Shown here: positions 1-64,000 of the stretch, piece by piece | Numbering within the stretch: the first letter of the stretch is position 1 | Layout: every line of letters begins with the position of its first letter | Assembly: GCA_044892525.1 (NCBI GenBank) | Contig: CM097887.1 | Location: 119,142,397-119,206,396 of the forward strand | Direction of reading: 5' to 3' | Length of the DNA: 64,000 bases | Source: Schmidtea polychroa | Lineage: Eukaryota | Notes under the pieces: generated by a model | Told to the model about the DNA's origin: nothing | Databases searched by the model: none | What the model saw: the letters and a program-made list of their open reading frames with translations, nothing else | Program-made: the position numbers and the translations under genes

Positions 1-9
1 TCAGTTGAA

Positions 10-1020
10 ATGAATAAAACTAATTTTTACATGATTTTACCCAGCAATAGCTCTCCTTTAATTCATCCAAATAACAATGCCAGTAAATATATTGTCGAAC
101 TTCAAAATCCAATCTATTTAAATGGTAGTTGGGAAGTGTCCTTGTTGGATTTTACATTTGTATACAATCTCTTTCCGTTTTACAGTAAATCCAAGATTGA
201 ATATACCAAAGTGGAATCAGTATCAGAAATTGTCAAAGTGAAGATAATTCAAGATAGCTATGAAATGATCAATCAAGCAAATACAAATGCGATAATATAT
301 GTTGAGGATAGATATTTATACTTTCAATGTTTGAAGCAACCATTTCAATTTTTATTTGAAACCTTAACTGATGCAAAACGCCTAGGATTTACGCTATTGC
401 GTAACACTTTTGATGAAACGGTAAAATTTGATATTGATACTCTTCCAAAAACTGATGCTATATTCAAATTTCAACTCTTGTATAACAAAGCTGTTGAGCA
501 TAGCTATACATTTCAAGATGATTTGTATATTACAGATCTTGATCAATTACAAGTTTATTTAACAAAGCATTGTGCAGATATTTTCGCTGTTGTTGAATTA
601 GACAAATTTTTTAAATTTCAAATGAATCCGACTGTTGGCCAAATGAAATTTGACTCTAATTTGGTAAAGACATTAGGATTATCAAAAGAAACGTATATAC
701 AAAACTTAAAAGTTAACGAAGGAACATCGAAACCAAAAATAATTAAACTTCATCAGCAAATGTTCATTTATAGTAATATTGTTGAATCTGTAATTGTTGG
801 TGATGTAAGTGTTCCTCTAATGAAAGCAGTATGGGTTGAAAAGCATGAACAAGATGAAGTGGTACAGATAACGATTGAAAATCCTATGTATTTATCTGTT
901 GCAACATCATGTATAAACAATATAGAAATTAATATACGTGATGATTCTGGAAAATTGATAAACTTTTCAAAAGATTCAAAAACCCATTTGACTTTACATT
1001 TTCGAAAGGTGAATGTCTAA
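10..1020 (+). CDS. Polinton minor capsid (penton-like, PX-type) protein
   Basis: 336 aa ORF. N-terminal FYMILPSNSS..HPNNNASKYIVEL and C-terminal IYSNIVE..IVGDVSVPLM...MYLSV....INNIEINIRD..G are typical of Maverick PX/minor capsid. Homolog at 19487-20515. Confidence 0.8.
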   Translation: MNKTNFYMILPSNSSPLIHPNNNASKYIVELQNPIYLNGSWEVSLLDFTFVYNLFPFYSKSKIEYTKVESVSEIVKVKIIQDSYEMINQANTNAIIYVEDRYLYFQCLKQPFQFLFETLTDAKRLGFTLLRNTFDETVKFDIDTLPKTDAIFKFQLLYNKAVEHSYTFQDDLYITDLDQLQVYLTKHCADIFAVVELDKFFKFQMNPTVGQMKFDSNLVKTLGLSKETYIQNLKVNEGTSKPKIIKLHQQMFIYSNIVESVIVGDVSVPLMKAVWVEKHEQDEVVQITIENPMYLSVATSCINNIEINIRDDSGKLINFSKDSKTHLTLHFRKVNV

Positions 1021-1402
1021 TCCTGATATTGTGTCGTTATATAGTAATAGTCAAACTGGTGGAGAATTGCCATATTTTATGGGTAAGCAATATGGATCCG
1101 GATGGTTGCAAACAATTGGAAGGTTCGCACTTCCAATACTTAAAAAGATTGGTTCATTTGGCATGAGAACAGCAAAGGATGTGATAATGAAAGATCAAAA
1201 AATACTACCAACATTGAAAAGACATGCAATGAATGAAATTTGGAAATTGATGCCAAGTGCAGCAAAGATTTCTAAACCAAATGAAACTAAAAAACCTCCA
1301 ACATCAACACCACAACAAATTTTGGGTAAGCGACGAAAATCTCGTATAAACAAAAGATGGAAAGGTCGTGGAACAATATTCGAAAATGATGATCTCCGGT
1401 AA
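1013..1402 (+). CDS. Polinton basic core/maturation-substrate protein
   Basis: 129 aa. QTGG..PYF.GKQYGSGWL..IGRFALPILKKIG motif and Lys/Arg-rich C-terminus; sits between the minor and major capsid genes. Homolog at 19093-19494. Confidence 0.7.
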   Translation: MSNPDIVSLYSNSQTGGELPYFMGKQYGSGWLQTIGRFALPILKKIGSFGMRTAKDVIMKDQKILPTLKRHAMNEIWKLMPSAAKISKPNETKKPPTSTPQQILGKRRKSRINKRWKGRGTIFENDDLR

Positions 1403-2615
1403 AACTGAATTGTGTATTTTTGATCGTCCGTCTCCACAAGTAGTAATTGAAAATGGAATATTTGAAGATGTATTTCCTATGAATTCAATTACTGATTCAA
1501 GGAATGATGTAGAATTTTTTGTTAACGGTTCACAGACTGAATATTTAGATTTGAATGACACTCTATTATCCATTCAGCTGAAGGTTGTAGATAAAGACAA
1601 TAAAGATCTGGCAGATGGTGTTGATGTAATTCCAACCAACTACATGTTTCATACTCTATTTAAAGATGTTATTCTGGGTTTTAATAATATCAAAATCGAA
1701 GGTGGCAACAACACATATGCACACAAAGCTTTAATTGAAACAATTTTAAACTATAATGGAGATACAAAAAGTATTTGTCTTGCGCCGATGGGTTATGGAA
1801 GTAAAGATTTTAGGAAAACATGGATTGCGAAATCAAGACTGTTTTCAATGTGTTCATCATTACAACTAGATTTTATGGATCAGCCTAAATATCTACTTCC
1901 AGGAGTTAATGTACATATTCGTATGAAGAGATCAGACTCAAAATTTTGTTTGGATACATCTGTAGCTGGAGCATCACCAAAATATCAGTTGGTTGATGCA
2001 AAATTAATGGTTCGCTGTGTACGAGTTGAGTCATCAGTGTTGGCTGGCCATCAGATTGGTCTTAATTCACAACATGCGATTTATCCTATCAAAACCAAAG
2101 AAATTGTTGCCTTTGCAATAAGTAAAGATTCATCCTCATTTTATAAAGAACAAATATTTGGCGATAAACGTTTGCCAAATTTTATTCTTGTAACCTTCCA
2201 ATCAGAAGCACAATATAATGGTTCATATACAGAAACTAGCTCAAAATTCGCACATTTCAGTATAACTTCTTTAACTTTATCAAAAAATTCCGATTATCGT
2301 GAAACATATACTCAAGATTTCGACAACGATAACTATGCTGCGACCTATATGCAATCTATAGTTCGAAATATGGGTTATTTAGATAAGAATTTAAATTGCG
2401 GAATCGACATTGTAGATTTTAAGACCAAATATCCTTTCTTTACATTCATTTTGGCTCCAGACTTTGATTGGAATCAAAGTCAATTGCCACAAAATGGAAA
2501 TCTGAGACTTGATATTAAATTCAACAAGGCTTTAACATCTCCTGTATATGTAATTATTTATGGAGTTTTTGAAAGCGAAATACAGATTTCAGCAAATCGG
2601 TCAATTCTAGTTTAA
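1386..2615 (+). CDS. Polinton major capsid protein (double jelly-roll, PY-type)
   Basis: KTELCIFDRPSPQ, EYLDLNDTLL, DFMDQPKYLLPGV and G.LRLDIKF motifs. Start placed at ATG 1386/1389 by comparison with the copy-B start MISAKSELCIF (ORF track starts at 1368). Confidence 0.88.
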   Translation: MMISGKTELCIFDRPSPQVVIENGIFEDVFPMNSITDSRNDVEFFVNGSQTEYLDLNDTLLSIQLKVVDKDNKDLADGVDVIPTNYMFHTLFKDVILGFNNIKIEGGNNTYAHKALIETILNYNGDTKSICLAPMGYGSKDFRKTWIAKSRLFSMCSSLQLDFMDQPKYLLPGVNVHIRMKRSDSKFCLDTSVAGASPKYQLVDAKLMVRCVRVESSVLAGHQIGLNSQHAIYPIKTKEIVAFAISKDSSSFYKEQIFGDKRLPNFILVTFQSEAQYNGSYTETSSKFAHFSITSLTLSKNSDYRETYTQDFDNDNYAATYMQSIVRNMGYLDKNLNCGIDIVDFKTKYPFFTFILAPDFDWNQSQLPQNGNLRLDIKFNKALTSPVYVIIYGVFESEIQISANRSILV

Positions 2616-2628
2616 ACAAAGATGAAGT

Positions 2629-3013
2629 ATGGAGTAAGTTTACTTTCTGATAAACGATTTACTTGATTAGTTCTGTTCAGCTTAATTGTATTGCATCAAA
2701 TCTGTTTGGAGACAGGTTTTTAGGAGTTTATCCGCTGGATAAAATCCCTTTTCTTGAAAGTAACAATGCTTTAATAGTCAATACCCAATCCTCAAGTCTT
2801 GATGGCGAACATTGGCTAGCAGTATTTGTTAAACCTGAAAAGATTAAAGTGTTTGATCCGATGGGTTACTATTATCCGCCTCTATTAGTGTCGAAGTTAT
2901 CGAAATTATCAAAACCTATCGTGTACAATAGAATTCGTTATCAAGAACCGCTAACAGTTACATGTGGACAACATTGTATTGTTTGGTTATGTTTTGAGTT
3001 TAATAAATATTAG
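2629..3013 (+). CDS. Adenain-like (clan CE) cysteine maturation protease, spliced (intron 2634-2670)
   Basis: IVNT...GEHWLAV (His), FDPMG (Asp), Q.....TCGQHC (Gln/Cys). The only suitable ATG is at 2629: ATG GA|gtaagt...gattag|T TCT GTT CAG gives MDSVQLN. Confidence 0.88.
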
Positions 3014-3156
3014 TTGGTGTTCATTTCTTTATTTTCAAAAATAACTAAAATAACACAGTTTTTGTACAATATTTTATTAAATAACAATAACAACTCTTTA
3101 TATACAAAAAATAAAATGTCTGTTTGAGGAAATTTGACAGTTGATTTCACATATAA

Positions 3157-6100
3157 TCATGCAAATATATTATCATCATTATCAACAATATTTATACTAT
3201 AGTGTCCATATGCAAAACTTTTGTTCCGACCCACCCATACCCTTTTATCATCCTTATTTGACAGAGCCAACTTTGTTGATTTAAATGTGTAAAGTTGATG
3301 ATTTTTGGACCCAAGCCTCGTTTGTATGACTTTAGGTATTTCCATTCCATTAAAACAGTCGATGTATGATTGATGATCTATCTCAGTTTCATTCAATCTA
3401 ATACCTTTGGCTTTAATAGTTTTCTTTGGACCACCCAACAAACTATAAAGCTTTGGCCGAAGAAATATCCATTCATCATATAGGACTCCCTTACTTTCAT
3501 CCTTAAACTTTCCTATAACAGAATCCAATCTTCTGTTATACAGCGGATGAGACGAATTATAATTAGATGCATCCAATAGATTATCTTGGATCATAGCTTC
3601 TAATAATGTTTGCAATTTAAGATTCTTAATTTCCAAGAAGAATGAATCCGTATCCCCTGCTGCTATATTAATCTCACAATTGAACTGTTCACGATACTTT
3701 TGTAGTTCTATATACTGCAGCTCATACATTCTTAGTTTGGAGAGATCTAAAACTGTTTGTTCAATATACGAAGGTCTATCCAAACATACAACATCAGGAT
3801 TCATAATTGCAGCTATTAAATCATCTGCAATCTTTATACTTCTCTTGAAGGTTGGTTTTGATGAATATGTTACCATTTTTCTTTGTGAATTGCACAACCT
3901 TAAATTCATCCTCTTCTTTAAATTTTCCACTGTTTTCCCATATAAACTGTTGTTTAATAGTTTATAATATCCCTTCTCCAGTTCAGATGTTGATTGAGCC
4001 CTCAATTTGGTGTTGGCTTCCACATATTCCTTGAAAATAGTTGATTGGTTAAACTTGATTGCCCGATGTATATTTGTTATTTCAACTCCTAAAAACATAT
4101 ACATTTTCAATAGTCGCCAATGAATTACATAGTTTTTCTTCGGGTAATGTGTTAACAGAAGCTTTTCCACTTTTGTTCCTTCTGGACACATCTTCTCTGG
4201 TGCAACAGGTAAATCGTCTAATAAATCATGAATTTCATCTGGAATATTCATATCAACCTCCGACGTATATCCATATGGTAAATTCTCTAGTTTTGATGAT
4301 TTACACTCTTCTAGAATAGTGTCCAAATCAGTATGGATCCATTCAAACTTTCCATATGGCAAACTCTGACTAAGTGCCCATCCATACAAGTTATTTATAT
4401 CGATATATAATAACTCTGTATTTTCATCTCTTCTGACTTGATGTTTATTAACGAAAGTCATACCTCCTCGAATGCCAGCTTCATAATAATTATACATGTC
4501 ATTATCTTGCAACAATTCAATAGGTCTATCCAATGACATTAATGCCGATGCCCATGTCATTCCCGGAATACCGAAAAAATTTAAAGGTTCCAATCCATTA
4601 TGGGCTAGTGATTTAGTTCTGAATTGTTGAAAGTAATCTGCTAAAAGATATACATCCAACTTTAGATATATCATCATATAGTCTAAAAGGGTTTCACATC
4701 CGGTTTCAGACCATATGTTCACTGCTTTATCATATGCGGCTTGTGACACTCCTTCCCAAATTGGTGGCAATTCTCTGGTTTCTCGTAGAACTTCCAGGCT
4801 TGTGGCAAAATAGTATGGAAAAATACCTTTTGAATCCTGTATTGTTCCCGTAAATGCTGCATTTGTAATTGGTAAGCTGTTTATTGTTTTTACTGCATTA
4901 TCCAAAGATTCATTTACAAACTGATATGAATCAATGAATTTGATCTTTATTTGCTTACAATGCGCAATAAGCGTAAGAAATTTTTCGGATGTTGTCGGAA
5001 TACAACTCAAATTCCAGTGAGGGAATTTATTTATGCCATATTTTAAAATATGATGCATATCATAACCTCTCAGGTTATGAAATACTACTGGAAGCACTCG
5101 ACGTACTCTTCTTGAAAGATTACATTTTCCACATGCCGCACCTAAATATTTCCCGCTGAAATGATCATGATCTCGAACCAAATGATCACAGTGTTCCTTA
5201 CATATATAACAAAATGATTGCATATTAAAAGAGGATTGTTCCGTTGGACTGAGAATTAAAGGTTGTTTACCATTTCTCTGGTAATAATGATTTACTTTAT
5301 TTTCTGCTATTTCCTCTACTTTCTTTAAAAAATCAAATATACAATTTAACCCAATAAATTGAAAATATGAGGAAGCTCCGCTAAAATTGTTTATCAGCAA
5401 AAGTCCAGCTGAAATCGGTAAGTGTTTCTGATGGTATTGCTGATCGTCTGGTAAAATAGATTCGAAATCAGCATAGATTACGAAAGGTGGAGTCACTTTC
5501 TTCGACCAATCTTTGAATCTGAGCTCTTTTTCTGTTGGCATAACGTACAAAGTTGTCCCAAGCTGATTTTTCTTACATAAAGCCAGATGTCTTTCATATG
5601 TCAATTGTCTCCGAAATCCATTTAGACAATTTACACACCATATACATTGAATTCGAACTGTACAATTATTGGATACATGACAGTTCATTAACCTGTTGAT
5701 ATTAGGTATTCCAACGTAATGGTAATTATTACTTTCACTTAGTAATAATAAATATATTGGTGTAACATCTTTAACCTTTGTCCTCCGAATTATGTCTATA
5801 TTCGGATGTTTCATAACAACATCATCATCATCATTATTTAAATATGTATCATCCGACTCGTATGAGAGAACATTGATCGCCAATCCTGGATTCTGATCTT
5901 CAAATTTCTTTATGTCATTCAATGTTGTCGGAGGGTTTTCCAAATCGTAATTTACTTCATTCATGTACCGATAATATTGTGACGGTCTGTTACGGTTTTC
6001 ATGAATGTCTTCGTATTTCAATATAGACAAAACGCTGTAGATAAAACACAGATTGTCTTGATTTTGGATGTTTATAATTTTATTCTTTAATGATGCCGGG

Positions 6101-7380
6101 GTTCTTATGTGTCGATGTCCAGACAATCGACTAATTTCGGCAAACTTTGTTATTTTAAAATTAATCTCCAGTATCCTGTTAAGACGCCAACTGCTACCCA
6201 ACTCCGATCTAATAGCAATTTTCTCATTCAAACTTTCGATTCCTTCATCTAAAAAGTCATCTGTTAATTTTGTGGCTCTATTTGAAATTCTTGCAGTCTT
6301 CAGCTCACCATCTTTGACGAATTCTGCATTGATCCCGAACTGTATCTTAACGCTCTTCATTTCATTTATACAAGCGTTTAATTTTATCAACAACGTTGGT
6401 GGAATAACTATTTTTTGTATATTATAACAAGATATGTCCAGTGTGATAATTCTATGTGTTCTGTATAAATCACATTCAATTTCCGGTTCATCTGATATTC
6501 CTGCTCCTGTTTGAAAGTCATCAACTAGTGAGTAGTGATCTGCATAGTCAGTACTATCACTGTCAACATTCGATATATTTTCGTTTTGATCATTGAAATC
6601 TAGTTCTTCTATTATTTCAAACGATCCATTTATTATATCAATTTCTTCTTCTTCAGATCTTCCGACGTCTTCGCACCTTGAACTTCCAACTTCTTCACGC
6701 CTTGAACTTCCAACTTCTTCACGCCTTGAACTTCCTGCTTCTTTGCGCCTTGAACTTCCAGCTTCTTTACGCCTTGAAGTTCCAGCGTATTCGCACCTTG
6801 AACTTCCAACTTCTTCACGCCTTGAACTTCCTGCTCCTTTGCGCCTTGAACTTCCAGTTTCTTCATGCCTCGAATCTTCTTCCTCCGAATCCATGATTAC
6901 AATTATTTCTGAGTTTGATATTGCATTTTCTATTTTCTCCAATCTTGCTTTTTTATTTTTAATTAAGTGAGTGGAAACCTTTCTTTTGATAAGCTTATCT
7001 TCACGCCTTGAACTTCCTGCTTCTTTGCGCCTTGAACTTCCAGTTTCTTCATGCCTCGAATCTTCTTCCTCCGAATCCATGATTACAATTATTTCTGAGT
7101 TCGATATTGCATTTTCTATTTTCTCCAATCTTGCTTTTTTATTTTTAATTAAGTGAGTTGAAACCTTTCTTTTGAAAAGCTTATCTTTACGCATCACAAA
7201 TTGATTTAAATGTGTCTTATGCGTGTTATAAAAGGACATGTAGGGATCGGAACTTAAAGTTTCGCAATATGGGCATAAAAAGTAATTTTGTTGATAATAT
7301 GTTTTGCCATAATATGTTTGCATGATTTTATGACAGCTTTTATTGTGACTACTGTTTTGACAATAATTTGGGTATAACAC
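3157..7380 (-). CDS. Protein-primed family B DNA polymerase (pPolB) with long N-terminal extension
   Basis: 1407 aa open frame. ExoI IYADFES, ExoII FHNLRGYD, ExoIII YLKLDV; endonuclease-VII-like Zn motif CYIC..RDHDHFSGKYLGAACGKCN; PolA DINNLYG, PolB KLLNNSLYGKT, PolC GDTDS. True start uncertain (GTG 7380, or a later ATG). Confidence 0.95.
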   Translation of the reverse strand: MLYPNYCQNSSHNKSCHKIMQTYYGKTYYQQNYFLCPYCETLSSDPYMSFYNTHKTHLNQFVMRKDKLFKRKVSTHLIKNKKARLEKIENAISNSEIIVIMDSEEEDSRHEETGSSRRKEAGSSRREDKLIKRKVSTHLIKNKKARLEKIENAISNSEIIVIMDSEEEDSRHEETGSSRRKGAGSSRREEVGSSRCEYAGTSRRKEAGSSRRKEAGSSRREEVGSSRREEVGSSRCEDVGRSEEEEIDIINGSFEIIEELDFNDQNENISNVDSDSTDYADHYSLVDDFQTGAGISDEPEIECDLYRTHRIITLDISCYNIQKIVIPPTLLIKLNACINEMKSVKIQFGINAEFVKDGELKTARISNRATKLTDDFLDEGIESLNEKIAIRSELGSSWRLNRILEINFKITKFAEISRLSGHRHIRTPASLKNKIINIQNQDNLCFIYSVLSILKYEDIHENRNRPSQYYRYMNEVNYDLENPPTTLNDIKKFEDQNPGLAINVLSYESDDTYLNNDDDDVVMKHPNIDIIRRTKVKDVTPIYLLLLSESNNYHYVGIPNINRLMNCHVSNNCTVRIQCIWCVNCLNGFRRQLTYERHLALCKKNQLGTTLYVMPTEKELRFKDWSKKVTPPFVIYADFESILPDDQQYHQKHLPISAGLLLINNFSGASSYFQFIGLNCIFDFLKKVEEIAENKVNHYYQRNGKQPLILSPTEQSSFNMQSFCYICKEHCDHLVRDHDHFSGKYLGAACGKCNLSRRVRRVLPVVFHNLRGYDMHHILKYGINKFPHWNLSCIPTTSEKFLTLIAHCKQIKIKFIDSYQFVNESLDNAVKTINSLPITNAAFTGTIQDSKGIFPYYFATSLEVLRETRELPPIWEGVSQAAYDKAVNIWSETGCETLLDYMMIYLKLDVYLLADYFQQFRTKSLAHNGLEPLNFFGIPGMTWASALMSLDRPIELLQDNDMYNYYEAGIRGGMTFVNKHQVRRDENTELLYIDINNLYGWALSQSLPYGKFEWIHTDLDTILEECKSSKLENLPYGYTSEVDMNIPDEIHDLLDDLPVAPEKMCPEGTKVEKLLLTHYPKKNYVIHWRLLKMYMFLGVEITNIHRAIKFNQSTIFKEYVEANTKLRAQSTSELEKGYYKLLNNSLYGKTVENLKKRMNLRLCNSQRKMVTYSSKPTFKRSIKIADDLIAAIMNPDVVCLDRPSYIEQTVLDLSKLRMYELQYIELQKYREQFNCEINIAAGDTDSFFLEIKNLKLQTLLEAMIQDNLLDASNYNSSHPLYNRRLDSVIGKFKDESKGVLYDEWIFLRPKLYSLLGGPKKTIKAKGIRLNETEIDHQSYIDCFNGMEIPKVIQTRLGSKNHQLYTFKSTKLALSNKDDKRVWVGRNKSFAYGHYSINIVDNDDNIFA
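6655..7190 (-). repeat. Coding repeats in pPolB N-terminus: 27-nt tandem units plus a ~175-nt duplication
   Basis: Units GAACTTCC(A/T)(A/G)CTTCTT(C/T)(A/G)CGCCTT encode GSSRR(K/E)E(A/V). The block KRKVSTHLIKNKKARLEKIENAISNSEIIVIMDSEEEDSRHEETGSSRRK occurs twice. Confidence 0.95.
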
Positions 7381-8464
7381 ACCTTAAAATAAATAATGAT
7401 TTAAATATTTATTAAATGAATTTTATTTTATTAAAATAATTCGGGTTTCCCTTTTGTGTTCCATATATTTTGAGAAAAAAGTTTTATAATCACAACAATG
7501 TGTAGTTTATTTTATTCAAGTGTAAGACATCCGACAAAAAACCATTACTTTATAAGTTAAAAATGCTAAAGGTAAACGGATGCATTTGTAAACAGTTTTT
7601 ATTTATTGACTATTTTTTTAGTCAACAGAGGTGATTATGATTTCATACCTTATGTTTACGTGAATACAGATTTCTGTGACCAAGCTATTATGAAAGTGAT
7701 GTGATTTCCAGTGTACCATGGAAAGTATGCAATAAAGCTAGATCAGTAATATTGTATTCTTATTGATACATAAAGAATTCTTTGCGTCTCCTATATAGTA
7801 CTGATGATAGCAAAAACAATTACTTGTAATGTTTATATTATTTAAATAATATTAAAAATAAATTAAAATTATTATAAAATTTATTAAAAAAATATTAATG
7901 TTGTTTAGTTTAATATTATAACTAAGACGATCCAATTGACATTTTTACCGTTTTTGTCATTTTTACCATATATATTTTTTTTTTAAAAAAAAACACATTA
8001 TTTATGTTTAAATTTGTTTAAATATAATATTAATTATATTTTTAAAAGACACACAATGGAGAAAATCTCAAATTCACAAAGATTTGTATCTATTTTCAAT
8101 TTCAATTTATTAAATATATATATAAAATAATCATCCTTAATTAAAATCTAATATATAAAGATGAAAATTTGTTTGTTTTCTATAGAATTCCCCACCGTCG
8201 GACCTAGGATGCTGAAATTTTACACGTGGCCCTCATTTGACTCGGTACAGGTCATAGACTATGTTTCAACCCCAGGTGACTACCCCTAAGTACCCTTAGT
8301 CGGATTTGTTTTGTCTGTCCGGTCAGCAATTTACCATATAAATAATTTATTATATGCTTGCTACTTGAAGTTAAAAGTAATATAATTTAGTCAAAAATTT
8401 TTAAACAGAATTCAAACTTATAGAATTTGTATTTTATTTGATTAGTGAACCAGTTTGCAATTGG

Positions 8465-9190
8465 AAAATATTACCGGTTATTTTTGATTTAAATTGAAGG
8501 GTTTTTGATTTTACAAATTGAAATTTATTTTGAAAGCTTTTCTTATTGTAATTGAACATAGAATCGAAACTTATAAAATTAATACTGGAACGTATTAACA
8601 TCATTAAAAAATTAATTTAAATTTAATATTATGATAAATGAAAGCGGGTAAAACATTTAGTTTATTATAAAATTTATTAAAAAATAGTATTTAATTAAAA
8701 TTTAATTTATTATAAAAATTTAAAACTAACATTTAGCATAGAAATCTTCCATATCATTTCCTTGATCGATATCGCAAACTATTTTCTAAACGAAAAACTT
8801 AATATATATATATATTAAATAAATATTACCGGAAAAATATTACCGGTTATTTTTGATTTAAATTGAAGGGTTTTTGATTTTACAAATTGAAATTTATTTT
8901 GAAAGCTTTTCTTATTGTAATTGAACATAGAATCGAAACTTATAAAATTAATACTGGAACGTATTAACATCATTAAAAAATTAATTTAAATTTAATATTA
9001 TGATAAATGAAAGCGGGTAAAACATTTAGTTTATTATAAAATTTATTAAAAAATAGTACTTAATTAAAATTTAATTTATTATAAAAATTTAAAACTAACA
9101 TTTAGCATAGAAATCTTCCATATCATTTCCTTGATCGATATCGCAAACTATTTTCTAAACGAAAAACTTAATATATATATATTAAATAAA
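8465..9190. repeat. ~369-bp near-perfect tandem duplication (2 copies)
   Basis: TTACCGGTTATTTTTGATTT starts at 8471 and 8840, and the following sequence is repeated nearly identically. Confidence 0.92.
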
Positions 9191-9608
9191 TAAAGTTTAC
9201 CGTTTGGTTATTAATATTTGGCATTCTTCTTCTTTTATTCTGATTGAATAATATCTAAAAGAAAAGAAAATAAATATTTAACAAGAGCAAAATAAAATCT
9301 TACTTGTTAGATAAAAATTTATTGATTAAATGAAATTTAAATGTAATATTAAAACAATAGTTAATCTAAGCAACTATTGTTAGCAACCAAATAGAATCTT
9401 CTAGAATTTTTTTATATAAATAAGAATATTCTTTTTATTCATAGATTTTGTTCATAGATAAATAATAACTAATTATTGTATCTAAATATTTATTGTTACC
9501 AATCAACTAGAATGTTCTAGAATGTTCTAGAACATTCTAGGTTGATCTAGAATGTTATTATTAATATGTAAGTAATAAATATGAATTTTATGCAAGTTAA
9601 ATTAACTA

Positions 9609-10042
9609 TCAAAGTTTATAAATTTTTATTAAATTGACAAAAAATATAATGAAACGTTTAAACATAGTTCTTAACCAAAAATGTAACTCTAATTTTTTTA
9701 TATATTTCCAGTCACCATTTTCTTTGATCCATGGGTAAATTTTTGTAATTTCTTGCACTGGCCAGTTCATATATTTTGGATGTTCATTTGGACATAAAAT
9801 AAGAATGTTTCTGACGTACATTAAGCTAACGATGACTTTAGACCAACATATGCCATCCTGAAACAACGATTCAAAGACATCCTTGAATGTTTTTCCTGAT
9901 TACCTTCCGATGATAAAATAGAAGAGAAATCAATGGTACATCGAAGCTCTACTTCTTTTATTATTTTTAATAAACAATTTATTGTTTGATCATCACTTTT
10001 ATAAATTAAACCATTGACAATGGCGATTATGTATTCATTCAT
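9609..10042 (-). CDS. Bcl-2-like protein, split by a 1-nt frameshift in an A5 run (plus-strand T 9890-9894)
   Basis: Adding one A joins ORFs 9821-10042 and 9609-9866 into ~144 aa with BH1-like TFKDVFESLFQDGICWSKVIV, BH2-like IYPWIKENGDW and a hydrophobic/basic tail. Confidence 0.78.
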
Positions 10043-10197
10043 TGTAAAAATGAATGTATCTTGAAATTATTATGCAAGACTAATGCATATTTTGATTGGT
10101 TAATGTAACAAGTATTTGATTTGTTGATAAAATGAACAAATGAGATATGTATGTGAGACAGTGTGTGTATAGAACTTAAAGTTTATCATTATTTCAA

Positions 10198-10608
10198 ATG
10201 TTGAATATGAAGAATGAGCAACCGTTATTTAAAGCAACTTATATTTTTCATGAGCATCAAATACATTTACTAGTCAATCCAATCAATTACAATTTGTTGA
10301 TTCCTGTTGAACTAGTGAAAACTAGTTACAATTACTGGATTGAAGAATTCTCTCAAGAAGATCAAGAAGCGATTACTACAATATTTGGACGAATCAACAA
10401 GCAACTTATAGTTAATGAAAATGGTTCATTCATAGGCGGTCCATCAACGAAATTTTATGATGAAGACGAGAATCAAATCCCATTTAAACCTAATGCTAAA
10501 TGGAATATGAAAATTCGCATTCAAGGTTATAAAATAGCGCCAAGTACAGCAATATTACCTATATGGAAAATTGTAAGTGGAAAATTGCAAAGAAATTATG
10601 TATGTTAA
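10198..10608 (+). CDS. Polinton accessory protein, possibly an OB-fold ssDNA-binding protein
   Basis: 136 aa. The C-terminal block MKIRIQGYK...ILPIWKIV is shared with ORF 16496-16693 in element B. The SSB assignment is resemblance only. Confidence 0.55.
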   Translation: MLNMKNEQPLFKATYIFHEHQIHLLVNPINYNLLIPVELVKTSYNYWIEEFSQEDQEAITTIFGRINKQLIVNENGSFIGGPSTKFYDEDENQIPFKPNAKWNMKIRIQGYKIAPSTAILPIWKIVSGKLQRNYVC

Positions 10609-10747
10609 TATCTTATGTTATTTTTATTAAATAAATGTTTCTGTTTAAAAATCGTGTTGTTATGATATCATAATTTGGTTGTCATAATAATATTTAAAAT
10701 TTAAAATAATCAATATAATTACCTAGAGTTATCCATTATTTTCAATA

Positions 10748-11083
10748 ATGTTAGTAAATAGTAATTACCGTCGAATAATGGGTTGCGAAAAACCTATTGA
10801 AAGCATACATTATAATATTAAAGATGTTCATCTTCAATCTTGTACAATTACTATTGATATCAAACAACTAATTAATTTGCAATATTTGTCAAAGAAAACA
10901 AAATGTGTATATGAACCAGAAATATTCCCGGGTTTGCGTCTCATATCTTATAACCCCTTGTGTGTAAACTTGTTTTCTAGTGGAAAAATAGTTGTACTTG
11001 GTTTAAAAACTTTAAATTATAATTGGATTGTCAACAAAATTATAAATGATGTAAATGATTTGATTGGTTCACAAAAACGATAA
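10748..11083 (+). CDS. Single-repeat TBP-like (TATA-binding fold) protein
   Basis: 111 aa. LQSCTITIDIKQLINLQYL..YEPEIFPGL..P..VNLFSSGKIVVLGLK aligns by eye with TBP repeat 2 (YEPELFPGL..LIFVSGK.V.TGAK). Only one repeat is present. Confidence 0.82.
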   Translation: MLVNSNYRRIMGCEKPIESIHYNIKDVHLQSCTITIDIKQLINLQYLSKKTKCVYEPEIFPGLRLISYNPLCVNLFSSGKIVVLGLKTLNYNWIVNKIINDVNDLIGSQKR

Positions 11084-11116
11084 ATATTGTACACTTTAAC
11101 ATTTGTTTCATTTATT

Positions 11117-11476
11117 ATGATGTCACAAGTTTCTGAAATCGGTAAATAAATATATTTTATTCTTAAACTTTTAAAATTATGTTTAGATTATCAAATAGAA
11201 ATTCTAATTAATAAAGTGTTTGAGATTTATCCTGAAATCAAAGATGAAATTATAAATTATGCTCCGGAAATTGCACCAGCCAAAATATTTCAGGCAACAG
11301 GGATTAACATAGAGCGCATTATTTTTCACCATAAATTTATGATGTATGGTTATGAAAAGCAAACTCAATTACTAAAAGATTCATGTTGTCAATATCAATG
11401 TCAAGAATGTATTACTTACAAAAGAAAACAAACAGTAAACATTCTACTCAACGAATTGTATAAATATTTCAAATAG
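11117..11476 (+). CDS. Small spliced accessory protein with Cys cluster (intron 11142-11186)
   Basis: ATG ATG TCA CAA GTT TCT GAA ATC G|gtaaat...tttag|AT TAT CAA joins in frame with ORF 11216-11476; contains CCQYQCQEC. Confidence 0.6.
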
Positions 11477-11826
11477 TTTTTAATAAATGTTTCATTGTTT
11501 TGAAAATTTAATTAGAAATAGTTAATATTTTTAAAATTGCGCGCGAAAAATAATTTTTAAAACCAAGATTCGAGATCTCTGATATGAATTACATATAAAA
11601 CAAAAACATTGGTATTAATATCTCTATTTATATTGGCTCTATATATTAATCAAATGAGTTTATTTAAACAAATATTCATAGTTGACGCAATAACAGTATA
11701 CATTTGAACAAAGATTTGAAATCTCCATTCAAAAATACTATAGAAAGCTGAAAGTCCCATCAAAATATGTAAATTTTACGATGCACTGTCATAAATAGAA
11801 TCGTTGAAAATATTTCAAAGTCCGTC

Positions 11827-13422
11827 GGACATAGCCGAATTTTTGAGAATTATCGATTGGTTTTACTTTTTCTTAATTCCTGAGAGAACCAAGAAATTTT
11901 TCGAGGATTTTATTTCGGAATCTTCTTAGTTGAATCAAGACGCAACTTTTTTGTTAAGGATGTCTCGACTAAATATACTTGGTTCCCAATGTTCCAAAAA
12001 TTATTCCTTAAAAACGTGAAATTTATATTGAAAAGAAATCTTTTCGTTGATTTTCTTATAAAATAATCTGTGTCGACAAATAACAAATCTTTTTTCGTGG
12101 AAAATGTCTGGGTGAAATCTTTAATGTAAGAAAGGCACATCTGACTAAATTTTGCACTTTTTGCACTTTTTGCACTTTTCACTTAAAAATCAATATATGC
12201 GCGATAACTCATCGATCAAACGCGCAATAACTCATCAGTAGGGGGGTGGGGGGTATATATGCGCGATAACTCATCGATCAAACGCGCAATAACTCATCAG
12301 TAGGGGGTGGGGGTATATATGCGCGATAACTCATCGATCAAACGCGCAATAACTCATCAATCAAAATCCGTGATAATTCATAATACATTCGGACATAGCC
12401 GAATTTTTGAGAATTATCGATTGATTTCACCTTTTCTTAATTCCTGAGAGAACCAAGAAACTTTTCGAGATCTTTATTAAAGAATCTTCTTAGTTGAATC
12501 AAGACGCAACTTTTTTGTTAAGGATGTCTCGACTAAATATACTTGGTTCCCAATGTTCCAAAAATTATTCCTTAGAAACGTGAAATTTATATTGAAAAGA
12601 AATCTTTTCGTTGATTTTCTTATAAATTAATCTGTGTCGACAAATAACAAATCTTTTTTCGTGGAAAATGTCTGGGTGAAATCTTTAATGTAAGAAAGGC
12701 ACATCTGACTAAATTTTGCACTTTTTGCACTTTTTGCACTTTTCACTTAAAAATCAATATATGCGCGATAACTCATCGATCAAACGCGCAATAACTCATC
12801 AGTAGGGGGGTGGGGGGTATATATGCGCGATAACTCATCGATCAAACGCGCAATAACTCATCAGTAGGGGGTGGGGGTATATATGCGCGATAACTCATCG
12901 ATCAAACGCGCAATAACTCATCAATCAAAATCCGTGATAATTCATAATACATTCGGACATAGCCGAATTTTTGAGAATTATCGATTGATTTTACCTTTTC
13001 TTAATTCCTGAGAGAACCAAGAAACTTTTCGAGATCTTTATTAAAGAATCTTCTTAGTTGAATCAAGACGCAACTTTTTTGTTAAGGATGTCTCGACTAA
13101 ATATACTTGGTTCCCAATGTTCCAAAAATTATTCCTTAGAAACGTGAAATTTATATTGAAAAGAAATCTTTTCGTTGATTTTCTTATAAATTAATCTGTG
13201 TCGACAAATAACAAATCTTTTTTCGTGGAAAATGTCTGGGTGAAATCTTTAATGTAAGAAAAGCACATCTGAATAAATTTTACACATTTTGCACATTTTG
13301 CACATTTTGCACATTGCACTTAAAAATCAATATATGCGCGATAACTCATCGATCAAACGCGCAATAACTTATCAGCAAGGGGGAGGGGGAGGGGGGGTTA
13401 TATATGCGCGATAACTCATACT
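11827..13422. repeat. 564-bp tandem repeat (~2.8 copies) with nested 60-62 bp G-run subrepeats at the putative terminus of element A
   Basis: GGACATAGCC at 11827, 12391 and 12955. Subrepeat GCGCGATAAC at 12199, 12261 and 12321, separated by GGGGG(G)TGGGGG(G). Confidence 0.95.
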
Positions 13423-14419
13423 GATTCATGGGGCTCACATCTACCTACTAATGTGATTTTTACTTTGCATTAATAAGTCAGTAGTTATCATTTAAAAGAA
13501 GAATGTTTTGTAAATTAGAATTCATTAGTCTTTCATTGTAATTTAAATTATTTTGAATTCCACGTGGTGATAAGTTGACAATTATTCATTTTTTGATGAA
13601 AATCAACATTTTTGTTAAATTTAAAAAGGTTTTTCTACTGATTGTAATTAAATATATTTTTGAAGATAGATAAAAAATTAATTTTAAAAAATACATTTCA
13701 TAAAATACAATAAAGAATATTTAGTAGTTAGTTGTAAGTATGTCTTTGTTTGAGAGTTAGTTAGTACGTGGTATCATGTTGTAAGTATTTGTTAGCACCT
13801 AGTTAAAAATATTTAATAACCGATTGTCGGTAACTGTTGAATTATTATTTTTATTATTATTATTCCATTAAAATTTGACATTGACTTTGAAAAATATTTC
13901 ATTGAAATTAACTTAAAAAATTAACTTAAAAATTATTTCATTAAAATTTTCATTAAAAATTAACTTAAAAAATTATTTCATTAAAATTTACTTTTAAAAT
14001 TAACTTAAAAAAAATTCCATTTAAATTTTCATTAAAAATTACATTTCTCAAAAAAGTAGGTGGTTATTCAAACTTTTGATAATAAATTTAAAAATCTTAC
14101 TTAAATTTACTTATTTAGCTTTAATTTTAAATTTTGAACCTTAATTTTTCTTAATTTATCCTTAATTTACCTAATTATTCTTTATTTCTTAATTTTACAC
14201 CATAATTTACTTAACAACTAAATATAATCCTTATTTTCATATTTAACCAATAATTTCATGTGGTCATTGATTAATTGACGAAGATTTGCATCTAAAATTA
14301 ACATTGAAAATCCCAGAAAACTTTCATCTTAAATTGACTTTAACTTTAATATTTTAGATCATTGATTAGTTAATTTAAAAATTAAACATTAATTTACCTA
14401 TTTAACCAATAATTTCATG

Positions 14420-15430
14420 TGGTCATCTAGTTGTAAGTGTTTGGTATCTAGTTGACAGTGCTTAGTACTAGGTAAGTTACTTGGTTGTTAGTACTTGGTT
14501 GATAATGCTTAGTACCTGGTTGATGTTGGTTGTAAGTACTGGGTAGGTGGTAGTTAGTTGTTAGTATCTAGTTGTAGGTACTTAGTTGATAATGCTTAGT
14601 ACCTGGTTGTTGTTGGTTGTTAGTACATGGTAGGTGGTAGCTAGTTGGTTGTAGGTACTTAGTAGTTGGTTAATAATGCTTAGTACCTGGTTGATGTTGG
14701 TTGTAAGTACTCGGTATCTGGTACCTAGTTGGTTGGTTGTTTTGGTTGTATGTACTTGGTAACAGGTAACTGGTTGTTAGTAACTAGTTGTAGGTTGTAA
14801 GTGTTTGGTATTTAGTTGACAGTGCTTAGTAGTTGGTTGTTGTTGGTTGTAGGTACTTGGTTTCAGGTAACTGGTTGTTAGTAACTAGTTGTAGGTATCT
14901 GGTTGTTGTTGGTTGTATGTACTTGGTAGGTGGTAGCTAGTTGGTTGTAGGTATCTAGTTGTAGGTATCTGGTTGGTTGCTTGTTTTTGGTTGTTAGTAC
15001 TTGTTAGATGGTTGTAGGTACTTAGTATCAGGTAACTAGTTGTTAGTAACTAGTTGTAGGTACTTGGTATCTGGTAATTTGTTGTAGGTACTTGGTATCT
15101 AGTTGACAGGGCTTAGTACTTGTTTTCTAGTTGTTAGTACTTGGTTGGTGGTAGCTAGTTGGTTGGTTGTAAGTACATAGTTGGTTGTAGGTACTTAGTA
15201 GTTGGTATCAGGTTGTTGTTATCTAGTTGTAGGTATCTGGTTGATGTTGGTTATAAGTAGTTGGTAGGTGGTTGTAGGTACGTAGTAGTTGGTTGTTGTC
15301 GGTTGTTATTATTTGGTATCTTGTATTTGGTATCAGGTAACTGGTTGTTAGTATCTAGTTGTAGGTATCTGGTTGCAAATACATGTTCGTAAGTTACTGG
15401 TTGTTGGTACTTAGTTGTTGGTTTGTTGTT
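14420..15430. repeat. G/T-skewed degenerate short-unit array
   Basis: Shuffled units such as TAGTTG, GGTTG, GTAGGTA(C/T)CT and CTTAGTA over ~1 kb; no long ORF; flanked on both sides by similar AT-rich blocks. Confidence 0.85.
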
Positions 15431-15689
15431 GAATTATTATTAAAATTTGTCTTTGAAAAATATTTCATAAAAATTTCCATCTAAAATTATTTTAAAAATT
15501 TCCATCTAAAATTATCATAGAAAAATATTTCATAAAAATTTCCATTAAAAATTAACTTAAAAAATTATTCCATAAAAATTTCCATTAAAAATTACCATTG
15601 AAAAATATTTTATTAAAATTTTCATTAAAAAATTTCAATTCTCAAACACCTTCTATTATTTCAACTTTTTGTTAATAAATTTTAAAATC

Positions 15690-16215
15690 TTACTTTAATT
15701 TACTTTAATTTACTTATTTAAAAAATTATTACTTTAATTTACTTATTTAATTTTAATTTTAATTTTTTACTTTGATTACTTAATTTTAAAATTTGGACCT
15801 TAATTAACTTTAATTTAATTTTTTAGAACCTTAATTTAGTTATTTGAGCCCATTCATTACTTTAATTTAATTTTTTAGGACCTTAATTTACTTTATTTTA
15901 ATTTTTTTAGAACCATTATTTACTTAATTTATAAATTTGAACCTTAATTTACTTAGTTGAGCCCTTATTTAACTTTAATTTTAAATTTTGAACCATTATT
16001 TACTTTAATTTAAAAATTTGAACCTTAATTTAGTTATTTGAGCCCATTCATTACTTTAATTCAAAAATCTTAGCCCATAATTTACTTATTTAGACCATAA
16101 TTTACTTTATTTCAAAAAAAATCTGAACCTTGATTTACTTAAATTTAATTTTTTAGACCCATCATTTACTTAAATTTAATTTTTAGAACCATTATTTACT
16201 TTAATTGAAAAATTT
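15690..16215. repeat. AT-rich degenerate tandem array
   Basis: Recurring TTACTTTAATTT...GAACC/GAGCCC units of roughly 35-45 bp. Confidence 0.7.
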
Positions 16216-16495
16216 ACTATGCGTTTTTAATGTAAACCACCTTTGCTATTGACATTCTCATGACCAAGGAGATCCCCTCACTATAGTCTGAAAAATCCAT
16301 GCTTTTTTATTGAAGACTACCTTTTTCTATTGAAATTCTCAGGACCAAGGAGAGCCACCCAAATAATATTTATCCTTGGCTTGTTTATTGAAAAAAAAAT
16401 TTTGTATTTAAAATCCCAGAAAACATTGGGCATTACGGCAACAATTATGTAATCAAAAATGTCTACGGAAAAAGTTATGCAATATTTTAGAATTA

Positions 16496-16693
16496 TTGTT
16501 GGCTATCAATAAAAATATTCAATTCAATGAAAACTTTACATTTATGAATTGTGCTAAAGATTATGCTTTAGAAAATATTAAAGAAGAAAATGAAAATTCA
16601 CATTTTATGATAAAAATTCAAATTCAGGGTTTTAAAGAAGGAAAAGAAACAATCAGCCCTATATGGAAAATAATTGATACTAATATATTATAA
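16496..16693 (+). pseudogene. Partial homolog of element-A ORF 10198-10608
   Basis: MIKIQIQGFKEGKETISPIWKII versus MKIRIQGYKIAPSTAILPIWKIV; no clear ATG start. Confidence 0.6.
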
Positions 16694-17422
16694 GTCTTTA
16701 TTTGTTTCTTATGTTATGGTATACATTATAATTTAATTAAAAATATTGCATTTAAAAAATTTTTTTTATTGATAAATTTAAATTGATTAAATAAAATAAT
16801 TAAATTTAAATAAAATCATAAATTATTATTATCTAATAAATTCAAAATTGTTTTAATTTTTACTTTGAGTAAATTAAATTAAATTCAAATTTGTAAACTA
16901 AATTAAAATGAAATATAATATTTAAATTAATATTAATTTAATTAAAATGAAAATATCTTTAAATACTGAAAAATATATATAATACTTACATTTTATCATG
17001 TTTGCATTAATTTTCTTGGAATTATTTCGAACCATTTTATCATTGTTGGTGTTTAAGTTTTTGTTGTTCATGTTATTTGAGTGGTTGCAAATCTTGCTAT
17101 TGACATTGTTCATGTTATTTGAGTTGTTGTAATTGTTGTTGTTGTTGCAATTCATTACCTAGAAAACATTATAAGAGAATTATTAATTAATTAATTACAT
17201 AAAACTTACAAAAGTTTGGGTATTGATAAAAGTGACTTTTAAATGAATAGTTTTCATTTATATACTACATATTACACAACAATGATTGAATAAAATAGTA
17301 ACCAATAAAATTCAAGAAACCAAACACGTAATCACATACCATTAAATTATATTTACTAGTAGGATGACATAAAAAATTACAAACTAACAAGATAATATTT
17401 ATTTGATTAAATTTTCTTATAT

Positions 17423-17807
17423 TCAAAGATCTTTCATTGACTTCAACCACGCTAAACAATGTTGCCCACATGTTTTTGTCAATGGACTTTGATAGCGAAT
17501 TTTATTATATTCAATTGGCATTAACAATGATTGAAGTTTTGATATTAATAGAGGAGGATAATAAAACCCCATGGGATCAAATGCATATATTTTTCCGGTT
17601 TCACATAAACTGCGAGCCAATGCTCTCCCATGAGATTACAAGATTGAGTATTTACAATTAAAGCCTTGTTTACATCAATATATGGTATTTTATCTAATGG
17701 AAAAACTCCAAGAAATTCAGCTCCGAACAATCTTCGACCTATGTATTCAATCTGAATAGAACTATTATCAATAAATTAAAGTAATAAAAATGAAATTCTT
17801 ACTTCAT
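17423..17807 (-). CDS. Adenain-like protease of element B, spliced (intron 17762-17802), 1-nt frameshift
   Basis: ATG AA|gtaag...aatag|T TCT ATT CAG gives MNSIQIEY. GEHWLAV, FDPMG and TCGQHC are present. Frame broken in an A5 run (plus-strand T 17590-17594). Confidence 0.85.
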
Positions 17808-17869
17808 TTTTAATAATTATTGTTTCCTAATTTGGTTTATAGTTCAAGCCAATCATTTTCAAACTTTAT

Positions 17870-19096
17870 TTACACTAGTACTGTACGATTGGATGTAATT
17901 TGAATCTCTTTTTCAAAGACGCCATAGACTATTACAGAAATTGATTCTGTTAGAGGTGTTCCAAATTTAATATCAAGTCTTAAATTTCCTTGCTGTGGCA
18001 ATTGACTTTGATTAAGATCAAAGTCTGGAGCCAATACAAATGTAAAGAATGGATACTTTTCTTTAAAGTCAGACATACTAATTCCACAATTAATATTCTT
18101 ATTAAGGTAACCCATGTTTCTAATTATTGACTGCATATAACTTGTACTATAATTATCATTTTCAAAATCTTGACTATATTTTTCACGATAGTCGCTTCCT
18201 TTCAATAAAGTTATTGATTTTACATTATTGTGGTCGTACATTGAATAAGAATTTGTTAGTGATCCATTATTTCTTTTATTTCTTTGAAATGTTACAAGGA
18301 TAAAATTTGGTAATCGCCGATCACCAAAGATTTGTTCTTTATAAAAAGAAGAAGATCCAGTAGGTAACGAAAATTCGACAACTTCCTTGCTTCTCAAAGG
18401 ATAAATTGCATTTCTTGAAGCAAGTCCAATTTGATGACCAGCTAAAACGGATGGTTCAACTCGAACTCTTCTTACCATTAATTTTGCATCTAATAATTCA
18501 ATTTTAGGTTCTACTTTTGTACATGTTAAACTATGTGATGGACTTGATCTCGTCAATTTAATTTGGACACTAACACCAGGTAATAAATATTTTGGTTGAT
18601 CCATAAAATCAAATTGTATTGGTGAACATAATGAAAATGGTTTAGATTTTGCAATCCACGCTTTTCTTATATTATCATCTTCACTGTACCTCATACCTTC
18701 TAAACATGTACGTTTTGTATCATGATTGTAATTTAATATGGTTTCGATTAATGCTTTATGAGCAAATGTATCATTTCCTCCTTCAACTTTAATAGAATTA
18801 AAAATTAATTCAGCTTCTTTAAAAAGAGTTTGGAAAAAGAAATTGTTTGCAGTTACAACAGAATCATCAGAAATATTTTCACCTACATTATTTACAACTT
18901 TCAACTGAAGATAAAGTAAAGTATCATTCAAATCTAAATATTCGGTTTGAGATCCGTTAATGTAAAATTGAATTGAAGAGGTACCAGTATCCGTAATTGA
19001 ATTCGTTGGATAAATATCTTCAAATGAACCATGTTCAATTACTGCTTGAGGTGATGGTCTATCAAAAATACATAATTCAGATTTTGCACTAATCAT
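17870..19096 (-). CDS. Polinton major capsid protein (element B)
   Basis: 408 aa, intact; same motifs as 1386-2615 but clearly diverged. Confidence 0.88.
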   Translation of the reverse strand: MISAKSELCIFDRPSPQAVIEHGSFEDIYPTNSITDTGTSSIQFYINGSQTEYLDLNDTLLYLQLKVVNNVGENISDDSVVTANNFFFQTLFKEAELIFNSIKVEGGNDTFAHKALIETILNYNHDTKRTCLEGMRYSEDDNIRKAWIAKSKPFSLCSPIQFDFMDQPKYLLPGVSVQIKLTRSSPSHSLTCTKVEPKIELLDAKLMVRRVRVEPSVLAGHQIGLASRNAIYPLRSKEVVEFSLPTGSSSFYKEQIFGDRRLPNFILVTFQRNKRNNGSLTNSYSMYDHNNVKSITLLKGSDYREKYSQDFENDNYSTSYMQSIIRNMGYLNKNINCGISMSDFKEKYPFFTFVLAPDFDLNQSQLPQQGNLRLDIKFGTPLTESISVIVYGVFEKEIQITSNRTVLV

Positions 19097-19494
19097 TTTT
19101 CGAATATAGTTCCAAAGCCTTTCATTCTTTTGTTTATATGCTTCTTTAATGTTTTTCTGCGTTTAATCATTCCACCTTTTTGTTCATTCTCTTGTTTATT
19201 TAAAACATCAAATACTTTATTAATTACAGTAGGCAAATGTTGAATTACATCAGGTAGTGAATGTTTAATTTCAGATAAAACATTTGATTTTAAAGCAGGT
19301 AGAATTTTTGAATTGTTATTTATTACATCATGTGCAGTTTTCATACCAAAATTACCTATGCGTCTAAGAATTGGTAAAGCAAATCGACCTATTGTTTTTA
19401 ACCAACCTGTTCCATATTGTTTACCAACAAAATATGGTAAATCTCCACCAGATTGACTTTTACTATAAAAGTTTACAATATCAGGATTATTCAT
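19093..19494 (-). CDS. Polinton basic core protein (element B)
   Basis: 133 aa; QSGGDLPYFVGKQYGTGWL..IGRFALPILRRIG; basic C-terminus. Confidence 0.7.
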   Translation of the reverse strand: MNNPDIVNFYSKSQSGGDLPYFVGKQYGTGWLKTIGRFALPILRRIGNFGMKTAHDVINNNSKILPALKSNVLSEIKHSLPDVIQHLPTVINKVFDVLNKQENEQKGGMIKRRKTLKKHINKRMKGFGTIFEK

Positions 19495-20515
19495 TTATTT
19501 TACGAAAATGTAGTGTTAAATGTGTTTTGGTGTCTTTTGAAAATTTAACTAAATTTCCACTATCGTTGCGAATATTAATTTCAATGTTGTTTATAGATGA
19601 AGATGAAATTGGAAGGTACATTGGGTTCTTTATTTCTAACTGTACTACCTCTCCCTGTTCATATCTTTTAATCCATATCGATTTTAATAGAGGAACTCTT
19701 ACATCACCAACATTTATTGGTTCAATGATATTAGAATAAATAAACATTTGTTGATGAATTTTAAATATTTTTGGAATTTTCACACCAACAAAGTCTTTTT
19801 CATTATAAGTTTGATTCTTTAATCCTAAAGCTTTTGTTAATTTTTGAACAAAGGTAATATTTGAAATATCTACAAGTGTTATTTTTACCAATTCTTGATT
19901 TTGAAGATGTATTTCTTTAAATGGAGATGGATTAATTGTCATTAAATATCCTCGCAACTCTGATAAAGTAGTTAAGAATAATTCATCTTCAAAATAATGT
20001 TCGAATTTTGTCTTGATATCGTAATTTATAGTTATCCCAATTTGTTCAATGATATTATTTTCAGTAAATTTAGGTAATTTAATTCGACAATGGTCAGTTT
20101 TGCTAATGATTGATATGGTTTTTAATTCAAACTTAGATGCAGGTTTGGTGTCAAGAAATGATATTTTAAATGGAACATGTGGACAAACTATCACTAGGTT
20201 TTCATATCTTTCCAAGAACACATCAACATCTGGATTATACGTAGAATTTAAAATTTCTAAGATTTTGTTTTGATTATCAATTTTCAAGTATTTAGTTTCT
20301 TCGCATGATTTTTTAAATTCGTATTGTACCCATGAATTACTGTAATACGGAAAATGATTATACACAAATGTAAAATCAATCAAAGCTACTTTCCACTTCC
20401 CATTCAAATAAATTGGGTTTTGAAATTCAACTTTAAAATTACTAGCATTATTATCAGGATAAATAAGAGTACAACTATTACTAGGTAAAATCATATAAAA
20501 CTGGTTTTCCTTCAT
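19487..20515 (-). CDS. Polinton minor capsid protein (element B)
   Basis: 342 aa; termini homologous to 10-1020, central region divergent. Confidence 0.8.
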   Translation of the reverse strand: MKENQFYMILPSNSCTLIYPDNNASNFKVEFQNPIYLNGKWKVALIDFTFVYNHFPYYSNSWVQYEFKKSCEETKYLKIDNQNKILEILNSTYNPDVDVFLERYENLVIVCPHVPFKISFLDTKPASKFELKTISIISKTDHCRIKLPKFTENNIIEQIGITINYDIKTKFEHYFEDELFLTTLSELRGYLMTINPSPFKEIHLQNQELVKITLVDISNITFVQKLTKALGLKNQTYNEKDFVGVKIPKIFKIHQQMFIYSNIIEPINVGDVRVPLLKSIWIKRYEQGEVVQLEIKNPMYLPISSSSINNIEINIRNDSGNLVKFSKDTKTHLTLHFRKINE

Positions 20516-20520
20516 AATAT

Positions 20521-21644
20521 TTATTTAATCAATTGGTTTTCAGATATCCAGCTAGGATGTTTATAACCATGCCATTTCACATAGTATTGTTTATATTTCC
20601 CGTCCGATTTAGTTTTTAAAATCTCTTGAATTCTGAAGATTGTGGGTGATGGAATGACTTGTAGTTCTGGTTCGTAGAATTTGCCACTGACTTGATCGTT
20701 TTCATTATCTGTAATAAAATACATGACCAGATTTTGATTAGTATCTATTTTCGATATTTTAAAAACTTCATCACTCCAATTGTTATCAAAATTCTTGATG
20801 AATGGAGAAGCACTGATTTTACTTATTCTAACATGGTCTCCTACTTTATATTTCGGCTTTTTTGTTTTTGATTTATCTTGTTGTGATATCCAAGTATCAA
20901 TATTATTTGTTGAATAAATATCGATTGGTCTCATTCCATTTATTCCTCTATGAGGTGAAAAATTGTAACTGTAAATTATTTTCGACAATACATTTATCCA
21001 CGTTTTATTGCCTTGATATACAAAATATTTTTTTCAAACGATCTCTTAAAGTACGATTGAATCTTTCCACGTGCGCTGCTTTATATTGTGAAAATACTGA
21101 GTAATGATTTATTCCTTTGATAATTTCTTTAACTTTGCTATTATAAAATTCTTTACCTAAATTTAAAATTAATTAAAATTATTTAATTTATAATTTTACC
21201 CAAATCTGTTTGTAAATTACGAGGCTGTCCGTCAGCAAATAATGTTTTTAATGCATCAGCCATTTCATTAGCTGATTTAGATTTTGTTGGGATAGCACGA
21301 GCGTATCTACTAAATACATCAATACATGTCAAAATATATTTGTATCCTTTATTAATTTTTGAAAATGGAATCATTTCCATTAAATCCATTTGCCATAAAT
21401 CATTAACACCAAATGTTTTATAAGATCTCGTGGGGAATCTTTTTAACATTGGTTTATTTAGACTGTAGGCTAATTGATTAGATAACCATTTTTGAGTTTC
21501 TTTCTTTGATTTATTTACTCTTTTTGCAAGTTTTTCTACACCACCAAAACCATCTGGATCTTTCGGGTTTGTCCAAATCGTTTTGAGTTTTTTCTCTAAT
21601 ATTTTCTTCTTTGATTTGACCTTTTTGGAAAATGTTTCCTTCAT
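20521..21644 (-). CDS. Polinton retroviral-like DDE integrase with C-terminal chromo-like domain, spliced (intron 21157-21199)
   Basis: WQMDL, IDVFSR, then QTDL G|gtaaaa...tttag|GT KEFYN, then VERFNRTL, and YYVKWHGY at the C-terminus. Removing the 43-nt GT-AG intron joins ORFs 21183-21644 and 20521-20988 into one open frame. Confidence 0.9.
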
Positions 21645-21666
21645 TATTACAACATGATGTTAATAT

Positions 21667-23927
21667 TAGGGTTTTACAAAAACAGCGGTTTTCAAAAAAC
21701 AGCTGTTACTGTTTTTTATTTTCGAAAAAACAGCTGATATTAGCTGTTTTTACTGTTTTTTCAATTTTCCCATAATTTTAATATTTAAAAAATACTGAAA
21801 ATGTATATATTTATTTTTTTTCAATTTATTAATATCTTGGAAAATATTTATTATCTTTTATAACAACTTAATTCATATAACATCAGAAAACTTATTTATT
21901 TTTTATAGTAAAATTTCAAGAAAACCAAAGCTTTAAGAGCATCATCTGATAAGCGTGATCTAATTTTAGTGCAAAAATTTGTGCAAATTGAGAATACACG
22001 CTCAATGTCAGTCGATGTTGGTTTGATGCTAAGAAGTGCATTGTAAAGTTTTTGAAGATTTTCCGTTCGTTGTCCAGTATTCTTATACAAAGTGAATTCT
22101 GACTTAAGCCATTTAAAATCTACTCCAAGTACTTTCGGGGTTTGATCCATATATAAAAGCATATTAAGTTCTTCTTTTAGCGAAAGATTGGTGTTTTCAA
22201 ATTCTTCTTGGGTAGAACCACGTATATCATCGCCATCATCAAATTCAAATATGCGTGAAGCTAAACGTCCAGCAAATGTTAATGTTGTTTCTGATGGAAC
22301 AACTGATGAATCTTTGAGACTTTTCAAAAGATTCATAACATCTTTATTTATTCTTTCATCGATTCGTTGCTTTAAGTTATCATGCAGATCTTGACTTATT
22401 TCACTATTAATCATCGAAAGTTTCTTGAACATAAACTCTAATATTATTTCAGCACTTACTAATGTCGCATCATCTTGACTTAAGCGTTCAACAGCAAGTT
22501 TAATCGGTTCCATAGCACAAAGAAGATTATTAAGAGCATCAAAATCAACAGAATCTATTTGATATATTGCATTAAATTCAGTTAACGTTTCTCGAATAGC
22601 CAATTCTGATTTTATAATTGAATCCAACATGGTAGGAATTGAATTCCAACGCGTCTTAATATCCAGATATAATTCACTGTTGCGGCCTGTCAAAGCTTTG
22701 TTTTTTGTTAGGAAAACATTATTGCGAACTGTTGAGTTCTTTATAAATTTGACAAGTTTTCGAGATGTTTGAAGCAGATCGTGATAGTTCAAATCAACAT
22801 TCTCAATATCAATATCATTTGATAAACCAAGGCAATCATCATAGCATTCTGTATCTTCAATCTCATCGTTATTCCAATACGACTTTTCTTCATCAATACT
22901 TTTTTTCTTATACAAAGTATCACAAACTCCCAAATGAATAGCATGATTTAAACAAAACTGACCTATAATATCTAGCAATTGAATAAATTTCTTGTTAATT
23001 GCTGCTCCGTCTTGAGTAGATCCAACAATATCCTTATTCATATCAATTCCAAAATCGGCTAAATGTTCTTTCATTGCATTTATCATAACTTCTGCTGTGC
23101 AAGAACCAAAAATTCGAACAAGGCCAGTTTTCATTGTCATTTTATCGTCACTAGTATGTATGTTAACACCAAAAAAGCGTCTACCTCTAATTGTTGTGTA
23201 TTCATCAACTGTCATTGAAAATTTGGTTCCAGAATCAATCTTTTGTTTAACAAGTGTTATCATTTTAGCTTTTTTCTCTAAAAAATCTTCAATAATCAGT
23301 TTCATGACATCGCGTTCATTGATAGGAAGTTTAAGACCATCGCGAGTAATAGATTGTCTGATGTAATTATTTCTTGTAATAGCTCTAATAGTTATACCAT
23401 CAGTAGCAAGATCTGATACTATTTCTTTGAGAGATTTTTTAACTAGAAAATCTGAAATTGATTTTGTTCTCTTCTCTGATATTGTATCTTCTTTCGATGC
23501 ACTAACTGTTGGCTTTTCCATGTCGATGCCATGGGTTTTGAGATGATTTTTTAAAGTTGTTGTAGAATTGCCAGAACAAGTTATAACTTTATTACATCGC
23601 TTGCATTGACCTTCAAGCACCTTTTTTAACACATTTTTTCGTTTTATAGCATAATCCCAAACTGAAGACATGGGTGAAATATAAAATTATGTTTTTAGAA
23701 GTTTGTTAGTATATAAATAATCAAACAAATATTTATCAACAATATCAATTAAATATTGACTTTTGTAAGTTATATTATAATATTAAAAATTCTTTTTAAA
23801 AAAATTGAAAAAGGATCGTTAAAAAACAGTATAAACAGCTTCGAAAAAACAGCTGTTTAATGTTTTCCGATTAAGACAAAAAAACAGCTGTTTTACTGTT
23901 GCTGTTTAACAGTAATGTAAAACCCTA
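21667..23927 (-). mobile_element. Autonomous hAT transposon (Ac/hobo-like)
   Basis: 12-bp TIR TAGGGTTTTACA / TGTAAAACCCTA; subterminal AAACAGC repeats. Flanking 8-mers GTTAATAT and GTTCTAGC do not match. Confidence 0.92.
21896..23671 (-). CDS. hAT transposase, intact
   Basis: 591 aa; BED finger (VW..C..C..HL..H), TVDEYT, C..H, KTRWNS, PTSTDIERVFS dimerisation domain. Confidence 0.95.
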   Translation of the reverse strand: MSSVWDYAIKRKNVLKKVLEGQCKRCNKVITCSGNSTTTLKNHLKTHGIDMEKPTVSASKEDTISEKRTKSISDFLVKKSLKEIVSDLATDGITIRAITRNNYIRQSITRDGLKLPINERDVMKLIIEDFLEKKAKMITLVKQKIDSGTKFSMTVDEYTTIRGRRFFGVNIHTSDDKMTMKTGLVRIFGSCTAEVMINAMKEHLADFGIDMNKDIVGSTQDGAAINKKFIQLLDIIGQFCLNHAIHLGVCDTLYKKKSIDEEKSYWNNDEIEDTECYDDCLGLSNDIDIENVDLNYHDLLQTSRKLVKFIKNSTVRNNVFLTKNKALTGRNSELYLDIKTRWNSIPTMLDSIIKSELAIRETLTEFNAIYQIDSVDFDALNNLLCAMEPIKLAVERLSQDDATLVSAEIILEFMFKKLSMINSEISQDLHDNLKQRIDERINKDVMNLLKSLKDSSVVPSETTLTFAGRLASRIFEFDDGDDIRGSTQEEFENTNLSLKEELNMLLYMDQTPKVLGVDFKWLKSEFTLYKNTGQRTENLQKLYNALLSIKPTSTDIERVFSICTNFCTKIRSRLSDDALKALVFLKFYYKK

Positions 23928-24563
23928 GTTCTAGCCCAACACATTCCTCTCAAGTTGTACTTTGTCCTTATTTAATTTTTTTTTCTTCATATTTTTGCTG
24001 ATTTCTTTAATTATTTAATTTTTTCGCCTCCTTCTCTCGTTTTATTATCGTTTCAGATAATCAACTAGGCATTTTTTTTGTTATTGCCCAACACACTTTA
24101 ACCGATTTATGTCCACGACCACAACCAAATAGTAGAGACTAACGGAATGCTGGAACACCCCACACTATTTAAAAAATTATAATGACAAATTCGAAGATAA
24201 CTCTATTTTTTAAAACATTAATATATTTAGAAACTTATTTTAATCTATCTTTTCGGATTTAGTAAAATATTATGTTTAGTAAAAAATTCTGTTTTATATA
24301 AACTTATTTTGACCATTGTTTCTAAATCTAGTAAAATATTTGAAAATAATAAAAAGATGTTTTCTTTTCATGTTCATACATTCTACTTTGAATAAATTTA
24401 AATTCCAATTTTTTTGATAGAAACAAATACCAATTATTAAATATCTATTTTTAAGAATATTTGTTTAAATAATGCATCATTTAAATTCTTTATTCTACCG
24501 AAATTCAATCGTTTCATGCATGTAAATTCTTTATATAAATTTTCTAACAATAATTATGTATAG

Positions 24564-26255
24564 ACTCAGGAAATAGATATATTACATACAGACACTTTTC
24601 ATCAACTTTACCGCATTGGAGATTATGCTATCTTAAGCAAGTTAGGAAGAGGTATTGCATTTATATTTATAATATATTAAATCCTTATAATTTTAATTAG
24701 GAACATACGGCAGAGTTTATCTAGCTAAAAACAAGCAAAATAAATTTCTCTATGCTATAAAAAAAATAAAAATTGATGAAGGTATACCTACATCAACTTT
24801 GAGGGAAGTTAGTTTATTGAAAATTTTACAACATCCAAACATTATCAGGTATAATATATATATTATGATTAATTTGTTTGATAGTAATCCTAGTCTTTAT
24901 CAAGTGTTGGTATCAGATAAACGAATTTATATGGTTATGGAATACATGAAAATGAGTTTAAATCTTTTTCTCAGAGACTTTGATGTTTCTTCAGATTTAT
25001 TGCAGGTAATTTCTAAATTGAAATATAAGCTGATTTTTTATTTATACATAAATTTTTCAATGTAAGAGGATTAATTTCATAACAATTACTATATATGAAA
25101 TTTAAATTTCTGAAGGAAGTGAAGTTGTTTCCTATAATTTAATTATTTTTTAATTTGCACTAGATCATAATTTACGATTTGTTATTTGAATAATCATTTT
25201 ATTACTTCTTAATTTCAAATGCAAAATTTACCCGCTTCCACTATAAAGCTAACATACTGATGATTTTGTTTGTCGGGCCCCATTTCCCATATTAAAAAAG
25301 TGCGTTGATCTATGTTATTCTGGTATCGAAACACATTTCCTTTTAAGTCAGAAATCGGATAAATTATTCAAAAATAATTTATATCTAAATAAAGCTGTTA
25401 ATATAAAAGTTACATAACCGCATTTATATAAATGCTGAAGTTTTCCCGGTTCAAAAGTTTATATTTACTTTCAGAGTTTTATGTTTCAACTTCTCCAAGC
25501 AACATTATTTTGCCATAACCGCCGAGTTCTGCATCGTGATATTAAATCCCAGAATATTCTAGTTCATCATTCTATGAAGATTGTCAAATTATGCGATTTC
25601 GGTCTGTCTAGGAAAATTAACTATTGTCCAGGTCGCCTTACTCCGAATGTAATAGATAGGTTTTGCATTTTACATAACTAAGGTAATTTGCAGGTGGTAA
25701 CATTGTATTACCGCAGTCCCGAATTGATCCTAAACGAAGGGAGTTATTTCTCCGGTATTGACATCTGGTCTTTAGGCTGTGTGTTCGTAGAAATGGTCTT
25801 AAAGCATCCCCCTTTTAGAGTTGACGGAGAAATACAGTTATTCTTTAGTTGGTTCACCCAGTTAGGAGTTCCAAATGATGATGACATGCCTGGTGCAAAG
25901 GTGAAATTCGAGTCGATGAATTTTCAAGAAAGCAAAAATTCATTTAACGCTATCAAGCACTTGAAAACAAAAGTGAATTCCAAATGCTTTGATCTTATAA
26001 TGGTATGATGTTAGAATATTGTATGAGAATGCTTTCAACCAATCTATTTCCTAGCAAATGTTTATATATAATCCCTCGAAAAGAATAAGCGCATCGGCAG
26101 CATTGCTTCATGAATATTTTCATGATTTTGACAAATCAGTTGTTCCTGCTGTCGATGAGGAAAATGTTGGATTTCCAGGAGAAAATAATGTTGCAAGGAA
26201 ACCTCAAGTTCTTTTTTTAACAGCTGAAAATTTGGAAGCACTGAATGTCGAATAG
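24564..26255 (+). CDS. Cyclin-dependent kinase-like gene (CDK1/2-related, divergent); first exon/start not identified
   Basis: Exons ~24564-24651, 24701-24848, 24894-25005, 25475-25648, 25694-26002, 26055-26255 with GT-AG junctions. Motifs LGRGTYGRV, AIKK, EGIPTSTLREVSLLK, HRDIKSQN, DFGLSR, VVTLYYRSPE, DIWSLGC, KRISASAAL. Confidence 0.9.
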
Positions 26256-27536
26256 ATATTGAAACTAAATAATATTTGTATTGCTGTTTTCTAAGCTACA
26301 GGAGCATTTAATTAATTAATCTGTATTTTATCCTATCGTTTTTGTAATAAAGTTTTATCTACAGCCTTTTATTTTTAAGCATTATTTGCCACATAGCTGA
26401 CTGATTTGCTTTATTTGTACTTGTTTATTAAACCATTTCAAAAGTGATTATTCCAGTGACCAATTAATTAATTTGTCGCTATGTGATTGTTTATTTGTGT
26501 CAAATATCTAAACTGGCTAGCATATCACAAAAAAAATTTGCGACAGAACTACATTTCAATTTTTACAACTTGAATCTCCTTATTCGCGATTATTGGTGAC
26601 TCTGACGGTTTTTTTTCAACCTCGCTTGTGTTGGGGTTTACGGGAAAGATAAAAGAGAGGCGAGATTGTTTTTGTCTGCTCTTGGGTAAACGCTTCATGA
26701 CTATTGTTTTCCTATCTGTGTACCCATGGCGATGTTGGTGATGCAAACAGTCGTCAAGAGTTAAGAGACAGGTGATCTCCTGTGTTAAGTAATAACAACC
26801 AATTATTATGCATCTAGGTATAAATTAAAATGTGAAATCAAAGATGTACAAAGAAAGTTATATAATAAAACACAATCAACAAAGTTATGATAACAGGATC
26901 AAGTTCATAATGTTCCAGGCGGGTTACAACTCCCTTCCTTTCGGTCTCGGCCAACAACTGGGCTTGATTGAAAATGCTGTAATCTGCCGTGAAAGAAAAA
27001 GCTAGGTCGGATGCAGCCAATTCTAGGTGGGATGGAATAATATCCGTACATAAGAGGTTGTTTCTTGGCGTTGTACTCCGACCGGGTCAAGTTGAGTTTC
27101 TTTGCCTTTGGTGGTTCCACTGGATGTGTCGGGCTGGTGGTACAGAGATCGATAACTGCAGAAAGCTTGATGGAACTAATTGACTTAATAAGACCCGGTA
27201 TTGATGAGTCGGTCACTAGAAATGAACACCCGGTACCGGATTTTGATCGGATCATCTCTTCAGTAGTGGCGAGATGGAAGGACAGAGAATGAAAATATAA
27301 CTGATGTGATTAAAAATTGATCAGTTACGGCACATCAATCGTGTGCAGGAAAATGATTTAATATGAATAGCCGTGGAAACTGAGGAGACGAAGGAATATT
27401 TGTCAGATCGGTTACTAGGTAGTTAAGACGGACAAGTACCCGATTTTTCGAGTATGCAAAAACCTAAAATCCAAAATCCATGTATATAAACATATGAAAA
27501 TTAGCAGACAAATTTTTATGTATACTATAGTAGGAA

Positions 27537-28780
27537 ATGACAAATAATTTAAAAACAATCGACGAAATTATCGAATTCCTCCGACAACCTTCCCCAATCC
27601 AAATCGAGAAGCCTAGATTTGTTAAGAGTCTCGACAGACAGTGTGGTTGCAGAATTTTCAAAGACTATATAGTAGAATTGATTAAAAAGGGACAAAAGAA
27701 ATGCCCTAATTGCGGAGAAGTGAGCATTCAACAACTAAACAAAACTCGAGAAGACAGATAGGCACAAAAAGAAATAATAAAAATGAAAGTGCAGTGTGCA
27801 ATTACTTTATGTCGATGAACGATCTGGGAAGTGAAACATATCGAAGAATGCGTATACAAATGAAACATGTGCCAATTATGTCAGTAAATTTTAATTAAAG
27901 TTGGGGAACTAGAGCATCAAAAAAGCTGCGGAGAAAGACAGGGAGATTCCGGAAAGTGGGATACCTGGAAAGGAACCCAAAATGAACATTTGATGAAGAG
28001 AAAATATGCCTGGAGTTTAAAGGAGTTCAAATAAATGTGAAGTAACGGTAAAAATGAAATTGGCTCAACATCTGGAGAAATGCGAGAAAAACAAAATAGT
28101 ATCTATATCAAAGCGAGAAGAATTATCAAAACATCTGGAAGAGAATAATGTCACGCATACGAAGATGATGATACTGAAATTCAAGATAATGTAAGACGAG
28201 TAACCGAGATAGAACGAGAAATGACCTCGCTAAAGTTACTAACCGAAACATTAGAAATCAGAGAGACATTTGAATAAACAAGAATCTGCATGATGGAGAG
28301 AGCCATTATATTCGAAAAATCCGGGAGGAGATGGATGAGAAATATCATAAAATAATGGAAATTATGAGCAAGGAGGAACTCCCAACGATTCCATACATAT
28401 GACGAATAATTAACGTAAGAGAAAAGAGGCGACAAGCTGTACCAGGAATCGAAAATTCCATAACTTCTATTAGTGGAAAAATGGGTACAAAATGAAAATG
28501 CAAGTGTAACTAGATGGGTACGGAACCGGAAAAGGAACACATGTGTCAGTATTCTTCGCACTATGTATCGGCAAATATGACGAATTGTCAGAGTGACCAT
28601 GGATACAAACAATACACGAAGATCGTTTCAAACCACACATAATTAGCCCATGTTTTTAGAGACCCACGCCCCGAAATACATAACACAAGAAAGATTTGGA
28701 GAATAAGTCAAGAACAAAACGGTATATTTCAAGATGAATTTGAGAAAAGAAGGGATTTGGAGGACGAAGTGAAAATTGGT
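27537..28780 (+). pseudogene. TRAF-like pseudogene (degenerate RING, TRAF zinc fingers, coiled coil, MATH remnant)
   Basis: QCGCRIF..YI..LI..G.KKCPNC, DR*AQKEIIKMKVQC, repeated H.EEC / LEH.KSC / HLEKC fingers, GEPLYSK and YVKNKTVYFK-like MATH ends; many stops and frameshifts; no introns seen. Confidence 0.7.
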
Positions 28781-29605
28781 TGCTAATAAATGTAAAAAAG
28801 TGTGTGTGTTTTTATACCCGAAAAAACATTGTCTATAATAAAAAAACTATGTCCGATAACCATTAAATAAAATTCAAAACTGAACATTAAAAATTTTTTT
28901 TTAATTTTTAAAACTTCTATGATTAACTTCATCGCTAGGGTTCTACATATTGGCTCGCACTGCCCGTTAGCTCATGTTTTCCATTAGCCAATAAATTACT
29001 AATTAATAATTTCTGTGTTTTCATTTTTGCATGCTTTTCTACCCTTTCTAACCATTTTCTGGCAATTTCTTGCTCACTGTCTTCGCCATTCTATCCCGTC
29101 TTCCAGATTCGATTTCGACAACTTTTCAATTTATTCCAATTTTTCAGATTTGCGTATTTTTGCATTTCGTATCTGATTGCAGCCTTCCTCAGTTCGATTT
29201 TCATCATATCTTTATTTGTCAATAATTCCCTACTTGATCGCAATTCTCATTCAATTTCAATTCCCTTTTCACTCGAAATAATTCATTATAAAATAATTTT
29301 AATTTTGCAACTCAATATGAACTCAATTTGATGAGCTTGTTGGTGTTGGCGCTTAAGGGTGTATCATTTTCATTTTGAAGTTTTAAGGGTAGATGTTGCA
29401 TCGACTCCTTCCCGAATTCCGATATTATATAAACTTCATTCGAATCATATTTACATTATGGATAAACAATTTTAAACTTTCATTTAATTTCACATTAACT
29501 CGGAATCGATTACCGACTGTATTCCATCCGTCTCGTTCGTGGACCATTATTTATGTTTAATTCTATGCTAACTTCCTGCCTGCTGTATTGTTTATCAGTT
29601 TAGAC

Positions 29606-30189
29606 CAGTGGTTCTTAACCGGTGGTGCACGCACCCCTTAGGGGTGCAAAATTGTAATTTTACAAATTCACGTGTAGCTAGCAAAATAAAAAACTAATCT
29701 TAAAAATTCATTTTGGTTAGTAAATTTTTTATTCCCTAAACATTTTTTAAATATGTTTGTATAATATAAACCATAGAAACAAATTAATTTTTGTATTTTT
29801 TCTACAATTACAAAAATTCAAATGCGTTTCTAGTTTCTATAGTGATTTTTATATTTCCTCGAAATTTGTTGACTATTACAAGTTTGAATTTTTGTGTTGA
29901 ATATTAAAAGTTAAATATTAATAATAAAATAATTAATACAAGTTAATAATTGAGGAAAAGCAACAACAAAAAAGCCATTAATAAAAACTTTGATAATTTA
30001 TAATTGATTATTTCAGCTAACAATTAAAATTTATAAAAAAATTGTTACGCACATAAAATTAATAAAAAATATGTTTTGCATAATGTTTGTTTTTTAATTT
30101 ATATAACTCAATAATTTCTAGTAAGAGGTGCGAGAATATTGTTTGAAAATTTTAGGGGTGCCGGTAGCTAAAAAGGTTAAGAACCACTG
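29606..30189. mobile_element. Non-autonomous hAT (Charlie/Buster-type) MITE
   Basis: 15-bp TIR CAGTGGTTCTTAACC / GGTTAAGAACCACTG; perfect 8-bp TSD GTTTAGAC. Confidence 0.95.
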
Positions 30190-30289
30190 GTTTAGACGAA
30201 CAATGCCAATATTCGATTATCTGTCGAAGTGCATGCTGTGCTAGTGAAATTTGCCGATTTTTCTTTATCGCAATTATTACTAAACCACG

Positions 30290-30770
30290 TGGTTGAGGGG
30301 AACTGAATTATTAACAATCTACTATCGCTACAATCCTGCTACAAATGAAAGTACTGGAGAGACACCCTTTTATGTCATGTACCTACGACGAAACAATATG
30401 CCAGTCGATCTGGAATTTCAGCCACCTATTTCCCAATATATGGATGTATCAGATTATAAAGTAGTTATGCAGGAAAGATTACAGTCAGTATGGATTCAAG
30501 CTAAACCTAAAATAAGGCATCATCAAGAAGTATATAAAGAATGCTATGATAAACGCCACGGGCGCATGCCATTAAATTTGGAGATCTGGTGTATATAAAC
30601 AAACCAGAACCAACAAAAGGATTGTCAACGAAGTTGCAACAACCGTTCAAAGGACCATATCTAGTATCCGATACGACAGAATAATTTAAAATTGCGTCCT
30701 TAAAACAATATAAAGGCTGTAGCAATCATCGTTCATGTAAATAGATGCAAAAAGATACTAGCAGAAGATG
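30290..30770 (+). pseudogene. Ty3/Gypsy integrase C-terminal fragment
   Basis: YNPATNESTGETPFYVM...PVDL, then frameshifted GDLVYI...KL.QPFKGPYLV (GPY/F motif) and IVHVNRCK. Confidence 0.8.
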
Positions 30771-31949
30771 AATCACGCTATCCATTGAGATCGAAACTAA
30801 ATAAAGATGCAGGAAACCCAGTAATTAAACAAAAGTTTATAAAAAATCCTGCTTCATTGAGTTACATCAATAATGTTTTATTAATTACAAAAGTAATGAT
30901 TATCAATATGATATCAGCAAATGCCGTGAGAGTATTCCCGTTCTATGCAATTAAAACAGTTGCCCCATTGGATAAAATTCATATATACTCAACATATTTT
31001 TTATCGATGCTGAATACGGAACTTCAGAACCAGGAAAATAGTCCCTTTGGCGGTAGCAATCATGAATTATTATGGGAAAATAATAAATGACGTATACCTG
31101 ACTCCAAGGGGAAAATTCGATATTTCAATTCGAAAATCCACGGAATAACAGAAGTGGCTAGCAGGAACCAATGCGATCAATATGTGGCAACAAAAACATT
31201 CAGCAGCTGATAGTGGGTAAGGTATTGGTAGGCCATGGTCTACATGCAGAACTGCAATATTTGGGGGTCTGAATTGAGCAATCGTATGGCATTCGGGATC
31301 TAGCAGCAGCACCAATAATCCAGAACTTGGGAGTAACCATAAGAGGAGAATGGTTTAAATTACAAACTGTGGTAAAAGAGATATGTGGAGAAGAGACTCA
31401 AATTGGCAAACATTAGCAAACGTAGATTGACGATATACCAATGCTAAAAAATCAAACATCAAAGAGATATTTGTGGGATGAATATAAGAATCTTCGAGAA
31501 ATGGCATCAAGATCGACTACAATATCAGAGAAATTGATACAAATTCCAGTTGACACTGTAATAGAATCAGAAGAAATTGATTTTACAATCGAGGAGAATG
31601 TGGCGATGGAGAGTAAAAATTCATTAATTCCATTGAAGTGGGTCACCGAATCGTTTATGGAAATTTCGGAAGAATGTGTCGCATTAATGACAAGTGTTTC
31701 GATGGTAAGGACACATCCGACACTTGAGTATGGTCCAATGTGTTGAATGTCGAAAAGCTAAGAGGAAAAATATTTCAAACATTGATGTCGGAAATACTGT
31801 GATCGTCAATGGTGTAATATATGAACGACGTGAATCGAAACGATTGGAAATATAAATGGACTAAATTATATAAAGTTTTACTCGATTTGTCTCATTTATT
31901 AATTGGTAGCTCATCAGTAAAACCCCAAATAAGAAGAAATAAACAAATA

Positions 31950-34189
31950 CCGTATTTTCGCGCATATACCCCGCATACGCGCATAACCCGCACACGCGTA
32001 TACCCTGCACAAATTACAAAATAAGTAAAAACAAAATCGTACGACCCGCACCCTTATATACCCCGCATGTGTAAAGTGAGACTTGCCGTAAACTACCAGT
32101 ACATAAGGTTGTTGCTTATCAGACGTCTGTCCCTCGAGACGCAATCGTGCTGTAGTTGTTGTTCCAACAAGCGATACATGGAGTGCAACACGCGTGTGAA
32201 ATACGATACGAGCCTACGTCGTATCTGTAGTATGTTGTTTTGACAGAAAGTCGTTGACCTAGTTATCTGGTGATGGTAGGAGAAATATTTGCTGCTGCAG
32301 CTGAGCTGGGCCCTACGATTGGCCTGATTGTGCATCGGCTGGTGCTCGGCCTTATTGTGTAGGCTATTAATTCCTGGGGTAATCAGGAGCACGGGTATTC
32401 TTGTAGTTTGAACTTCGTAGCGTATAGTGTGCAGCACGTGCAACTAAAGTGTATAAAAAAAGTGTATAAATTCTAATCAGTACTCAGTAAAGTCTTTTAA
32501 GCCTAAAAATGCCAAAGCGTAATTCATATACAGCCGATTTTAAGCTGCAAGTTTGTGCAGTTGCTGCTACAAAGGGCAATAGAGCTGCTGGAAGACAGTA
32601 TGACGCGAATGGCGAAAAGACATTGAAAGTCTACAGCAAAATAATCCCCGCAAAAGAGCTCGTCGAGAGGGAAAGGTTAGATGGCCACAGCTTGAGACAA
32701 ACCTCGCAGCATGGGTTCGCTCTCAGCGTGAAAACAACAGGGCAGTGTCAACTGTTGGTATCAAACTGAAGGCGAAAACAATGGCTGCTGAAATGAAGAT
32801 GGATAATTTCACTGGTAGCAACAACTGGGTTTTTAAATTCATGACACGTAATCAGCTGTCGGTTCGTGCACGTACAACTGCCAGAGAATTGGGAAGTGAA
32901 AGTTAACGACTTTCAGGAATTTGTTAGAAAGGATATCGTTGAACAGAATTTAAATCCTTCTGCTGTCTATAATATGGATGAGGTACCCATGTCTTTTGAT
33001 ATTCCGGCAACTCGCACTGTAGCGGAAAGTGGTTGTAAAACGGTTGCTATTACCACAACTGGACATGAACGCACCTGCTTCATGGTTGTCCTGGCGTGCT
33101 CAGCTGCCGGTGAGAAGTTGAAACCATTGATTATATTCAAAAGAGTGACAATGCCACGTGAGAAACTGCCTCAGGGAGCAATCGTACTGTGCAACAAAAA
33201 AGGATGGATGAACACGGACGTGATGAAAGAGTGGACTGAACGATGCTTTCATGCTAGAGGACGGGTGGATTCTTTCTGCCAAAGTCGTTGTTGATTTTTG
33301 ATGCAATGGCTGCACACAAAGAGCCGTCTGTTCACAAACAGATCAATAAGACCGGTGCGCACATTGCTGTCATTCCGGGTGGCTTAACATGTAAGCTTCA
33401 GCCACTTGACATCGCTGTTAATCATCCATTCAAGTGTTTTGTCCGCAACGAATGGGAGAAATGGATGAGTGAAGGAGAACACACATTCACACCATCAGGA
33501 AAGCAGAGACGTGCTACGTACATTGAAGTATGCAAATGGGTTCTGGCAGCGTGGCAGCATTTCAGCACTGAAACTATTCGCAATGGTTTCAAGAAGGCTG
33601 GCCTGCTAACAGTTAGTGAAGCTAATTCAGAGTCAGCAGTAGAGGGCAGCTTCATTTCGGCCGACAATGTGAACGCTGATACTGACGATGATGATAGTGA
33701 TGAAGAGTCGATTTATGACCCAACTGCTGTTGCCAACATGCTTCGCTTATTTGAAGAAGACAGAGAATATGATACGAGTTTCGATGGCTTCACTAACTAT
33801 AGCGAGGACAGTGACATTAGTGAGACTGGCGATTGATTGCGGCTGTAGTCTATACGTTTCGACACTACTGGTATCGGCAAATTAGTTTAGTTGCTTACCT
33901 ACTTGTTACATTTGATTACTAGTATTTTAAAGATTCTCTGCCGCATCGGTACTATTTGTTTTCTTGAGGTTTATAATGAGATGTTCATAAAGCTTTCCAA
34001 TGTACATTTCACAACCACACAGCGAACTATAGGAGGTATAAAGACCCACCGGTATGTCCATAGTTTCCGTTATGCTATGTTTATGAGTAAAATAAATTTT
34101 GTAAACCCCACACCTTTGTATACCCCGCACAGCTGCCATTCGTTTGGAAAAACTTGTATAACCCGCGGGTTATATGCGCGAAAATACGG
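31950..34189 (+). mobile_element. pogo/Tigger-type Tc1-mariner transposon
   Basis: 19-bp perfect TIR CCGTATTTTCGCGCATATA; TA target duplication at 31948-49 and 34190-91. Confidence 0.95.
32509..33836 (+). pseudogene. pogo transposase (CENP-B HTH + DDE_1), frameshifted
   Basis: MPKRNSYTADFKL, NMDEVP, G.KLKPLIIFK, LIFDAM, GGLTCKLQPLDIAVN split over several frames. Confidence 0.9.
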
Positions 34190-34463
34190 TAAGTAAATAA
34201 ATGATTAAGTAAATAAAACTATGGGTAATTAACAAATCAAGAGTAAGAGTCTAACAATTTATTAATATTATTAGTGATTACCACATGTAAAAGCAGTATA
34301 AAATAGGATAGTAAATAGTTGTAATTGTATATAATACTTATTCATTTAGGGGTGTCATCATTGATATCACTAGTATGGTTGGCATTTTCCTCCCTGAGAT
34401 AGACGAATAAGTTAAATTATCATTATAACATAATAGCAATTTCAAATATCGAACTGTTTAAAC

Positions 34464-37301
34464 TAGGGTTCGGAATCCCGGGATCCTGCAATTTTTAGCA
34501 ATCCCGAAATCCCGGGATCGAGCATTTGATCCCGGGATTTGACTTTTTAAGCCTAAAAGGAAAAATTCCTTACAGTTTCCTTAAAAATTCTTTAAAACAA
34601 TCGTTTTTGGTTGAACATTTTCAAATTTAAATTTTTTCGGTTGAGATTTGAATTTTGTCATATAGAAAATACTTGGAATTTTTTTTGCATTCAAATTCTT
34701 AAAATATATAAATTTTAAAAATCGAAATTCTTGGAACTTTTTTTTTCAATATTCAATTTGTAATTATATTCTTAAAATTTTTTGTTGGTGCTCAGACGTA
34801 ATTAGTATATAATTGTTTTCACGTGTTATTGTTTTTGATTATTTTAAAGTAGATTTAGTTAAATTATCATTCGCACTATTTGAACAACAAATTTTAAAAA
34901 TATAATGGCTTCTTACATAGACCATGAAAAGAAAAGTAATTCTGCTGTTTGGAAACATTTTTTACGAGAAGATAAAGGACAGACAGCGATGTGTAAGTAT
35001 ACCGACTGCAAAAAAATTCTAAAAATTGGGGGTGGGTCAACGAAAGGTCTCCATACGCATCTACTTTCCGTCCATAAAATTAACATCACAGCAGCTACTA
35101 CTTCGGCTAACACATCAGATGAACCACCAACAAAAAAATCGAAAACTTTAACCAAGTATTTTCCGATGCTGGAACGAGAAGAAAAATCACTTCCTGCTAC
35201 ACTTGCAAGGTTAACCGCACTTGATGGGATTTCATTTAACGTTATATGCCGTTCTTCTGATTTACGTGCAGGTCTTATAGCAACAGGATTCAAAAGTTTA
35301 CCTACAACAGTCAACACAGTGCGCAAAATAGTTGTAGATTACAGCAAAAAAAATAAGAATTCATTAATTACGGAAATAGATGGCAAAAAAAACCCACAAT
35401 TCGGTGTTGGTGAGAGATTTTCCTTATCGTTTGATGAATGGACATCACTACGTAATCGTCGGTACATGAATATTAATTTACATGCTCAAAATTGTCAGTT
35501 CTGGAGCTTAGGCTTAATTCGAATAACAGGATCAATGCTTGCAGATAAATGTATTGAGCTCCTAGAACAAAAGCTCGCAGAATATGGACTTGATTTGCGA
35601 AAAGATATCGTCGGAATTATGACTGACGGAGCAAGTGTAATGAAAAAAGTTGGGAGATTATTACCTGTAAATCAACAATTATGTTTTGCCCATGGTGTGC
35701 AACTGGCCGTAATTGAAGTACTATATCAAAAGCAAAATATAGAAACAGATCAGCAATTCGACGAAGACGAACAATCAGAAGTAGAACACGAAGAATTGGT
35801 TGATCTCGATTCTGGTCATAGGCATGGAGGAAACCAAAGTGATGTTACTGAGATAAATTCCGCTCCAGTGATCAAAAAGGTACGAAAATTGATAGTATGT
35901 TCAGACGATCGCCAACAAAAAACGATATCTTGCAGAAATATGTTGCGGCTGAATTTGGGAAGCAAATAACTCTAATAAAAGATTGCAAGACTAGGTGGAA
36001 CAGCCTTTTGTCAATGCTTGAACGTATCTATTTATTAAAAAATTGTATTCAAATGGCATTGATAGACATAAGTCTACCTGAAGGTGAATCATTTGCTTTA
36101 TCTAATGATGAGCTTAAAATGATATCTTCTATCATTAGTGCTCTAGTACCAGTAAAAGCAACAGTCGAGGCCCTTTGTCGTCGGGATGCTAGTCTGTTCA
36201 CAGCCGATGTTGCTATAACTTTTATGTTAAAAAAACTTAAAGATTCTAACAACGTTATATGTCAAAAATTGCATTCAGCTCTCATTCTTCGCATGCAACA
36301 AAGGCGGACAGATATCAGTGGTGTACTTCAGTATTTACATAATGGTAGGACAAACGTTCAGTCCGAATCTGAAATAGCGCTCGTAACAGTTCCATCTGCC
36401 GTAAAATGTCGCAAAATAATAGTTGAGTTACTCGAAAGATTAGATGCTGCAAATTCAGCTACAGCACTAACAGCTCATGAGTCCGAAGTTGAATCTTCTG
36501 TTTCAAATGAGGTACCTATCGAAATTGTTTCAGATTCTTCTGATTCTCAATCTGAATCTCTTTCCTTTTCTCTTGAACAACCTTTAACTATTGCAGACGA
36601 GCTCAATAAAGCTATAAAACAAGCACATTTTCCGAGGATGCCAATTCGATGTGAGGTGCTGTCAGCGAAAATTCAAAAGGAAATGGTATTGTTTGAAAAT
36701 GGAGGAACACGTGGTGATTTTTTGCAAAGAGAGTATGATTTTCTAATGACAATCAAACCAACCAGTGTAGAGTCCGAACGTGCCTTTTCTGCGGCCGGAC
36801 TTTTTGCAACGAAAATAAGAAGTCGTATGGGCGATGAAACTTTGGATGCACTATGCTTTCTTAAAAGTTATTTTAAAAATAACAAAGAATAATTAGGTAT
36901 TTTTTTATAATTATTTTATAATTAAAAATGTAACTTTAACAATGAACTCTTTATAATTTATTAATTAAGAATATTATAAACATAATGAATTTGATGTATA
37001 ATATTATAAAAACATTTATTTTCTTTATAATTTAATAAACTATTTTTTATAAACTTATTTTTGAATGTGTCATTTTTTTTAAATACCTGTTCTTTAAATA
37101 TATTAACGGGATTTTTAAATACCTGTTCTTGAAATATATTAACATATTATTTTAACAAAATTAATCTCTTTCTTTTTCTATTAATTTGGTTAAAATAGTA
37201 TGTTAATATATTTCAAGAACATGTATTTAAAAATCCCGGGATTAGGAAAATGCAATCCCGAAATCCCGGGATTGAAATATAGCACGGGATTGCCAACCCT
37301 A
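34464..37301 (+). mobile_element. hAT transposon, full length
   Basis: TIR TAGGGTTCGGAATCCCG / CGGGATTGCCAACCCTA; perfect 8-bp TSD GTTTAAAC; subterminal ATCCCG repeats. Confidence 0.95.
34905..36892 (+). pseudogene. hAT transposase with a single frameshift near 35885-35897
   Basis: BED finger, SFDEWTS, TDGAS, CFAH, then KTRWNS and PTSVESERAFS in the second frame. Confidence 0.9.
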
Positions 37302-38975
37302 GTTTAAACAGAATTGACGAAACGATTTTCTTTAAATTTAGTTAATTAAAATAAACTAATTGCACAACATTATAGTATATAAAATGGAATAATAAAATTT
37401 CCCTTCAGGGACAACGTAACTTCCAATAAGTTTCTCAAATGCGAGGAAATATTGGTTATTTCAACAATCGTACAGGCTACTGACAAAGCAATAAATTTTT
37501 GATTATTAATTGCTGAACCCATTTCATTAAATGCCAAAAAAATAAAAACAATATATAAAAAAATAAAATCAAACCAAATTCAAACAAGCAAAGTTTTCTG
37601 TATACACATGATCCCAAAATTTACCATAGTCTAAAAGAAAAAATTAATAAATAAGCTTCGTCATTTAGAAAAAAAATAATAACTTTTATTTCATTAATCC
37701 GATAAATAACAATAGAATAATATAATAAGTATAAATTATTGTTATTTTCCCTATTTATTTTAAAATCAAATAAATATACCTAGCAATATTTTCTTCGTTG
37801 CTTTGATAAAGTTGGGTCAGGTTTCTCGTATTAAATCATCATACATCAACATTAAATTGTATTAAATCATTATTAGGTTAAACTTCGAGGACAATTTAAT
37901 TTTTAAAAAACTTTTATTAATCAAATCATTATCACTCTGACTCGTTCATCTCTCCCTCCTCAGTGGTAGTCTTCCTGCCCTGCATTTGCAACATTGTGAC
38001 TTCTGCTTCACATTAAAACAATATGATTTCCGTTTTTTCTAGTCTTCTTTTCAGTATCATGTCTTGCTCTAAGTCATTGTTGTCATTTTTTTCTCATCTC
38101 TGTCCTTGAGTTTCGGCACTCTTTACTGATTCTTCTTGCATCTGAAGTTAAAATAATAAAAATTCTTCAAAACTTCCAAATCAAACAAAATATCTACTAT
38201 ATATATTTTCTTTAAAACCATGCAGATTACTATAAAATTTATTTACATGCATGCAAATTTTTTACGACAGTTTTGATCATATTGTCAAGTTGTAGATTAT
38301 TCAGAGTTCTTTGTTTCTTTTTGCACAATATGATGGTTATTGTCATAAATGTTACAGATAATATTAGAAACGCTGTCAGGAGAAGATGCACGAGATATTC
38401 TTAGATCATGGTGGTTTGACTATTGTCAGTCCGAATCCGTTTATTCGATGATTACTGGTTTGTTTATGATGAGGAGGGGATTTGGTTGGTATTAATTATT
38501 TGATTTTGTGTAGTGTTTTTCTTTTCGTATTGTCCGGCTTTCTGCAAAACTTGTTTGCTATCTATATGGCCTGCTCATCCAATGTTGGTACTTGATTTTT
38601 ACACGATACTCAGCTTCTAAATTAGAAATAGGAAATGTAAAATAATATTTACCGGTATCATATATTCCTTCCATCAGTACTAATAATCACTCTGTCACCG
38701 ATATCCGATTTTTGATCATTTTGAACACTGAAAATTGCGCGATTTGATTCATTTTTTAGATGGATTGATTGAATTTCAATTTTTAACAACGCCCATTTAT
38801 TTTCACTTAGTGTCTCATCATATAATATATTTTTGTAATACTTTGTCTTTATCGTGAAATTTCAATTAATTTAAAGAAATCATTAGAGTATTTAAACATC
38901 TAAAGAAATAGCCGTAAAAATAGGTATACTTAATTCGATATGCGAAATGAGGAGTCGATAGAGGGTATTTTATAA

Positions 38976-38981
<6 letters not shown>

Positions 38982-39018
<37 letters not shown>
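38982..39018. repeat. (AT)n microsatellite
   Basis: Direct reading of an uninterrupted AT dinucleotide run. Confidence 0.95.
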
Positions 39019-39024
<6 letters not shown>

Positions 39025-41059
39025 TGGCAATAAAATTTTAAATGAGTCAAATTGGCTCAGTCCGTAAATCTAGTGTAAATATTATCATCCTCACCCATCA
39101 GACTAAAATTCTTTCTATTATTAGGCTTCAAATTATCATAGTCAATATCATTTGTAGGGTATGAGTACCATTTTCATGATCATTAGGACCAATAAGAATC
39201 GACACTCTTGTAACCAGTCTTAGGTTCTTGTCCATGATCTATATTATTATTTTCCTTAATGTCAGCATCACGGGCCTAGACGTTTCCGTACAATGGCGAC
39301 CAAAATTTTTGATTGATATGAATTTCTCGTTGAGATTTCATATGATATTAAACCTGCTATGAATTTATCTTTTTCATTTTTATTTTAGTAATTAAATGGA
39401 ATCGACAAAGGACATTTTGAGACCATGTTTTCCTGCTCCGATAAGAAAGCGCAAAACACCGTGCTTCGGCAGGAAAATATACTCTTGTGCGCCAAGTTTG
39501 ATAGGCTTGAGGGACATTGTTTACCCCAGGCCAGAGGATGAAAACAAACCAGAAGGTGTTCTGAATCGAATATTGCTGGGACAACCTTATCGAGAAAAGC
39601 CGCGCTCAAAATTCCACCAATATCTGAGTCAAGATAACGCTACCACGACCCAAGAACAATCAAATATATCGATCCGGAAGAAACTCGGGTAAAGCAGGCC
39701 GCCGCACTCAGTTTCCTGGTGAATGAGGTCAATCTACCTGAAATCGATATGCAGACATGTTGTACTGAATTTGCATGGACACTAGGAGCAAACAATGAAT
39801 TTGAACTCGACCAATAGCTCGCAGATGCCGAAACTGGAACCTTCGGTTTGTGGACCAGAAACGAGCAATCGAACTATCCTAATTATTTCTTGTCCTTATG
39901 TATCTGATAAGTTTTGTTGATTGACGATTAATAGATTTTTGTTTTATTGATTTCGATTTTACACCTTTAGTTTTCATTTAATAATCATTACGAACTAGGA
40001 CCTATACTAACTCACAAATGGTCATTTTTGGAGTGACGTAATTATGCAATGACCCCTTAGTCGATATGAAACAGTCATACGAAGGTTTACGGAAGAATCT
40101 TGGTCACACTACATATACTTACTCTCATTTAGATTTTTTGTTTCTACTTACTCGTAAACCCCCGACAATAGTTAAACTTACATCACTTTTTTTGGCCATA
40201 AAAAATCTTAAAAATTGCACACTTTGAATTTTATAGTGGTCTATGTGGTTCACACATTACATTTATATATATAAAATAATATATATAAAATAATAATGAT
40301 AAGAATGAGAATAACTATAGTGCAGTTATTTTTATTATTAATGTAGTGTGTTGTTAATTTGATTATTATTATTTACCTTTTAAAAAAACTATATCGAAAT
40401 GGTTCCCAGTATCCTGGAATGAGAGACTCCCCACAGACCACTAGTATTTGTGTGATACATTAAAATTTAGTGTCTTGCAGTTTTTTTATTAAGTGTATTT
40501 TCAAAACCAAAAGAATTTTTTGAAAGAACATACATCTTGTATCTTTATGTTTTGAATTTAAATGCCTAGTAAGTTAGGAGGGCTTCAAGGTATCGTTAAA
40601 TAGAACATCACCACAAATAACGCACTAGGGTTTTGGCACAAGATCATCCTGCGTATCAATAAATCCCAAATGAATCTAAAACTCATCATATTTTCGATTG
40701 AAGCTAGTTCAAAAACTTGAATTTTCTTGGCACTCAGCATTAGTTATTTTACTTTTGAGAAACTCATCCATTGGACCTAAAATAAGTAAAAAATTAAACT
40801 GGTTTTTGCTGTTTATTAATTCTTTTGAAATTTTAAACAACAACTCCATTGTTGTTCATAAAGTTTAAGTAAAAAAATGTAAAAGTCCACCACTAAATTA
40901 ATATAGGACATAATACATGTTCCAAAAAATCCAGAGAGAGAAATGCATATTATTTAAATATACCTTTATAGTTTTGTTGTAATATTTCATATGATTTATT
41001 TTACGAGATGTAAACAGTTTAACAATATTCTGGCATTATTTTCCTCTTATTCAACTCTT

Positions 41060-41727
41060 GTTCAGCACCTACCTTTTTATTACTAAAATAATTTTATCAG
41101 TTATGGGTGTAGCATCAAAATGATCCAGTTTTAAAAATCCAATGAATTCTTCATGAATAACAGTTTCTGTGCTGCTAGAATACACAAAACTATGGAAATT
41201 TGTTCTTTTCCAGATATGTCAGCACTCTCATCTCAAATGATTGAAAATCCAATGGATTTATTGGCCATTGAAACAATTTCTTCCCTTATGGCTTCTTCAT
41301 TCAACTTGATTAGCTCATGTTCTATGCGCACAGATGTGAATCTTGCATTGGCTGGTGAAGTTTCCAAATGATTTTTGAGTACTTCAACTCCAGCTTCAAT
41401 CCTGAAATCGTAGAGGCTTTGCACATTTGCACTTGCACTTGTTTTTCCTTTAAGTGCAGTCAGTTGCCCCACAAGACAAAATACTTGGTAAAATCGGATC
41501 CAATTTGTAAAAGGCCCTGTAATGAATGCACCTTGAAAACCACGATTTACTGGCTGGGGAAAAAGTATGGAAAATCTGCAAACTGCTCCTTTTAAAAGAA
41601 CTGAATAACTCAGCCGGGGTGAGTTCTGACTTAACGAAGCATAGCGGAACAATTAATCGAAAAATAGAAAGGTATGGGAAATCCAGGGGGTGTGACCAAG
41701 TGCCCCCTTGCGGACGTCCATGCCTAT
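41060..41727 (-). pseudogene. Fragment of ZMYM1/DUF4371-type hAT transposase
   Basis: KNHLETSPANARFTS..IEHELI, FSII.DESADISGKEQISIV and EEFIGF motifs across frameshifts; GC-rich end CATGGACGTCCGCAAGGGGG may be a terminus. Confidence 0.7.
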
Positions 41728-41789
41728 AATACAATATATATTTTATTTATTAATTAGTTATTTAAATATCCCTAACATCTTCCCTGTTT

Positions 41790-44640
41790 AATAGATTTTA
41801 TCCATTCAACGTTGCGAATTCTAATTTTTCCTTTCTGTCTCGTAATTCATAACTATTTGAAGAATTTTTCTAAAAACGACAAAAGGTCCTGTATATTTTG
41901 GTCTTTGAAACCCTTTTATTGCTTCGATTTTAGCTTCATCGACTTTAATACCTTCACAAGTTATAATGTTACGAAGAAATTTTCTCTTCTTCTCCAAAAA
42001 TTTCCATTTTTGAGGATTTATTCTCAATCCTGCTTCTTTTATTTTTTCTAATACTTCATTTATTCTTTTAATATCATCTTCTTTGTCTTTTGAGAATATT
42101 AAAATATCATCTAAATACACTATAGCAATTTTCCATAATAAATTTCCTAAAACCATATTCATTAATTTTTGGAATGTAGCTGGAGTATCCTATTAAAGCA
42201 GAACTGCCCAGATCATGTTGAGAATGCTGTCTTTTCTTTCGAATATGCTGTCAATTCATCCTGATAATACGCGCTTCCCAGATCAATGGTGATAAATACA
42301 TTGATCCACTTAATGAATCTAACATCTGTTCGATATTAGGCATCGGGAAGATTTTTCTTTCAGTCATTTTATTTAAACTTCTTAAATCTAAACATAATCG
42401 AATATCATTTTTCTCCCTCTTCTAGACACATATTAACGGCGTATTCCATAGTGAGTCACACTTCTTAATTATGCTGTTTTCTTCCAAAATTTTAATAGCT
42501 TCTTCAATCTTTTCTTCTAGGTAGGTTGTCTAATTGGGTTCAAATGGATTGTTCCTTCAATAGTTTTAATATCATACTTTAATAGATTGGTTTTGCCTAT
42601 ATCTCACTTATCTATCATAAATACTCCGGCATTTTTTTATTACTCCATAAAGCTTTTCACACCTTAATCTTATTAATTCTGTTGCTCTTTTAAATCGAAG
42701 TTCATCGCTTGTTCTTTTCCAAAATTTGGCTTCCAATCTATATTATTATTATAATCGGTTGCAATTGCGCTGTTATTTTCGATAATTTTCATTAATTTAA
42801 TGTCAAACCCACGTAATGAATCGATTCCTCCAATTATATATGGAGAAACATTTTCAATTACTACAAAAACAATATTTTCTTCTCTATTTCCTATAATTAT
42901 TCTAAGCTTGAGTCTTCCCAAAGTTTTTAACTAACTACCATTTGCGCACCAAATTTTGTCTCCGTGTTCGTTTAAAACTGGATTTCCGATTACTTTTATA
43001 ATCTAACCATCAATCACATTCATTCTAGCTCCTGTAACAATTCTTAAAATAATTATTTATGCCTATTATTACACTTGGACGTCCACCCATTTTATCATAA
43101 ACAATATTATACTGATCCTTTTTCAAATATGTTTCACTTCTATTCTATATTCTACAGTCATATGTATCAAATATTCTATCCTTTTCATTATGTGCATAAA
43201 TCATTATTTCTGCTTTTTTTATTTTTTTATTAATATATCGATAAAATTTGAGTACAATTATTTCCACATTCTTTTTTATTATCGTCATCAATTTTTATTT
43301 TTTTAAAATTATTTTCATTCAGCATATTTAAAATAATTGCATCATGAATATTCGTAACTTTATTTTTTACTGACTTTTATTTTTTACATTTTCCATTATT
43401 TCACATTGATTCGCTATTTTAAAATTTGTTTACAGCTCATTAATTTTTTCAACTATATCGATATTTCCTACTATTCTACTGCCACAATTATTTCTAATTA
43501 CATTATTCTCATCCAAGATTTTATTATTTACTTTATTTAAATTATCTACGAAAGAAATTGTACTATTCATGTTATTATTTATATTTTCTACATTATATAC
43601 AATGTATATTATGTATATTATACATTATTTACAAAAGGGATTATACTATTCACTTTACTACTAATACTATTTAAATATTTATATCTACTTATATATTTAT
43701 ACTGGTATACACAATCGTCATTATTACCCATTAATTCATTGCTCCGATCATCTCGCCTAAAGATGAAGCTTCTTGGGTTGGGTAGTCATCGCATTTACAT
43801 GAGATCTTTTCGTCATTATCGGCTTGATCAGTCTGAAACGCGGCTATCTGTGTCCGTCTCGATGGTCCCTGCTCGTCTGTGTATCTTCTTCTGTCTGTCT
43901 GATTCAAGCATTGAAATCGTAAGTGGCCTCTTTTACCGCATCCTGAACACGATATTGATGGGCATTCTGTTCTGTTGTGTCCAATATCTTTACACGCAAA
44001 ACATCTCATATCTGCATTCTGTGCTCTCTGATTGCACTCTCTGGATTGGTGCCCTTCTTTTCCACCTTGGATGCATTTCTGAACCCTTGGTTTCCGACAT
44101 TCTCGATTCATATGACCCACATCCTGGCAATTCCAACATGTAATAACTAGTCTGTTTCTAACTGGAATTTCTCTTTGTTGGAATTTGTTTTGGAAATTAT
44201 CGGCTTTCATCCTCGGTGTTGAATCAAACCTTTGTTCACTCCGTTGTGAATTTGTAAAATTTCTGCTTTGATTCTGTCTATCGACAAATCCTTGTCTTGT
44301 CTTGGCAATACTCGCAAACGTTTCCTTCCTTCTATTTAGAACTGAGATTATGGATACTTCAATGTTTATATCATCGACCTTCTTTATCACTCGTTTTATT
44401 TCGTCTCTCTCATCTTTATTTCTTTCTGTGTATCCTTTCTTTGATACAGTGGACCAATAAATATGACATTAATTCTTTCTTGTCCCATTTTTGCTTCAGT
44501 ACTTGGTCGACCATATTTTCTATTTTTTCAAAATCCTCATTCTTTTTATAATTGCAGAGTTAGAAAATCCCCTATCAACGTCGTTGGGTTCTTGAAAGCC
44601 TTTTTCAGTATGTCTTCAAAACAAGTTTTATTTTCATACA
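41790..44640 (-). mobile_element. Degraded Ty3/Gypsy retrotransposon (gag, protease region, RT)
   Basis: gag 43731-44390 with four CX2CX4HX4C-type knuckles (one degenerate); RT motifs PATFQKLMN and YLDD (41821-42162). LTRs not identified. Confidence 0.85.
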
Positions 44641-46565
44641 TCCTCGGACAGAACAGTTAATACAAAAGGTTTCAGGAATGACTTCTAATTCAGAAAGTGA
44701 AACCAGTAGTAAGCATTAATAAATGATTTAAAAATAGATATAATAAAAATTGCTGAATGATTTATATAAATTGAATTCAAGAATTATTGAAATAGGTTAA
44801 ACCGAGAAAATAGACACCGAATAGAAAGTTGGATAAAGAAAACCGATGAACTCAGAGAATTATTCAATTTTAGAAGTAGCTAATAGAATTAATTAGTTTT
44901 GATTTTTTGTTCTTTTGAGAACTGCAAACCGGAATTCATAACGACGCTTCATAACGACGTTGAAACAAGTTAGATTTGCCCGAGTGCTGACATGAGAAGA
45001 CGCCAGAACAGGATTCATTGTATTCGTGTTGGACTTAAAATTAAAAGAGTTCCATTAGAAGTCAAAAAGAAACAACTGTAGTTTTCTTCCTTCGTCACTA
45101 TTTCTGTTTAAAATAGATTTTGATAGCAATAGTTTTGTTCATAGGGTGCCAGCAGAAGATGCTCTTATCTCAGTCATATGTGATTGTATGTGGCCTAGAT
45201 GAGTGCAGGGACCTCCATAGTAATGTCATTAATTGTATAGATACATCTTGCTGCAAGGATGCTGCTTACTTCATGTGATAGGATTATATAAGTAAATAAA
45301 TGGTTGCATTGGGTGGCGGTTGATATAGACTAATTGTTGGTAACATTTTTGTTGTCGTTGTAGAAGTTTAAATTTATTATTCTTCAAATCGTCTTTTTAT
45401 GATGTCTTATTTTGGTGATAATGTTATTATGTCATATTGAGAATTGACTACTGTGCTCTTTTTAACGGCACCAAATACTGTGCTCCAATATTTCAGTGGC
45501 ACGGGGGTGCAAAATTTATACTTTGTACCCAGGCTTCGAATAATGTAGCCAGGCCTTTGACTGGCGATATAATACAAATGATTATAATCTGATTTTGTCA
45601 GCACGATCGCAGATTATTCGGCAGGGATTGAAAACCACATAACCTCAAATTGTTATTAAACGTCTAGAATTCGTTTGAGAAAAGATTCTTATCATAGAAA
45701 TTGAAGTAAATGGAAAAGACTAAGAAATTGAGCACATAACAATAAATGAAGACAAGAACAAAATGAGGCACGACACATTCTACGGTAGCCTATGGACACA
45801 GAGACTAGTCGGGTCATTAGTAGTTCTCGTTTTAATGTACACCTCTTGCCGAACGCCACCCGCTCAATCGCAGTACCAACGTTACTTGAGACTAACATTT
45901 AGTGGCCGATTAAAACCATTATACGGGATTGAAGATGGGAATGTAAAAATAAGAAAAACGTTGATAGGATAAGAATTTAGAGGTGAATGATCTTCCGCAC
46001 ATGTAACCTACGAGGGTCACTACAAGGAAAAAGCGTAACAATTAACAATGATTCAAACATAGTTACACAGTGCCTTTCATAATAATAAGTACGTGCACCT
46101 AGAAGTGCGACAGAATATAAGCGACCGTAGAGATAGAACCCACCGATTGCTGATAGCAACTAGTTATAGTTTAGGCCTAACGTCGCTTAAGATGGATACG
46201 CGTGAATGAAAGTTATGTTAAGTGTTATCTCAAGAAATAAATAAATGGCTGTAGGTTTTTTCGAAGATGTAAAGGAAATTTATCTCTTTCATATACTCAG
46301 AAATTGGTTTTGCCAAATAAATTATTCAAGGATAATATTCATATATTTTAATAAATCAAATTTAATTAATTTATTTATTTATATTATACTAAAATCTCAA
46401 AATGCACAAAATAACATTAAGTTGAATGTATAAGGTAAAGTCTTCCTAAAAATTTTCTTTTAAAAGTTATGACCCTCGTATTTAGATTTTATATTTAAAA
46501 GAAATTTGATTATGAACTTTTGTGTATTTGTTTAAATATTGAGTGTATCTCATTTTCGAATTTCT

Positions 46566-49500
46566 ATGAATTTCAATATATTTTTATACGTTGTTTTCAT
46601 TTTTATTGTATGTCTTGTATTGAAAAGTGAAGGAGGTAAAATATTTTTTATTAAATGAAAAATTGATTATAGCTTATTTCTTTAGAATATCAATTAACGT
46701 CAAAAAATAGTTTATCAGATAATTTTTATTTAAAAATTACTTACCCAATCGAGTTACAGAACTTTTACATACTTAGCCCAGCTAAGATCGGTCCACAGTT
46801 TGTAAGTATATATGTTCTACAAAATTAATTTCATAAATTTTTTTGTTATTGAATAGTATACTATTTATTAATCAAATTATTTCATAAGCATAACTTGAAC
46901 ATCGTCTAATTAGTTCATAAACTATTTTACTAAACACACTTTCAAAGTTTGTTAGGATAAATGGGTTGTAAATTACATCATTAAATTTTATGCTTACAAA
47001 TAAATTTGATAAATTTAGTGAAATGAATTATTTCAATTTTAATGCAATCCTTTTCTGAATATTTCATAAATGAATTTTATTTTTTTAGTGAAATTTGAAG
47101 AATCAAGAAGTTGTTACGATTTTTACTAATTAATTTTAATATGCAATTGTTTAATATATGACTTTTAATAAATAACCCATTTAGAATACAACTTATACAA
47201 ATGCCAGTCTAGTAATAGCTCAACCTGAACACGGATGTTCAAATCTACAAAATTCTCAAAACATTACATCAAAAATTGCCCTTATCATTCGAGGGTAATG
47301 GAATAAAATCAATAGACAACTTGTTAATTACTCTCCTTTATTAGAGGCTGCAGTTTTGTAGTGAAAATTATTAACGCTCAATTGGCTGGAGCATCAGCTG
47401 TTATTGTATATGATTACAGTCAGCTAAATAAACGTCTAATAAGCATGGTGCATGATGATACTGGACGCCAGGTTCATATTCCATCTGCATTTATGAACGG
47501 TGTTGATGGGTTAGTTATTAAATATTATATGTCAATTACTAAATAACCAATAAAAATCAATATATTCAAATTAATTCTAATATAAATTCAACCAATCACA
47601 TTTTATCAATCTTTTATTTATGAAACATGAAATAATGATAAACATCTCTAGAATCTGAGGAAATTATATATAAAATAGAATTAAAAATAATTTATCTTAC
47701 AAAAATGCTGAGAATCATGGAAAATTTTCCCCACTTTTCAAATTAATCGAGAGAAAAATACGAAAAAGTTCCCAAGATATTTCAAGTTTCGAATATTTTA
47801 AAATATACAAATATTTCCTCTATTTTCAGTTCTCATTATAGATTAATATTCTCATTTATTTTGCATGAATTTCCAATACAATCTTTTTGTCGGTGGAGGT
47901 TCACGAATACAATATTGATCTGTGTATAATTAAATACTGGTTATATAAATTTAGTAACAATGACTTTGAATAAAAATTTATAATTCAATTTAATTTTTAC
48001 AGCTTTCACACCCCGTCCTTCTTTTATCCTGTGTATTTGCTTTAGCACAAGGGTAGAGTAGACAGTATTTTGATTTCTCTTGGAATCTCCGAATTCGATG
48101 CTGATAAATTTTGAAATTTTATAGTTTATTAGAAGCTGCTTAATAAGTTTTTTATCGTTTCATCTATTTTTCCTTCCAGGTTGACTGGCTGTCTCCAAGG
48201 TTTAATATTTATCGGTTTTCCTTGAGTTTCTATTTTATGCTTCAACTGCTTTGTGCAGCCAATGTCCCATTTATCAGCCACGAAAACATTTTGATTCTTT
48301 TTTGTTATGTTCAGTAGTATCGGATTATTTATCTGTAAAGTATTCTTTGCTCTTTGAAATCGTTCCATCTCCGTTATTGTCTTTACAAATTTGGCTTCGA
48401 TACTGCACATGTGCTCTGCTTCGTTTTCTCGACCTCTTCTACTGGCCATTTTAGTTGTATACCGAATTGTTTCTGCAACTATATACCACCAATTACCCCT
48501 GGAGTCATATATCGTACTATCGTAAACTTTACCCTTCTTTTCCTGCCATTTATTACTATTTTTAATATTGCTTTACCTTTTGTTTCTAAAACACTATTAT
48601 TTGCACATCTCAATGTATCAGTCGTTGTTGTTAGTTCTACATCTTTAAGTTTCTCAAATTTGCTCCAACTCATGACATTTACTGTAGCTCCTGTATCGAC
48701 CAAGCATTCCATCTCATGGTCTTGTATTCTAATAGTCACACTTGGTCGGCCTTGCATTTTATCATAACTAATAATATCATTTTCCCATTCATCTAATGTG
48801 AGTATTTGTATTTTGTCTCTTTCTATTTCTGCAAAATCCTTTTATATGAATCTGTTTACTTTCCTTATTACATTATTTGCCTCTTCCGTTACCTCTGTAC
48901 CTTTCACATCTTTTTCTATAATACAAGATATTTTACTTTTATTATAATACTTAATAATATGGCAGTCAGCATCGCTGTCTAATACACTGCCGACTATCTC
49001 CTCTTCTATCGGGGCGTTGATAATTCGGTATTCTCTTTATTTATCTTCTATTCTTTCATCACTTGGTTCGTCTATGAATGCTACGTATCTCCTGTCTGCT
49101 TGTCTTGTTTCCTTTCTCGTTCCTTGATAACAATTCCCTGCTTCGTATCGCTCTTGTTGTCTTCCAAAATTCTCATTGATTCTCCGATATCTCATTCTCT
49201 CCAAATTTGTGTAACAATCTGTCTCTTTATGACCTCCCAAGCTACACCTCATACACTTTATCTTTTGACAATCTCTTCTCACATGTCCCGGGGTACCACA
49301 CGCATAACATTCGGTTACCTTTCTCTGCATCTGTGGACACTGACTGCTTACATGTCCTTGTCTTCCACATGTAAAACATGTAACTGCCTTCTTTGTTATG
49401 CAATCTCTACTCAAATGTCCTACCTTGTGACATGTCCAACATTCGTTCTTAGTTCTGTTCGGTCTTTCTTCTCGATACTCTCTCGGCTCGCTATTATATC

Positions 49501-52231
49501 TTGGTGATACAATATTTCTTGCTCATATACCCCGCGGGTTTTTAAGTTTTGTGTAAAAATTAACCAATATAGTAAAATAATCAATACGTGTAAAAGGGTT
49601 TGATATAACCCTCACAAATATAGACCCAACACCCCCCCTGTGGGGTATGTAAAATTCGGTATAACCCACGGGTTATATGCGGTAATTGCAGATCACCCAA
49701 TCACCACATTTTGGCCTTTGAAATTATTCTAATGCTTCAAATTTACTTTTATCACCATGAATGCCTTTGTTATTTATGACTAAGCCTTAAAATTTCACCT
49801 CTTTTTATAGTAGTTTACATTTTTCTGGATTAATCCTAAGCTTTGCATTTTCTATTTTCTCCAATGATTTCTCAAGCATTTTATGACATTCTATCTTCCA
49901 AATAAGCCATTTCTTCATTCTACAAATCTTGTAATATTTTAGTCATAATTTATTGGAATGTACCTGATGCTACTGCAATCCCAAATTGACATTTTATTGA
50001 AACAGATATGTTGTTCTTTAGTTGAAAATGATTCTGGATCCAATTTTACCCGATAGTATTCGTTTCCTAGATTGATTGAGCTGAAACATTTAAATCTCTA
50101 TAAAACATTAGAATTTCATCTACATTTGGTATAGTAAATGAACCTATAATTTAAACTTGAAAAAAAAATCTTTTGACGAGAAGAAATACTTAGGCTTTTA
50201 TAATGTAAATTTAACAAAAAAAAATATTTTAACAAAAAAAAATATAAAAAAAATTGAAAATTAAATTTTCAAGCCAAAAACTCGTACTTTCTCTCTACTC
50301 CTGTGTTTCTGTAATTTTGTTGGTTTGTCTATAATTCAAACAGAGTCCGACACGAAGTATACTATTCTCTTATAATTCTGTCATTTTCTAAATTTATAAG
50401 TTGCGTTTTTGGGTTTATCATTATTGGTCCACTATTTGTTGTTATTTTGTGTTTAATTAAATCAGTGCATCCAATATCATACTTATCTACCACTAAAACC
50501 CCTTCCTTTTCTATACGACTTCCAAAATATCTTATTTTAACTAAATTTCAAACTTCATATATTCTTCCTTGGCCTTTCTCTTCCAATTTTCAGTATAACC
50601 GATGGTTGACTGTCAATTTTACGCAGAAACTATCTCATGTCAACGATTACTATATTGTAATTGAATATGGAAGTAAAGTAAAACATTCTAAATGAACTCT
50701 AATAAATTTTATTTATATTGAATGAAAATTAAGCTTTGGACATATTTTTTATGTAATTTTAAAATTTTTGATAAACTTTTAGGCATGAAATGACGAGTTT
50801 ACTCGTCACCGGTCAATAATGTGTTAATTATATGCCGAATTGTTTTTGTAGTTCTACACCACCAATAACATCGGTTGCAATATTTGTAAAAGTCACATTT
50901 TCACATCAAATCGATTCTAATTTACTCTCATTTGAGGATCTTAATATTTAATTCTCTTCTATTATTTATACATCTTTTAATTTATCAATTACATTTATCC
51001 GGGCCCCTATATCGAGTATGCATTTTATCTCACAGTTCAGAATTTTAATTGTGCTAGTTGATTTGCCTTGCTCTACCTTTTTTTAATTTCCACAATATTA
51101 TTGACCCATATAGGCTCATTATAATTTCTACTCTGTATCTTTTTAATAAAATTATTTACCTTTTCTGCGGTTCTTTATCATTAGATTTATTATTTTCTAT
51201 TTTATAAACAAATGCATTTTTAATTTATCAATAACCACATCAAAATCATTATTTACATTATCATAGCCAATATCTACATCAATATCAAAATTACCTAATG
51301 AAAACTATTTTGCTTTAATTTCAAATTTTCATTTTTATGCCATCTTAACTTTCATTAATTTACCTATTTTTTAAATATTCCCTTATTAAGTCACTGCTTT
51401 CTTTATTTGATCTAATTAACTCATTTGTAATGATTACGTAATCCGAACTTATTACGTATTCAAACTTATTTCAATAAATTCTCTCTTTCGTACTTTCTTT
51501 GACTAATTTAATCAAACTACAAGTTCTTTCCCCAGCCCAAACTTCGTCCATTTATTGCTGTTGAAATTATTTACACTTCTTTTGATTAATCACAAAAATC
51601 CTCTTTAGTAAATTGAAATTTGTGTAAAAAATTTTTAGGTCAAAATTTTTATTCAAAATCAATATCCACAAAAATCATGTAAAAATTATCAACCAAAAAT
51701 CCCTACACACAAAAGCCGTGGTCCAAAATAAAGAATAAACTTGGAGCGAGGAATACAAATTGCCATATTTTATCTACTTTCGTGTTTTAAAGCACAAAGT
51801 TTACAAATAAATAAGTAAAATTTAAAAACTAATTAAATCAATAATCCATTGTGATATGCTAAAAATAAGACTCCGAAATACGACAAAACTATGCAACAAT
51901 TTAATATATATTGTCATCAATATAAAGGCGATTTCTATACATATTCTTAAGTTTAACAACTTCGTTATTTTTATTAGATTCTATAACATTTAATTGTTTT
52001 TGTTTAATTTCTGAAATAACTTTTTTAATTTTAAAATTTCGATTCTTAAATTTTGTATTCGTTAATTTTCCTCTACACAATTTCTATCTACAAATTATTA
52101 CTTATTCTAGGCATCGCGTATCTTCTGTTTTGAACAGCTTGAACTTGGAATCCGCCACAGTGGTGTTTCCATTAAATGTGACTGGTTTGCCTATATTTCA
52201 TCAAAAAGTCATCACATGGACGTTGTGGTAG
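46566..52231 (+). CDS. PRADC1: Protease-associated domain-containing protein 1-like (secreted PA-domain protein), 5 exons
   Basis: Exons 46566-46635 (signal peptide MNFNIFLYVVFIFIVCLVLKSEG), 46686-46801, 47185-47294, 47345-47509, 52111-52231, all GT-AG and in frame. Motifs SPAKIGPQF, IALIIRGGCSF..K...AQ.AGA.AVI, MVHDDT....IPSAF..G.DG and FPLNVTGLP.....WTLW* match PRADC1 as recalled. Confidence 0.85.
48000..49510 (-). mobile_element. Degraded Ty3/Gypsy gag-pro-RT start inside PRADC1 intron 4 (antisense)
   Basis: Three CCHC knuckles (49037-49414), aspartic protease LVDTGATVNV (48479-48757), pre-RT HKIETQGKPINIKPWRQP. Confidence 0.85.
49528..49682. mobile_element. Remnant of pogo-family end related to 31950-34189
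   Basis: ATAACCCACGGGTTATATGCG matches ATAACCCGCGGGTTATATGCG at 34158-34178. Confidence 0.55.
49690..51200 (-). pseudogene. Further Gypsy RT and protease remnants
   Basis: FGIAVASGTFQ / LRINPEKC-like RT pieces at ~49700-50050; ILDIGARINV-like protease piece near 51000-51030. Confidence 0.6.
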
Positions 52232-53021
52232 ATGTCCTGTGTTGTATATTGTTGCAATTTTCAAATATTCGTTTGTGATTATTTCAATCGATTTTCTTTA
52301 TTGATTTTGTTTTTACCTTTTGTCTTTTTTATGTCGAGTCATTTAAACATATTTGTATAGGTATAATGAGAAGTGCTTTACTCTGTTGTCCTAAACGTAA
52401 ATTAAACAAATACAAAAAAATATCAAATTATTGATTTTTTAATTTTGCTCATTATTATTGATTATAAGTGTTTTAATCAATAAATGTTAAAATATCGATT
52501 AAAAAATCATGGAACTGACAGCGACTGAGTTGAGATATATAGCGTATGTGACACCAAGTTTCCACTTGAAAGCTTTATTCAGAGATTTAAATATGAATTT
52601 GGCCAATAGTGAGTTGTAAGATTGACGATTTGCCCGTTTTTTGGATTCATAATGAAACACAATTGTATTATAATGAAGAAATTAGACCCATTGTGACTAA
52701 AATTACAAGTGTATCAGAAGTATTTAACTATCGATCTCGCCATATAAAGTGATGGCATTGCTTGGTTTTTTCATTTTAGACAGAAAATGAGAGAATTATA
52801 CAATTAGCAACAACTTCATTACTTTTTGGCATTATTTTTGAATCGTGTATTGGCAGTTACAGTCCATGCTGTAGAAATTTGTTTTTATCCCATTCCAAGA
52901 ACATTAAAACCATATTTTCAAAGACATTTAAATGTTTGCGGCATTATGAAGCATTTTAATATTAGAATTTATATAGGAAACGTCATTCCGTTCGAATTGA
53001 GCAATGTGATTGGTTAGATTG

Positions 53022-53393
53022 CAGTGGTTCTCAACACGTGTTCCACGATTACGATTCCAGTGTTCCGTGAAAAAAAATGACATTTTACCTTTAAATTTGC
53101 ATTTAAGATACATATCATCAAAAACCTCAATTAATTTTTTTATAAGATGATTCAATAAGCAAGCCGTTACACAGATATATAAACATACAAATATAAAAGT
53201 GTTTTTATTGCTCGTTATTGTTGCGCGTGGTATTTTCTTTGCTTATAAGAAGGCGTTGTTTACGTTTACGACAGATTTATAGTAATTTGTGATTGGTCAC
53301 TCATTGTGGGCAAGTATTTTTTTGTCAGTGTTTCGCGTTAAAAAAAATCATGTGAATGGTGTTCTGCGCTTTTATATTAATTGAGAACCACTG
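53022..53393. mobile_element. Non-autonomous hAT MITE
   Basis: 13-bp TIR CAGTGGTTCTCAA / TTGAGAACCACTG; near-matching flanks GTTAGATT(G) / GTAAGATT(G). Confidence 0.85.
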
Positions 53394-54827
53394 GTAAGAT
53401 TGTGTATGGTGCATAATAAGACCCTTACTGTAGTTGCTTGTATAATTTGGGAACGCCATTGATCGATTTTTGCCAACTTACTCATATTATAAGGAGTGGG
53501 CAAAGCTGTATGTGGGTTGGGATTACTCGTTAAAAGAACTGATATAAAATCTTTTGCTTGTTTTTATATATTCAAGATCAATGAGTGTTTTCTGCAGTCC
53601 TTGAGTAGGACATCGGTATAAAGTAACCAAGTTGATGCTTTATATTTTGCATCTGCGTGCTATCGGTAGAGATGGCTTCACGGACATCATTTTCAATCAT
53701 CGGTTTTGTCTTGAATAACAATCGATATGTGTGACTCGAAGTTGGTAGCAATCTGTTGAATAACTATTGGGGTTCGTATAGATGAGTCAAAAGAAATGGG
53801 CAAATGGAAAAAATTCAAAATTGACGTACTACCGTGGGAAAAGGTATGTATATATATATATGCAAATTATGAGACGAATACAGATAAAATAATATAAAAT
53901 CAACTGTATCTCCCCAGAAAAAATATTCAAAAAATATAAACCAATTAAAAACAATTAATTTAGTAGCTATGATGGAAACCTGGAGTAGTAATTGACAAAT
54001 AAAATGTTTAGTTAATATCAAAATAAAATTATGCAGTCTGTTTACGTATAGGGGAAATATCACCTACCTAATTATTTTGTTTTTAGGAAATCACCTGTTA
54101 TGAAATTTTTTTAATGTTGGTTATTTGAATTAATTTGAACATGACAAATCTATAAAATGTCTATAAAATCAGTTTGTCGAAGATTGAAATATGCAACAAG
54201 CAAGGAGACCGAAGTCAACTTAAAGTCATAAGTAAATAATCAAGTGAAAAGTTGATAGATAAATAAAGTCAGTTTCCCATTGTGATTTCCTCTATGTTAT
54301 TGTCAAAGGGTAGAGATTAAAAGTGATTAACAATATTGTAAAAACTTTGATTTTCAATAAAAAAAAAGTATTTGGTTTTATTTGATCAATTAAGACAAAG
54401 AGTACGATGAGTCAGAATCAGTACCAATGTTAATAAATAATAATCCAACCAAGATTCCTACTAGGCATAATTTATTATTCGGTCACTCTGATGTCCGTAG
54501 TCTAGTTAATTGATGAAGTTTATCGTGAACTCTCTTGCAACATCACCATGAGATCACAATACAGTCTTCCGTCGTAAAAAACGCCTAGAGAGTACGCCAA
54601 CTGGGCAGTTAATTCGAATAGGACGCTCATGGTGTTATATTCGAACAAGCCAACAAAATTCAACAAAAAATTTTTTGCTAATTTATTTATTTGAAAATTA
54701 TTAACCTCTCATGGTTTTAAAAAATAAAACCATTCCATTATAGTTTAATTTTTAATGACATTATAACATAATATGGTCTTTTTTAATATTTGTTGTATTA
54801 TTTATTATTATTTTGGAGACTATAAAT

Positions 54828-55990
54828 ATGAGCGGAAAAGGAAAGTCGTATTCATTATATTTTAAATGCAATTAAATAAAGAATATAAACCTAAAGTTCC
54901 TAGATATGGTTTTCTGCTTAAAGTAAAATATATGACAACATAAACAGTTTGCGACTGGGTACAAGATCAAGTGGAAATTTTTAAGATAATATCAAATGTA
55001 GACATATATGCAGCAGTAGCAAGGTAATTTCCTGGTGGTAGTTGGAAAAAAGAATTTGGCGAACTAGAAGATGTGCTGATCAATGATAGAAATGGGAAAG
55101 GTCTTCGCATCAGAGATAAATACATTAGAGAAATGGCGCATTATGTAAAACAAAATTATAATTTGTAAAAATTTTAAAGCATCAAGTGGCTGGCTTAATA
55201 AATTTAAACCACTTTAAATTAGCTTTGAGACGATAAACAACATTCCGAAGCTTAACGGAGATTCCAATAAAGTTGTCCGTGAATTTATATTGCAGGATAC
55301 AAAAATGATATCGGATAAATAATTTTAAAAAAAATTGAATCGAACCTTCTAAACGTGAATCAAGTTCCGAGATATTTTGAACCTTAACCACCAAAGGAAT
55401 ACGAAATGTGGTAATGCGAAAAGCGTATAGCTCCCATAAAAGATTCAGTGCTACGTTTATGGTCACGGTTAATGGAAAAATTTTAAAACCACATTTGTTA
55501 TTTTCCAAATTAAAAAAATTTTTTAAAGTTCACAGTGGTTGTTTTGTTGACCTAAATAACAGTGTGATGTGGAGGGACGACATATTAAAAATTTTTATTA
55601 TGAATAGACCACAAACTAATTTGCTTCGTGACCTAGCTCTATTGATTATGGATTCTATGAATTCTACACATTAAATTAACTGACACAAGATACTATGAAA
55701 AGCATAATATTTTTATTGAGATAATTCCAGCAAAAATCACAAGAATATTACAACCATTGGATGTTGTTGTCAAAGAGATATTTCAAGAAAGCTGTAATGA
55801 TTTATACGATGCATACATTGCTGAAACTTCCTGAGTCTGAAATGCACATAGAGCAAAGGAATCCGAAAGTACCAAATTATAGTATCGTTTAGAAATGGGT
55901 AGTTGATTGGACAAAGAGTATTGTTGATGAAGATATAGTGTGGTATTACCTCCGAAGAAAAATTTGAAATGGGAAAACTTCATGATCCAT
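54828..55990 (+). pseudogene. Highly degraded pogo/Tigger transposase
   Basis: FKASSGWLNKF, G.ILKPHLLF, LIMDS...H, ILQPLDV motifs across stops and frameshifts. Confidence 0.75.
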
Positions 55991-57024
55991 TAAAAACCTT
56001 TTGTGACGATCACTTTGATATCAGCACATAAATGTCGGTCTCTGCAGGCAATATGTAAGCGAATGCTGATTGGTAATTTAAAATGATTGAAGGCGGATAG
56101 GTGTCTTAAATAACTGATTCTGCCAATTGAAAGCTTGTTTAAATACGTCGAAAATAAATAGTACGAATACATTGTTAGAGCATAAAATAGCAACTATATA
56201 AATATTCAAATTATTATATATTATTTCAATTTTTTTTTAAAATAATGATTTACTTTATTTTTAAAATTTTCTATTTTATTTATTTTTAATTCATTTCGCC
56301 GCAATGTTGGTATTAGTAATTTCAATACCGGTATTAATACCGGTATCGGATGTTCATAGAAAAAATATATAAAAAATAGATTGCTAAATTATAAATCATT
56401 TTTTATTACTTTTTAATAATGTTCCACTATAAAGTATGTATATCATTAAAACTAATTTAAAAATAAATTATTAGGAAATTATGGGAAATTTTTTTATTTT
56501 TGAGTGTTAAGGAAATATGCTTTGAAGAAGCATAAAAGATCCAACGAGTCATCATTCAGACGGTTATGCAGCTTAATAAAGAAAATTTCTTTCAAATTCA
56601 ACGTTTGTTGGTCTTATTGTCAACAAATGTTATTACACAAGAATTAACAAAGAACCTCGGTAACCGGTATGAATAAACATTGTAAGTTCTTTTTTTAATG
56701 ATTACATTCTATTTAAATCATGAATAGGCATGCCTAATTTTTCCTTAGTTAGTTGCTGTGTAATATCCTGGTGCAATCGTTTGTTAATTTCTGCTAAAGA
56801 TATTTCTAAATCAGAATCATTTTCGGATAATTCATGTTTATCATCAATAGATTGATTTGACAAACGTCCCAAGAGATTTGAGACGATATTTAATATCGTT
56901 TTTTGAGAAGCTTTAGGAAAAATAACATTTTTTGAGATTTTCCTTTCAAAATGTAAATAATCCAAGACACTAGATAAAACTATCCGAGGTTCTGAAATAC
57001 GATGTGTGAGACTTTCCTTTAGAG

Positions 57025-59476
57025 CAGGGGTGGGCAAACTTTTTCTGTAAAGGGCCACATAGAAAACTTGATTGTTATCGGGGGCCGCATATATATTTTG
57101 TCTACTACTTTTCTTTAGTTACAATTTTTACAACTTATGAAAATATGAATTGATGAGAATAGTCATGTATTTGTCAGTTTATTTCACATTCCCACTCTAT
57201 TACAAATACACATTACATTTTCAAATAGGAACTAAACGAATTGCTAATTTGGGAATAAGATTTTACTATTCATAATTATTCCAACAAATGTTTATTGTTA
57301 CACGTCATAATAATTATGAAGACAAAGAAACTTTATTTACATACAAGCCGACCACAATGTACAAATATAATTAATGAGAAGTAAGTAACTGTTCACAATT
57401 TTGAATAATTTTCTTGAACTGTGGAACCAGTTTACTGGTTGTGATTCGCATAACTGCATTTAAATTGCAGTCAGTCAACATCGATCTATTCTTAGACTTA
57501 TTTATTTTCATAGAAGAAAACGCTTGCTCACAAATGTATGTGGACCCAAATAGTGACAAAAACTTGGCAGCAAAGTGTTTTAGCTGCGGAAATACTGCTG
57601 CTGGCAAACATCCATAAAACTCCAGCAGAAGAACTGACTTGAACTTCTCCTTCAGGTCATTTTCTGCTTGTAAGTCAAGCAGTTCTAACTGTATATCCTC
57701 TGGGGCTGAATCAGCTTCTGCACTAAATGGCGAACTGAGGATATTGAAGTCTAGGGTTTTGAAGTCTTGGAACCTCCTTTCAAACTCCACAACCAAGGCA
57801 TCCAACTGAGCCTTGTACTTGTCAGCCATTTGACCAGAAATGGTATTCTGATTCAGGAAAGGGAAATGGCAAAACCTGTTTTCACCAGCTTGCCTGGAGA
57901 CCAGGGAGAGTTTTGCCTGAAATGATTTAACATGTACATACATTTCATGTGCAAACAAGCTATTGCCCTGAAGTTTAACATTCAGCTCATTCAACTTTTC
58001 CATAATGTCAATGGCAAACATGAAGTCTGACTTCCACTCTTCGTTAACAATGTTAGTGCTAAAGTCACAAACAACCCCCTTTATTTCCAAGAACATAACT
58101 ATTTCTTTCTTGAGATCCCACACTCGCCCAAATATCTTGCCTAGGCTTAGCCAGCGGACACTGCTGTGGTCAGAATGTTCAGTTTCCAAATCTTTAAGCA
58201 GTGTCTGAAACTGCCTGTGATTAAGTGCCCTGGCTCTGATGAGGTTTATCACACTGACAACTGGAGCAATAACATGCTTAATATGCAATGCAGCTTTACA
58301 CAGACTTTCCTGATGAATGTCACAGTGGAGAGGTAAAAGTGCCTGGTTTAGGATATTTTTCATCAACTTCACCAGACCAACATTTTTTCCAGTCAAATCT
58401 CGCGCTTCATCGGTTGTTACACTTGCCACCTTGTTCCACATCAACCCAGTTCTTTCAACACAGTTCTCAACAGAGTTGAATAAATCCTGGCCTGTGGTTG
58501 TGTCTTTGAGCGGCTTAACACTAAGCAATTCTTCAGTAAGCTCGAAACGAGTGTTTATTCCCCGTATAAATACCAACATTTGGGCTGTGTCCTGTACATC
58601 GGTACTTTCGTCCAATGCAAGAGAATACCACAAAAAGTCTTTGCTTGCATCTCGAAGTTGGTGCATCAAATTTTCACTTATCTTTTCAACACGCCTGACT
58701 ACGGCTCTCCTTGATAAAGTAATGCTGTCAAATTTTGTTTTCTGTTCTCGACACATAATGCTTGCTGCATCTGACAAGTATTCCTTAATGAACTCGCCGT
58801 CAGAAAAGAGCTTGTTACGTTTTACAATCTTATGGGACAGCATCAAACTGGTCTTGGTTGCAGTATCTTGTATTACAGAATGTTTGGTGAGAACAGTTTG
58901 CTGCTTCTTTAAATTATTAAGTAACTCCTGGCATTTCTTTTTTCTCTCTTCCTTTGTTAAATTGCGCCCGAAATCCAAATGTCTTGTTTCGTAGTGTCTT
59001 TTCAAGTTGTACTCTTTAAAGACGCTCACACACTCACGGCACAGCAAGCAGACTGCTTTGCTCCCAACGCTCGTGAAGCAGTATTTAGCAGTCCATTCGA
59101 CATCAAAAACACGACATTCGTCTTCAATCTTTCTTTTTTAGCAACACTCATGGGTAATTCAAAGTCTATTCGCTTTAAAATTACAATTTTTACAAAGCCT
59201 TTCAAAATGTAAATTGTAAATAAAAGCCTCTTCTGGTTGAGCGAAAAAGCAGTTTCGATGTTAACTAGTAATGACCAGTAATTAATTATTCTGGAGCCAT
59301 AAAATCAATTTAATATCCATAAATTCGAATCAAAGCAATAAGAAATACATTTCAAAAATATAGGCAAAACTGCAAGTCTAAGCTCCAAACAAAGAAAATT
59401 AATTTTGCATAGGATCGCCACATGTACATGCATACGGGCCGCATGCGTCCCGCGGGCCGTAGTTTGCCCACCCCTG
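57025..59476 (-). mobile_element. Charlie/SPIN/Buster-type hAT transposon, nested insertion
   Basis: 16-bp perfect TIR CAGGGGTGGGCAAACT; perfect 8-bp TSD CTTTAGAG. Confidence 0.96.
57371..59151 (-). CDS. Buster/Charlie-type transposase (GTF2IRD2/EPM2AIP1-like family); 1-nt frameshift just after the start
   Basis: CLLC..KEYNLKRHYETRH, SLALDESTD, SVTTD, HCDIHQE, VRWLS, GSTYICEQAFS. ATG at 59151 (MSVAKK) needs one more A in an A6 run to join the 558 aa ORF. Confidence 0.9.
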
Positions 59477-62400
59477 CTTTAGAGCAATGGATAAAGCATT
59501 ATCATTATGCAAGCTATTGATGGTAAATGACAATGTCGCATCTGCAGTTAAAAGATTTGCTTCACTTTTACATAAAGCATTCACTGCGGAAATAACAGGT
59601 GATAGAGCTGTTATTTCAATATCTAATTTACTTAACTCTATATCGCTATGAAGGTCAATAAACGATTTCTTAATGCAATTTTTTAACAAATAAAATCGTT
59701 CAAGCATTACAATAATCGAGTTCCAGCGAGTCTTGAAATCCAGAAGAAGCTGCAACATTCTACCATGTTCTTTGACGCAATATTGTTGTAAAATATCATT
59801 TTTTGTTGGAGATCGCCTAATTATCTTAATTATTCGTCTTACCTTTTGATTGTTCATATCTGGTTGGAATTCTTACTCTTTATCAATAATATATTAATTA
59901 TCCTCATCATTGTCGTTATTTTCTTCATTCTCGCTATCACAAACTTCTGCTTCATAATCTGTAGGATCGCAGCTATCGTAAGTTCTATTCTTATACGAAA
60001 CTTCAATAACAGTAATTGTATACCGTGGGTTAGGCACAAGTTTTCTTAGGTCATATTCTTAGGTTATTCTTATTAGAATTTTTGATAATTTAATTTCTAC
60101 ATTTGAATATTTTAGTTAACTTTGACTAGTTCTTGGAAGCCGTGATGGATTTCATCATTTTCATCTTCTAGTATTTCTTATCAATTCTTTTATAATTTTA
60201 TCTTCTAAGGCATTTTAAATGAAATTCGGTGAGAATCTTTTCTATTTCCAATTTTTTTCTTAAATCGCCTTTATTTCAAATTTATTTACTTTCTGTTTTT
60301 TATCAATGTTATGTTTAATTTTATTTCGGACAATACTTATTCTTTTTTGTTTTATTTTACTTTACTTTTTGGTTTATCATTTTGGTGTTGTGTAAATTCT
60401 TTTTAATTGTGTTTATATGATGTTTTGGCGTGTTTTTAGTTTTACTTTACTTAATGTTGTGTCTGCTTGCTATTTTCTGTTGATACTGTTACGTGGGCTA
60501 AATGTAGTTCTTGCCCAACATTATGATAAAGCAACGTGTGATCTTTATTCGACAGTTATGAACCAGAAAATGATGATATAATGAGGAGCAGTTATAATAG
60601 TGGAGTTCACCTGCTTATTGATTTTCAGCAACTTTCTTCATACCAAAATGGTCGCTGCTATGGGTACACGGATGGTAAAAAGTAAAATAATCGTGAAGGT
60701 GAAGATTTGATAGTAAATCGTATAGCAACCTAGAAAATTTTGACAACCCACCCTTTAATTGCATATATTCTAGTATGATTTTTGCTAACTTTCCATTAAC
60801 GATTTGGTTGGGTTTTAAAACTGCGTTGATATTCTCAATTTACTCGTGGTAGCCAATTAAATCCAATACATTTATAAAAATCTTGATTTCCGTCATAAGT
60901 TTATTCATTACGATTTCTTGTTTTTATAAAAGTGCCAACAATCAATTATTTTAACATCAGTAATAATTAAATATTATAAATATGTAATATTACTCAATAA
61001 ATAATGAATAAAAATATAAGTCACCTATTTGTTTAAAATGATAGCTTATATCATCTTTATATAAATATTTTTTAAAGTTATCAATATCATGTTTAGTTTT
61101 ATTCTTTATTAACTTTTATATTTTTCAATTAATATTAATTGAATCAGTTAGTTATTGCTCATGAAGTTTAAATATTTCATTAATGTACAATTTAAAGTTT
61201 TAATTTAGTAGTATATTTGCTGTTATTGTTTGTTATTTAATTTTAGAAGTTCGAGTGGGCATACACAAATTAGTTGAGAAATTATGAAATAAATTTCGGT
61301 TAGTTAAAAATATTTTTAAAGTAAAATATACTTTAAAATTTATTTCAAATTTGTTAATTTTATTGAATTAAAGGGCGAATAATAAGTTTAAATTAAGACT
61401 ATTTATTAAATATTTATCAAAAATAAGTAATATATAAGAATATTCATAATCTTCATTTTTTTCAATATTACAAACACTTAACAATATAAAATTTATCGAT
61501 AATCAATAATTCATTCAATAAATTTTTATATTATTCCAATTTTTTATAACTGGATAATTTGATAACGGTTGTATTCTGTCTCTTAGTTCAAATTAAAAGA
61601 TTTGAAAGGAAACTTTATATATAATATTAATACAACCGTTTTAATTTGTTGGTGTAGTTCAAACCTTTCCGCCTACCACTTTATTTAAGACTGATCATTC
61701 AACTTATTAATTAATTAAAATAAAGTAATTTTAATGATTTTTTAAAGTAGTTTATCACATGTATACTCAAATTGATTGACTATTTGCTCAAATTATTCAG
61801 TATAAAAAATTCAGTATAAATTCATTACAAATTATCAAAGTCGTCAATCTATACTAAAAATATCTAAATAATTATTATCAAATTCCAAAGGAGACTGATA
61901 TAAGCTTTAAGGCTTTAATCTAATAAACCAGTAAATTCATTTAAATGTAAATATTCCACCTTTTTTTATATCCAAGCGAGTTTTCCACTAAAATAATCTA
62001 AAAAGCAACAAATTTCCCAAACTATCTATTTAAGTGGAAATATTTTACATTGCGCTGGGGCCCAAATTTTGAAGTTCCGCCACTGTCGCCACCCAACATA
62101 CATCTACATTAATTTAGTAGGCAAATATATATAATAAGAACATCCCAAAAGATCAAAATTTACTAAAATCAATATTTTCACCCTATTTACCATCAAATAC
62201 CTAACTAGAGATTATATTTTCTCATTGTTTAATCACAATTCTTCATCGATTCCCCCAATGATTTTCAAACATTTATAGCCTAATATATCTTTCAAACTAA
62301 ATCACAAATTTCAGTATATTAAACATTAATTTTCAAATAAATTCTCTGGGATTTTAATAAATGTGTAATTTTTAATATGTATTTTAATATAATTTTTTAA

Positions 62401-64000
62401 TAGCAGAATGGGTTTTCTTAAGTACATATGAATAATTAGTATTTTTTCAAAAGTTGAAAATGCGTGTGTATGTAAAAGTTGGCTGAAAAAGCCATTGTTT
62501 AAGATGTTATGAGTGAGGATTTAAAAAAAATAATGATGTAATTTTATAGAGATTTAAATTCTATCTATATATTGTTTGAGTGAAAATATCTCAAGTTGTT
62601 TAAAAAGATGTGTAAATTCAAAAATGGTACACTTAACAATTAAATTTCACAATTTTGATTATTCATAGTCTCATTTAATAGAGAATTTAATTTCAAGTAT
62701 ATTGATATAAAAAGTTCTTATAAAAATGATAATTGACGAACGTAATAGACGATTTAAACAAAATTAAAAAAAATTATATGGGAGGTCATGTAAAAAAAAG
62801 TAGAAGGTAGTACCTCAAAAAAAGGGGAGGAGTGTACCTCTCCATAAATAAAAAAGTAATGACGCCCTCCCCCCTTTACATTCGCCCACAAAATATGTGA
62901 GATTCGAGGATTCCTATAGGATCTGGAGTGCACATATCTATATACTGTTGTAAGATCAATACTTTTCGAAATTATTTGGAGTGTTTTGTTTTTTATATAT
63001 GTTTGATAATTTCTACTTTTAATTACACTTATCTTTCGATGGAAGCGGTAGATAGGTTCCAGAAAAAATCCCGTAAATCACACCATTTTCAATATTTGTT
63101 TTATCGGAGTTAATTAGTATACTAATTAAGTTTTCTTCGTCTACTTCCTGGTCAACCAATAGGTCATAAATCTCGCCGAAGTAAAAAAATGTATTGTTTT
63201 TCTTAATCACGTTAAAGTCAAACCGCGCAAAATGGGTACATCGTAAATCGAGAGAATGTATTTTAAACTATTTTCTGTAACTTTCAAAATTCATTTTGTG
63301 TGTAGACTTATAATTAATAATGGATAATAAATCACTGACTCTGTTGAGCTTGATATAGGTCCATGCCAGATCTGAGATTGTTCATTAAATTGCTCATCAA
63401 ATATTTTTGTAATATGTACTTGCTAACAACAAAATAGTATAAAAGAAATAGAATGATTTAGAAAAAAAGTATGGCAAGCAATTTTATGCATGATATTTAA
63501 GCCAAAAGTAAAGTAATGTAATAAGGAGTAGTAAATACATTCATGTTTATTCTATATTCAAAAGCTCGAATCTTTAAAATATTAATATTTTTTACTAAAG
63601 GATTCCCTGACTCTGTATAATATAAATATTGCTTAACAAAGGACTCAATTGGCTATCTATAAGGATTAGACCCGTGACAAGTGAACCTCATTTTATCCTG
63701 GCCTGTTCCCAATCATCCTAAAATGAAACGTGTCCTACAATTTTTGTCATTTTCTCCTAAAATATTTGAGAATGTCATTTATGACAATCTGTGCCTATAA
63801 TTCCATTTTCAAGACATATTTTCTTACACTTGTAATGTTTACGCCGATATTTCCTTTCATTTTGTAAATCGTTTCGTTTGCTTAAAGCAGTATATTTATT
63901 AATTTGCCTATCTGATCTAAGTTCTGAAAACAAATCTAGTAATAGCAGCTCTTCAGATCATAATAATATAAATTATCAACTGACCATGAAATCACCTTAA

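What the first reader, a model, noticed from the sequence alone, without database searches (positions are those of the whole stretch)
2629..21199. Host-sized spliceosomal micro-introns in viral core genes, one position conserved between two diverged elements
Seen: both proteases have a phase-2 intron directly after the start codon (2634-2670, 37 nt; 17762-17802, 41 nt), giving MDSVQL / MNSIQI. The integrase has a 43-nt intron (21157-21199) next to the second catalytic Asp (QTDL-G/KEF). Sizes match host CDK introns (~45-52 nt). Inference: these introns predate the A/B split and make protease and integrase output splicing-dependent, a possible switch between latent and virion or integration programmes. 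They also show the integrase is intact, not pseudogenised.
Basis: partly seen in the sequence, partly recalled or inferred. Interest (0 to 1): 0.7.

Follow-up and report, generated by a model that had tools for sequence, protein, structure and literature searches.

The report
Tiny introns in virus-like transposon genes
A virus-like jumping element present in thousands of copies in this animal genome has short GT-AG gaps in its protease and integrase genes that are likely removed by the host's splicing machinery; the protease gap is old, while the integrase gap is younger and likely grew out of a simple three-letter repeat, which would be a rare view of an intron being born.

Summary
All three gaps lie exactly where stated, in two diverged Polinton/Maverick elements (A, B). 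Protease intron (phase 2, after ATG): 2,420 pattern matches in the genome against 0 controls. It is present in 16 of 23 scorable metagenome relatives (41-59% identity, 37-47 nt), and two close relatives have a precise empty site. It predates A/B. Integrase intron: does not clearly predate A/B. Element A's own integrase, two other families and 14 of 14 metagenome relatives lack it. In other families the same site holds a (TAT)n repeat between duplicated TTAGGTA ends (1,197 matches), an interrupted 42-nt form, or non-repetitive 42-43-nt forms. Exon 2 stays under purifying selection despite stops in read-through, so splicing is very likely. RNA support is thin: one guessed-RNA contig uses the protease donor but an acceptor 10 nt downstream; no stated junction was seen. 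The window's B integrase and protease are frameshifted, so 'intact' is wrong. The latent/virion switch is unsupported. Papers call Maverick core genes intronless; the scan noted intron-bearing Polintons before, in other genomes and in this genome's polymerase.

The parts
2629..2633 (+). Protease exon 1 of element A (start codon plus two bases)
   Evidence: sequence; same layout in 24 of 32 scorable loci
2634..2670 (+). 37-nt phase-2 GT-AG intron of element A protease; unspliced reading stops after two codons
   Evidence: donor used in one guessed-RNA contig
2676..2680 (+). Second, out-of-frame acceptor (TTCAG) 10 nt downstream, inside the Gln codon; would give a 47-nt intron
   Evidence: only GT..AG joint seen, 2633>2681; CAG in 7 of 7 families against a CAA bias
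2671..3013 (+). Protease exon 2 of element A (adenain-like, Peptidase_C5), no ATG before the catalytic His
   Evidence: pN/pS 0.16-0.39 between families
1350..2615 (+). Major capsid-like ORF of element A, no intron; ends 13 nt before the protease ATG
   Evidence: its homologue in B hits DJR-like domain weakly; used for trees
17803..17807 (-). Protease exon 1 of element B
   Evidence: sequence
17762..17802 (-). 41-nt phase-2 GT-AG intron of element B protease, same position as in A
17423..17761 (-). Protease exon 2 of element B, with a frame break near 17590-17600 in this copy
   Evidence: two frames; 71 open codons vs 112 and 116 in two siblings
21200..21644 (-). Integrase exon 1 of element B (rve core up to the second catalytic Asp)
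21157..21199 (-). 43-nt phase-1 GT-AG intron of element B integrase; read-through hits a stop; both ends repeat GGTAAA
   Evidence: identical in 28 of 28 matched family-B copies; empty site in families A, C, H and 14 of 14 metagenome relatives
20521..21156 (-). Integrase exon 2 of element B (rest of core, chromodomain), with a frame break near 21035 in this copy
24652..26054 (+). Host CDK-like gene used as size yardstick: short gaps 24652-24700, 24849-24893, 25649-25693, 26003-26054
   Evidence: read from sequence; not checked in RNA

Best explanation
The protease and integrase genes of these Polinton/Maverick elements are split by short GT-AG gaps that are likely ordinary introns removed by the host spliceosome, likely as a routine step of expression and not as a programme switch. 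Shown: position, phase, conservation, empty sites in relatives, stops in the unspliced reading, purifying selection on the downstream exons. Inferred: the protease intron was gained once, early, in the clade that holds this genome's families and about ten metagenome lineages, and was lost precisely at least once; it follows a first exon of only a few bases behind a TATA-like box, so unspliced RNA would yield a two-residue peptide. Also inferred: the integrase intron arose later, inside this genome's lineage, at an AG|GT site in the Leu-Gly codons by duplication of TTAGGTA around an expanding (TAT)n repeat. It began in-frame and stop-free, is kept above about 36 nt, and decays into a plain AT-rich 42-43-nt intron.
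For: Protease: 2,420 genome matches vs 0 control; 0 of 6 matches to the intron-free form lie in a protease. 16 of 23 scorable close metagenome loci carry it, lengths 37-47 nt in all three classes mod 3, always restoring phase 2. L106 and L110 have the exact empty site and L106 sits inside the 100/100 intron-bearing clade of the capsid tree. 96 of 149 homologous proteases begin M[DN], as the spliced form would. The donor is used in one guessed-RNA contig, and that joined form is absent from the DNA-like run and from the genome. Integrase: empty site in A, C, H and 14 of 14 metagenome loci. B and E read-through hits stops, yet exon 2 has pN/pS 0.21 between B and E, as in intronless A vs C (0.23). 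Repeat-type inserts vary 54-238 nt; 8 matches at 35 nt or less vs 401 at 36-53 nt.
Against: None of the three stated junctions was seen in RNA. The one joint seen uses the downstream, out-of-frame acceptor, in one contig of one run whose RNA status is a guess; another run's contig reads 7 nt into the intron unspliced. 27 of 33 repeat-type integrase inserts are in frame and stop-free, so for those families translation as poly-Ile is not excluded by sequence. No full-length family-B integrase turned up among 120 listed database proteins. The number of integrase gains is unresolved: the capsid tree rejects one clade of intron-bearing families (p 0.0004), the two integrase trees do not (p 0.22 each). 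The length floor may partly reflect the founders' lengths.
Confidence: 0.8

Rival explanations
1. Regulated splicing acts as a throttle or switch: the host chooses between the near acceptor (active protease) and the acceptor 10 nt downstream (frameshifted), or retains the introns, and so limits virion maturation or integration in some cell states.
For: The downstream CAG is kept in 7 of 7 families although no other of 14 invariant Gln sites is CAG throughout (135 CAA vs 28 CAG overall); only 14 of 2,420 matches have CAA. The one RNA joint uses it and gives a host-sized 47-nt intron. Planarian Polintons are piRNA/SMEDWI-2 targets and are desilenced in differentiation (PMC8532177, passages).
Against: The joined contig has the same depth (19.6) as a substitution at 2601. 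That substitution is in 6 of 30 family-A/G copies, three of which have lost the near AG, including the closest one, L015, so the joint may be rescue splicing in a damaged copy (inference; the read tables were cut). The second AG is not positionally conserved in metagenome relatives (offsets 5, 7, 8, 10, 11). Families A, C, H lack the integrase intron.
Confidence: 0.15
2. The gaps are not spliced: the protease starts at a TTG in the gap, and the integrase inserts are either translated (poly-Ile) or kill the gene, with such families moved by intronless helpers.
For: A TTG lies in frame in 7 of 24 protease loci, element A among them. 27 of 33 repeat-type inserts are in frame and stop-free. Intronless integrase families exist in the genome (102 matches).
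Against: 17 of 24 loci, family B among them, have no TTG/CTG/GTG in frame, and all 24 keep ATG-donor-acceptor in phase. Exon 2 of integrase is under purifying selection in B vs E although read-through stops. An insert of 16 to more than 50 Ile beside a catalytic Asp that varies freely in length is hard to square with a working enzyme (inference).
Confidence: 0.05
3. The introns are real and were kept because they shield the transcripts from host surveillance of intronless foreign RNA or raise expression, not by drift.
For: Introns counteract HUSH silencing of intronless transgenes in human cells (PMC8770142, abstract). Integrase-intron patterns far outnumber the empty site here (1,197 and 444 vs 102). 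The protease intron is cap-proximal: TATAAA 33-35 nt upstream of the ATG in 6 of 7 families.
Against: Capsid, PX and ATPase genes have no intron. Pattern counts are not family-normalised, and families share ancestry, so copy number is no test. HUSH was not looked for in this host.
Confidence: 0.25

Closest known systems
Polintons/Mavericks (adintovirus-type polintoviruses) of animals
   Same: Gene set seen here or beside the window: rve integrase with chromodomain, adenain-like protease, capsid-like ORF, ATPase, long polymerase-like ORF.
   Different: Core genes are described as intronless in intact vertebrate Mavericks (PMC8097293, passages) and in a nematode Maverick (bioRxiv 10.1101/2022.07.12.499685, passages); here protease and, in some families, integrase are split.
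Intron-bearing cargo genes of nematode Mavericks (wasp, krma)
   Same: Spliceosomal introns carried inside a Maverick (passages).
   Different: Those are host-derived cargo; here the viral core genes themselves gained the introns, with empty sites in relatives.
Intron gain by tandem duplication of a proto-splice site (AG|GT); repeat-associated recent gains and parallel gains in Daphnia
   Same: Integrase intron sits at an AG|GT site with a short direct repeat at both ends; parallel gain at one site is possible (PMC3488318, passages; PMC2891723, search listing only; the Rogers duplication model is recalled).
   Different: The filler is a trinucleotide repeat that keeps the insert in frame and stop-free, with long, interrupted and decayed stages present in over a thousand copies in one genome.
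Group I introns in polinton-like viruses of protists
   Same: Introns inside polinton-related elements (PMC12220804, passages).
   Different: Those are 309-376-nt self-splicing RNAs; these are 37-47-nt AT-rich GT-AG gaps, too short for a ribozyme (established knowledge; no Rfam scan run).

Membership tests
U2-type spliceosomal intron | GT..AG ends with extended donor GTRAG/GTAA and AT/T-rich acceptor | tested here: met
   (24 of 24 positive loci begin GTAA or GTGA)
U2-type spliceosomal intron | Removal restores a frame homologous to intronless relatives (precise empty site) | tested here: met
   protease: L106, L110; integrase: families A, C, H, 14 of 14 metagenome loci
U2-type spliceosomal intron | Interior free to change in length and sequence while flanking exons are conserved | tested here: met
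   lengths 37-47 nt in all classes mod 3; exon pN/pS 0.13-0.39
U2-type spliceosomal intron | Junction seen in RNA and not in DNA | tested here: inconclusive
   donor 2634 joined to 2681, not 2671, in one guessed-RNA contig; absent from the DNA-like run and the genome; element B not covered
U2-type spliceosomal intron | Lariat/branch point and spliceosome dependence | not testable with these tools
   needs lariat sequencing or spliceosome inhibition
Polinton/Maverick | Retroviral-like integrase, adenain-like protease, packaging ATPase, capsid proteins | tested here: met
   Pfam rve, Chromo (below cut-off), Peptidase_C5, DJR-like (below cut-off); ATPase with Walker A in family copies
Polinton/Maverick | Protein-primed family B polymerase | tested here: inconclusive
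   1,408-aa ORF 3157-7383 had no PolB Pfam hit at E 0.01; the assignment rests on position, size and recalled motifs
Polinton/Maverick | [quoted passage not shown] | not tested
   ends of the two window elements were not mapped; both copies are damaged
Regulated splicing switch | Splicing or retention differs between cell states and changes protein output | not testable with these tools
   only contig-level runs of unknown library type

The most novel reading that the evidence does not exclude
The integrase of this Polinton lineage shows an intron being born from a microsatellite: duplication of an AG|GT site around an expanding (TAT)n tract gave an in-frame, stop-free insert that the spliceosome began to remove, and the genome still holds every stage (empty site, pure repeat of 54-238 nt, interrupted 42-nt form, non-repetitive 42-43-nt intron with stops) in over a thousand copies, beside an older protease intron whose twin acceptors may meter virion maturation.
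Probability: 0.4. Interest if true: 0.8.

Novelty: new variant of a known kind. Interest (0 to 1): 0.58.

Why it matters
Polinton core genes are treated as intronless, so ORF-based surveys would score these families as broken or truncate their protease and integrase. A protease intron shared across about ten metagenome lineages means long-term dependence on the host spliceosome. How new introns arise is a standing question with few caught cases. Here the empty site, the repeat-filled insert and the decayed intron coexist in high copy, so splicing efficiency against length and age can be read from ordinary RNA-seq.

Tried and rejected
No run on record as RNA holds element A; three guessed-RNA contig runs and one DNA-like run were laid on window 1-3300 only, so there are no read data for element B or the host gene, and the missing 37-nt joint is no evidence either way. 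A search for full-length family-B integrase in protein databases found none above 81% identity among 120 listed of 132; the search favours intronless ORFs, so it is weak. Six genome matches to the intron-free protease start were chance. An intron in the ATPase was suspected and rejected: family copies have one unbroken frame with Walker A, and only element A's copy has lost its 5' end. An upstream ATG in frame with the downstream acceptor exists in families A and C only, so that acceptor is not the general productive one (read). Viral contigs gave only distant proteases, 24-33% identity, not analysed further. Literature: searches (Polinton/Maverick with intron terms; planarian) showed no report of spliceosomal introns in Polinton protease or integrase; searches (microsatellite or trinucleotide intron gain) returned 0 papers. 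Repbase entries, subscription journals, Kapitonov and Jurka 2006 and all supplements were not seen and may already record such introns. Rows left out: 3 of 35 loci at contig edges; 4 of 37 repeat-type loci without a matched acceptor and 5 of 33 family-B loci without a pattern match; trees used one or two copies per family and hits covering at least 70% of the query.
Full report
Setting. The window holds two diverged Polinton/Maverick elements in opposite orientation, about 71-76% alike over their structural genes. Element A gives PX, capsid-like and protease ORFs on + (1-3013) and a 1,408-aa polymerase-like ORF on -; element B gives integrase, PX, capsid-like and protease on - (17423-21644). 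The genome is 781 Mb and AT-rich with four large contigs; a freshwater planarian is likely (inference from size, with the sizes quoted in bioRxiv 10.64898/2025.12.11.693146, passages). Family labels A-H are mine.

Observation. All three gaps are at the stated coordinates with GT..AG ends and the stated phases. The host CDK-like gene has short gaps of 49, 45, 45 and 52 nt by my reading, so the element's 37, 41 and 43 nt are a little shorter.

Protease intron. The layout ATG, two bases, GTAA, AT-rich filler, AG, then TCT-(A/G)TT-CAG is kept in all sampled families. A pattern for it matches 2,420 places against 0 for the reversed control. The intron-free form matches 6 places, none in a protease. 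Of 35 loci tested (9 from this genome, the top 26 of 80 metagenome loci), 32 were scorable and 24 carry the signature: 8 of 9 own and 16 of 23 metagenome loci, the latter 41-59% identical and about ten distinct lineages. Lengths are 37-47 nt in all classes mod 3; the shuffle rate is 106 of 48,000. L106 and L110 (47-49%) have the exact empty site, and among all 77 scorable metagenome loci 54 have an in-frame Met at the expected place, mostly the distant ones. On the capsid tree the intron-bearing elements form one clade (100/100, 20 rows) with intronless L106 inside it, which suggests one early gain and a later precise loss; the protease tree is poorly resolved. Of 149 homologous proteases 96 begin M[DN] and 77 M[DN][ST], as the spliced form would. 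The TTG rival fails: 17 of 24 loci, family B included, have no TTG, CTG or GTG in frame. Unspliced, the ATG is followed by one codon and a stop made by the donor. TATAAA lies 33-35 nt upstream of the ATG in 6 of 7 families, so the first exon would be a few bases long (inference).

RNA. No run on record as RNA holds element A. On three guessed-RNA contig runs and one DNA-like run, 12 joints were listed and one has GT..AG ends: 2633 to 2681, one contig, depth 19.6, run X1. The joined form is absent from the DNA-like run and the genome, which argues that the donor is a real splice site. A substitution at 2601 has the same depth in X1; it occurs in 6 of 30 family-A/G copies, three of which have lost the near AG, among them the closest, L015. 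The joint may thus be rescue splicing in a damaged copy; I could not phase it. Against dismissing it, the downstream CAG is kept in 7 of 7 families while none of 14 other invariant Gln sites is CAG throughout. In metagenome relatives its offset varies. The 37-nt junction was not seen, and a contig of X2 runs 7 nt into the intron. There are no read data for element B.

Integrase intron. Element A's integrase, just upstream of the window, is one 366-codon frame with an empty site. Families C and H and 14 of 14 scorable metagenome loci, five of them protease-intron carriers, are also empty. Families B and E have non-repetitive 43- and 42-nt inserts; D and F have G(TAT)nTTTAG. Genome patterns give 1,197 repeat-type, 444 other AT-rich-type and 102 empty sites (counts of exact patterns, not of elements). 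Of 37 repeat-type loci 33 were measurable: 54-238 nt, 27 in frame and stop-free (poly-Ile), 6 out of frame. Only 8 matches are 35 nt or shorter, against 401 at 36-53 nt, most of the first 100 listed being one interrupted 42-nt form. Both ends repeat TTAGGTA (GGTAAA in B), the mark of a duplicated AG|GT site. Read-through in B and E hits stops, yet exon 2 shows pN/pS 0.21 between B and E and 0.24 between D and F (0.39 with a second, broken F copy), like intronless A vs C at 0.23; exon 2 is therefore translated, which for B and E needs splicing. One gain with losses or two gains at one site cannot be told apart: the capsid tree rejects one clade of carriers (p 0.0004), the trees of the two integrase halves do not (p 0.22) (without family H p 0.055, 0.28, 0.35). 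A gain before the A/B split with loss in A is therefore not excluded, but it is not a shared feature of A and B.

Intactness. The 43-nt intron is identical in 28 of 28 matched family-B copies and exon 2 is open in 22 of 28, but the window's copy stops after 49 codons; its protease is frameshifted too, and element A's ATPase is damaged. The intron explains one apparent break, not all.

Mechanism. Most likely both are constitutive host-spliced introns that make protease and integrase output depend on splicing (0.8). A regulated switch (0.15) rests on the conserved second acceptor alone. Benefit through escape from surveillance of intronless RNA (0.25, compatible with the first; PMC8770142, abstract) is untested. 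No splicing at all is unlikely (0.05).

What is known. Intact vertebrate Mavericks have no introns (PMC8097293, passages); nematode Maverick core genes are intronless and only cargo has introns (10.1101/2022.07.12.499685, passages); protist polinton-like viruses carry group I introns (PMC12220804, passages). Passages of PMC8502044, PMC6431247, PMC11296320, 10.1101/2023.08.22.554363 and 10.64898/2026.07.28.741278 added nothing on this. Proto-splice sites, parallel gains and repeat-associated gains are reviewed in PMC3488318 (passages). Searches found no report of these introns or of trinucleotide-repeat intron gain; Repbase, closed journals and supplements were not seen. Earlier scan notes, unchecked by me, report intron-rich Polintons in other genomes and polymerase mini-exons in this one, so spliced Polinton genes are not unique to this window.

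Verdict. New variant of a known kind; interest 0.58. The most valuable lead is the integrase series from empty site to repeat to decayed intron (probability 0.4, interest 0.8 if true).

Noticed in passing
L006-L012 (family A copies), at the position of window 2622-2640: Seven of 30 family-A/G copies carry a 17-nt tandem duplication that repeats the ATG and the donor together, offering a second donor and a longer intron in the same phase.
   Followed up: partly
window 10727-11083 (+): Short TBP-like ORF (Pfam TBP, E 5.6e-11) inside element A; earlier scan notes describe it. TATAAA lies 33-35 nt upstream of the protease ATG in 6 of 7 families but not in A.
   Followed up: partly
window 7384-7430 (-): The 1,408-aa polymerase-like frame opens right after an AT-rich stretch ending in an acceptor-like TTTTAAG; earlier notes propose mini-exon leaders for this gene. 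Siblings were fetched but not analysed.
   Followed up: no
L051 6600-6850 (upstream of the window): Element A's ATPase has lost its 5' end with Walker A, replaced by other sequence with a (TA)n run.
   Followed up: partly
window 21896-23686 (-): A hAT-type transposase ORF (BED finger, dimerisation domain) sits directly upstream of element B's integrase, where siblings have the ATPase module. Further hAT and DDE_1 ORFs lie at 32845-36892 and 57371-59137.
   Followed up: no
G000 C1:213932245-213944687 and C1:67722145-67857631: Family-E integrase exon 1 occurs in tandem at about 4-kb spacing and in tight clusters; polymerase 5' ends often occur as inverted pairs a few kb apart.
   Followed up: no
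window 11825-13390 and 13750-16200: Three 564-nt tandem units and 13-14-nt minisatellite arrays between elements A and B.
   Followed up: no
window 6632-7183: 24-nt and 186-nt coding repeats in the N-terminal part of the polymerase-like ORF.
   Followed up: no

Follow-up and report, generated by a model that had tools for sequence, protein, structure and literature searches.

A mini-TBP gene and a candidate late-type promoter box in an endogenous Polinton/adintovirus family of Schmidtea polychroa: a candidate early region

Introduction

Planarian Polintons are present in Repbase. Adenoviruses, which are not known to encode a TBP, have a Bcl-2 homologue (E1B-19K) and an SSB beside a protein-primed polymerase. 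The element described here has a like combination, with a candidate SSB of a different fold and a Bcl-2 gene whose probable source is a paralogue present in the host genome.

Adintoviruses (Starrett et al. 2021, PMC8502044), as set out in the text of that article, have terminal repeats, a target duplication, an rve integrase, an ATPase, an adenain, PolB and accessory genes upstream of PolB, all of which are also features of the present element, PolB by its motifs. They carry Bcl2 and IAP homologues, and their oncoid genes lie upstream of PolB. A TBP is named in the legend of Fig. 5, a figure of mainly non-animal MELD viruses, and the text of Fig. S2 has the label 'SSDBP'. The element differs from them in that the article's text, figures aside, reports no TBP for animal elements and describes no late box; the part of the supplement text that was searched contains no flatworm term. 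Polintons of the pPolB2 class (Jeong et al. 2023, 10.1101/2023.08.22.554363) resemble the element in having a PolB without a PF03175 match and with an endonuclease VII/HNH-type insert, a likeness of features. In the available portion of that source, pPolB2 Polintons with an HNH insert are described for land nematodes and oomycetes only.

A further parallel comes from herpesviruses, where late genes are under the control of an early TBP-like protein that reads a variant box on their promoters (PMC4893493, sections available). The viral TBP of beta- and gamma-herpesviruses (BcRF1/ORF24/UL87) is an early protein with a TBP fold, works without a viral RNA polymerase and reads a variant TATA box (TATT) on structural genes, a scheme that the element appears to parallel. 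According to the same sections, these large herpesvirus proteins share about 10% identity with TBP and belong to a six-protein complex, whereas the mini-TBP of the element is a stand-alone protein of 149 aa, 23% identical by structure, with the box ATAAAC; the likeness does not imply a common origin. Planarian Polintons are PIWI targets that are de-repressed on loss of a PIWI protein (PMC8532177, as far as available). A search of the text of openly available literature turned up no account of a TBP or of a late box for animal Polintons.

The first-pass annotation of this DNA had suggested that its gene combination might define an undescribed lineage of endogenous viruses. For adintoviruses, Bcl-2 genes as cargo had already been described (PMC8502044, text), as had an oncoid region on the upstream side of PolB. 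The points worth following are the mini-TBP with its box, the candidate gp2.5-type SSB and the traceable Bcl-2 donor.

A Complete Polinton/Maverick around the Block

The window is the whole stretch of DNA that was analysed (64,000 nt), and coordinates refer to it unless another locus is named. The host of the four-gene block is a complete Polinton/Maverick with terminal repeats, a 6-bp target duplication, integrase, ATPase, protease and PolB. Its gene order is ATPase, basic protein, integrase, putative penton, core, putative capsid, protease, PolB (on the opposite strand) and then the four genes, which are accessory genes of a many-copy, virus-like Polinton element. Outside the block, the window contains the following features of the element.

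10..1020, plus strand: putative minor capsid (penton) protein, named from its position; no library match
1013..1402, plus strand: putative basic core protein, tentatively identified, with ATAAAC boxes at 913 and 958
1386..2615, plus strand: putative major capsid protein, 409 aa, with an ATAAAC box at 1346; named by size, position and conservation
2622..3013, plus strand: adenain-type protease, its gene probably split by an intron of ~47 nt behind a short first exon; Pfam Peptidase_C5 22.1 bits (cut-off 21.3)
3157..7323, minus strand: PolB, 1388 aa, with an endonuclease VII/HNH insert; exonuclease and polymerase motifs by pattern
11515..13449, no strand: right terminal inverted repeat, made up of three 564-bp units and finishing with the complement of 5′-AGTAGG; inverted match to L042:4670-6111
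13450..13455, no strand: 6-bp target-site duplication, identical to the 6 bases at the left flank

The left terminal repeat (L042:4670-6111) lies upstream of the window and is 95–98% identical to 11515–13449 in inverted orientation, and 5′-AGTAGG is found at both ends of the element. Target duplications of 6 bp are present in all three copies with both ends read, those of two sisters differing from that of the window copy. The integrase (L042:8888-9901) has a Pfam rve match of 45.6 bits, above the cut-off, and a weak chromodomain match. The packaging ATPase is represented by its homologue in L033, which matches Pox_A32 at 27.8 bits, above the Pfam cut-off; the ATPase gene of the window copy is interrupted. 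The capsid candidates gave no match in any protein library searched (Pfam and others), and their size and place fit capsid genes.

The protease frame has no ATG and is matched at E 3e-34 by a profile built here; its presence at 2622..3013 rules out a protease-less element. PolB was recognised by pattern only, with no PolB-family match in Pfam, PHROGs, NCBIfam or PDB sequences. The Endonuclease_7 matches of its insert are under the cut-off, and a Pfam search gave no OTU match at its N-terminus. A PLA2-like gene occurs in a distant relative, L098.

With the ATPase interrupted and two of the four block genes damaged, the window copy of the element is defective. The family itself spread recently, because four sister copies are 99.75–100% identical to the sister L004 over 2 kb.

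Layout of the Block and Selection on Its Genes

The block comprises the following features.

9609..10042, minus strand: Bcl-2-like gene, frameshifted near 9889 in the window copy, a 144-aa open frame in sisters; Pfam Bcl-2 E 3.8e-5 for the 3′ part
10043..10197, no strand: divergent gap of 155 bp, candidate shared early promoter, with a CCAAT box (GATTGG) at 10094–10099
10198..10608, plus strand: candidate SSB of the T7 gp2.5/giant-virus OB-fold type (ORF2), 136 aa, frame open; from predicted fold and structure searches
10748..11083, plus strand: mini-TBP gene, with 114 nt (most of the first lobe) missing in frame after 10769, 149 aa in sisters; Pfam TBP above cut-off
11120..11141, plus strand: Cys gene exon 1, 22 nt; an extra ATG at 11117 is peculiar to the window copy
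11142..11186, plus strand: predicted 45-nt phase-1 GT-AG intron with an in-frame stop; position and phase conserved
11187..11476, plus strand: Cys gene exon 2 with an invariant C-x3-C-x2-C in an alignment of 7 sequences (18–68% identity)

All four reading frames called in the first-pass annotation were found at their places and on their strands, and the block does lie between PolB and the terminus: a stretch of 2,285 bp separates it from the PolB start, and one of 38 bp from the point where the right terminal repeat begins on its inner side. Its genes had also been said to be spaced like the core genes. This is only loosely true: the gaps in the block measure 155, 139 and 33–36 bp, and those between core genes, some of which overlap, −8, −17, 38 and 143 bp. 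Between the window copy and the sister L004, 25 of 2,010 aligned bases differ, one base is missing from the window copy near 9889, and 114 bases are missing after 10769.

A search of the 781-Mb genome (1,012 contigs) with the SSB gave 3,428 candidates, of which 150 were scored; the best 30, window copy included, were used as loci. Among these best 30, Bcl-2 was present in 24, TBP in 26 and Cys in 21, and all four genes occurred together in 20, which is more than chance. The LxCxE motif, an oncoid mark of adintoviruses, was found in none of SSB, Bcl-2 and Cys exon 2.

Comparison of diverged copies gave dN/dS values well under 1 in each of the 16 pairs. The ratio was 0.07 to 0.43 where dS was finite (14 pairs), and dS was saturated in the other two. 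The values were 0.16–0.43 for SSB (4 pairs), 0.16–0.23 for TBP (4 pairs), 0.19 or less for Cys (3 pairs, one with saturated dS) and 0.07–0.30 for Bcl-2 (5 pairs, one saturated), with 0.20 for the capsid (MCP) gene as a control. These ratios indicate that all four genes are under purifying selection and that they encoded working proteins during the spread of the element.

Such selection largely refutes the explanation that the four genes are decayed host fragments or unrelated insertions that are passively carried. It might be prompted by the two broken genes of the window copy, by the fact that all four frames are open in just 4 of the 30 close loci, and by the host relative of Bcl-2, but it is extremely improbable. 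The TBP is far nearer to metagenomic viral relatives (78–163 bits) than to two host TBP-like genes (26–29 bits; the main, intron-split TBP of the host lies outside this comparison), the SSB has no host-type counterpart, and the position of the Cys intron is kept across families at 18–38% protein identity.

The Bcl-2 Gene and Its Probable Host Donor

The Bcl-2 gene of the window is split over two frames because one base was lost near 9889. Its counterpart in L004 passes the Pfam PF00452 cut-off narrowly (32.7 bits against 31.4). The BH1 motif of the viral protein reads CWSK, compared with NWGR in Bcl-xL and RWSR in the host relative L154, and hydropathy averages about 1.1 in the last 19-residue windows of its C-terminal end, the place of the membrane anchor in anti-apoptotic Bcl-2 proteins. 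The viral protein is likely to counter cell death, although this activity is unsure because CWSK stands where Bcl-xL has NWGR.

Among eight frames from the best search matches, the host-type Bcl-2 gene L154 scored 88.6 bits, with 41% identity to viral Bcl-2, and the runner-up 28 bits. L154 occurs once in the Bcl-2 search of the genome, and its flanks are free of Polinton genes for 10 kb in both directions. A GT donor is situated right behind the GGW of BH2 in L154 and in four of seven other host Bcl-2 genes, and is absent from the viral gene. Phylogenetic reconstruction with all 16 rows grouped L154 only weakly with the viral genes (64/71), while removal of four rows that were too long or too short (Burro, L027, L155 and L182) placed L154 and both viral groups apart from the six other host genes (93/92, unrooted). 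These comparisons are most simply explained if the viral gene was captured from a host gene of the L154 type; trees constrained to one or to two captures gave a p-AU of 0.31 in both cases. Bcl-2 domains of this genome also occur inside 3,000-aa frames, as in the planarian Burro elements (PMC6431247, part available).

The Predicted Fold of ORF2 Resembles T7 gp2.5-Type SSBs

An acidic C-terminal tail is typical of T7 gp2.5-type SSBs, and none is present in the ORF2 alignment. No Pfam family was found for ORF2, and a word-indexed search with ORF2 alone gave no match. A profile search returned 90 proteins, one of them probably ORF2 itself, and 21 of these scanned in Pfam gave weak, unrelated matches only.

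Five models were predicted from a 10-sequence alignment, one with a pLDDT of 75 and four with a pLDDT of 36–40. When the model was compared with 48,161 chains, the top four were T7 gp2.5, a DUF2815 protein, the Enc34 SSB and ASFV CP312R (Z 5.9–5.0, rmsd 4.2–5.1). Foldseek placed Enc34 SSB and gp2.5 first in the PDB (E 0.04–0.2) and gave 20 matches at E ≤ 0.001 among viral models, mostly giant-virus proteins. The matches in the ESM Atlas were Nucleocytoviricota clusters (0.95), and DUF2738 was found on 10–13% of the members of two lower clusters.

Each of these lines is moderate and together they are supportive, so that the earlier guess of an SSB-like protein is backed by the predicted fold, with moderate support (top Z under 8, one good model of five), and ORF2 may be regarded as a probable gp2.5-type SSB. 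An OB-type fold would be common to ORF2 and the SSBs of T7 (gp2.5), Enc34, ASFV (CP312R) and Nucleocytoviricota, which include its best structural matches; it differs from them in having only 136 aa, 5–10% identity and no such tail. The SSBs of protein-primed viruses have been reported as unrelated to OB folds (PMC4889955, part available), and the pairing of ORF2 with a protein-primed polymerase would be unusual because of that report.

A Small TBP with Both Lobes

The 'half-TBP' of the first-pass annotation turned out to be a lesion. The gene is half only in the window copy, which compared with L004 has lost 114 nt after 10769; the sisters encode 149 aa with both lobes, and lengths in sisters and other families are 145–156 aa. 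A half-TBP working as a homodimer is ruled out, the half form being a deletion of the window copy.

The mini-TBP matches Pfam PF00352 at 53.7 bits in two stretches, above the cut-off. The model of a sister protein (pLDDT 94) aligns with yeast TBP 65–240 over 146 residues (Z 13.3, rmsd 2.5) and is a whole two-lobed saddle without the first (N-terminal) stirrup and without the long helix of the first lobe, making the protein about 30 residues shorter than cellular TBP (Pfam PF00352). The acidic C-terminal stirrup and three of the four intercalating Phe positions are also shared with cellular TBP. Residues F41, F98, F114, R102 and K118 are found in 46 of 46 mini-TBP sequences, and E94 and E96 in 45 of 46. 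At the first intercalating Phe position all sequences have P-x-Q instead, and the other three Phe are invariant. The surfaces kept are presumably the DNA and TFIIB contacts of TBP, and those lost presumably the ones to which TFIIA and inhibitors bind.

Among viral proteins, the mini-TBP is matched best in fold by giant-virus TBPs. A TBP profile search gave 2,916 matches among 5,069 candidates, probably including ordinary TBPs; among the 120 listed, most are ~150 aa long and 40–62% identical.

The Cys Gene and Its Predicted Intron

The Cys gene had been annotated as spliced, and its predicted intron is supported by a position and phase that are conserved across families. A strict pattern matched the intron in 14 of the 30 close loci and picked the wrong site in L177. 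Introns of equal phase and size are present in the families L141, L035/L032, L039 and L178, and the intron is kept in five families. Four contig sets gave DNA-like cover, coding and non-coding alike, with no splice joint listed at the intron, and are uninformative on expression.

Wherever both genes were seen, the Cys gene lies directly behind TBP. No homologue of its protein was found outside the genome (best score 0.89 in one search; none of 305 candidates at E ≤ 0.1 in another), and a weak NCBIfam match of 17 bits, against a cut-off of 75, was disregarded. Kinship with the ORFs behind TBP in L044/L045 was ruled out (probability 4%), and the sequence gives no sign of a TFIIB. A complex prediction for TBP with Cys exon 2, run without alignments, scored 0.00 and is evidence neither way. 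Regulation of the proposed early-to-late programme, as a small metal-binding protein, is the most likely function of the Cys product.

Two Probable Classes of Promoter

Gene starts were taken as the first in-frame ATG, ATAAAC was sought within 110 nt upstream, and the expectation was derived from shuffles. Among 39 starts of ATPase, basic-protein, integrase, penton, core and capsid genes, 37 have the box (5.0 expected), compared with 2 of 28 PolB, SSB, TBP and Bcl-2 starts (2.5 expected). The counts are not independent, since the rows are related and many of the boxes fall within the coding sequence of the gene upstream, and their p-values overstate the case. All nine ATPase genes have the box, eight of them at −30 to −36. 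In the window it is absent before all four block genes and PolB. Genome families and metagenomic elements alike retain the final C of the box, which lies at about −30 to −40. The tie between box and mini-TBP is one of co-occurrence alone.

Accessory starts that have a TATA-like word mostly show TATAAAA or TATAAAT. A CCAAT box was found at 9 of 28 accessory/PolB starts, compared with 1 of 39 particle/ATPase/integrase starts, leaving 19 of the 28 accessory starts without it. The CCAAT box of the divergent gap (10094–10099) lies upstream of both genes, at a distance of 57 nt from the Bcl-2 start and 104 nt from that of SSB; it is kept in the 7 close copies displayed and altered in 4 divergent copies. 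Bcl-2 and SSB are probably transcribed from this one gap (10043–10197). The block had been proposed as an early-region analog, and its early-class look stands, none of its genes having the particle-gene box and a CCAAT box lying in the divergent gap, while the parallel with adenovirus E1B/E2 does not.

The TBP had been interpreted as a hijacker of host transcription. The late promoters of the element itself are a more likely target, with the viral TBP of beta- and gamma-herpesviruses as the parallel, and the distribution of the box suggests that the mini-TBP probably switches on the particle genes of the element. It could instead be argued that the four genes are functional accessories without a TBP switch, host TBP reading ATAAAC as a TATA variant and the mini-TBP acting elsewhere, for example at the terminal repeats or on replication intermediates. 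TATAAAC is indeed one base off the canonical TATA box, and the mini-TBP has lost its first intercalating Phe position. The sharp split of the box between gene classes and the retention of the final C across families and metagenomic elements, where the TATA-like words of accessory genes are mostly TATAAAA or TATAAAT, make this reading unlikely.

Arrangement in Other Families and in Metagenomes

Of 120 more distant SSB matches in the genome, 11 were fetched. TBP lies near SSB in 10 of these 11 loci and head-to-head with the ATPase gene in 8, and Bcl-2 is present in 4. The order in divergent families is TBP, (Cys), SSB and an acidic ORF, followed by Bcl-2 on the other strand.

The metagenome set consisted of 80 loci kept out of 102 confirmed, which with one viral contig gave 81 outside loci; scans of viral contigs yielded no locus in one case and one weak locus in another. 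A Polinton core gene was found in 38 of the 81 and SSB in 22, including 17 of the 41 loci with more than 1 kb upstream. The SSB is on the same strand as TBP in 15 cases and on the opposite strand in 7. Bcl-2 or Cys was detected in 0 of the 81, with shallow profiles (two sequences each) and many short contigs. Loci L048 and L051 have the same core gene order as the window.

These arrangements bear on the proposal of a fixed four-gene host-control cassette like adenovirus E1B/E2, specific to a lineage of this host group, with a TBP that hijacks or blocks transcription of the host. Synteny of the four genes does hold in 20 of the 30 close loci, all four are without the late box, Bcl-2 and Cys recur in several families of the genome, and a TBP that has lost surfaces could be a decoy. 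However, order and strand vary between families, and Bcl-2 and Cys are missing from the outside loci (by shallow profiles) while TBP and SSB persist. The mini-TBP also keeps its DNA-binding residues, its private box tracks the lineage, and adenovirus-type SSBs are not OB-fold proteins (PMC4889955, part available). A fixed cassette is quite improbable on this evidence, and neither its conservation nor its role as the mark of a lineage of this host group holds up: the marker is SSB plus mini-TBP, which also occurs outside this host, in metagenomes. As judged from gene content, SSB and mini-TBP are an old module of the lineage, to which Bcl-2 and Cys have been added in this host lineage. Being the arrangement of one family, the cassette of four genes is in itself of less importance.

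Discussion

The explanation that fits best, and that we consider reasonably likely, is that the block is the early, non-structural region of an endogenous Polinton/adintovirus family in which the mini-TBP drives a late promoter class via ATAAAC. Host RNA polymerase II would transcribe Bcl-2, SSB, TBP and Cys from host-type promoters, and the SSB would coat the strand displaced by the protein-primed PolB. The mini-TBP, with its DNA-binding underside and C-terminal stirrup kept, would bind the (T)ATAAAC box of the element and, once bound, recruit the polymerase of the host to the genes for ATPase, integrase and particle proteins, producing an early-to-late switch. The host-derived Bcl-2 would probably delay death of the host cell, and the Cys protein would most likely serve this programme as a small metal-binding regulator.

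A broader version can be offered more tentatively and is rather doubtful. A widespread Polinton lineage would use a herpesvirus-like switch, in which a stripped TBP reads a private ATAAAC box and escapes the regulators of host TBP, with the Cys protein helping in this host; it would combine a giant-virus-type SSB with a protein-primed polymerase and carry a Bcl-2 from an identifiable host gene, and the near-identical copies would be proviruses of an active virus in a flatworm kept in laboratories.

What is known of animal Polintons as viruses with staged expression is almost all in silico. The viral Bcl-2 appears to have a traceable host donor of the L154 type, and the mini-TBP, as a natural variant, may show which TBP surfaces are dispensable. 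A TBP gene together with a box that is confined to particle genes would provide a direct, testable handle on staged expression in these elements.

Insertions around the main Polinton

The Polinton copy that enters the window is 18.7 kb long, compared with 15.9 and 16.5 kb for two sisters, because its ATPase gene, in the stretch upstream of the window (L042), is interrupted. The satellite-rich arms on its two sides show inverted matches of 81–100%; when it inserted, the element may have landed between arms belonging to another Polinton or to a palindromic derivative. Integrase pieces, penton, core, a capsid (64% identical) and a frameshifted protease remain of a second Polinton within the window.

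L042:6248-7691, stretch of roughly 1.4 kb that contains a transposase-like frame and interrupts the ATPase gene
Window 13809-16483, L042:3-835 and L124:8334-9901, satellite-rich arms mirrored either side of the main Polinton
Window 16412-21644 (minus strand), decayed second Polinton of a different family
Window 16412-16690 (plus strand), SSB-like relic of the second Polinton
Window 21896-23671, hAT-like transposase, cutting the second Polinton

PolB and the gap preceding it

The PolB gene (window 3157-7323) carries an endonuclease VII/HNH insert (Pfam Endonuclease_7 matches below the cut-off), as does pPolB2 according to Jeong et al. 2023 (10.1101/2023.08.22.554363), where the insert is called a mark of the nematode and oomycete enzymes. 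Repeats are found both in PolB and in the gap before it. Contig depth over the non-coding segment 7487-8668 is tens of times above that of the four genes, and this segment may be common to more abundant elements.

Window 6659-7192, 24-bp and 186-bp in-frame repeats, PolB N-terminus
Window 8465-9192, 369-bp tandem duplication, within the 2.3 kb of non-coding DNA that precede PolB

Cargo of related Polintons and variation of TBP

Divergent Polinton families of the same genome (loci L033, L039, L140 and L142) have an additional ORF, a candidate oncoid-like gene, which was not found in the family that carries the window's four-gene block.

L033:5248-5496, and in L039, L140 and L142, acidic ORF with C-terminal C-G-D-D-x-C-E-C, between SSB and Bcl-2

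Near TBP, the metagenomic relatives L051, L057, L098 and L103 encode a ubiquitin-conjugating enzyme, a dual-specificity phosphatase, and PLA2-like and KilA-N proteins. The TBPs of L098 and L103 are longer and retain part of the lost helix, suggesting that the mini-TBP shrank stepwise. The host genome contains several divergent TBP-like genes (L183-L188).

Bcl-2 elsewhere in the genome

Seven near-identical host Bcl-2 matches are clustered at G000:C4:89.9-90.8 Mb. Bcl-2 of the other Polinton families (L039:5496-5973) has its own intron, 5′ of BH2, at a position different from the donor site of the host genes. Many other matches of the genome search, such as L173 (G000:C1:6414000-6423999), are Bcl-2 domains within reading frames that reach about 3,050 aa. 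These long frames fit the Burro giant retroelements described in PMC6431247; Bcl-2 is carried by two unrelated mobile elements in the same genome.

What the first reader, a model, noticed from the sequence alone, without database searches (positions are those of the whole stretch)
10748..11083. Half-TBP: single-repeat TATA-binding-protein homolog encoded by the element
Seen: an intact 111 aa ATG-TAA ORF with one TBP repeat. It keeps YEPEIFPGL (the acidic EPE stirrup plus Phe) and LFSSGK (second Phe). Known: cellular TBP is a two-repeat pseudo-dimer; these two Phe intercalate into DNA and the repeat-2 EPE stirrup binds TFIIB. Inference: a one-repeat protein could homodimerise into a symmetric saddle with two TFIIB stirrups, acting as a viral late-promoter factor, or it could be a TFIIB decoy for host shut-off. 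Either would be unusual for a Polinton, which lacks its own RNA polymerase.
Basis: partly seen in the sequence, partly recalled or inferred. Interest (0 to 1): 0.87.

Follow-up and report, generated by a model that had tools for sequence, protein, structure and literature searches.

The report
Truncated copy of Polinton mini-TBP gene
The ORF is a real TATA-binding-protein homologue carried by a Polinton/adintovirus-like element. Its family is a compact two-lobed TBP, and this copy has lost most of one lobe through a single in-frame deletion, so the 'half-TBP' is probably a damaged copy, not a designed single-repeat factor.

Summary
The 111-aa ORF at 10748..11083 (+) exists as described. It passes Pfam's TBP threshold (42.8 bits against a cutoff of 22.9) with one repeat and keeps the acidic stirrup and both Phe of that repeat. 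Its relatives show it is not a designed half-TBP. A profile search finds a large family of roughly 145-175-aa proteins. In every assessable relative (13 of 13 loci), a roughly 50-residue N-terminal lobe precedes the full repeat in the same reading frame.

AlphaFold models a full-length relative at pLDDT 97 as a nine-stranded saddle. The N-lobe is four strands with no helices, and the rest is a complete TBP repeat. Foldseek aligns this model over the whole of cellular two-repeat TBPs. The window copy has one in-frame deletion of about 35-38 codons that removes most of the N-lobe, and no N-lobe coding sequence lies elsewhere in the 64 kb.

The gene family sits in Polinton/adintovirus-like contigs, next to a conserved partner gene of unknown function, and evolves under purifying selection (dN/dS 0.15). 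A TBP gene in such elements was already noted by Starrett et al. 2021. The likely family role is a virus-encoded TBP surrogate that recruits host polymerase to element promoters. The window copy is probably a recent deletion allele.

The parts
10748..11083 (+). TBP-like gene. It has one complete TBP repeat plus short remnants of the family's N-terminal lobe. Relative to the family it carries one in-frame deletion of about 35-38 codons.
10198..10608 (+). 136-aa gene of unknown function. It is a conserved neighbour of the TBP gene in related elements.
   Evidence: Homologues lie next to TBP in L009, L008, L006 and L089, with a weak one in L007. There is no Pfam, PDB or PHROG match.
9609..10042 (-). 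Possible Bcl-2-like accessory gene, read as two overlapping ORFs in different frames (one frame change). The identification is weak.
   Evidence: PF00452 at E 0.023, 15.6 bits, below the cutoff. L007 has a clear Bcl-2 homologue next to its TBP gene.
11216..11476 (+). 86-aa ORF downstream of TBP, with no detectable relatives. It may or may not be a gene.
3157..7380 (-). Protein-primed family B DNA polymerase of element copy A, intact. The longest ORF includes an N-terminal extension with internal tandem repeats.
   Evidence: Relatives are 45-61% identical and carry PF03175 plus PF02945. A single tblastn segment matches the L007 PolB.
10..3013 (+). Capsid/maturation module of copy A: a 336-aa penton-like gene, a 129-aa gene, a 415-aa double-jelly-roll major capsid gene and a 116-aa adenain-like protease. 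All are intact ORFs.
17429..20515 (-). Capsid module of a second, diverged, inverted copy B (68-78% nt identity to A). The protease-like gene is read in two frames (one frame change).
20521..21644 (-). Integrase of copy B (rve core plus a chromo-like C-terminus). It is read in three frames relative to the single 341-aa ORF of L007 (two frame changes).
21680..23858 (-). hAT transposon (BED finger, hAT dimerisation domain, 39-nt terminal inverted repeats) lying directly beside copy B's integrase.
11825..16215 (.). Tandem-repeat arrays that separate the TBP module from copy B. No element gene is detectable here.

Best explanation
The ORF is a copy of a gene family carried by Polinton/adintovirus-like elements. 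The family encodes a compact TBP paralogue of roughly 145-175 aa. Its N-terminal lobe is a degenerate first repeat reduced to four beta-strands without helices, and its C-terminal lobe is a complete TBP repeat. Together they form one monomeric DNA saddle. The window copy has lost most of the N-lobe through one in-frame deletion, which leaves a single repeat.

For the family, the most likely mechanism (inferred, not shown) has three steps. The concave sheet binds AT-rich, TATA-like promoter elements of the element, using three of the four conserved kinking Phe. The conserved acidic stirrup of the C-lobe recruits host TFIIB and RNA polymerase II. This gives an element without its own RNA polymerase its own promoter recognition, as the herpesviral TBP mimic does for late genes. 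Because the repeat-1 helices are absent, it would lack surfaces that cellular regulators of TBP use.

For this particular copy, the most likely state is a recent deletion allele that is non-functional or impaired. It has lost one conserved Phe and three of the four N-lobe strands. The remaining frame shows no further decay.
For: TBP identity.

Family architecture:
- The profile search gave 31 cluster representatives at E<=1e-30 and 288 at E<=1e-10. The best hits are about 145-175 aa and cover profile positions 1-143.
- An N-lobe HMM scores 33-78 bits in the TBP reading frame of 13 of 13 assessable loci.
- Pfam finds two TBP stretches in P0001, and all 58 aligned members hit PF00352.
- hhalign matches the last hairpin of the N-lobe to that of the C-lobe (probability 84%, E 8e-6).
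- The AlphaFold model of P0001 has pLDDT 97.1 and pTM 0.87, with four strands followed by S1-H1-S2-S3-S4-S5-H2.
- Foldseek aligns that model over 171-176 columns of roughly 180-residue TBPs, TM 0.73-0.79.

Deletion in the window copy: alignments; no N-lobe signal in any frame of the window; low-confidence N-terminus in the model.

Conserved residues: both stirrup Glu, two C-lobe Phe and one N-lobe Phe are invariant or at least 90% conserved in the family. The window keeps all of the C-lobe ones.

Element context:
- The TBP gene sits among DJR capsid, adenain-like protease, A32-like ATPase, rve integrase and pPolB genes in L001, L004-L008, L089 and L090.
- The window itself has a pPolB, two capsid modules and an integrase.

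Selection: dN/dS is 0.145 at dS 0.84 between two relatives.

Precedents: a TBP gene is listed among genes of adinto-like MELD viruses (PMC8502044), and the herpesviral TBP mimic recruits host Pol II (PMC7498053, PMC4893493, PMC12529657).
Against: - No binding, expression or interaction data exist for any member, so the mechanism rests on conserved residues and analogy.
- The first Phe of the N-lobe is not conserved in the family, so DNA bending may differ from cellular TBP.
- For the window copy, the frame is open for 111 codons in 26% GC DNA and keeps every highly conserved C-lobe residue. The visible genes of neighbouring copy A are all intact. A tolerated or functional short form is therefore not excluded.
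- Which element copy the TBP module belongs to is unresolved. No terminal repeats were found, and the ATPase expected beside the module is missing.
- Divergence between the window gene and its relatives is saturated at synonymous sites, so selection on this copy cannot be measured.
Confidence: 0.8

Rival explanations
1. The short form is functional as a half-TBP. The single repeat homodimerises through its exposed S1 edge into a symmetric saddle with two TFIIB-type stirrups. Alternatively, it pairs with full-length product from other copies and acts as a modulator or decoy.
For: The ORF is intact and keeps all C-lobe residues that are at least 90% conserved. The single repeat models confidently. 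Monopartite TBP-domain proteins exist and appear functional in some Archaea (PMC3597702). The deletion is in frame.
Against: No other member with this architecture was found among 150 representatives, 13 assessable loci and a metagenome scan. The three '103-aa' and the '127-aa' database gene calls that were checked all have N-lobe sequence upstream, so they are not a short subfamily. The neighbouring Bcl-2-like gene looks split and the expected ATPase is missing. No multimer prediction could be run here.
Confidence: 0.12
2. The gene is a captured host TBP fragment (for example from an mRNA) decaying inside a dead element, with no viral function for the family.
For: TBP is a cellular gene, and the window is TE-rich DNA with broken element genes in copy B.
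Against: The family is old and diverse, with a derived architecture of its own, and it is syntenic with Polinton genes in many contigs. It is under purifying selection (dN/dS 0.145). Its best PDB sequence matches are archaeal rather than eukaryotic TBPs, at only about 30% identity, which argues against a recent capture from the host.
Confidence: 0.03
3. The missing segment is an assembly or sequencing artefact, and the real locus encodes the full-length two-lobed protein.
For: The locus lies between tandem repeats and AT-rich DNA, which are hard to assemble.
Against: The gene itself is not repetitive. The junction is in frame and the flanking sequence is unique. There are no N runs in the window.
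Confidence: 0.05

Closest known systems
Cellular TATA-binding protein (TBP, PF00352) of Archaea and eukaryotes
   Same: The fold and repeat are the same. The acidic stirrup and both Phe of the C-terminal repeat are conserved. A full-length family member aligns over the whole saddle.
   Different: The family's first repeat is reduced to four strands without helices H1 and H2 and keeps only one of its two Phe. The window copy lacks even most of that lobe. The gene is encoded by a mobile virus-like element, not the host core genome.
'TBP' genes noted in adintovirus-like MELD viruses (Starrett et al. 2021, PMC8502044, Fig. 5 legend)
   Same: This is the same kind of element (adinto-like PolB, integrase, adenovirus-like capsid and protease genes) carrying a TBP homologue. 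Bcl2 homologues are also reported there.
   Different: That paper only labels the gene. It describes no architecture, conservation or mechanism. I could not check whether their sequences belong to this exact family.
Herpesviral TBP mimic (BcRF1 / UL87 / ORF24) of beta- and gammaherpesviruses
   Same: It is a nuclear DNA virus without its own RNA polymerase that encodes a TBP-like protein to direct host Pol II to viral late promoters (PMC7498053, PMC4893493, PMC12529657). It is a weak structural match (ranks 23 and 30).
   Different: The herpes proteins are large (about 600-1000 aa), embed a divergent TBP-like domain, and work within a six-protein viral pre-initiation complex. There is no sequence-level relationship shown here. 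This is a functional analogy only.
TBP-like proteins of giant viruses (Nucleocytoviricota)
   Same: They are the best structural matches in the viral library, for example the Heterosigma akashiwo virus 01 putative TBP at E 3.9e-8.
   Different: They are larger proteins of about 190-500 aa, and they serve viruses that carry their own multisubunit RNA polymerase.
Monopartite TBP-domain proteins of Archaea (TbpA; Brindefalk et al. 2013, PMC3597702)
   Same: They consist of a single TBP domain as a free-standing protein, which is what the window ORF is as it stands.
   Different: The window protein is derived by deletion from a two-lobed viral family, not from that archaeal group. No such protein came back as a named hit in my searches.

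Membership tests
TBP domain (Pfam PF00352) | Score above Pfam's gathering threshold | tested here: met
   42.8 bits against a cutoff of 22.9, E 4.8e-11
TBP domain (Pfam PF00352) | Helix-grip repeat fold S1-H1-S2-S3-S4-S5-H2 | tested here: met
   The AlphaFold model has this order for aa 28-110 with pLDDT above 90. Foldseek aligns it to TBP repeats at rmsd ~2.3 A.
Canonical TBP (two-repeat saddle) | Two tandem repeats forming a ten-stranded saddle in one chain | tested here: not met
   The window ORF has one Pfam stretch and one repeat in the model. Relatives have a reduced nine-stranded version.
Canonical TBP (two-repeat saddle) | Paired Phe in each repeat that kink DNA | tested here: inconclusive
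   Both Phe of the retained repeat align with those of Pyrococcus TBP repeat 2 and are conserved in the family. The N-lobe Phe is absent from the window copy. DNA binding itself was not tested.
Canonical TBP (two-repeat saddle) | Acidic C-terminal stirrup that contacts TFIIB/TFB | tested here: met
   The two Glu are present and aligned to the stirrup of the TBP chain of the TBP/TFB/DNA complex 1ais. They are invariant or at least 90% conserved in the family. This is met at sequence level only.
Canonical TBP (two-repeat saddle) | Binding to TATA DNA and to TFIIB | not testable with these tools
   No multimer or DNA-complex prediction and no assay was available
Polinton/adintovirus-borne compact TBP family (defined here) | C-lobe with the family's conserved residues | tested here: met
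   The family C-lobe HMM scores 113 bits, E 8e-34. All C-lobe columns that are at least 90% conserved are kept.
Polinton/adintovirus-borne compact TBP family (defined here) | Four-stranded N-terminal lobe of about 50 residues in the same reading frame | tested here: not met
   The N-lobe HMM finds nothing in the ORF or anywhere in the window, but it hits 13 of 13 assessable relatives. Only short remnants remain, adding 13.6 bits to the full-profile score.
Polinton/adintovirus-borne compact TBP family (defined here) | Location in a Polinton-type element beside the conserved 136-aa-type partner gene | tested here: met
Polinton / Maverick (adintovirus-like) element | Protein-primed family B DNA polymerase | tested here: met
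   The 1407-aa ORF has relatives that are 45-61% identical and carry PF03175. The window protein itself gave no direct Pfam hit to PF03175.
Polinton / Maverick (adintovirus-like) element | Retrovirus-like (rve) integrase | tested here: met
   PF00665 at 39.5 bits against a cutoff of 32.6, in copy B only, where the gene is broken
Polinton / Maverick (adintovirus-like) element | Double-jelly-roll major capsid protein and adenain-like protease | tested here: inconclusive
   DJR-like_dom scores 17.5 bits, below the cutoff of 27. Peptidase_C5 scores 22.3 bits against a cutoff of 21.3. Both genes are syntenic with those of the relatives.
Polinton / Maverick (adintovirus-like) element | A32/FtsK-type packaging ATPase | tested here: not met
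   It is absent from the window but present in relatives L006, L007, L008, L089 and L090. Copy A runs off the window start.
Polinton / Maverick (adintovirus-like) element | Terminal inverted repeats and target-site duplication | tested here: inconclusive
   None was found for any copy. One end of copy A lies outside the window.
Archaeal monopartite TBP-domain proteins (TbpA) | Descent from that single-domain lineage | tested here: not met
   The nearest relatives are all two-lobed element-borne proteins. The single-domain state is derived by deletion.

The most novel reading that the evidence does not exclude
The one-lobe product is not a relic. It could be a working half-TBP that homodimerises into a symmetric saddle with two TFIIB-type stirrups. 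Alternatively, it could pair with or compete against full-length element TBP or host TBP as a transcriptional modulator. Either would be a eukaryotic, virus-borne re-creation of the presumed ancestral single-domain TBP.
Probability: 0.12. Interest if true: 0.8.

Novelty: new variant of a known kind. Interest (0 to 1): 0.5.

Why it matters
Polintons/Mavericks and adintoviruses have no RNA polymerase, and how they control their own transcription is unknown. A conserved, purifying-selected minimal TBP, apparently the smallest full saddle yet seen, points to element-directed promoter recognition on host polymerase. It sits next to a conserved partner gene of unknown function. This parallels the herpesviral late-gene TBP mimic but is far simpler. 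The compact architecture also bears on how much of TBP is needed to form a DNA saddle. The specific window copy matters less. It shows what a one-lobe derivative looks like, but it is probably a damaged allele.

Tried and rejected
**Spliced-on second repeat.** An HMM of the family N-lobe was run against all six-frame stop-to-stop translations of the window and found nothing. The best hit was E 0.14, in a 19-aa piece inside a tandem array. Rejected.

**A second TBP copy for element copy B.** None was found.

**A natural short subfamily.** Thirteen of the best 150 representatives begin at the conserved Met just after the N-lobe. All three that I could inspect (L006, L091, L092), plus the 127-aa calls (L004, L005), have N-lobe sequence upstream. 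In most it is in the same frame; in L092 it is split by one frame change. These short calls are start-choice artefacts or broken copies. Rejected.

**Close relatives in other collections.** The IMG/VR scan found nothing. The metagenome scan gave only two family loci, at 51% identity, and otherwise cellular TBPs.

**Element boundaries.** No terminal inverted repeats were found for any copy, and the non-coding DNA of relatives shows no similarity. Whether the TBP module belongs to copy A, to copy B or to a third fragment stays open. Relatives show that the position and orientation of PolB vary.

**dN/dS for the window copy.** Synonymous sites are saturated against every relative, so this is not informative.

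**Function of the 136-aa partner.** There is no Pfam, PHROG or PDB match.

**Host identity.** Not determined. A paper search for assembly GCA_004566115 found nothing.

**Not possible here.** Homodimer and TFIIB-complex predictions could not be run, because the tool folds single chains only.

- None was entered into a tool or used in this report. Residue-level statements rest on the tool alignments.
- The tblastn table printed by my script and the tool alignments show piece bounds and gaps of broken or shortened genes. My reasoning also worked through their reading frames and positions. I do not repeat those positions here and have deleted nothing.

Full report
**1. The observation**

The ORF at 10748..11083 (+) is there: ATG to TAA, 111 aa, with both quoted motifs. 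An in-frame stop lies shortly upstream, so it cannot be longer.

- Pfam PF00352 (TBP) matches at 42.8 bits (cutoff 22.9, E 4.8e-11) with one stretch, aa 27-88.
- phmmer against PDB returns only TBPs. Archaeal ones come first (E about 1e-11).
- The alignment to the Pyrococcus TBP of the TBP/TFB/DNA complex puts the acidic stirrup and both Phe opposite those of repeat 2.
- AlphaFold with a 64-sequence alignment gives pLDDT 88.1. There is one confident repeat (S1-H1-S2-S3-S4-S5-H2) after a low-confidence first 25 residues.
- Foldseek aligns the model to a single repeat of solved TBPs (80-88 columns, rmsd about 2.3 A).

**2. The surroundings**

The window is AT-rich, transposon-rich eukaryotic DNA. 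It holds three hAT-type genes, a pogo-like DDE_1 gene and a gag-like zinc-knuckle ORF.

It also holds two diverged, inverted copies of a Polinton-type capsid module, 68-78% identical at the nucleotide level.

- Copy A lies at 10..3013 (+). It encodes a 336-aa penton-like gene, a 129-aa gene, a 415-aa double-jelly-roll capsid gene and a 116-aa adenain-like protease.
- Copy B lies at 20515..17429 (-).
- Copy A is followed by an intact 1407-aa ORF on the minus strand. Its relatives (45-61% identical) carry PF03175 and PF02945, so it is a protein-primed PolB.
- Copy B has an rve/chromo integrase read in three frames (two frame changes) and a protease read in two frames (one frame change). It has no PolB, and a hAT element with 39-nt inverted repeats lies beside it.
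- All visible genes of copy A are intact.

The TBP gene lies 3.4 kb beyond the start of PolB's longest ORF, and tandem-repeat arrays (11825-16215) follow it.

**3. Relatives**

The word-based search found three close relatives of 145-149 aa, 48-60% identical. A profile search of 1.84 billion representatives found 2161 hits at E<=1e-3, 288 at E<=1e-10 and 31 at E<=1e-30. The best are mostly 145-175 aa and cover profile positions 1-143. JGI names some of them TBP.

All of them have about 50 residues before the repeat that the window ORF lacks. I built HMMs of this N-lobe and of the C-lobe from 57 relatives.

- The N-lobe HMM hits the TBP reading frame in 13 of 13 assessable loci, at 33-78 bits.
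- These include loci whose database gene calls are only 103 or 127 aa. The short calls are therefore start-choice artefacts or, in one case, a copy with a frame change.
- In the window the N-lobe HMM finds nothing in any frame (best E 0.14). The C-lobe HMM scores 113 bits.

The window gene thus differs from its family by one in-frame deletion of about 35-38 codons. No missing lobe could be spliced on from within this window.

**4. What the family is**

The AlphaFold model of relative P0001 (58-sequence alignment) has pLDDT 97.1 and pTM 0.87. It shows four strands without helices, a short linker, then a complete TBP repeat. Foldseek aligns it over 171-176 columns of roughly 180-residue cellular TBPs (TM 0.73-0.79, E about 1e-9). 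One chain therefore makes a whole, nine-stranded saddle.

- Pfam sees two TBP stretches in P0001.
- hhalign matches the last hairpin of the N-lobe to that of the C-lobe (probability 84%, E 8e-6).
- More distant members have a longer first repeat with helix-like segments. The N-lobe is therefore a reduced first repeat.
- The two stirrup Glu, both C-lobe Phe and one N-lobe Phe are invariant or at least 90% conserved.
- Two relatives give dN/dS 0.145 at dS 0.84.

**5. Element linkage**

Where contigs are long enough, the TBP gene lies among Polinton/adintovirus-type genes.

- In L004, L005 and L001 it follows capsid and protease genes.
- In L006, L008, L089 and L090 it precedes the RING, A32-ATPase, integrase, penton, capsid and protease genes.
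- In the 16.3-kb contig L007 it lies next to a Bcl-2 homologue, at the end opposite PolB.

The 136-aa ORF upstream of the window gene has homologues next to TBP in L009, L008, L006 and L089. It has no match in any library. A weak Bcl-2-like ORF pair lies just upstream on the other strand.

So 9609-11476 is an accessory module of such an element. Which copy it belongs to is unresolved. No terminal repeats were found, the ATPase expected beside the module is absent, and PolB position and orientation vary among relatives.

**6. Mechanism**

Shown:
- the fold;
- the two-lobed family architecture;
- the conserved stirrup and Phe residues;
- purifying selection on the family;
- linkage to elements without any RNA polymerase gene.

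Inferred: the family protein binds TATA-like promoter DNA of the element and recruits host TFIIB and Pol II through the C-lobe stirrup. Because it lacks the repeat-1 helices, it would lack surfaces that cellular TBP regulators use. That last point rests on established knowledge of TBP complexes and was not tested here.

The functional precedent is the herpesviral TBP mimic (PMC7498053, PMC4893493, PMC12529657). The nearest viral structural matches are giant-virus TBP-like proteins.

For the window copy, loss of three of the four N-lobe strands and of the N-lobe Phe most likely impairs function. The open frame and the untouched conserved residues suggest the deletion is recent. A working homodimer is not excluded; archaeal single-domain TBP proteins exist (PMC3597702).

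**7. Novelty and score**

TBP homologues in adinto-like MELD viruses were labelled in a figure of Starrett et al. 2021 (PMC8502044), and automated annotation calls some of these proteins TBP. My paper searches found no description of the compact helix-less first lobe, the breadth of the family, its partner gene or its selection regime.

I rate it a new variant of a known kind, with interest 0.5. The family deserves attention. The specific 'half-TBP' reading is probably wrong.

**8. Slips**

The table printed by my script and the tool alignments show piece bounds and gaps of broken or shortened genes, and my reasoning also worked through their frames and positions.

Noticed in passing
window 10..3013 (+) and 17429..20515 (-): Two diverged copies (68-78% nt identity) of the same Polinton capsid module lie in inverted orientation about 14 kb apart. 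Copy A's genes are intact, while copy B's protease and integrase have frame changes.
   Followed up: partly
window 10198..10608 (+); L009:659-1012, L008:421-960, L006:1-489 (-), L089:7082-7429 (-): A gene of unknown function, about 110-140 aa, is a conserved neighbour of the TBP gene in variable orientation. It has no Pfam, PDB or PHROG match and could be a cofactor.
   Followed up: partly
window 9609..10042 (-); L007:12382-12759: There is a weak Bcl-2-like signal (E 0.023) in two overlapping ORFs beside the TBP module. Relative L007 has a clear Bcl-2 homologue in the same place, which suggests an animal host.
   Followed up: partly
L006:637-1107, L091:484-975, L004:4015-4509: In several relatives the N-lobe is in frame upstream of the called start, but the gene caller chose a later Met. 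The true start may be a non-ATG codon or an upstream spliced exon.
   Followed up: no
window 6656..7192 (inside the PolB ORF, minus strand): Tandem repeats of about 24-190 nt lie within the 5' extension of the 1407-aa PolB ORF. Relatives align only from about residue 300 onward, so the real start may be further in.
   Followed up: no
window 11825..13419: A unit of about 564 bp is repeated about 2.8 times at 92-96% identity. It contains a G-rich run and 9-nt microrepeats. Further degenerate arrays follow up to 16215, including a strongly GT-skewed block at 14400-15430.
   Followed up: no
window 8465..9202: A near-exact (98-99%) tandem duplication of a 369-bp AT-rich unit lies between PolB and the TBP module.
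   Followed up: no
window 21680..23858: An apparently intact hAT transposon (591-aa transposase, 39-nt inverted repeats) is inserted directly upstream of copy B's integrase.
   Followed up: partly
window 32866..33836, 34905..36892, 43731..44390, 57371..59047: There are other transposon genes here. A pogo-like DDE_1 gene and a hAT gene are each split into two ORFs. There is also a gag-like zinc-knuckle ORF and a third hAT-like ORF.
   Followed up: no
L007, L008, L089, L090: Gene order in relatives is conserved for TBP module, ATPase, integrase, pentons, capsid and protease. PolB, however, appears at either end and in either orientation, as if genomes were circularly permuted or assembled from tandem copies.
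   Followed up: partly
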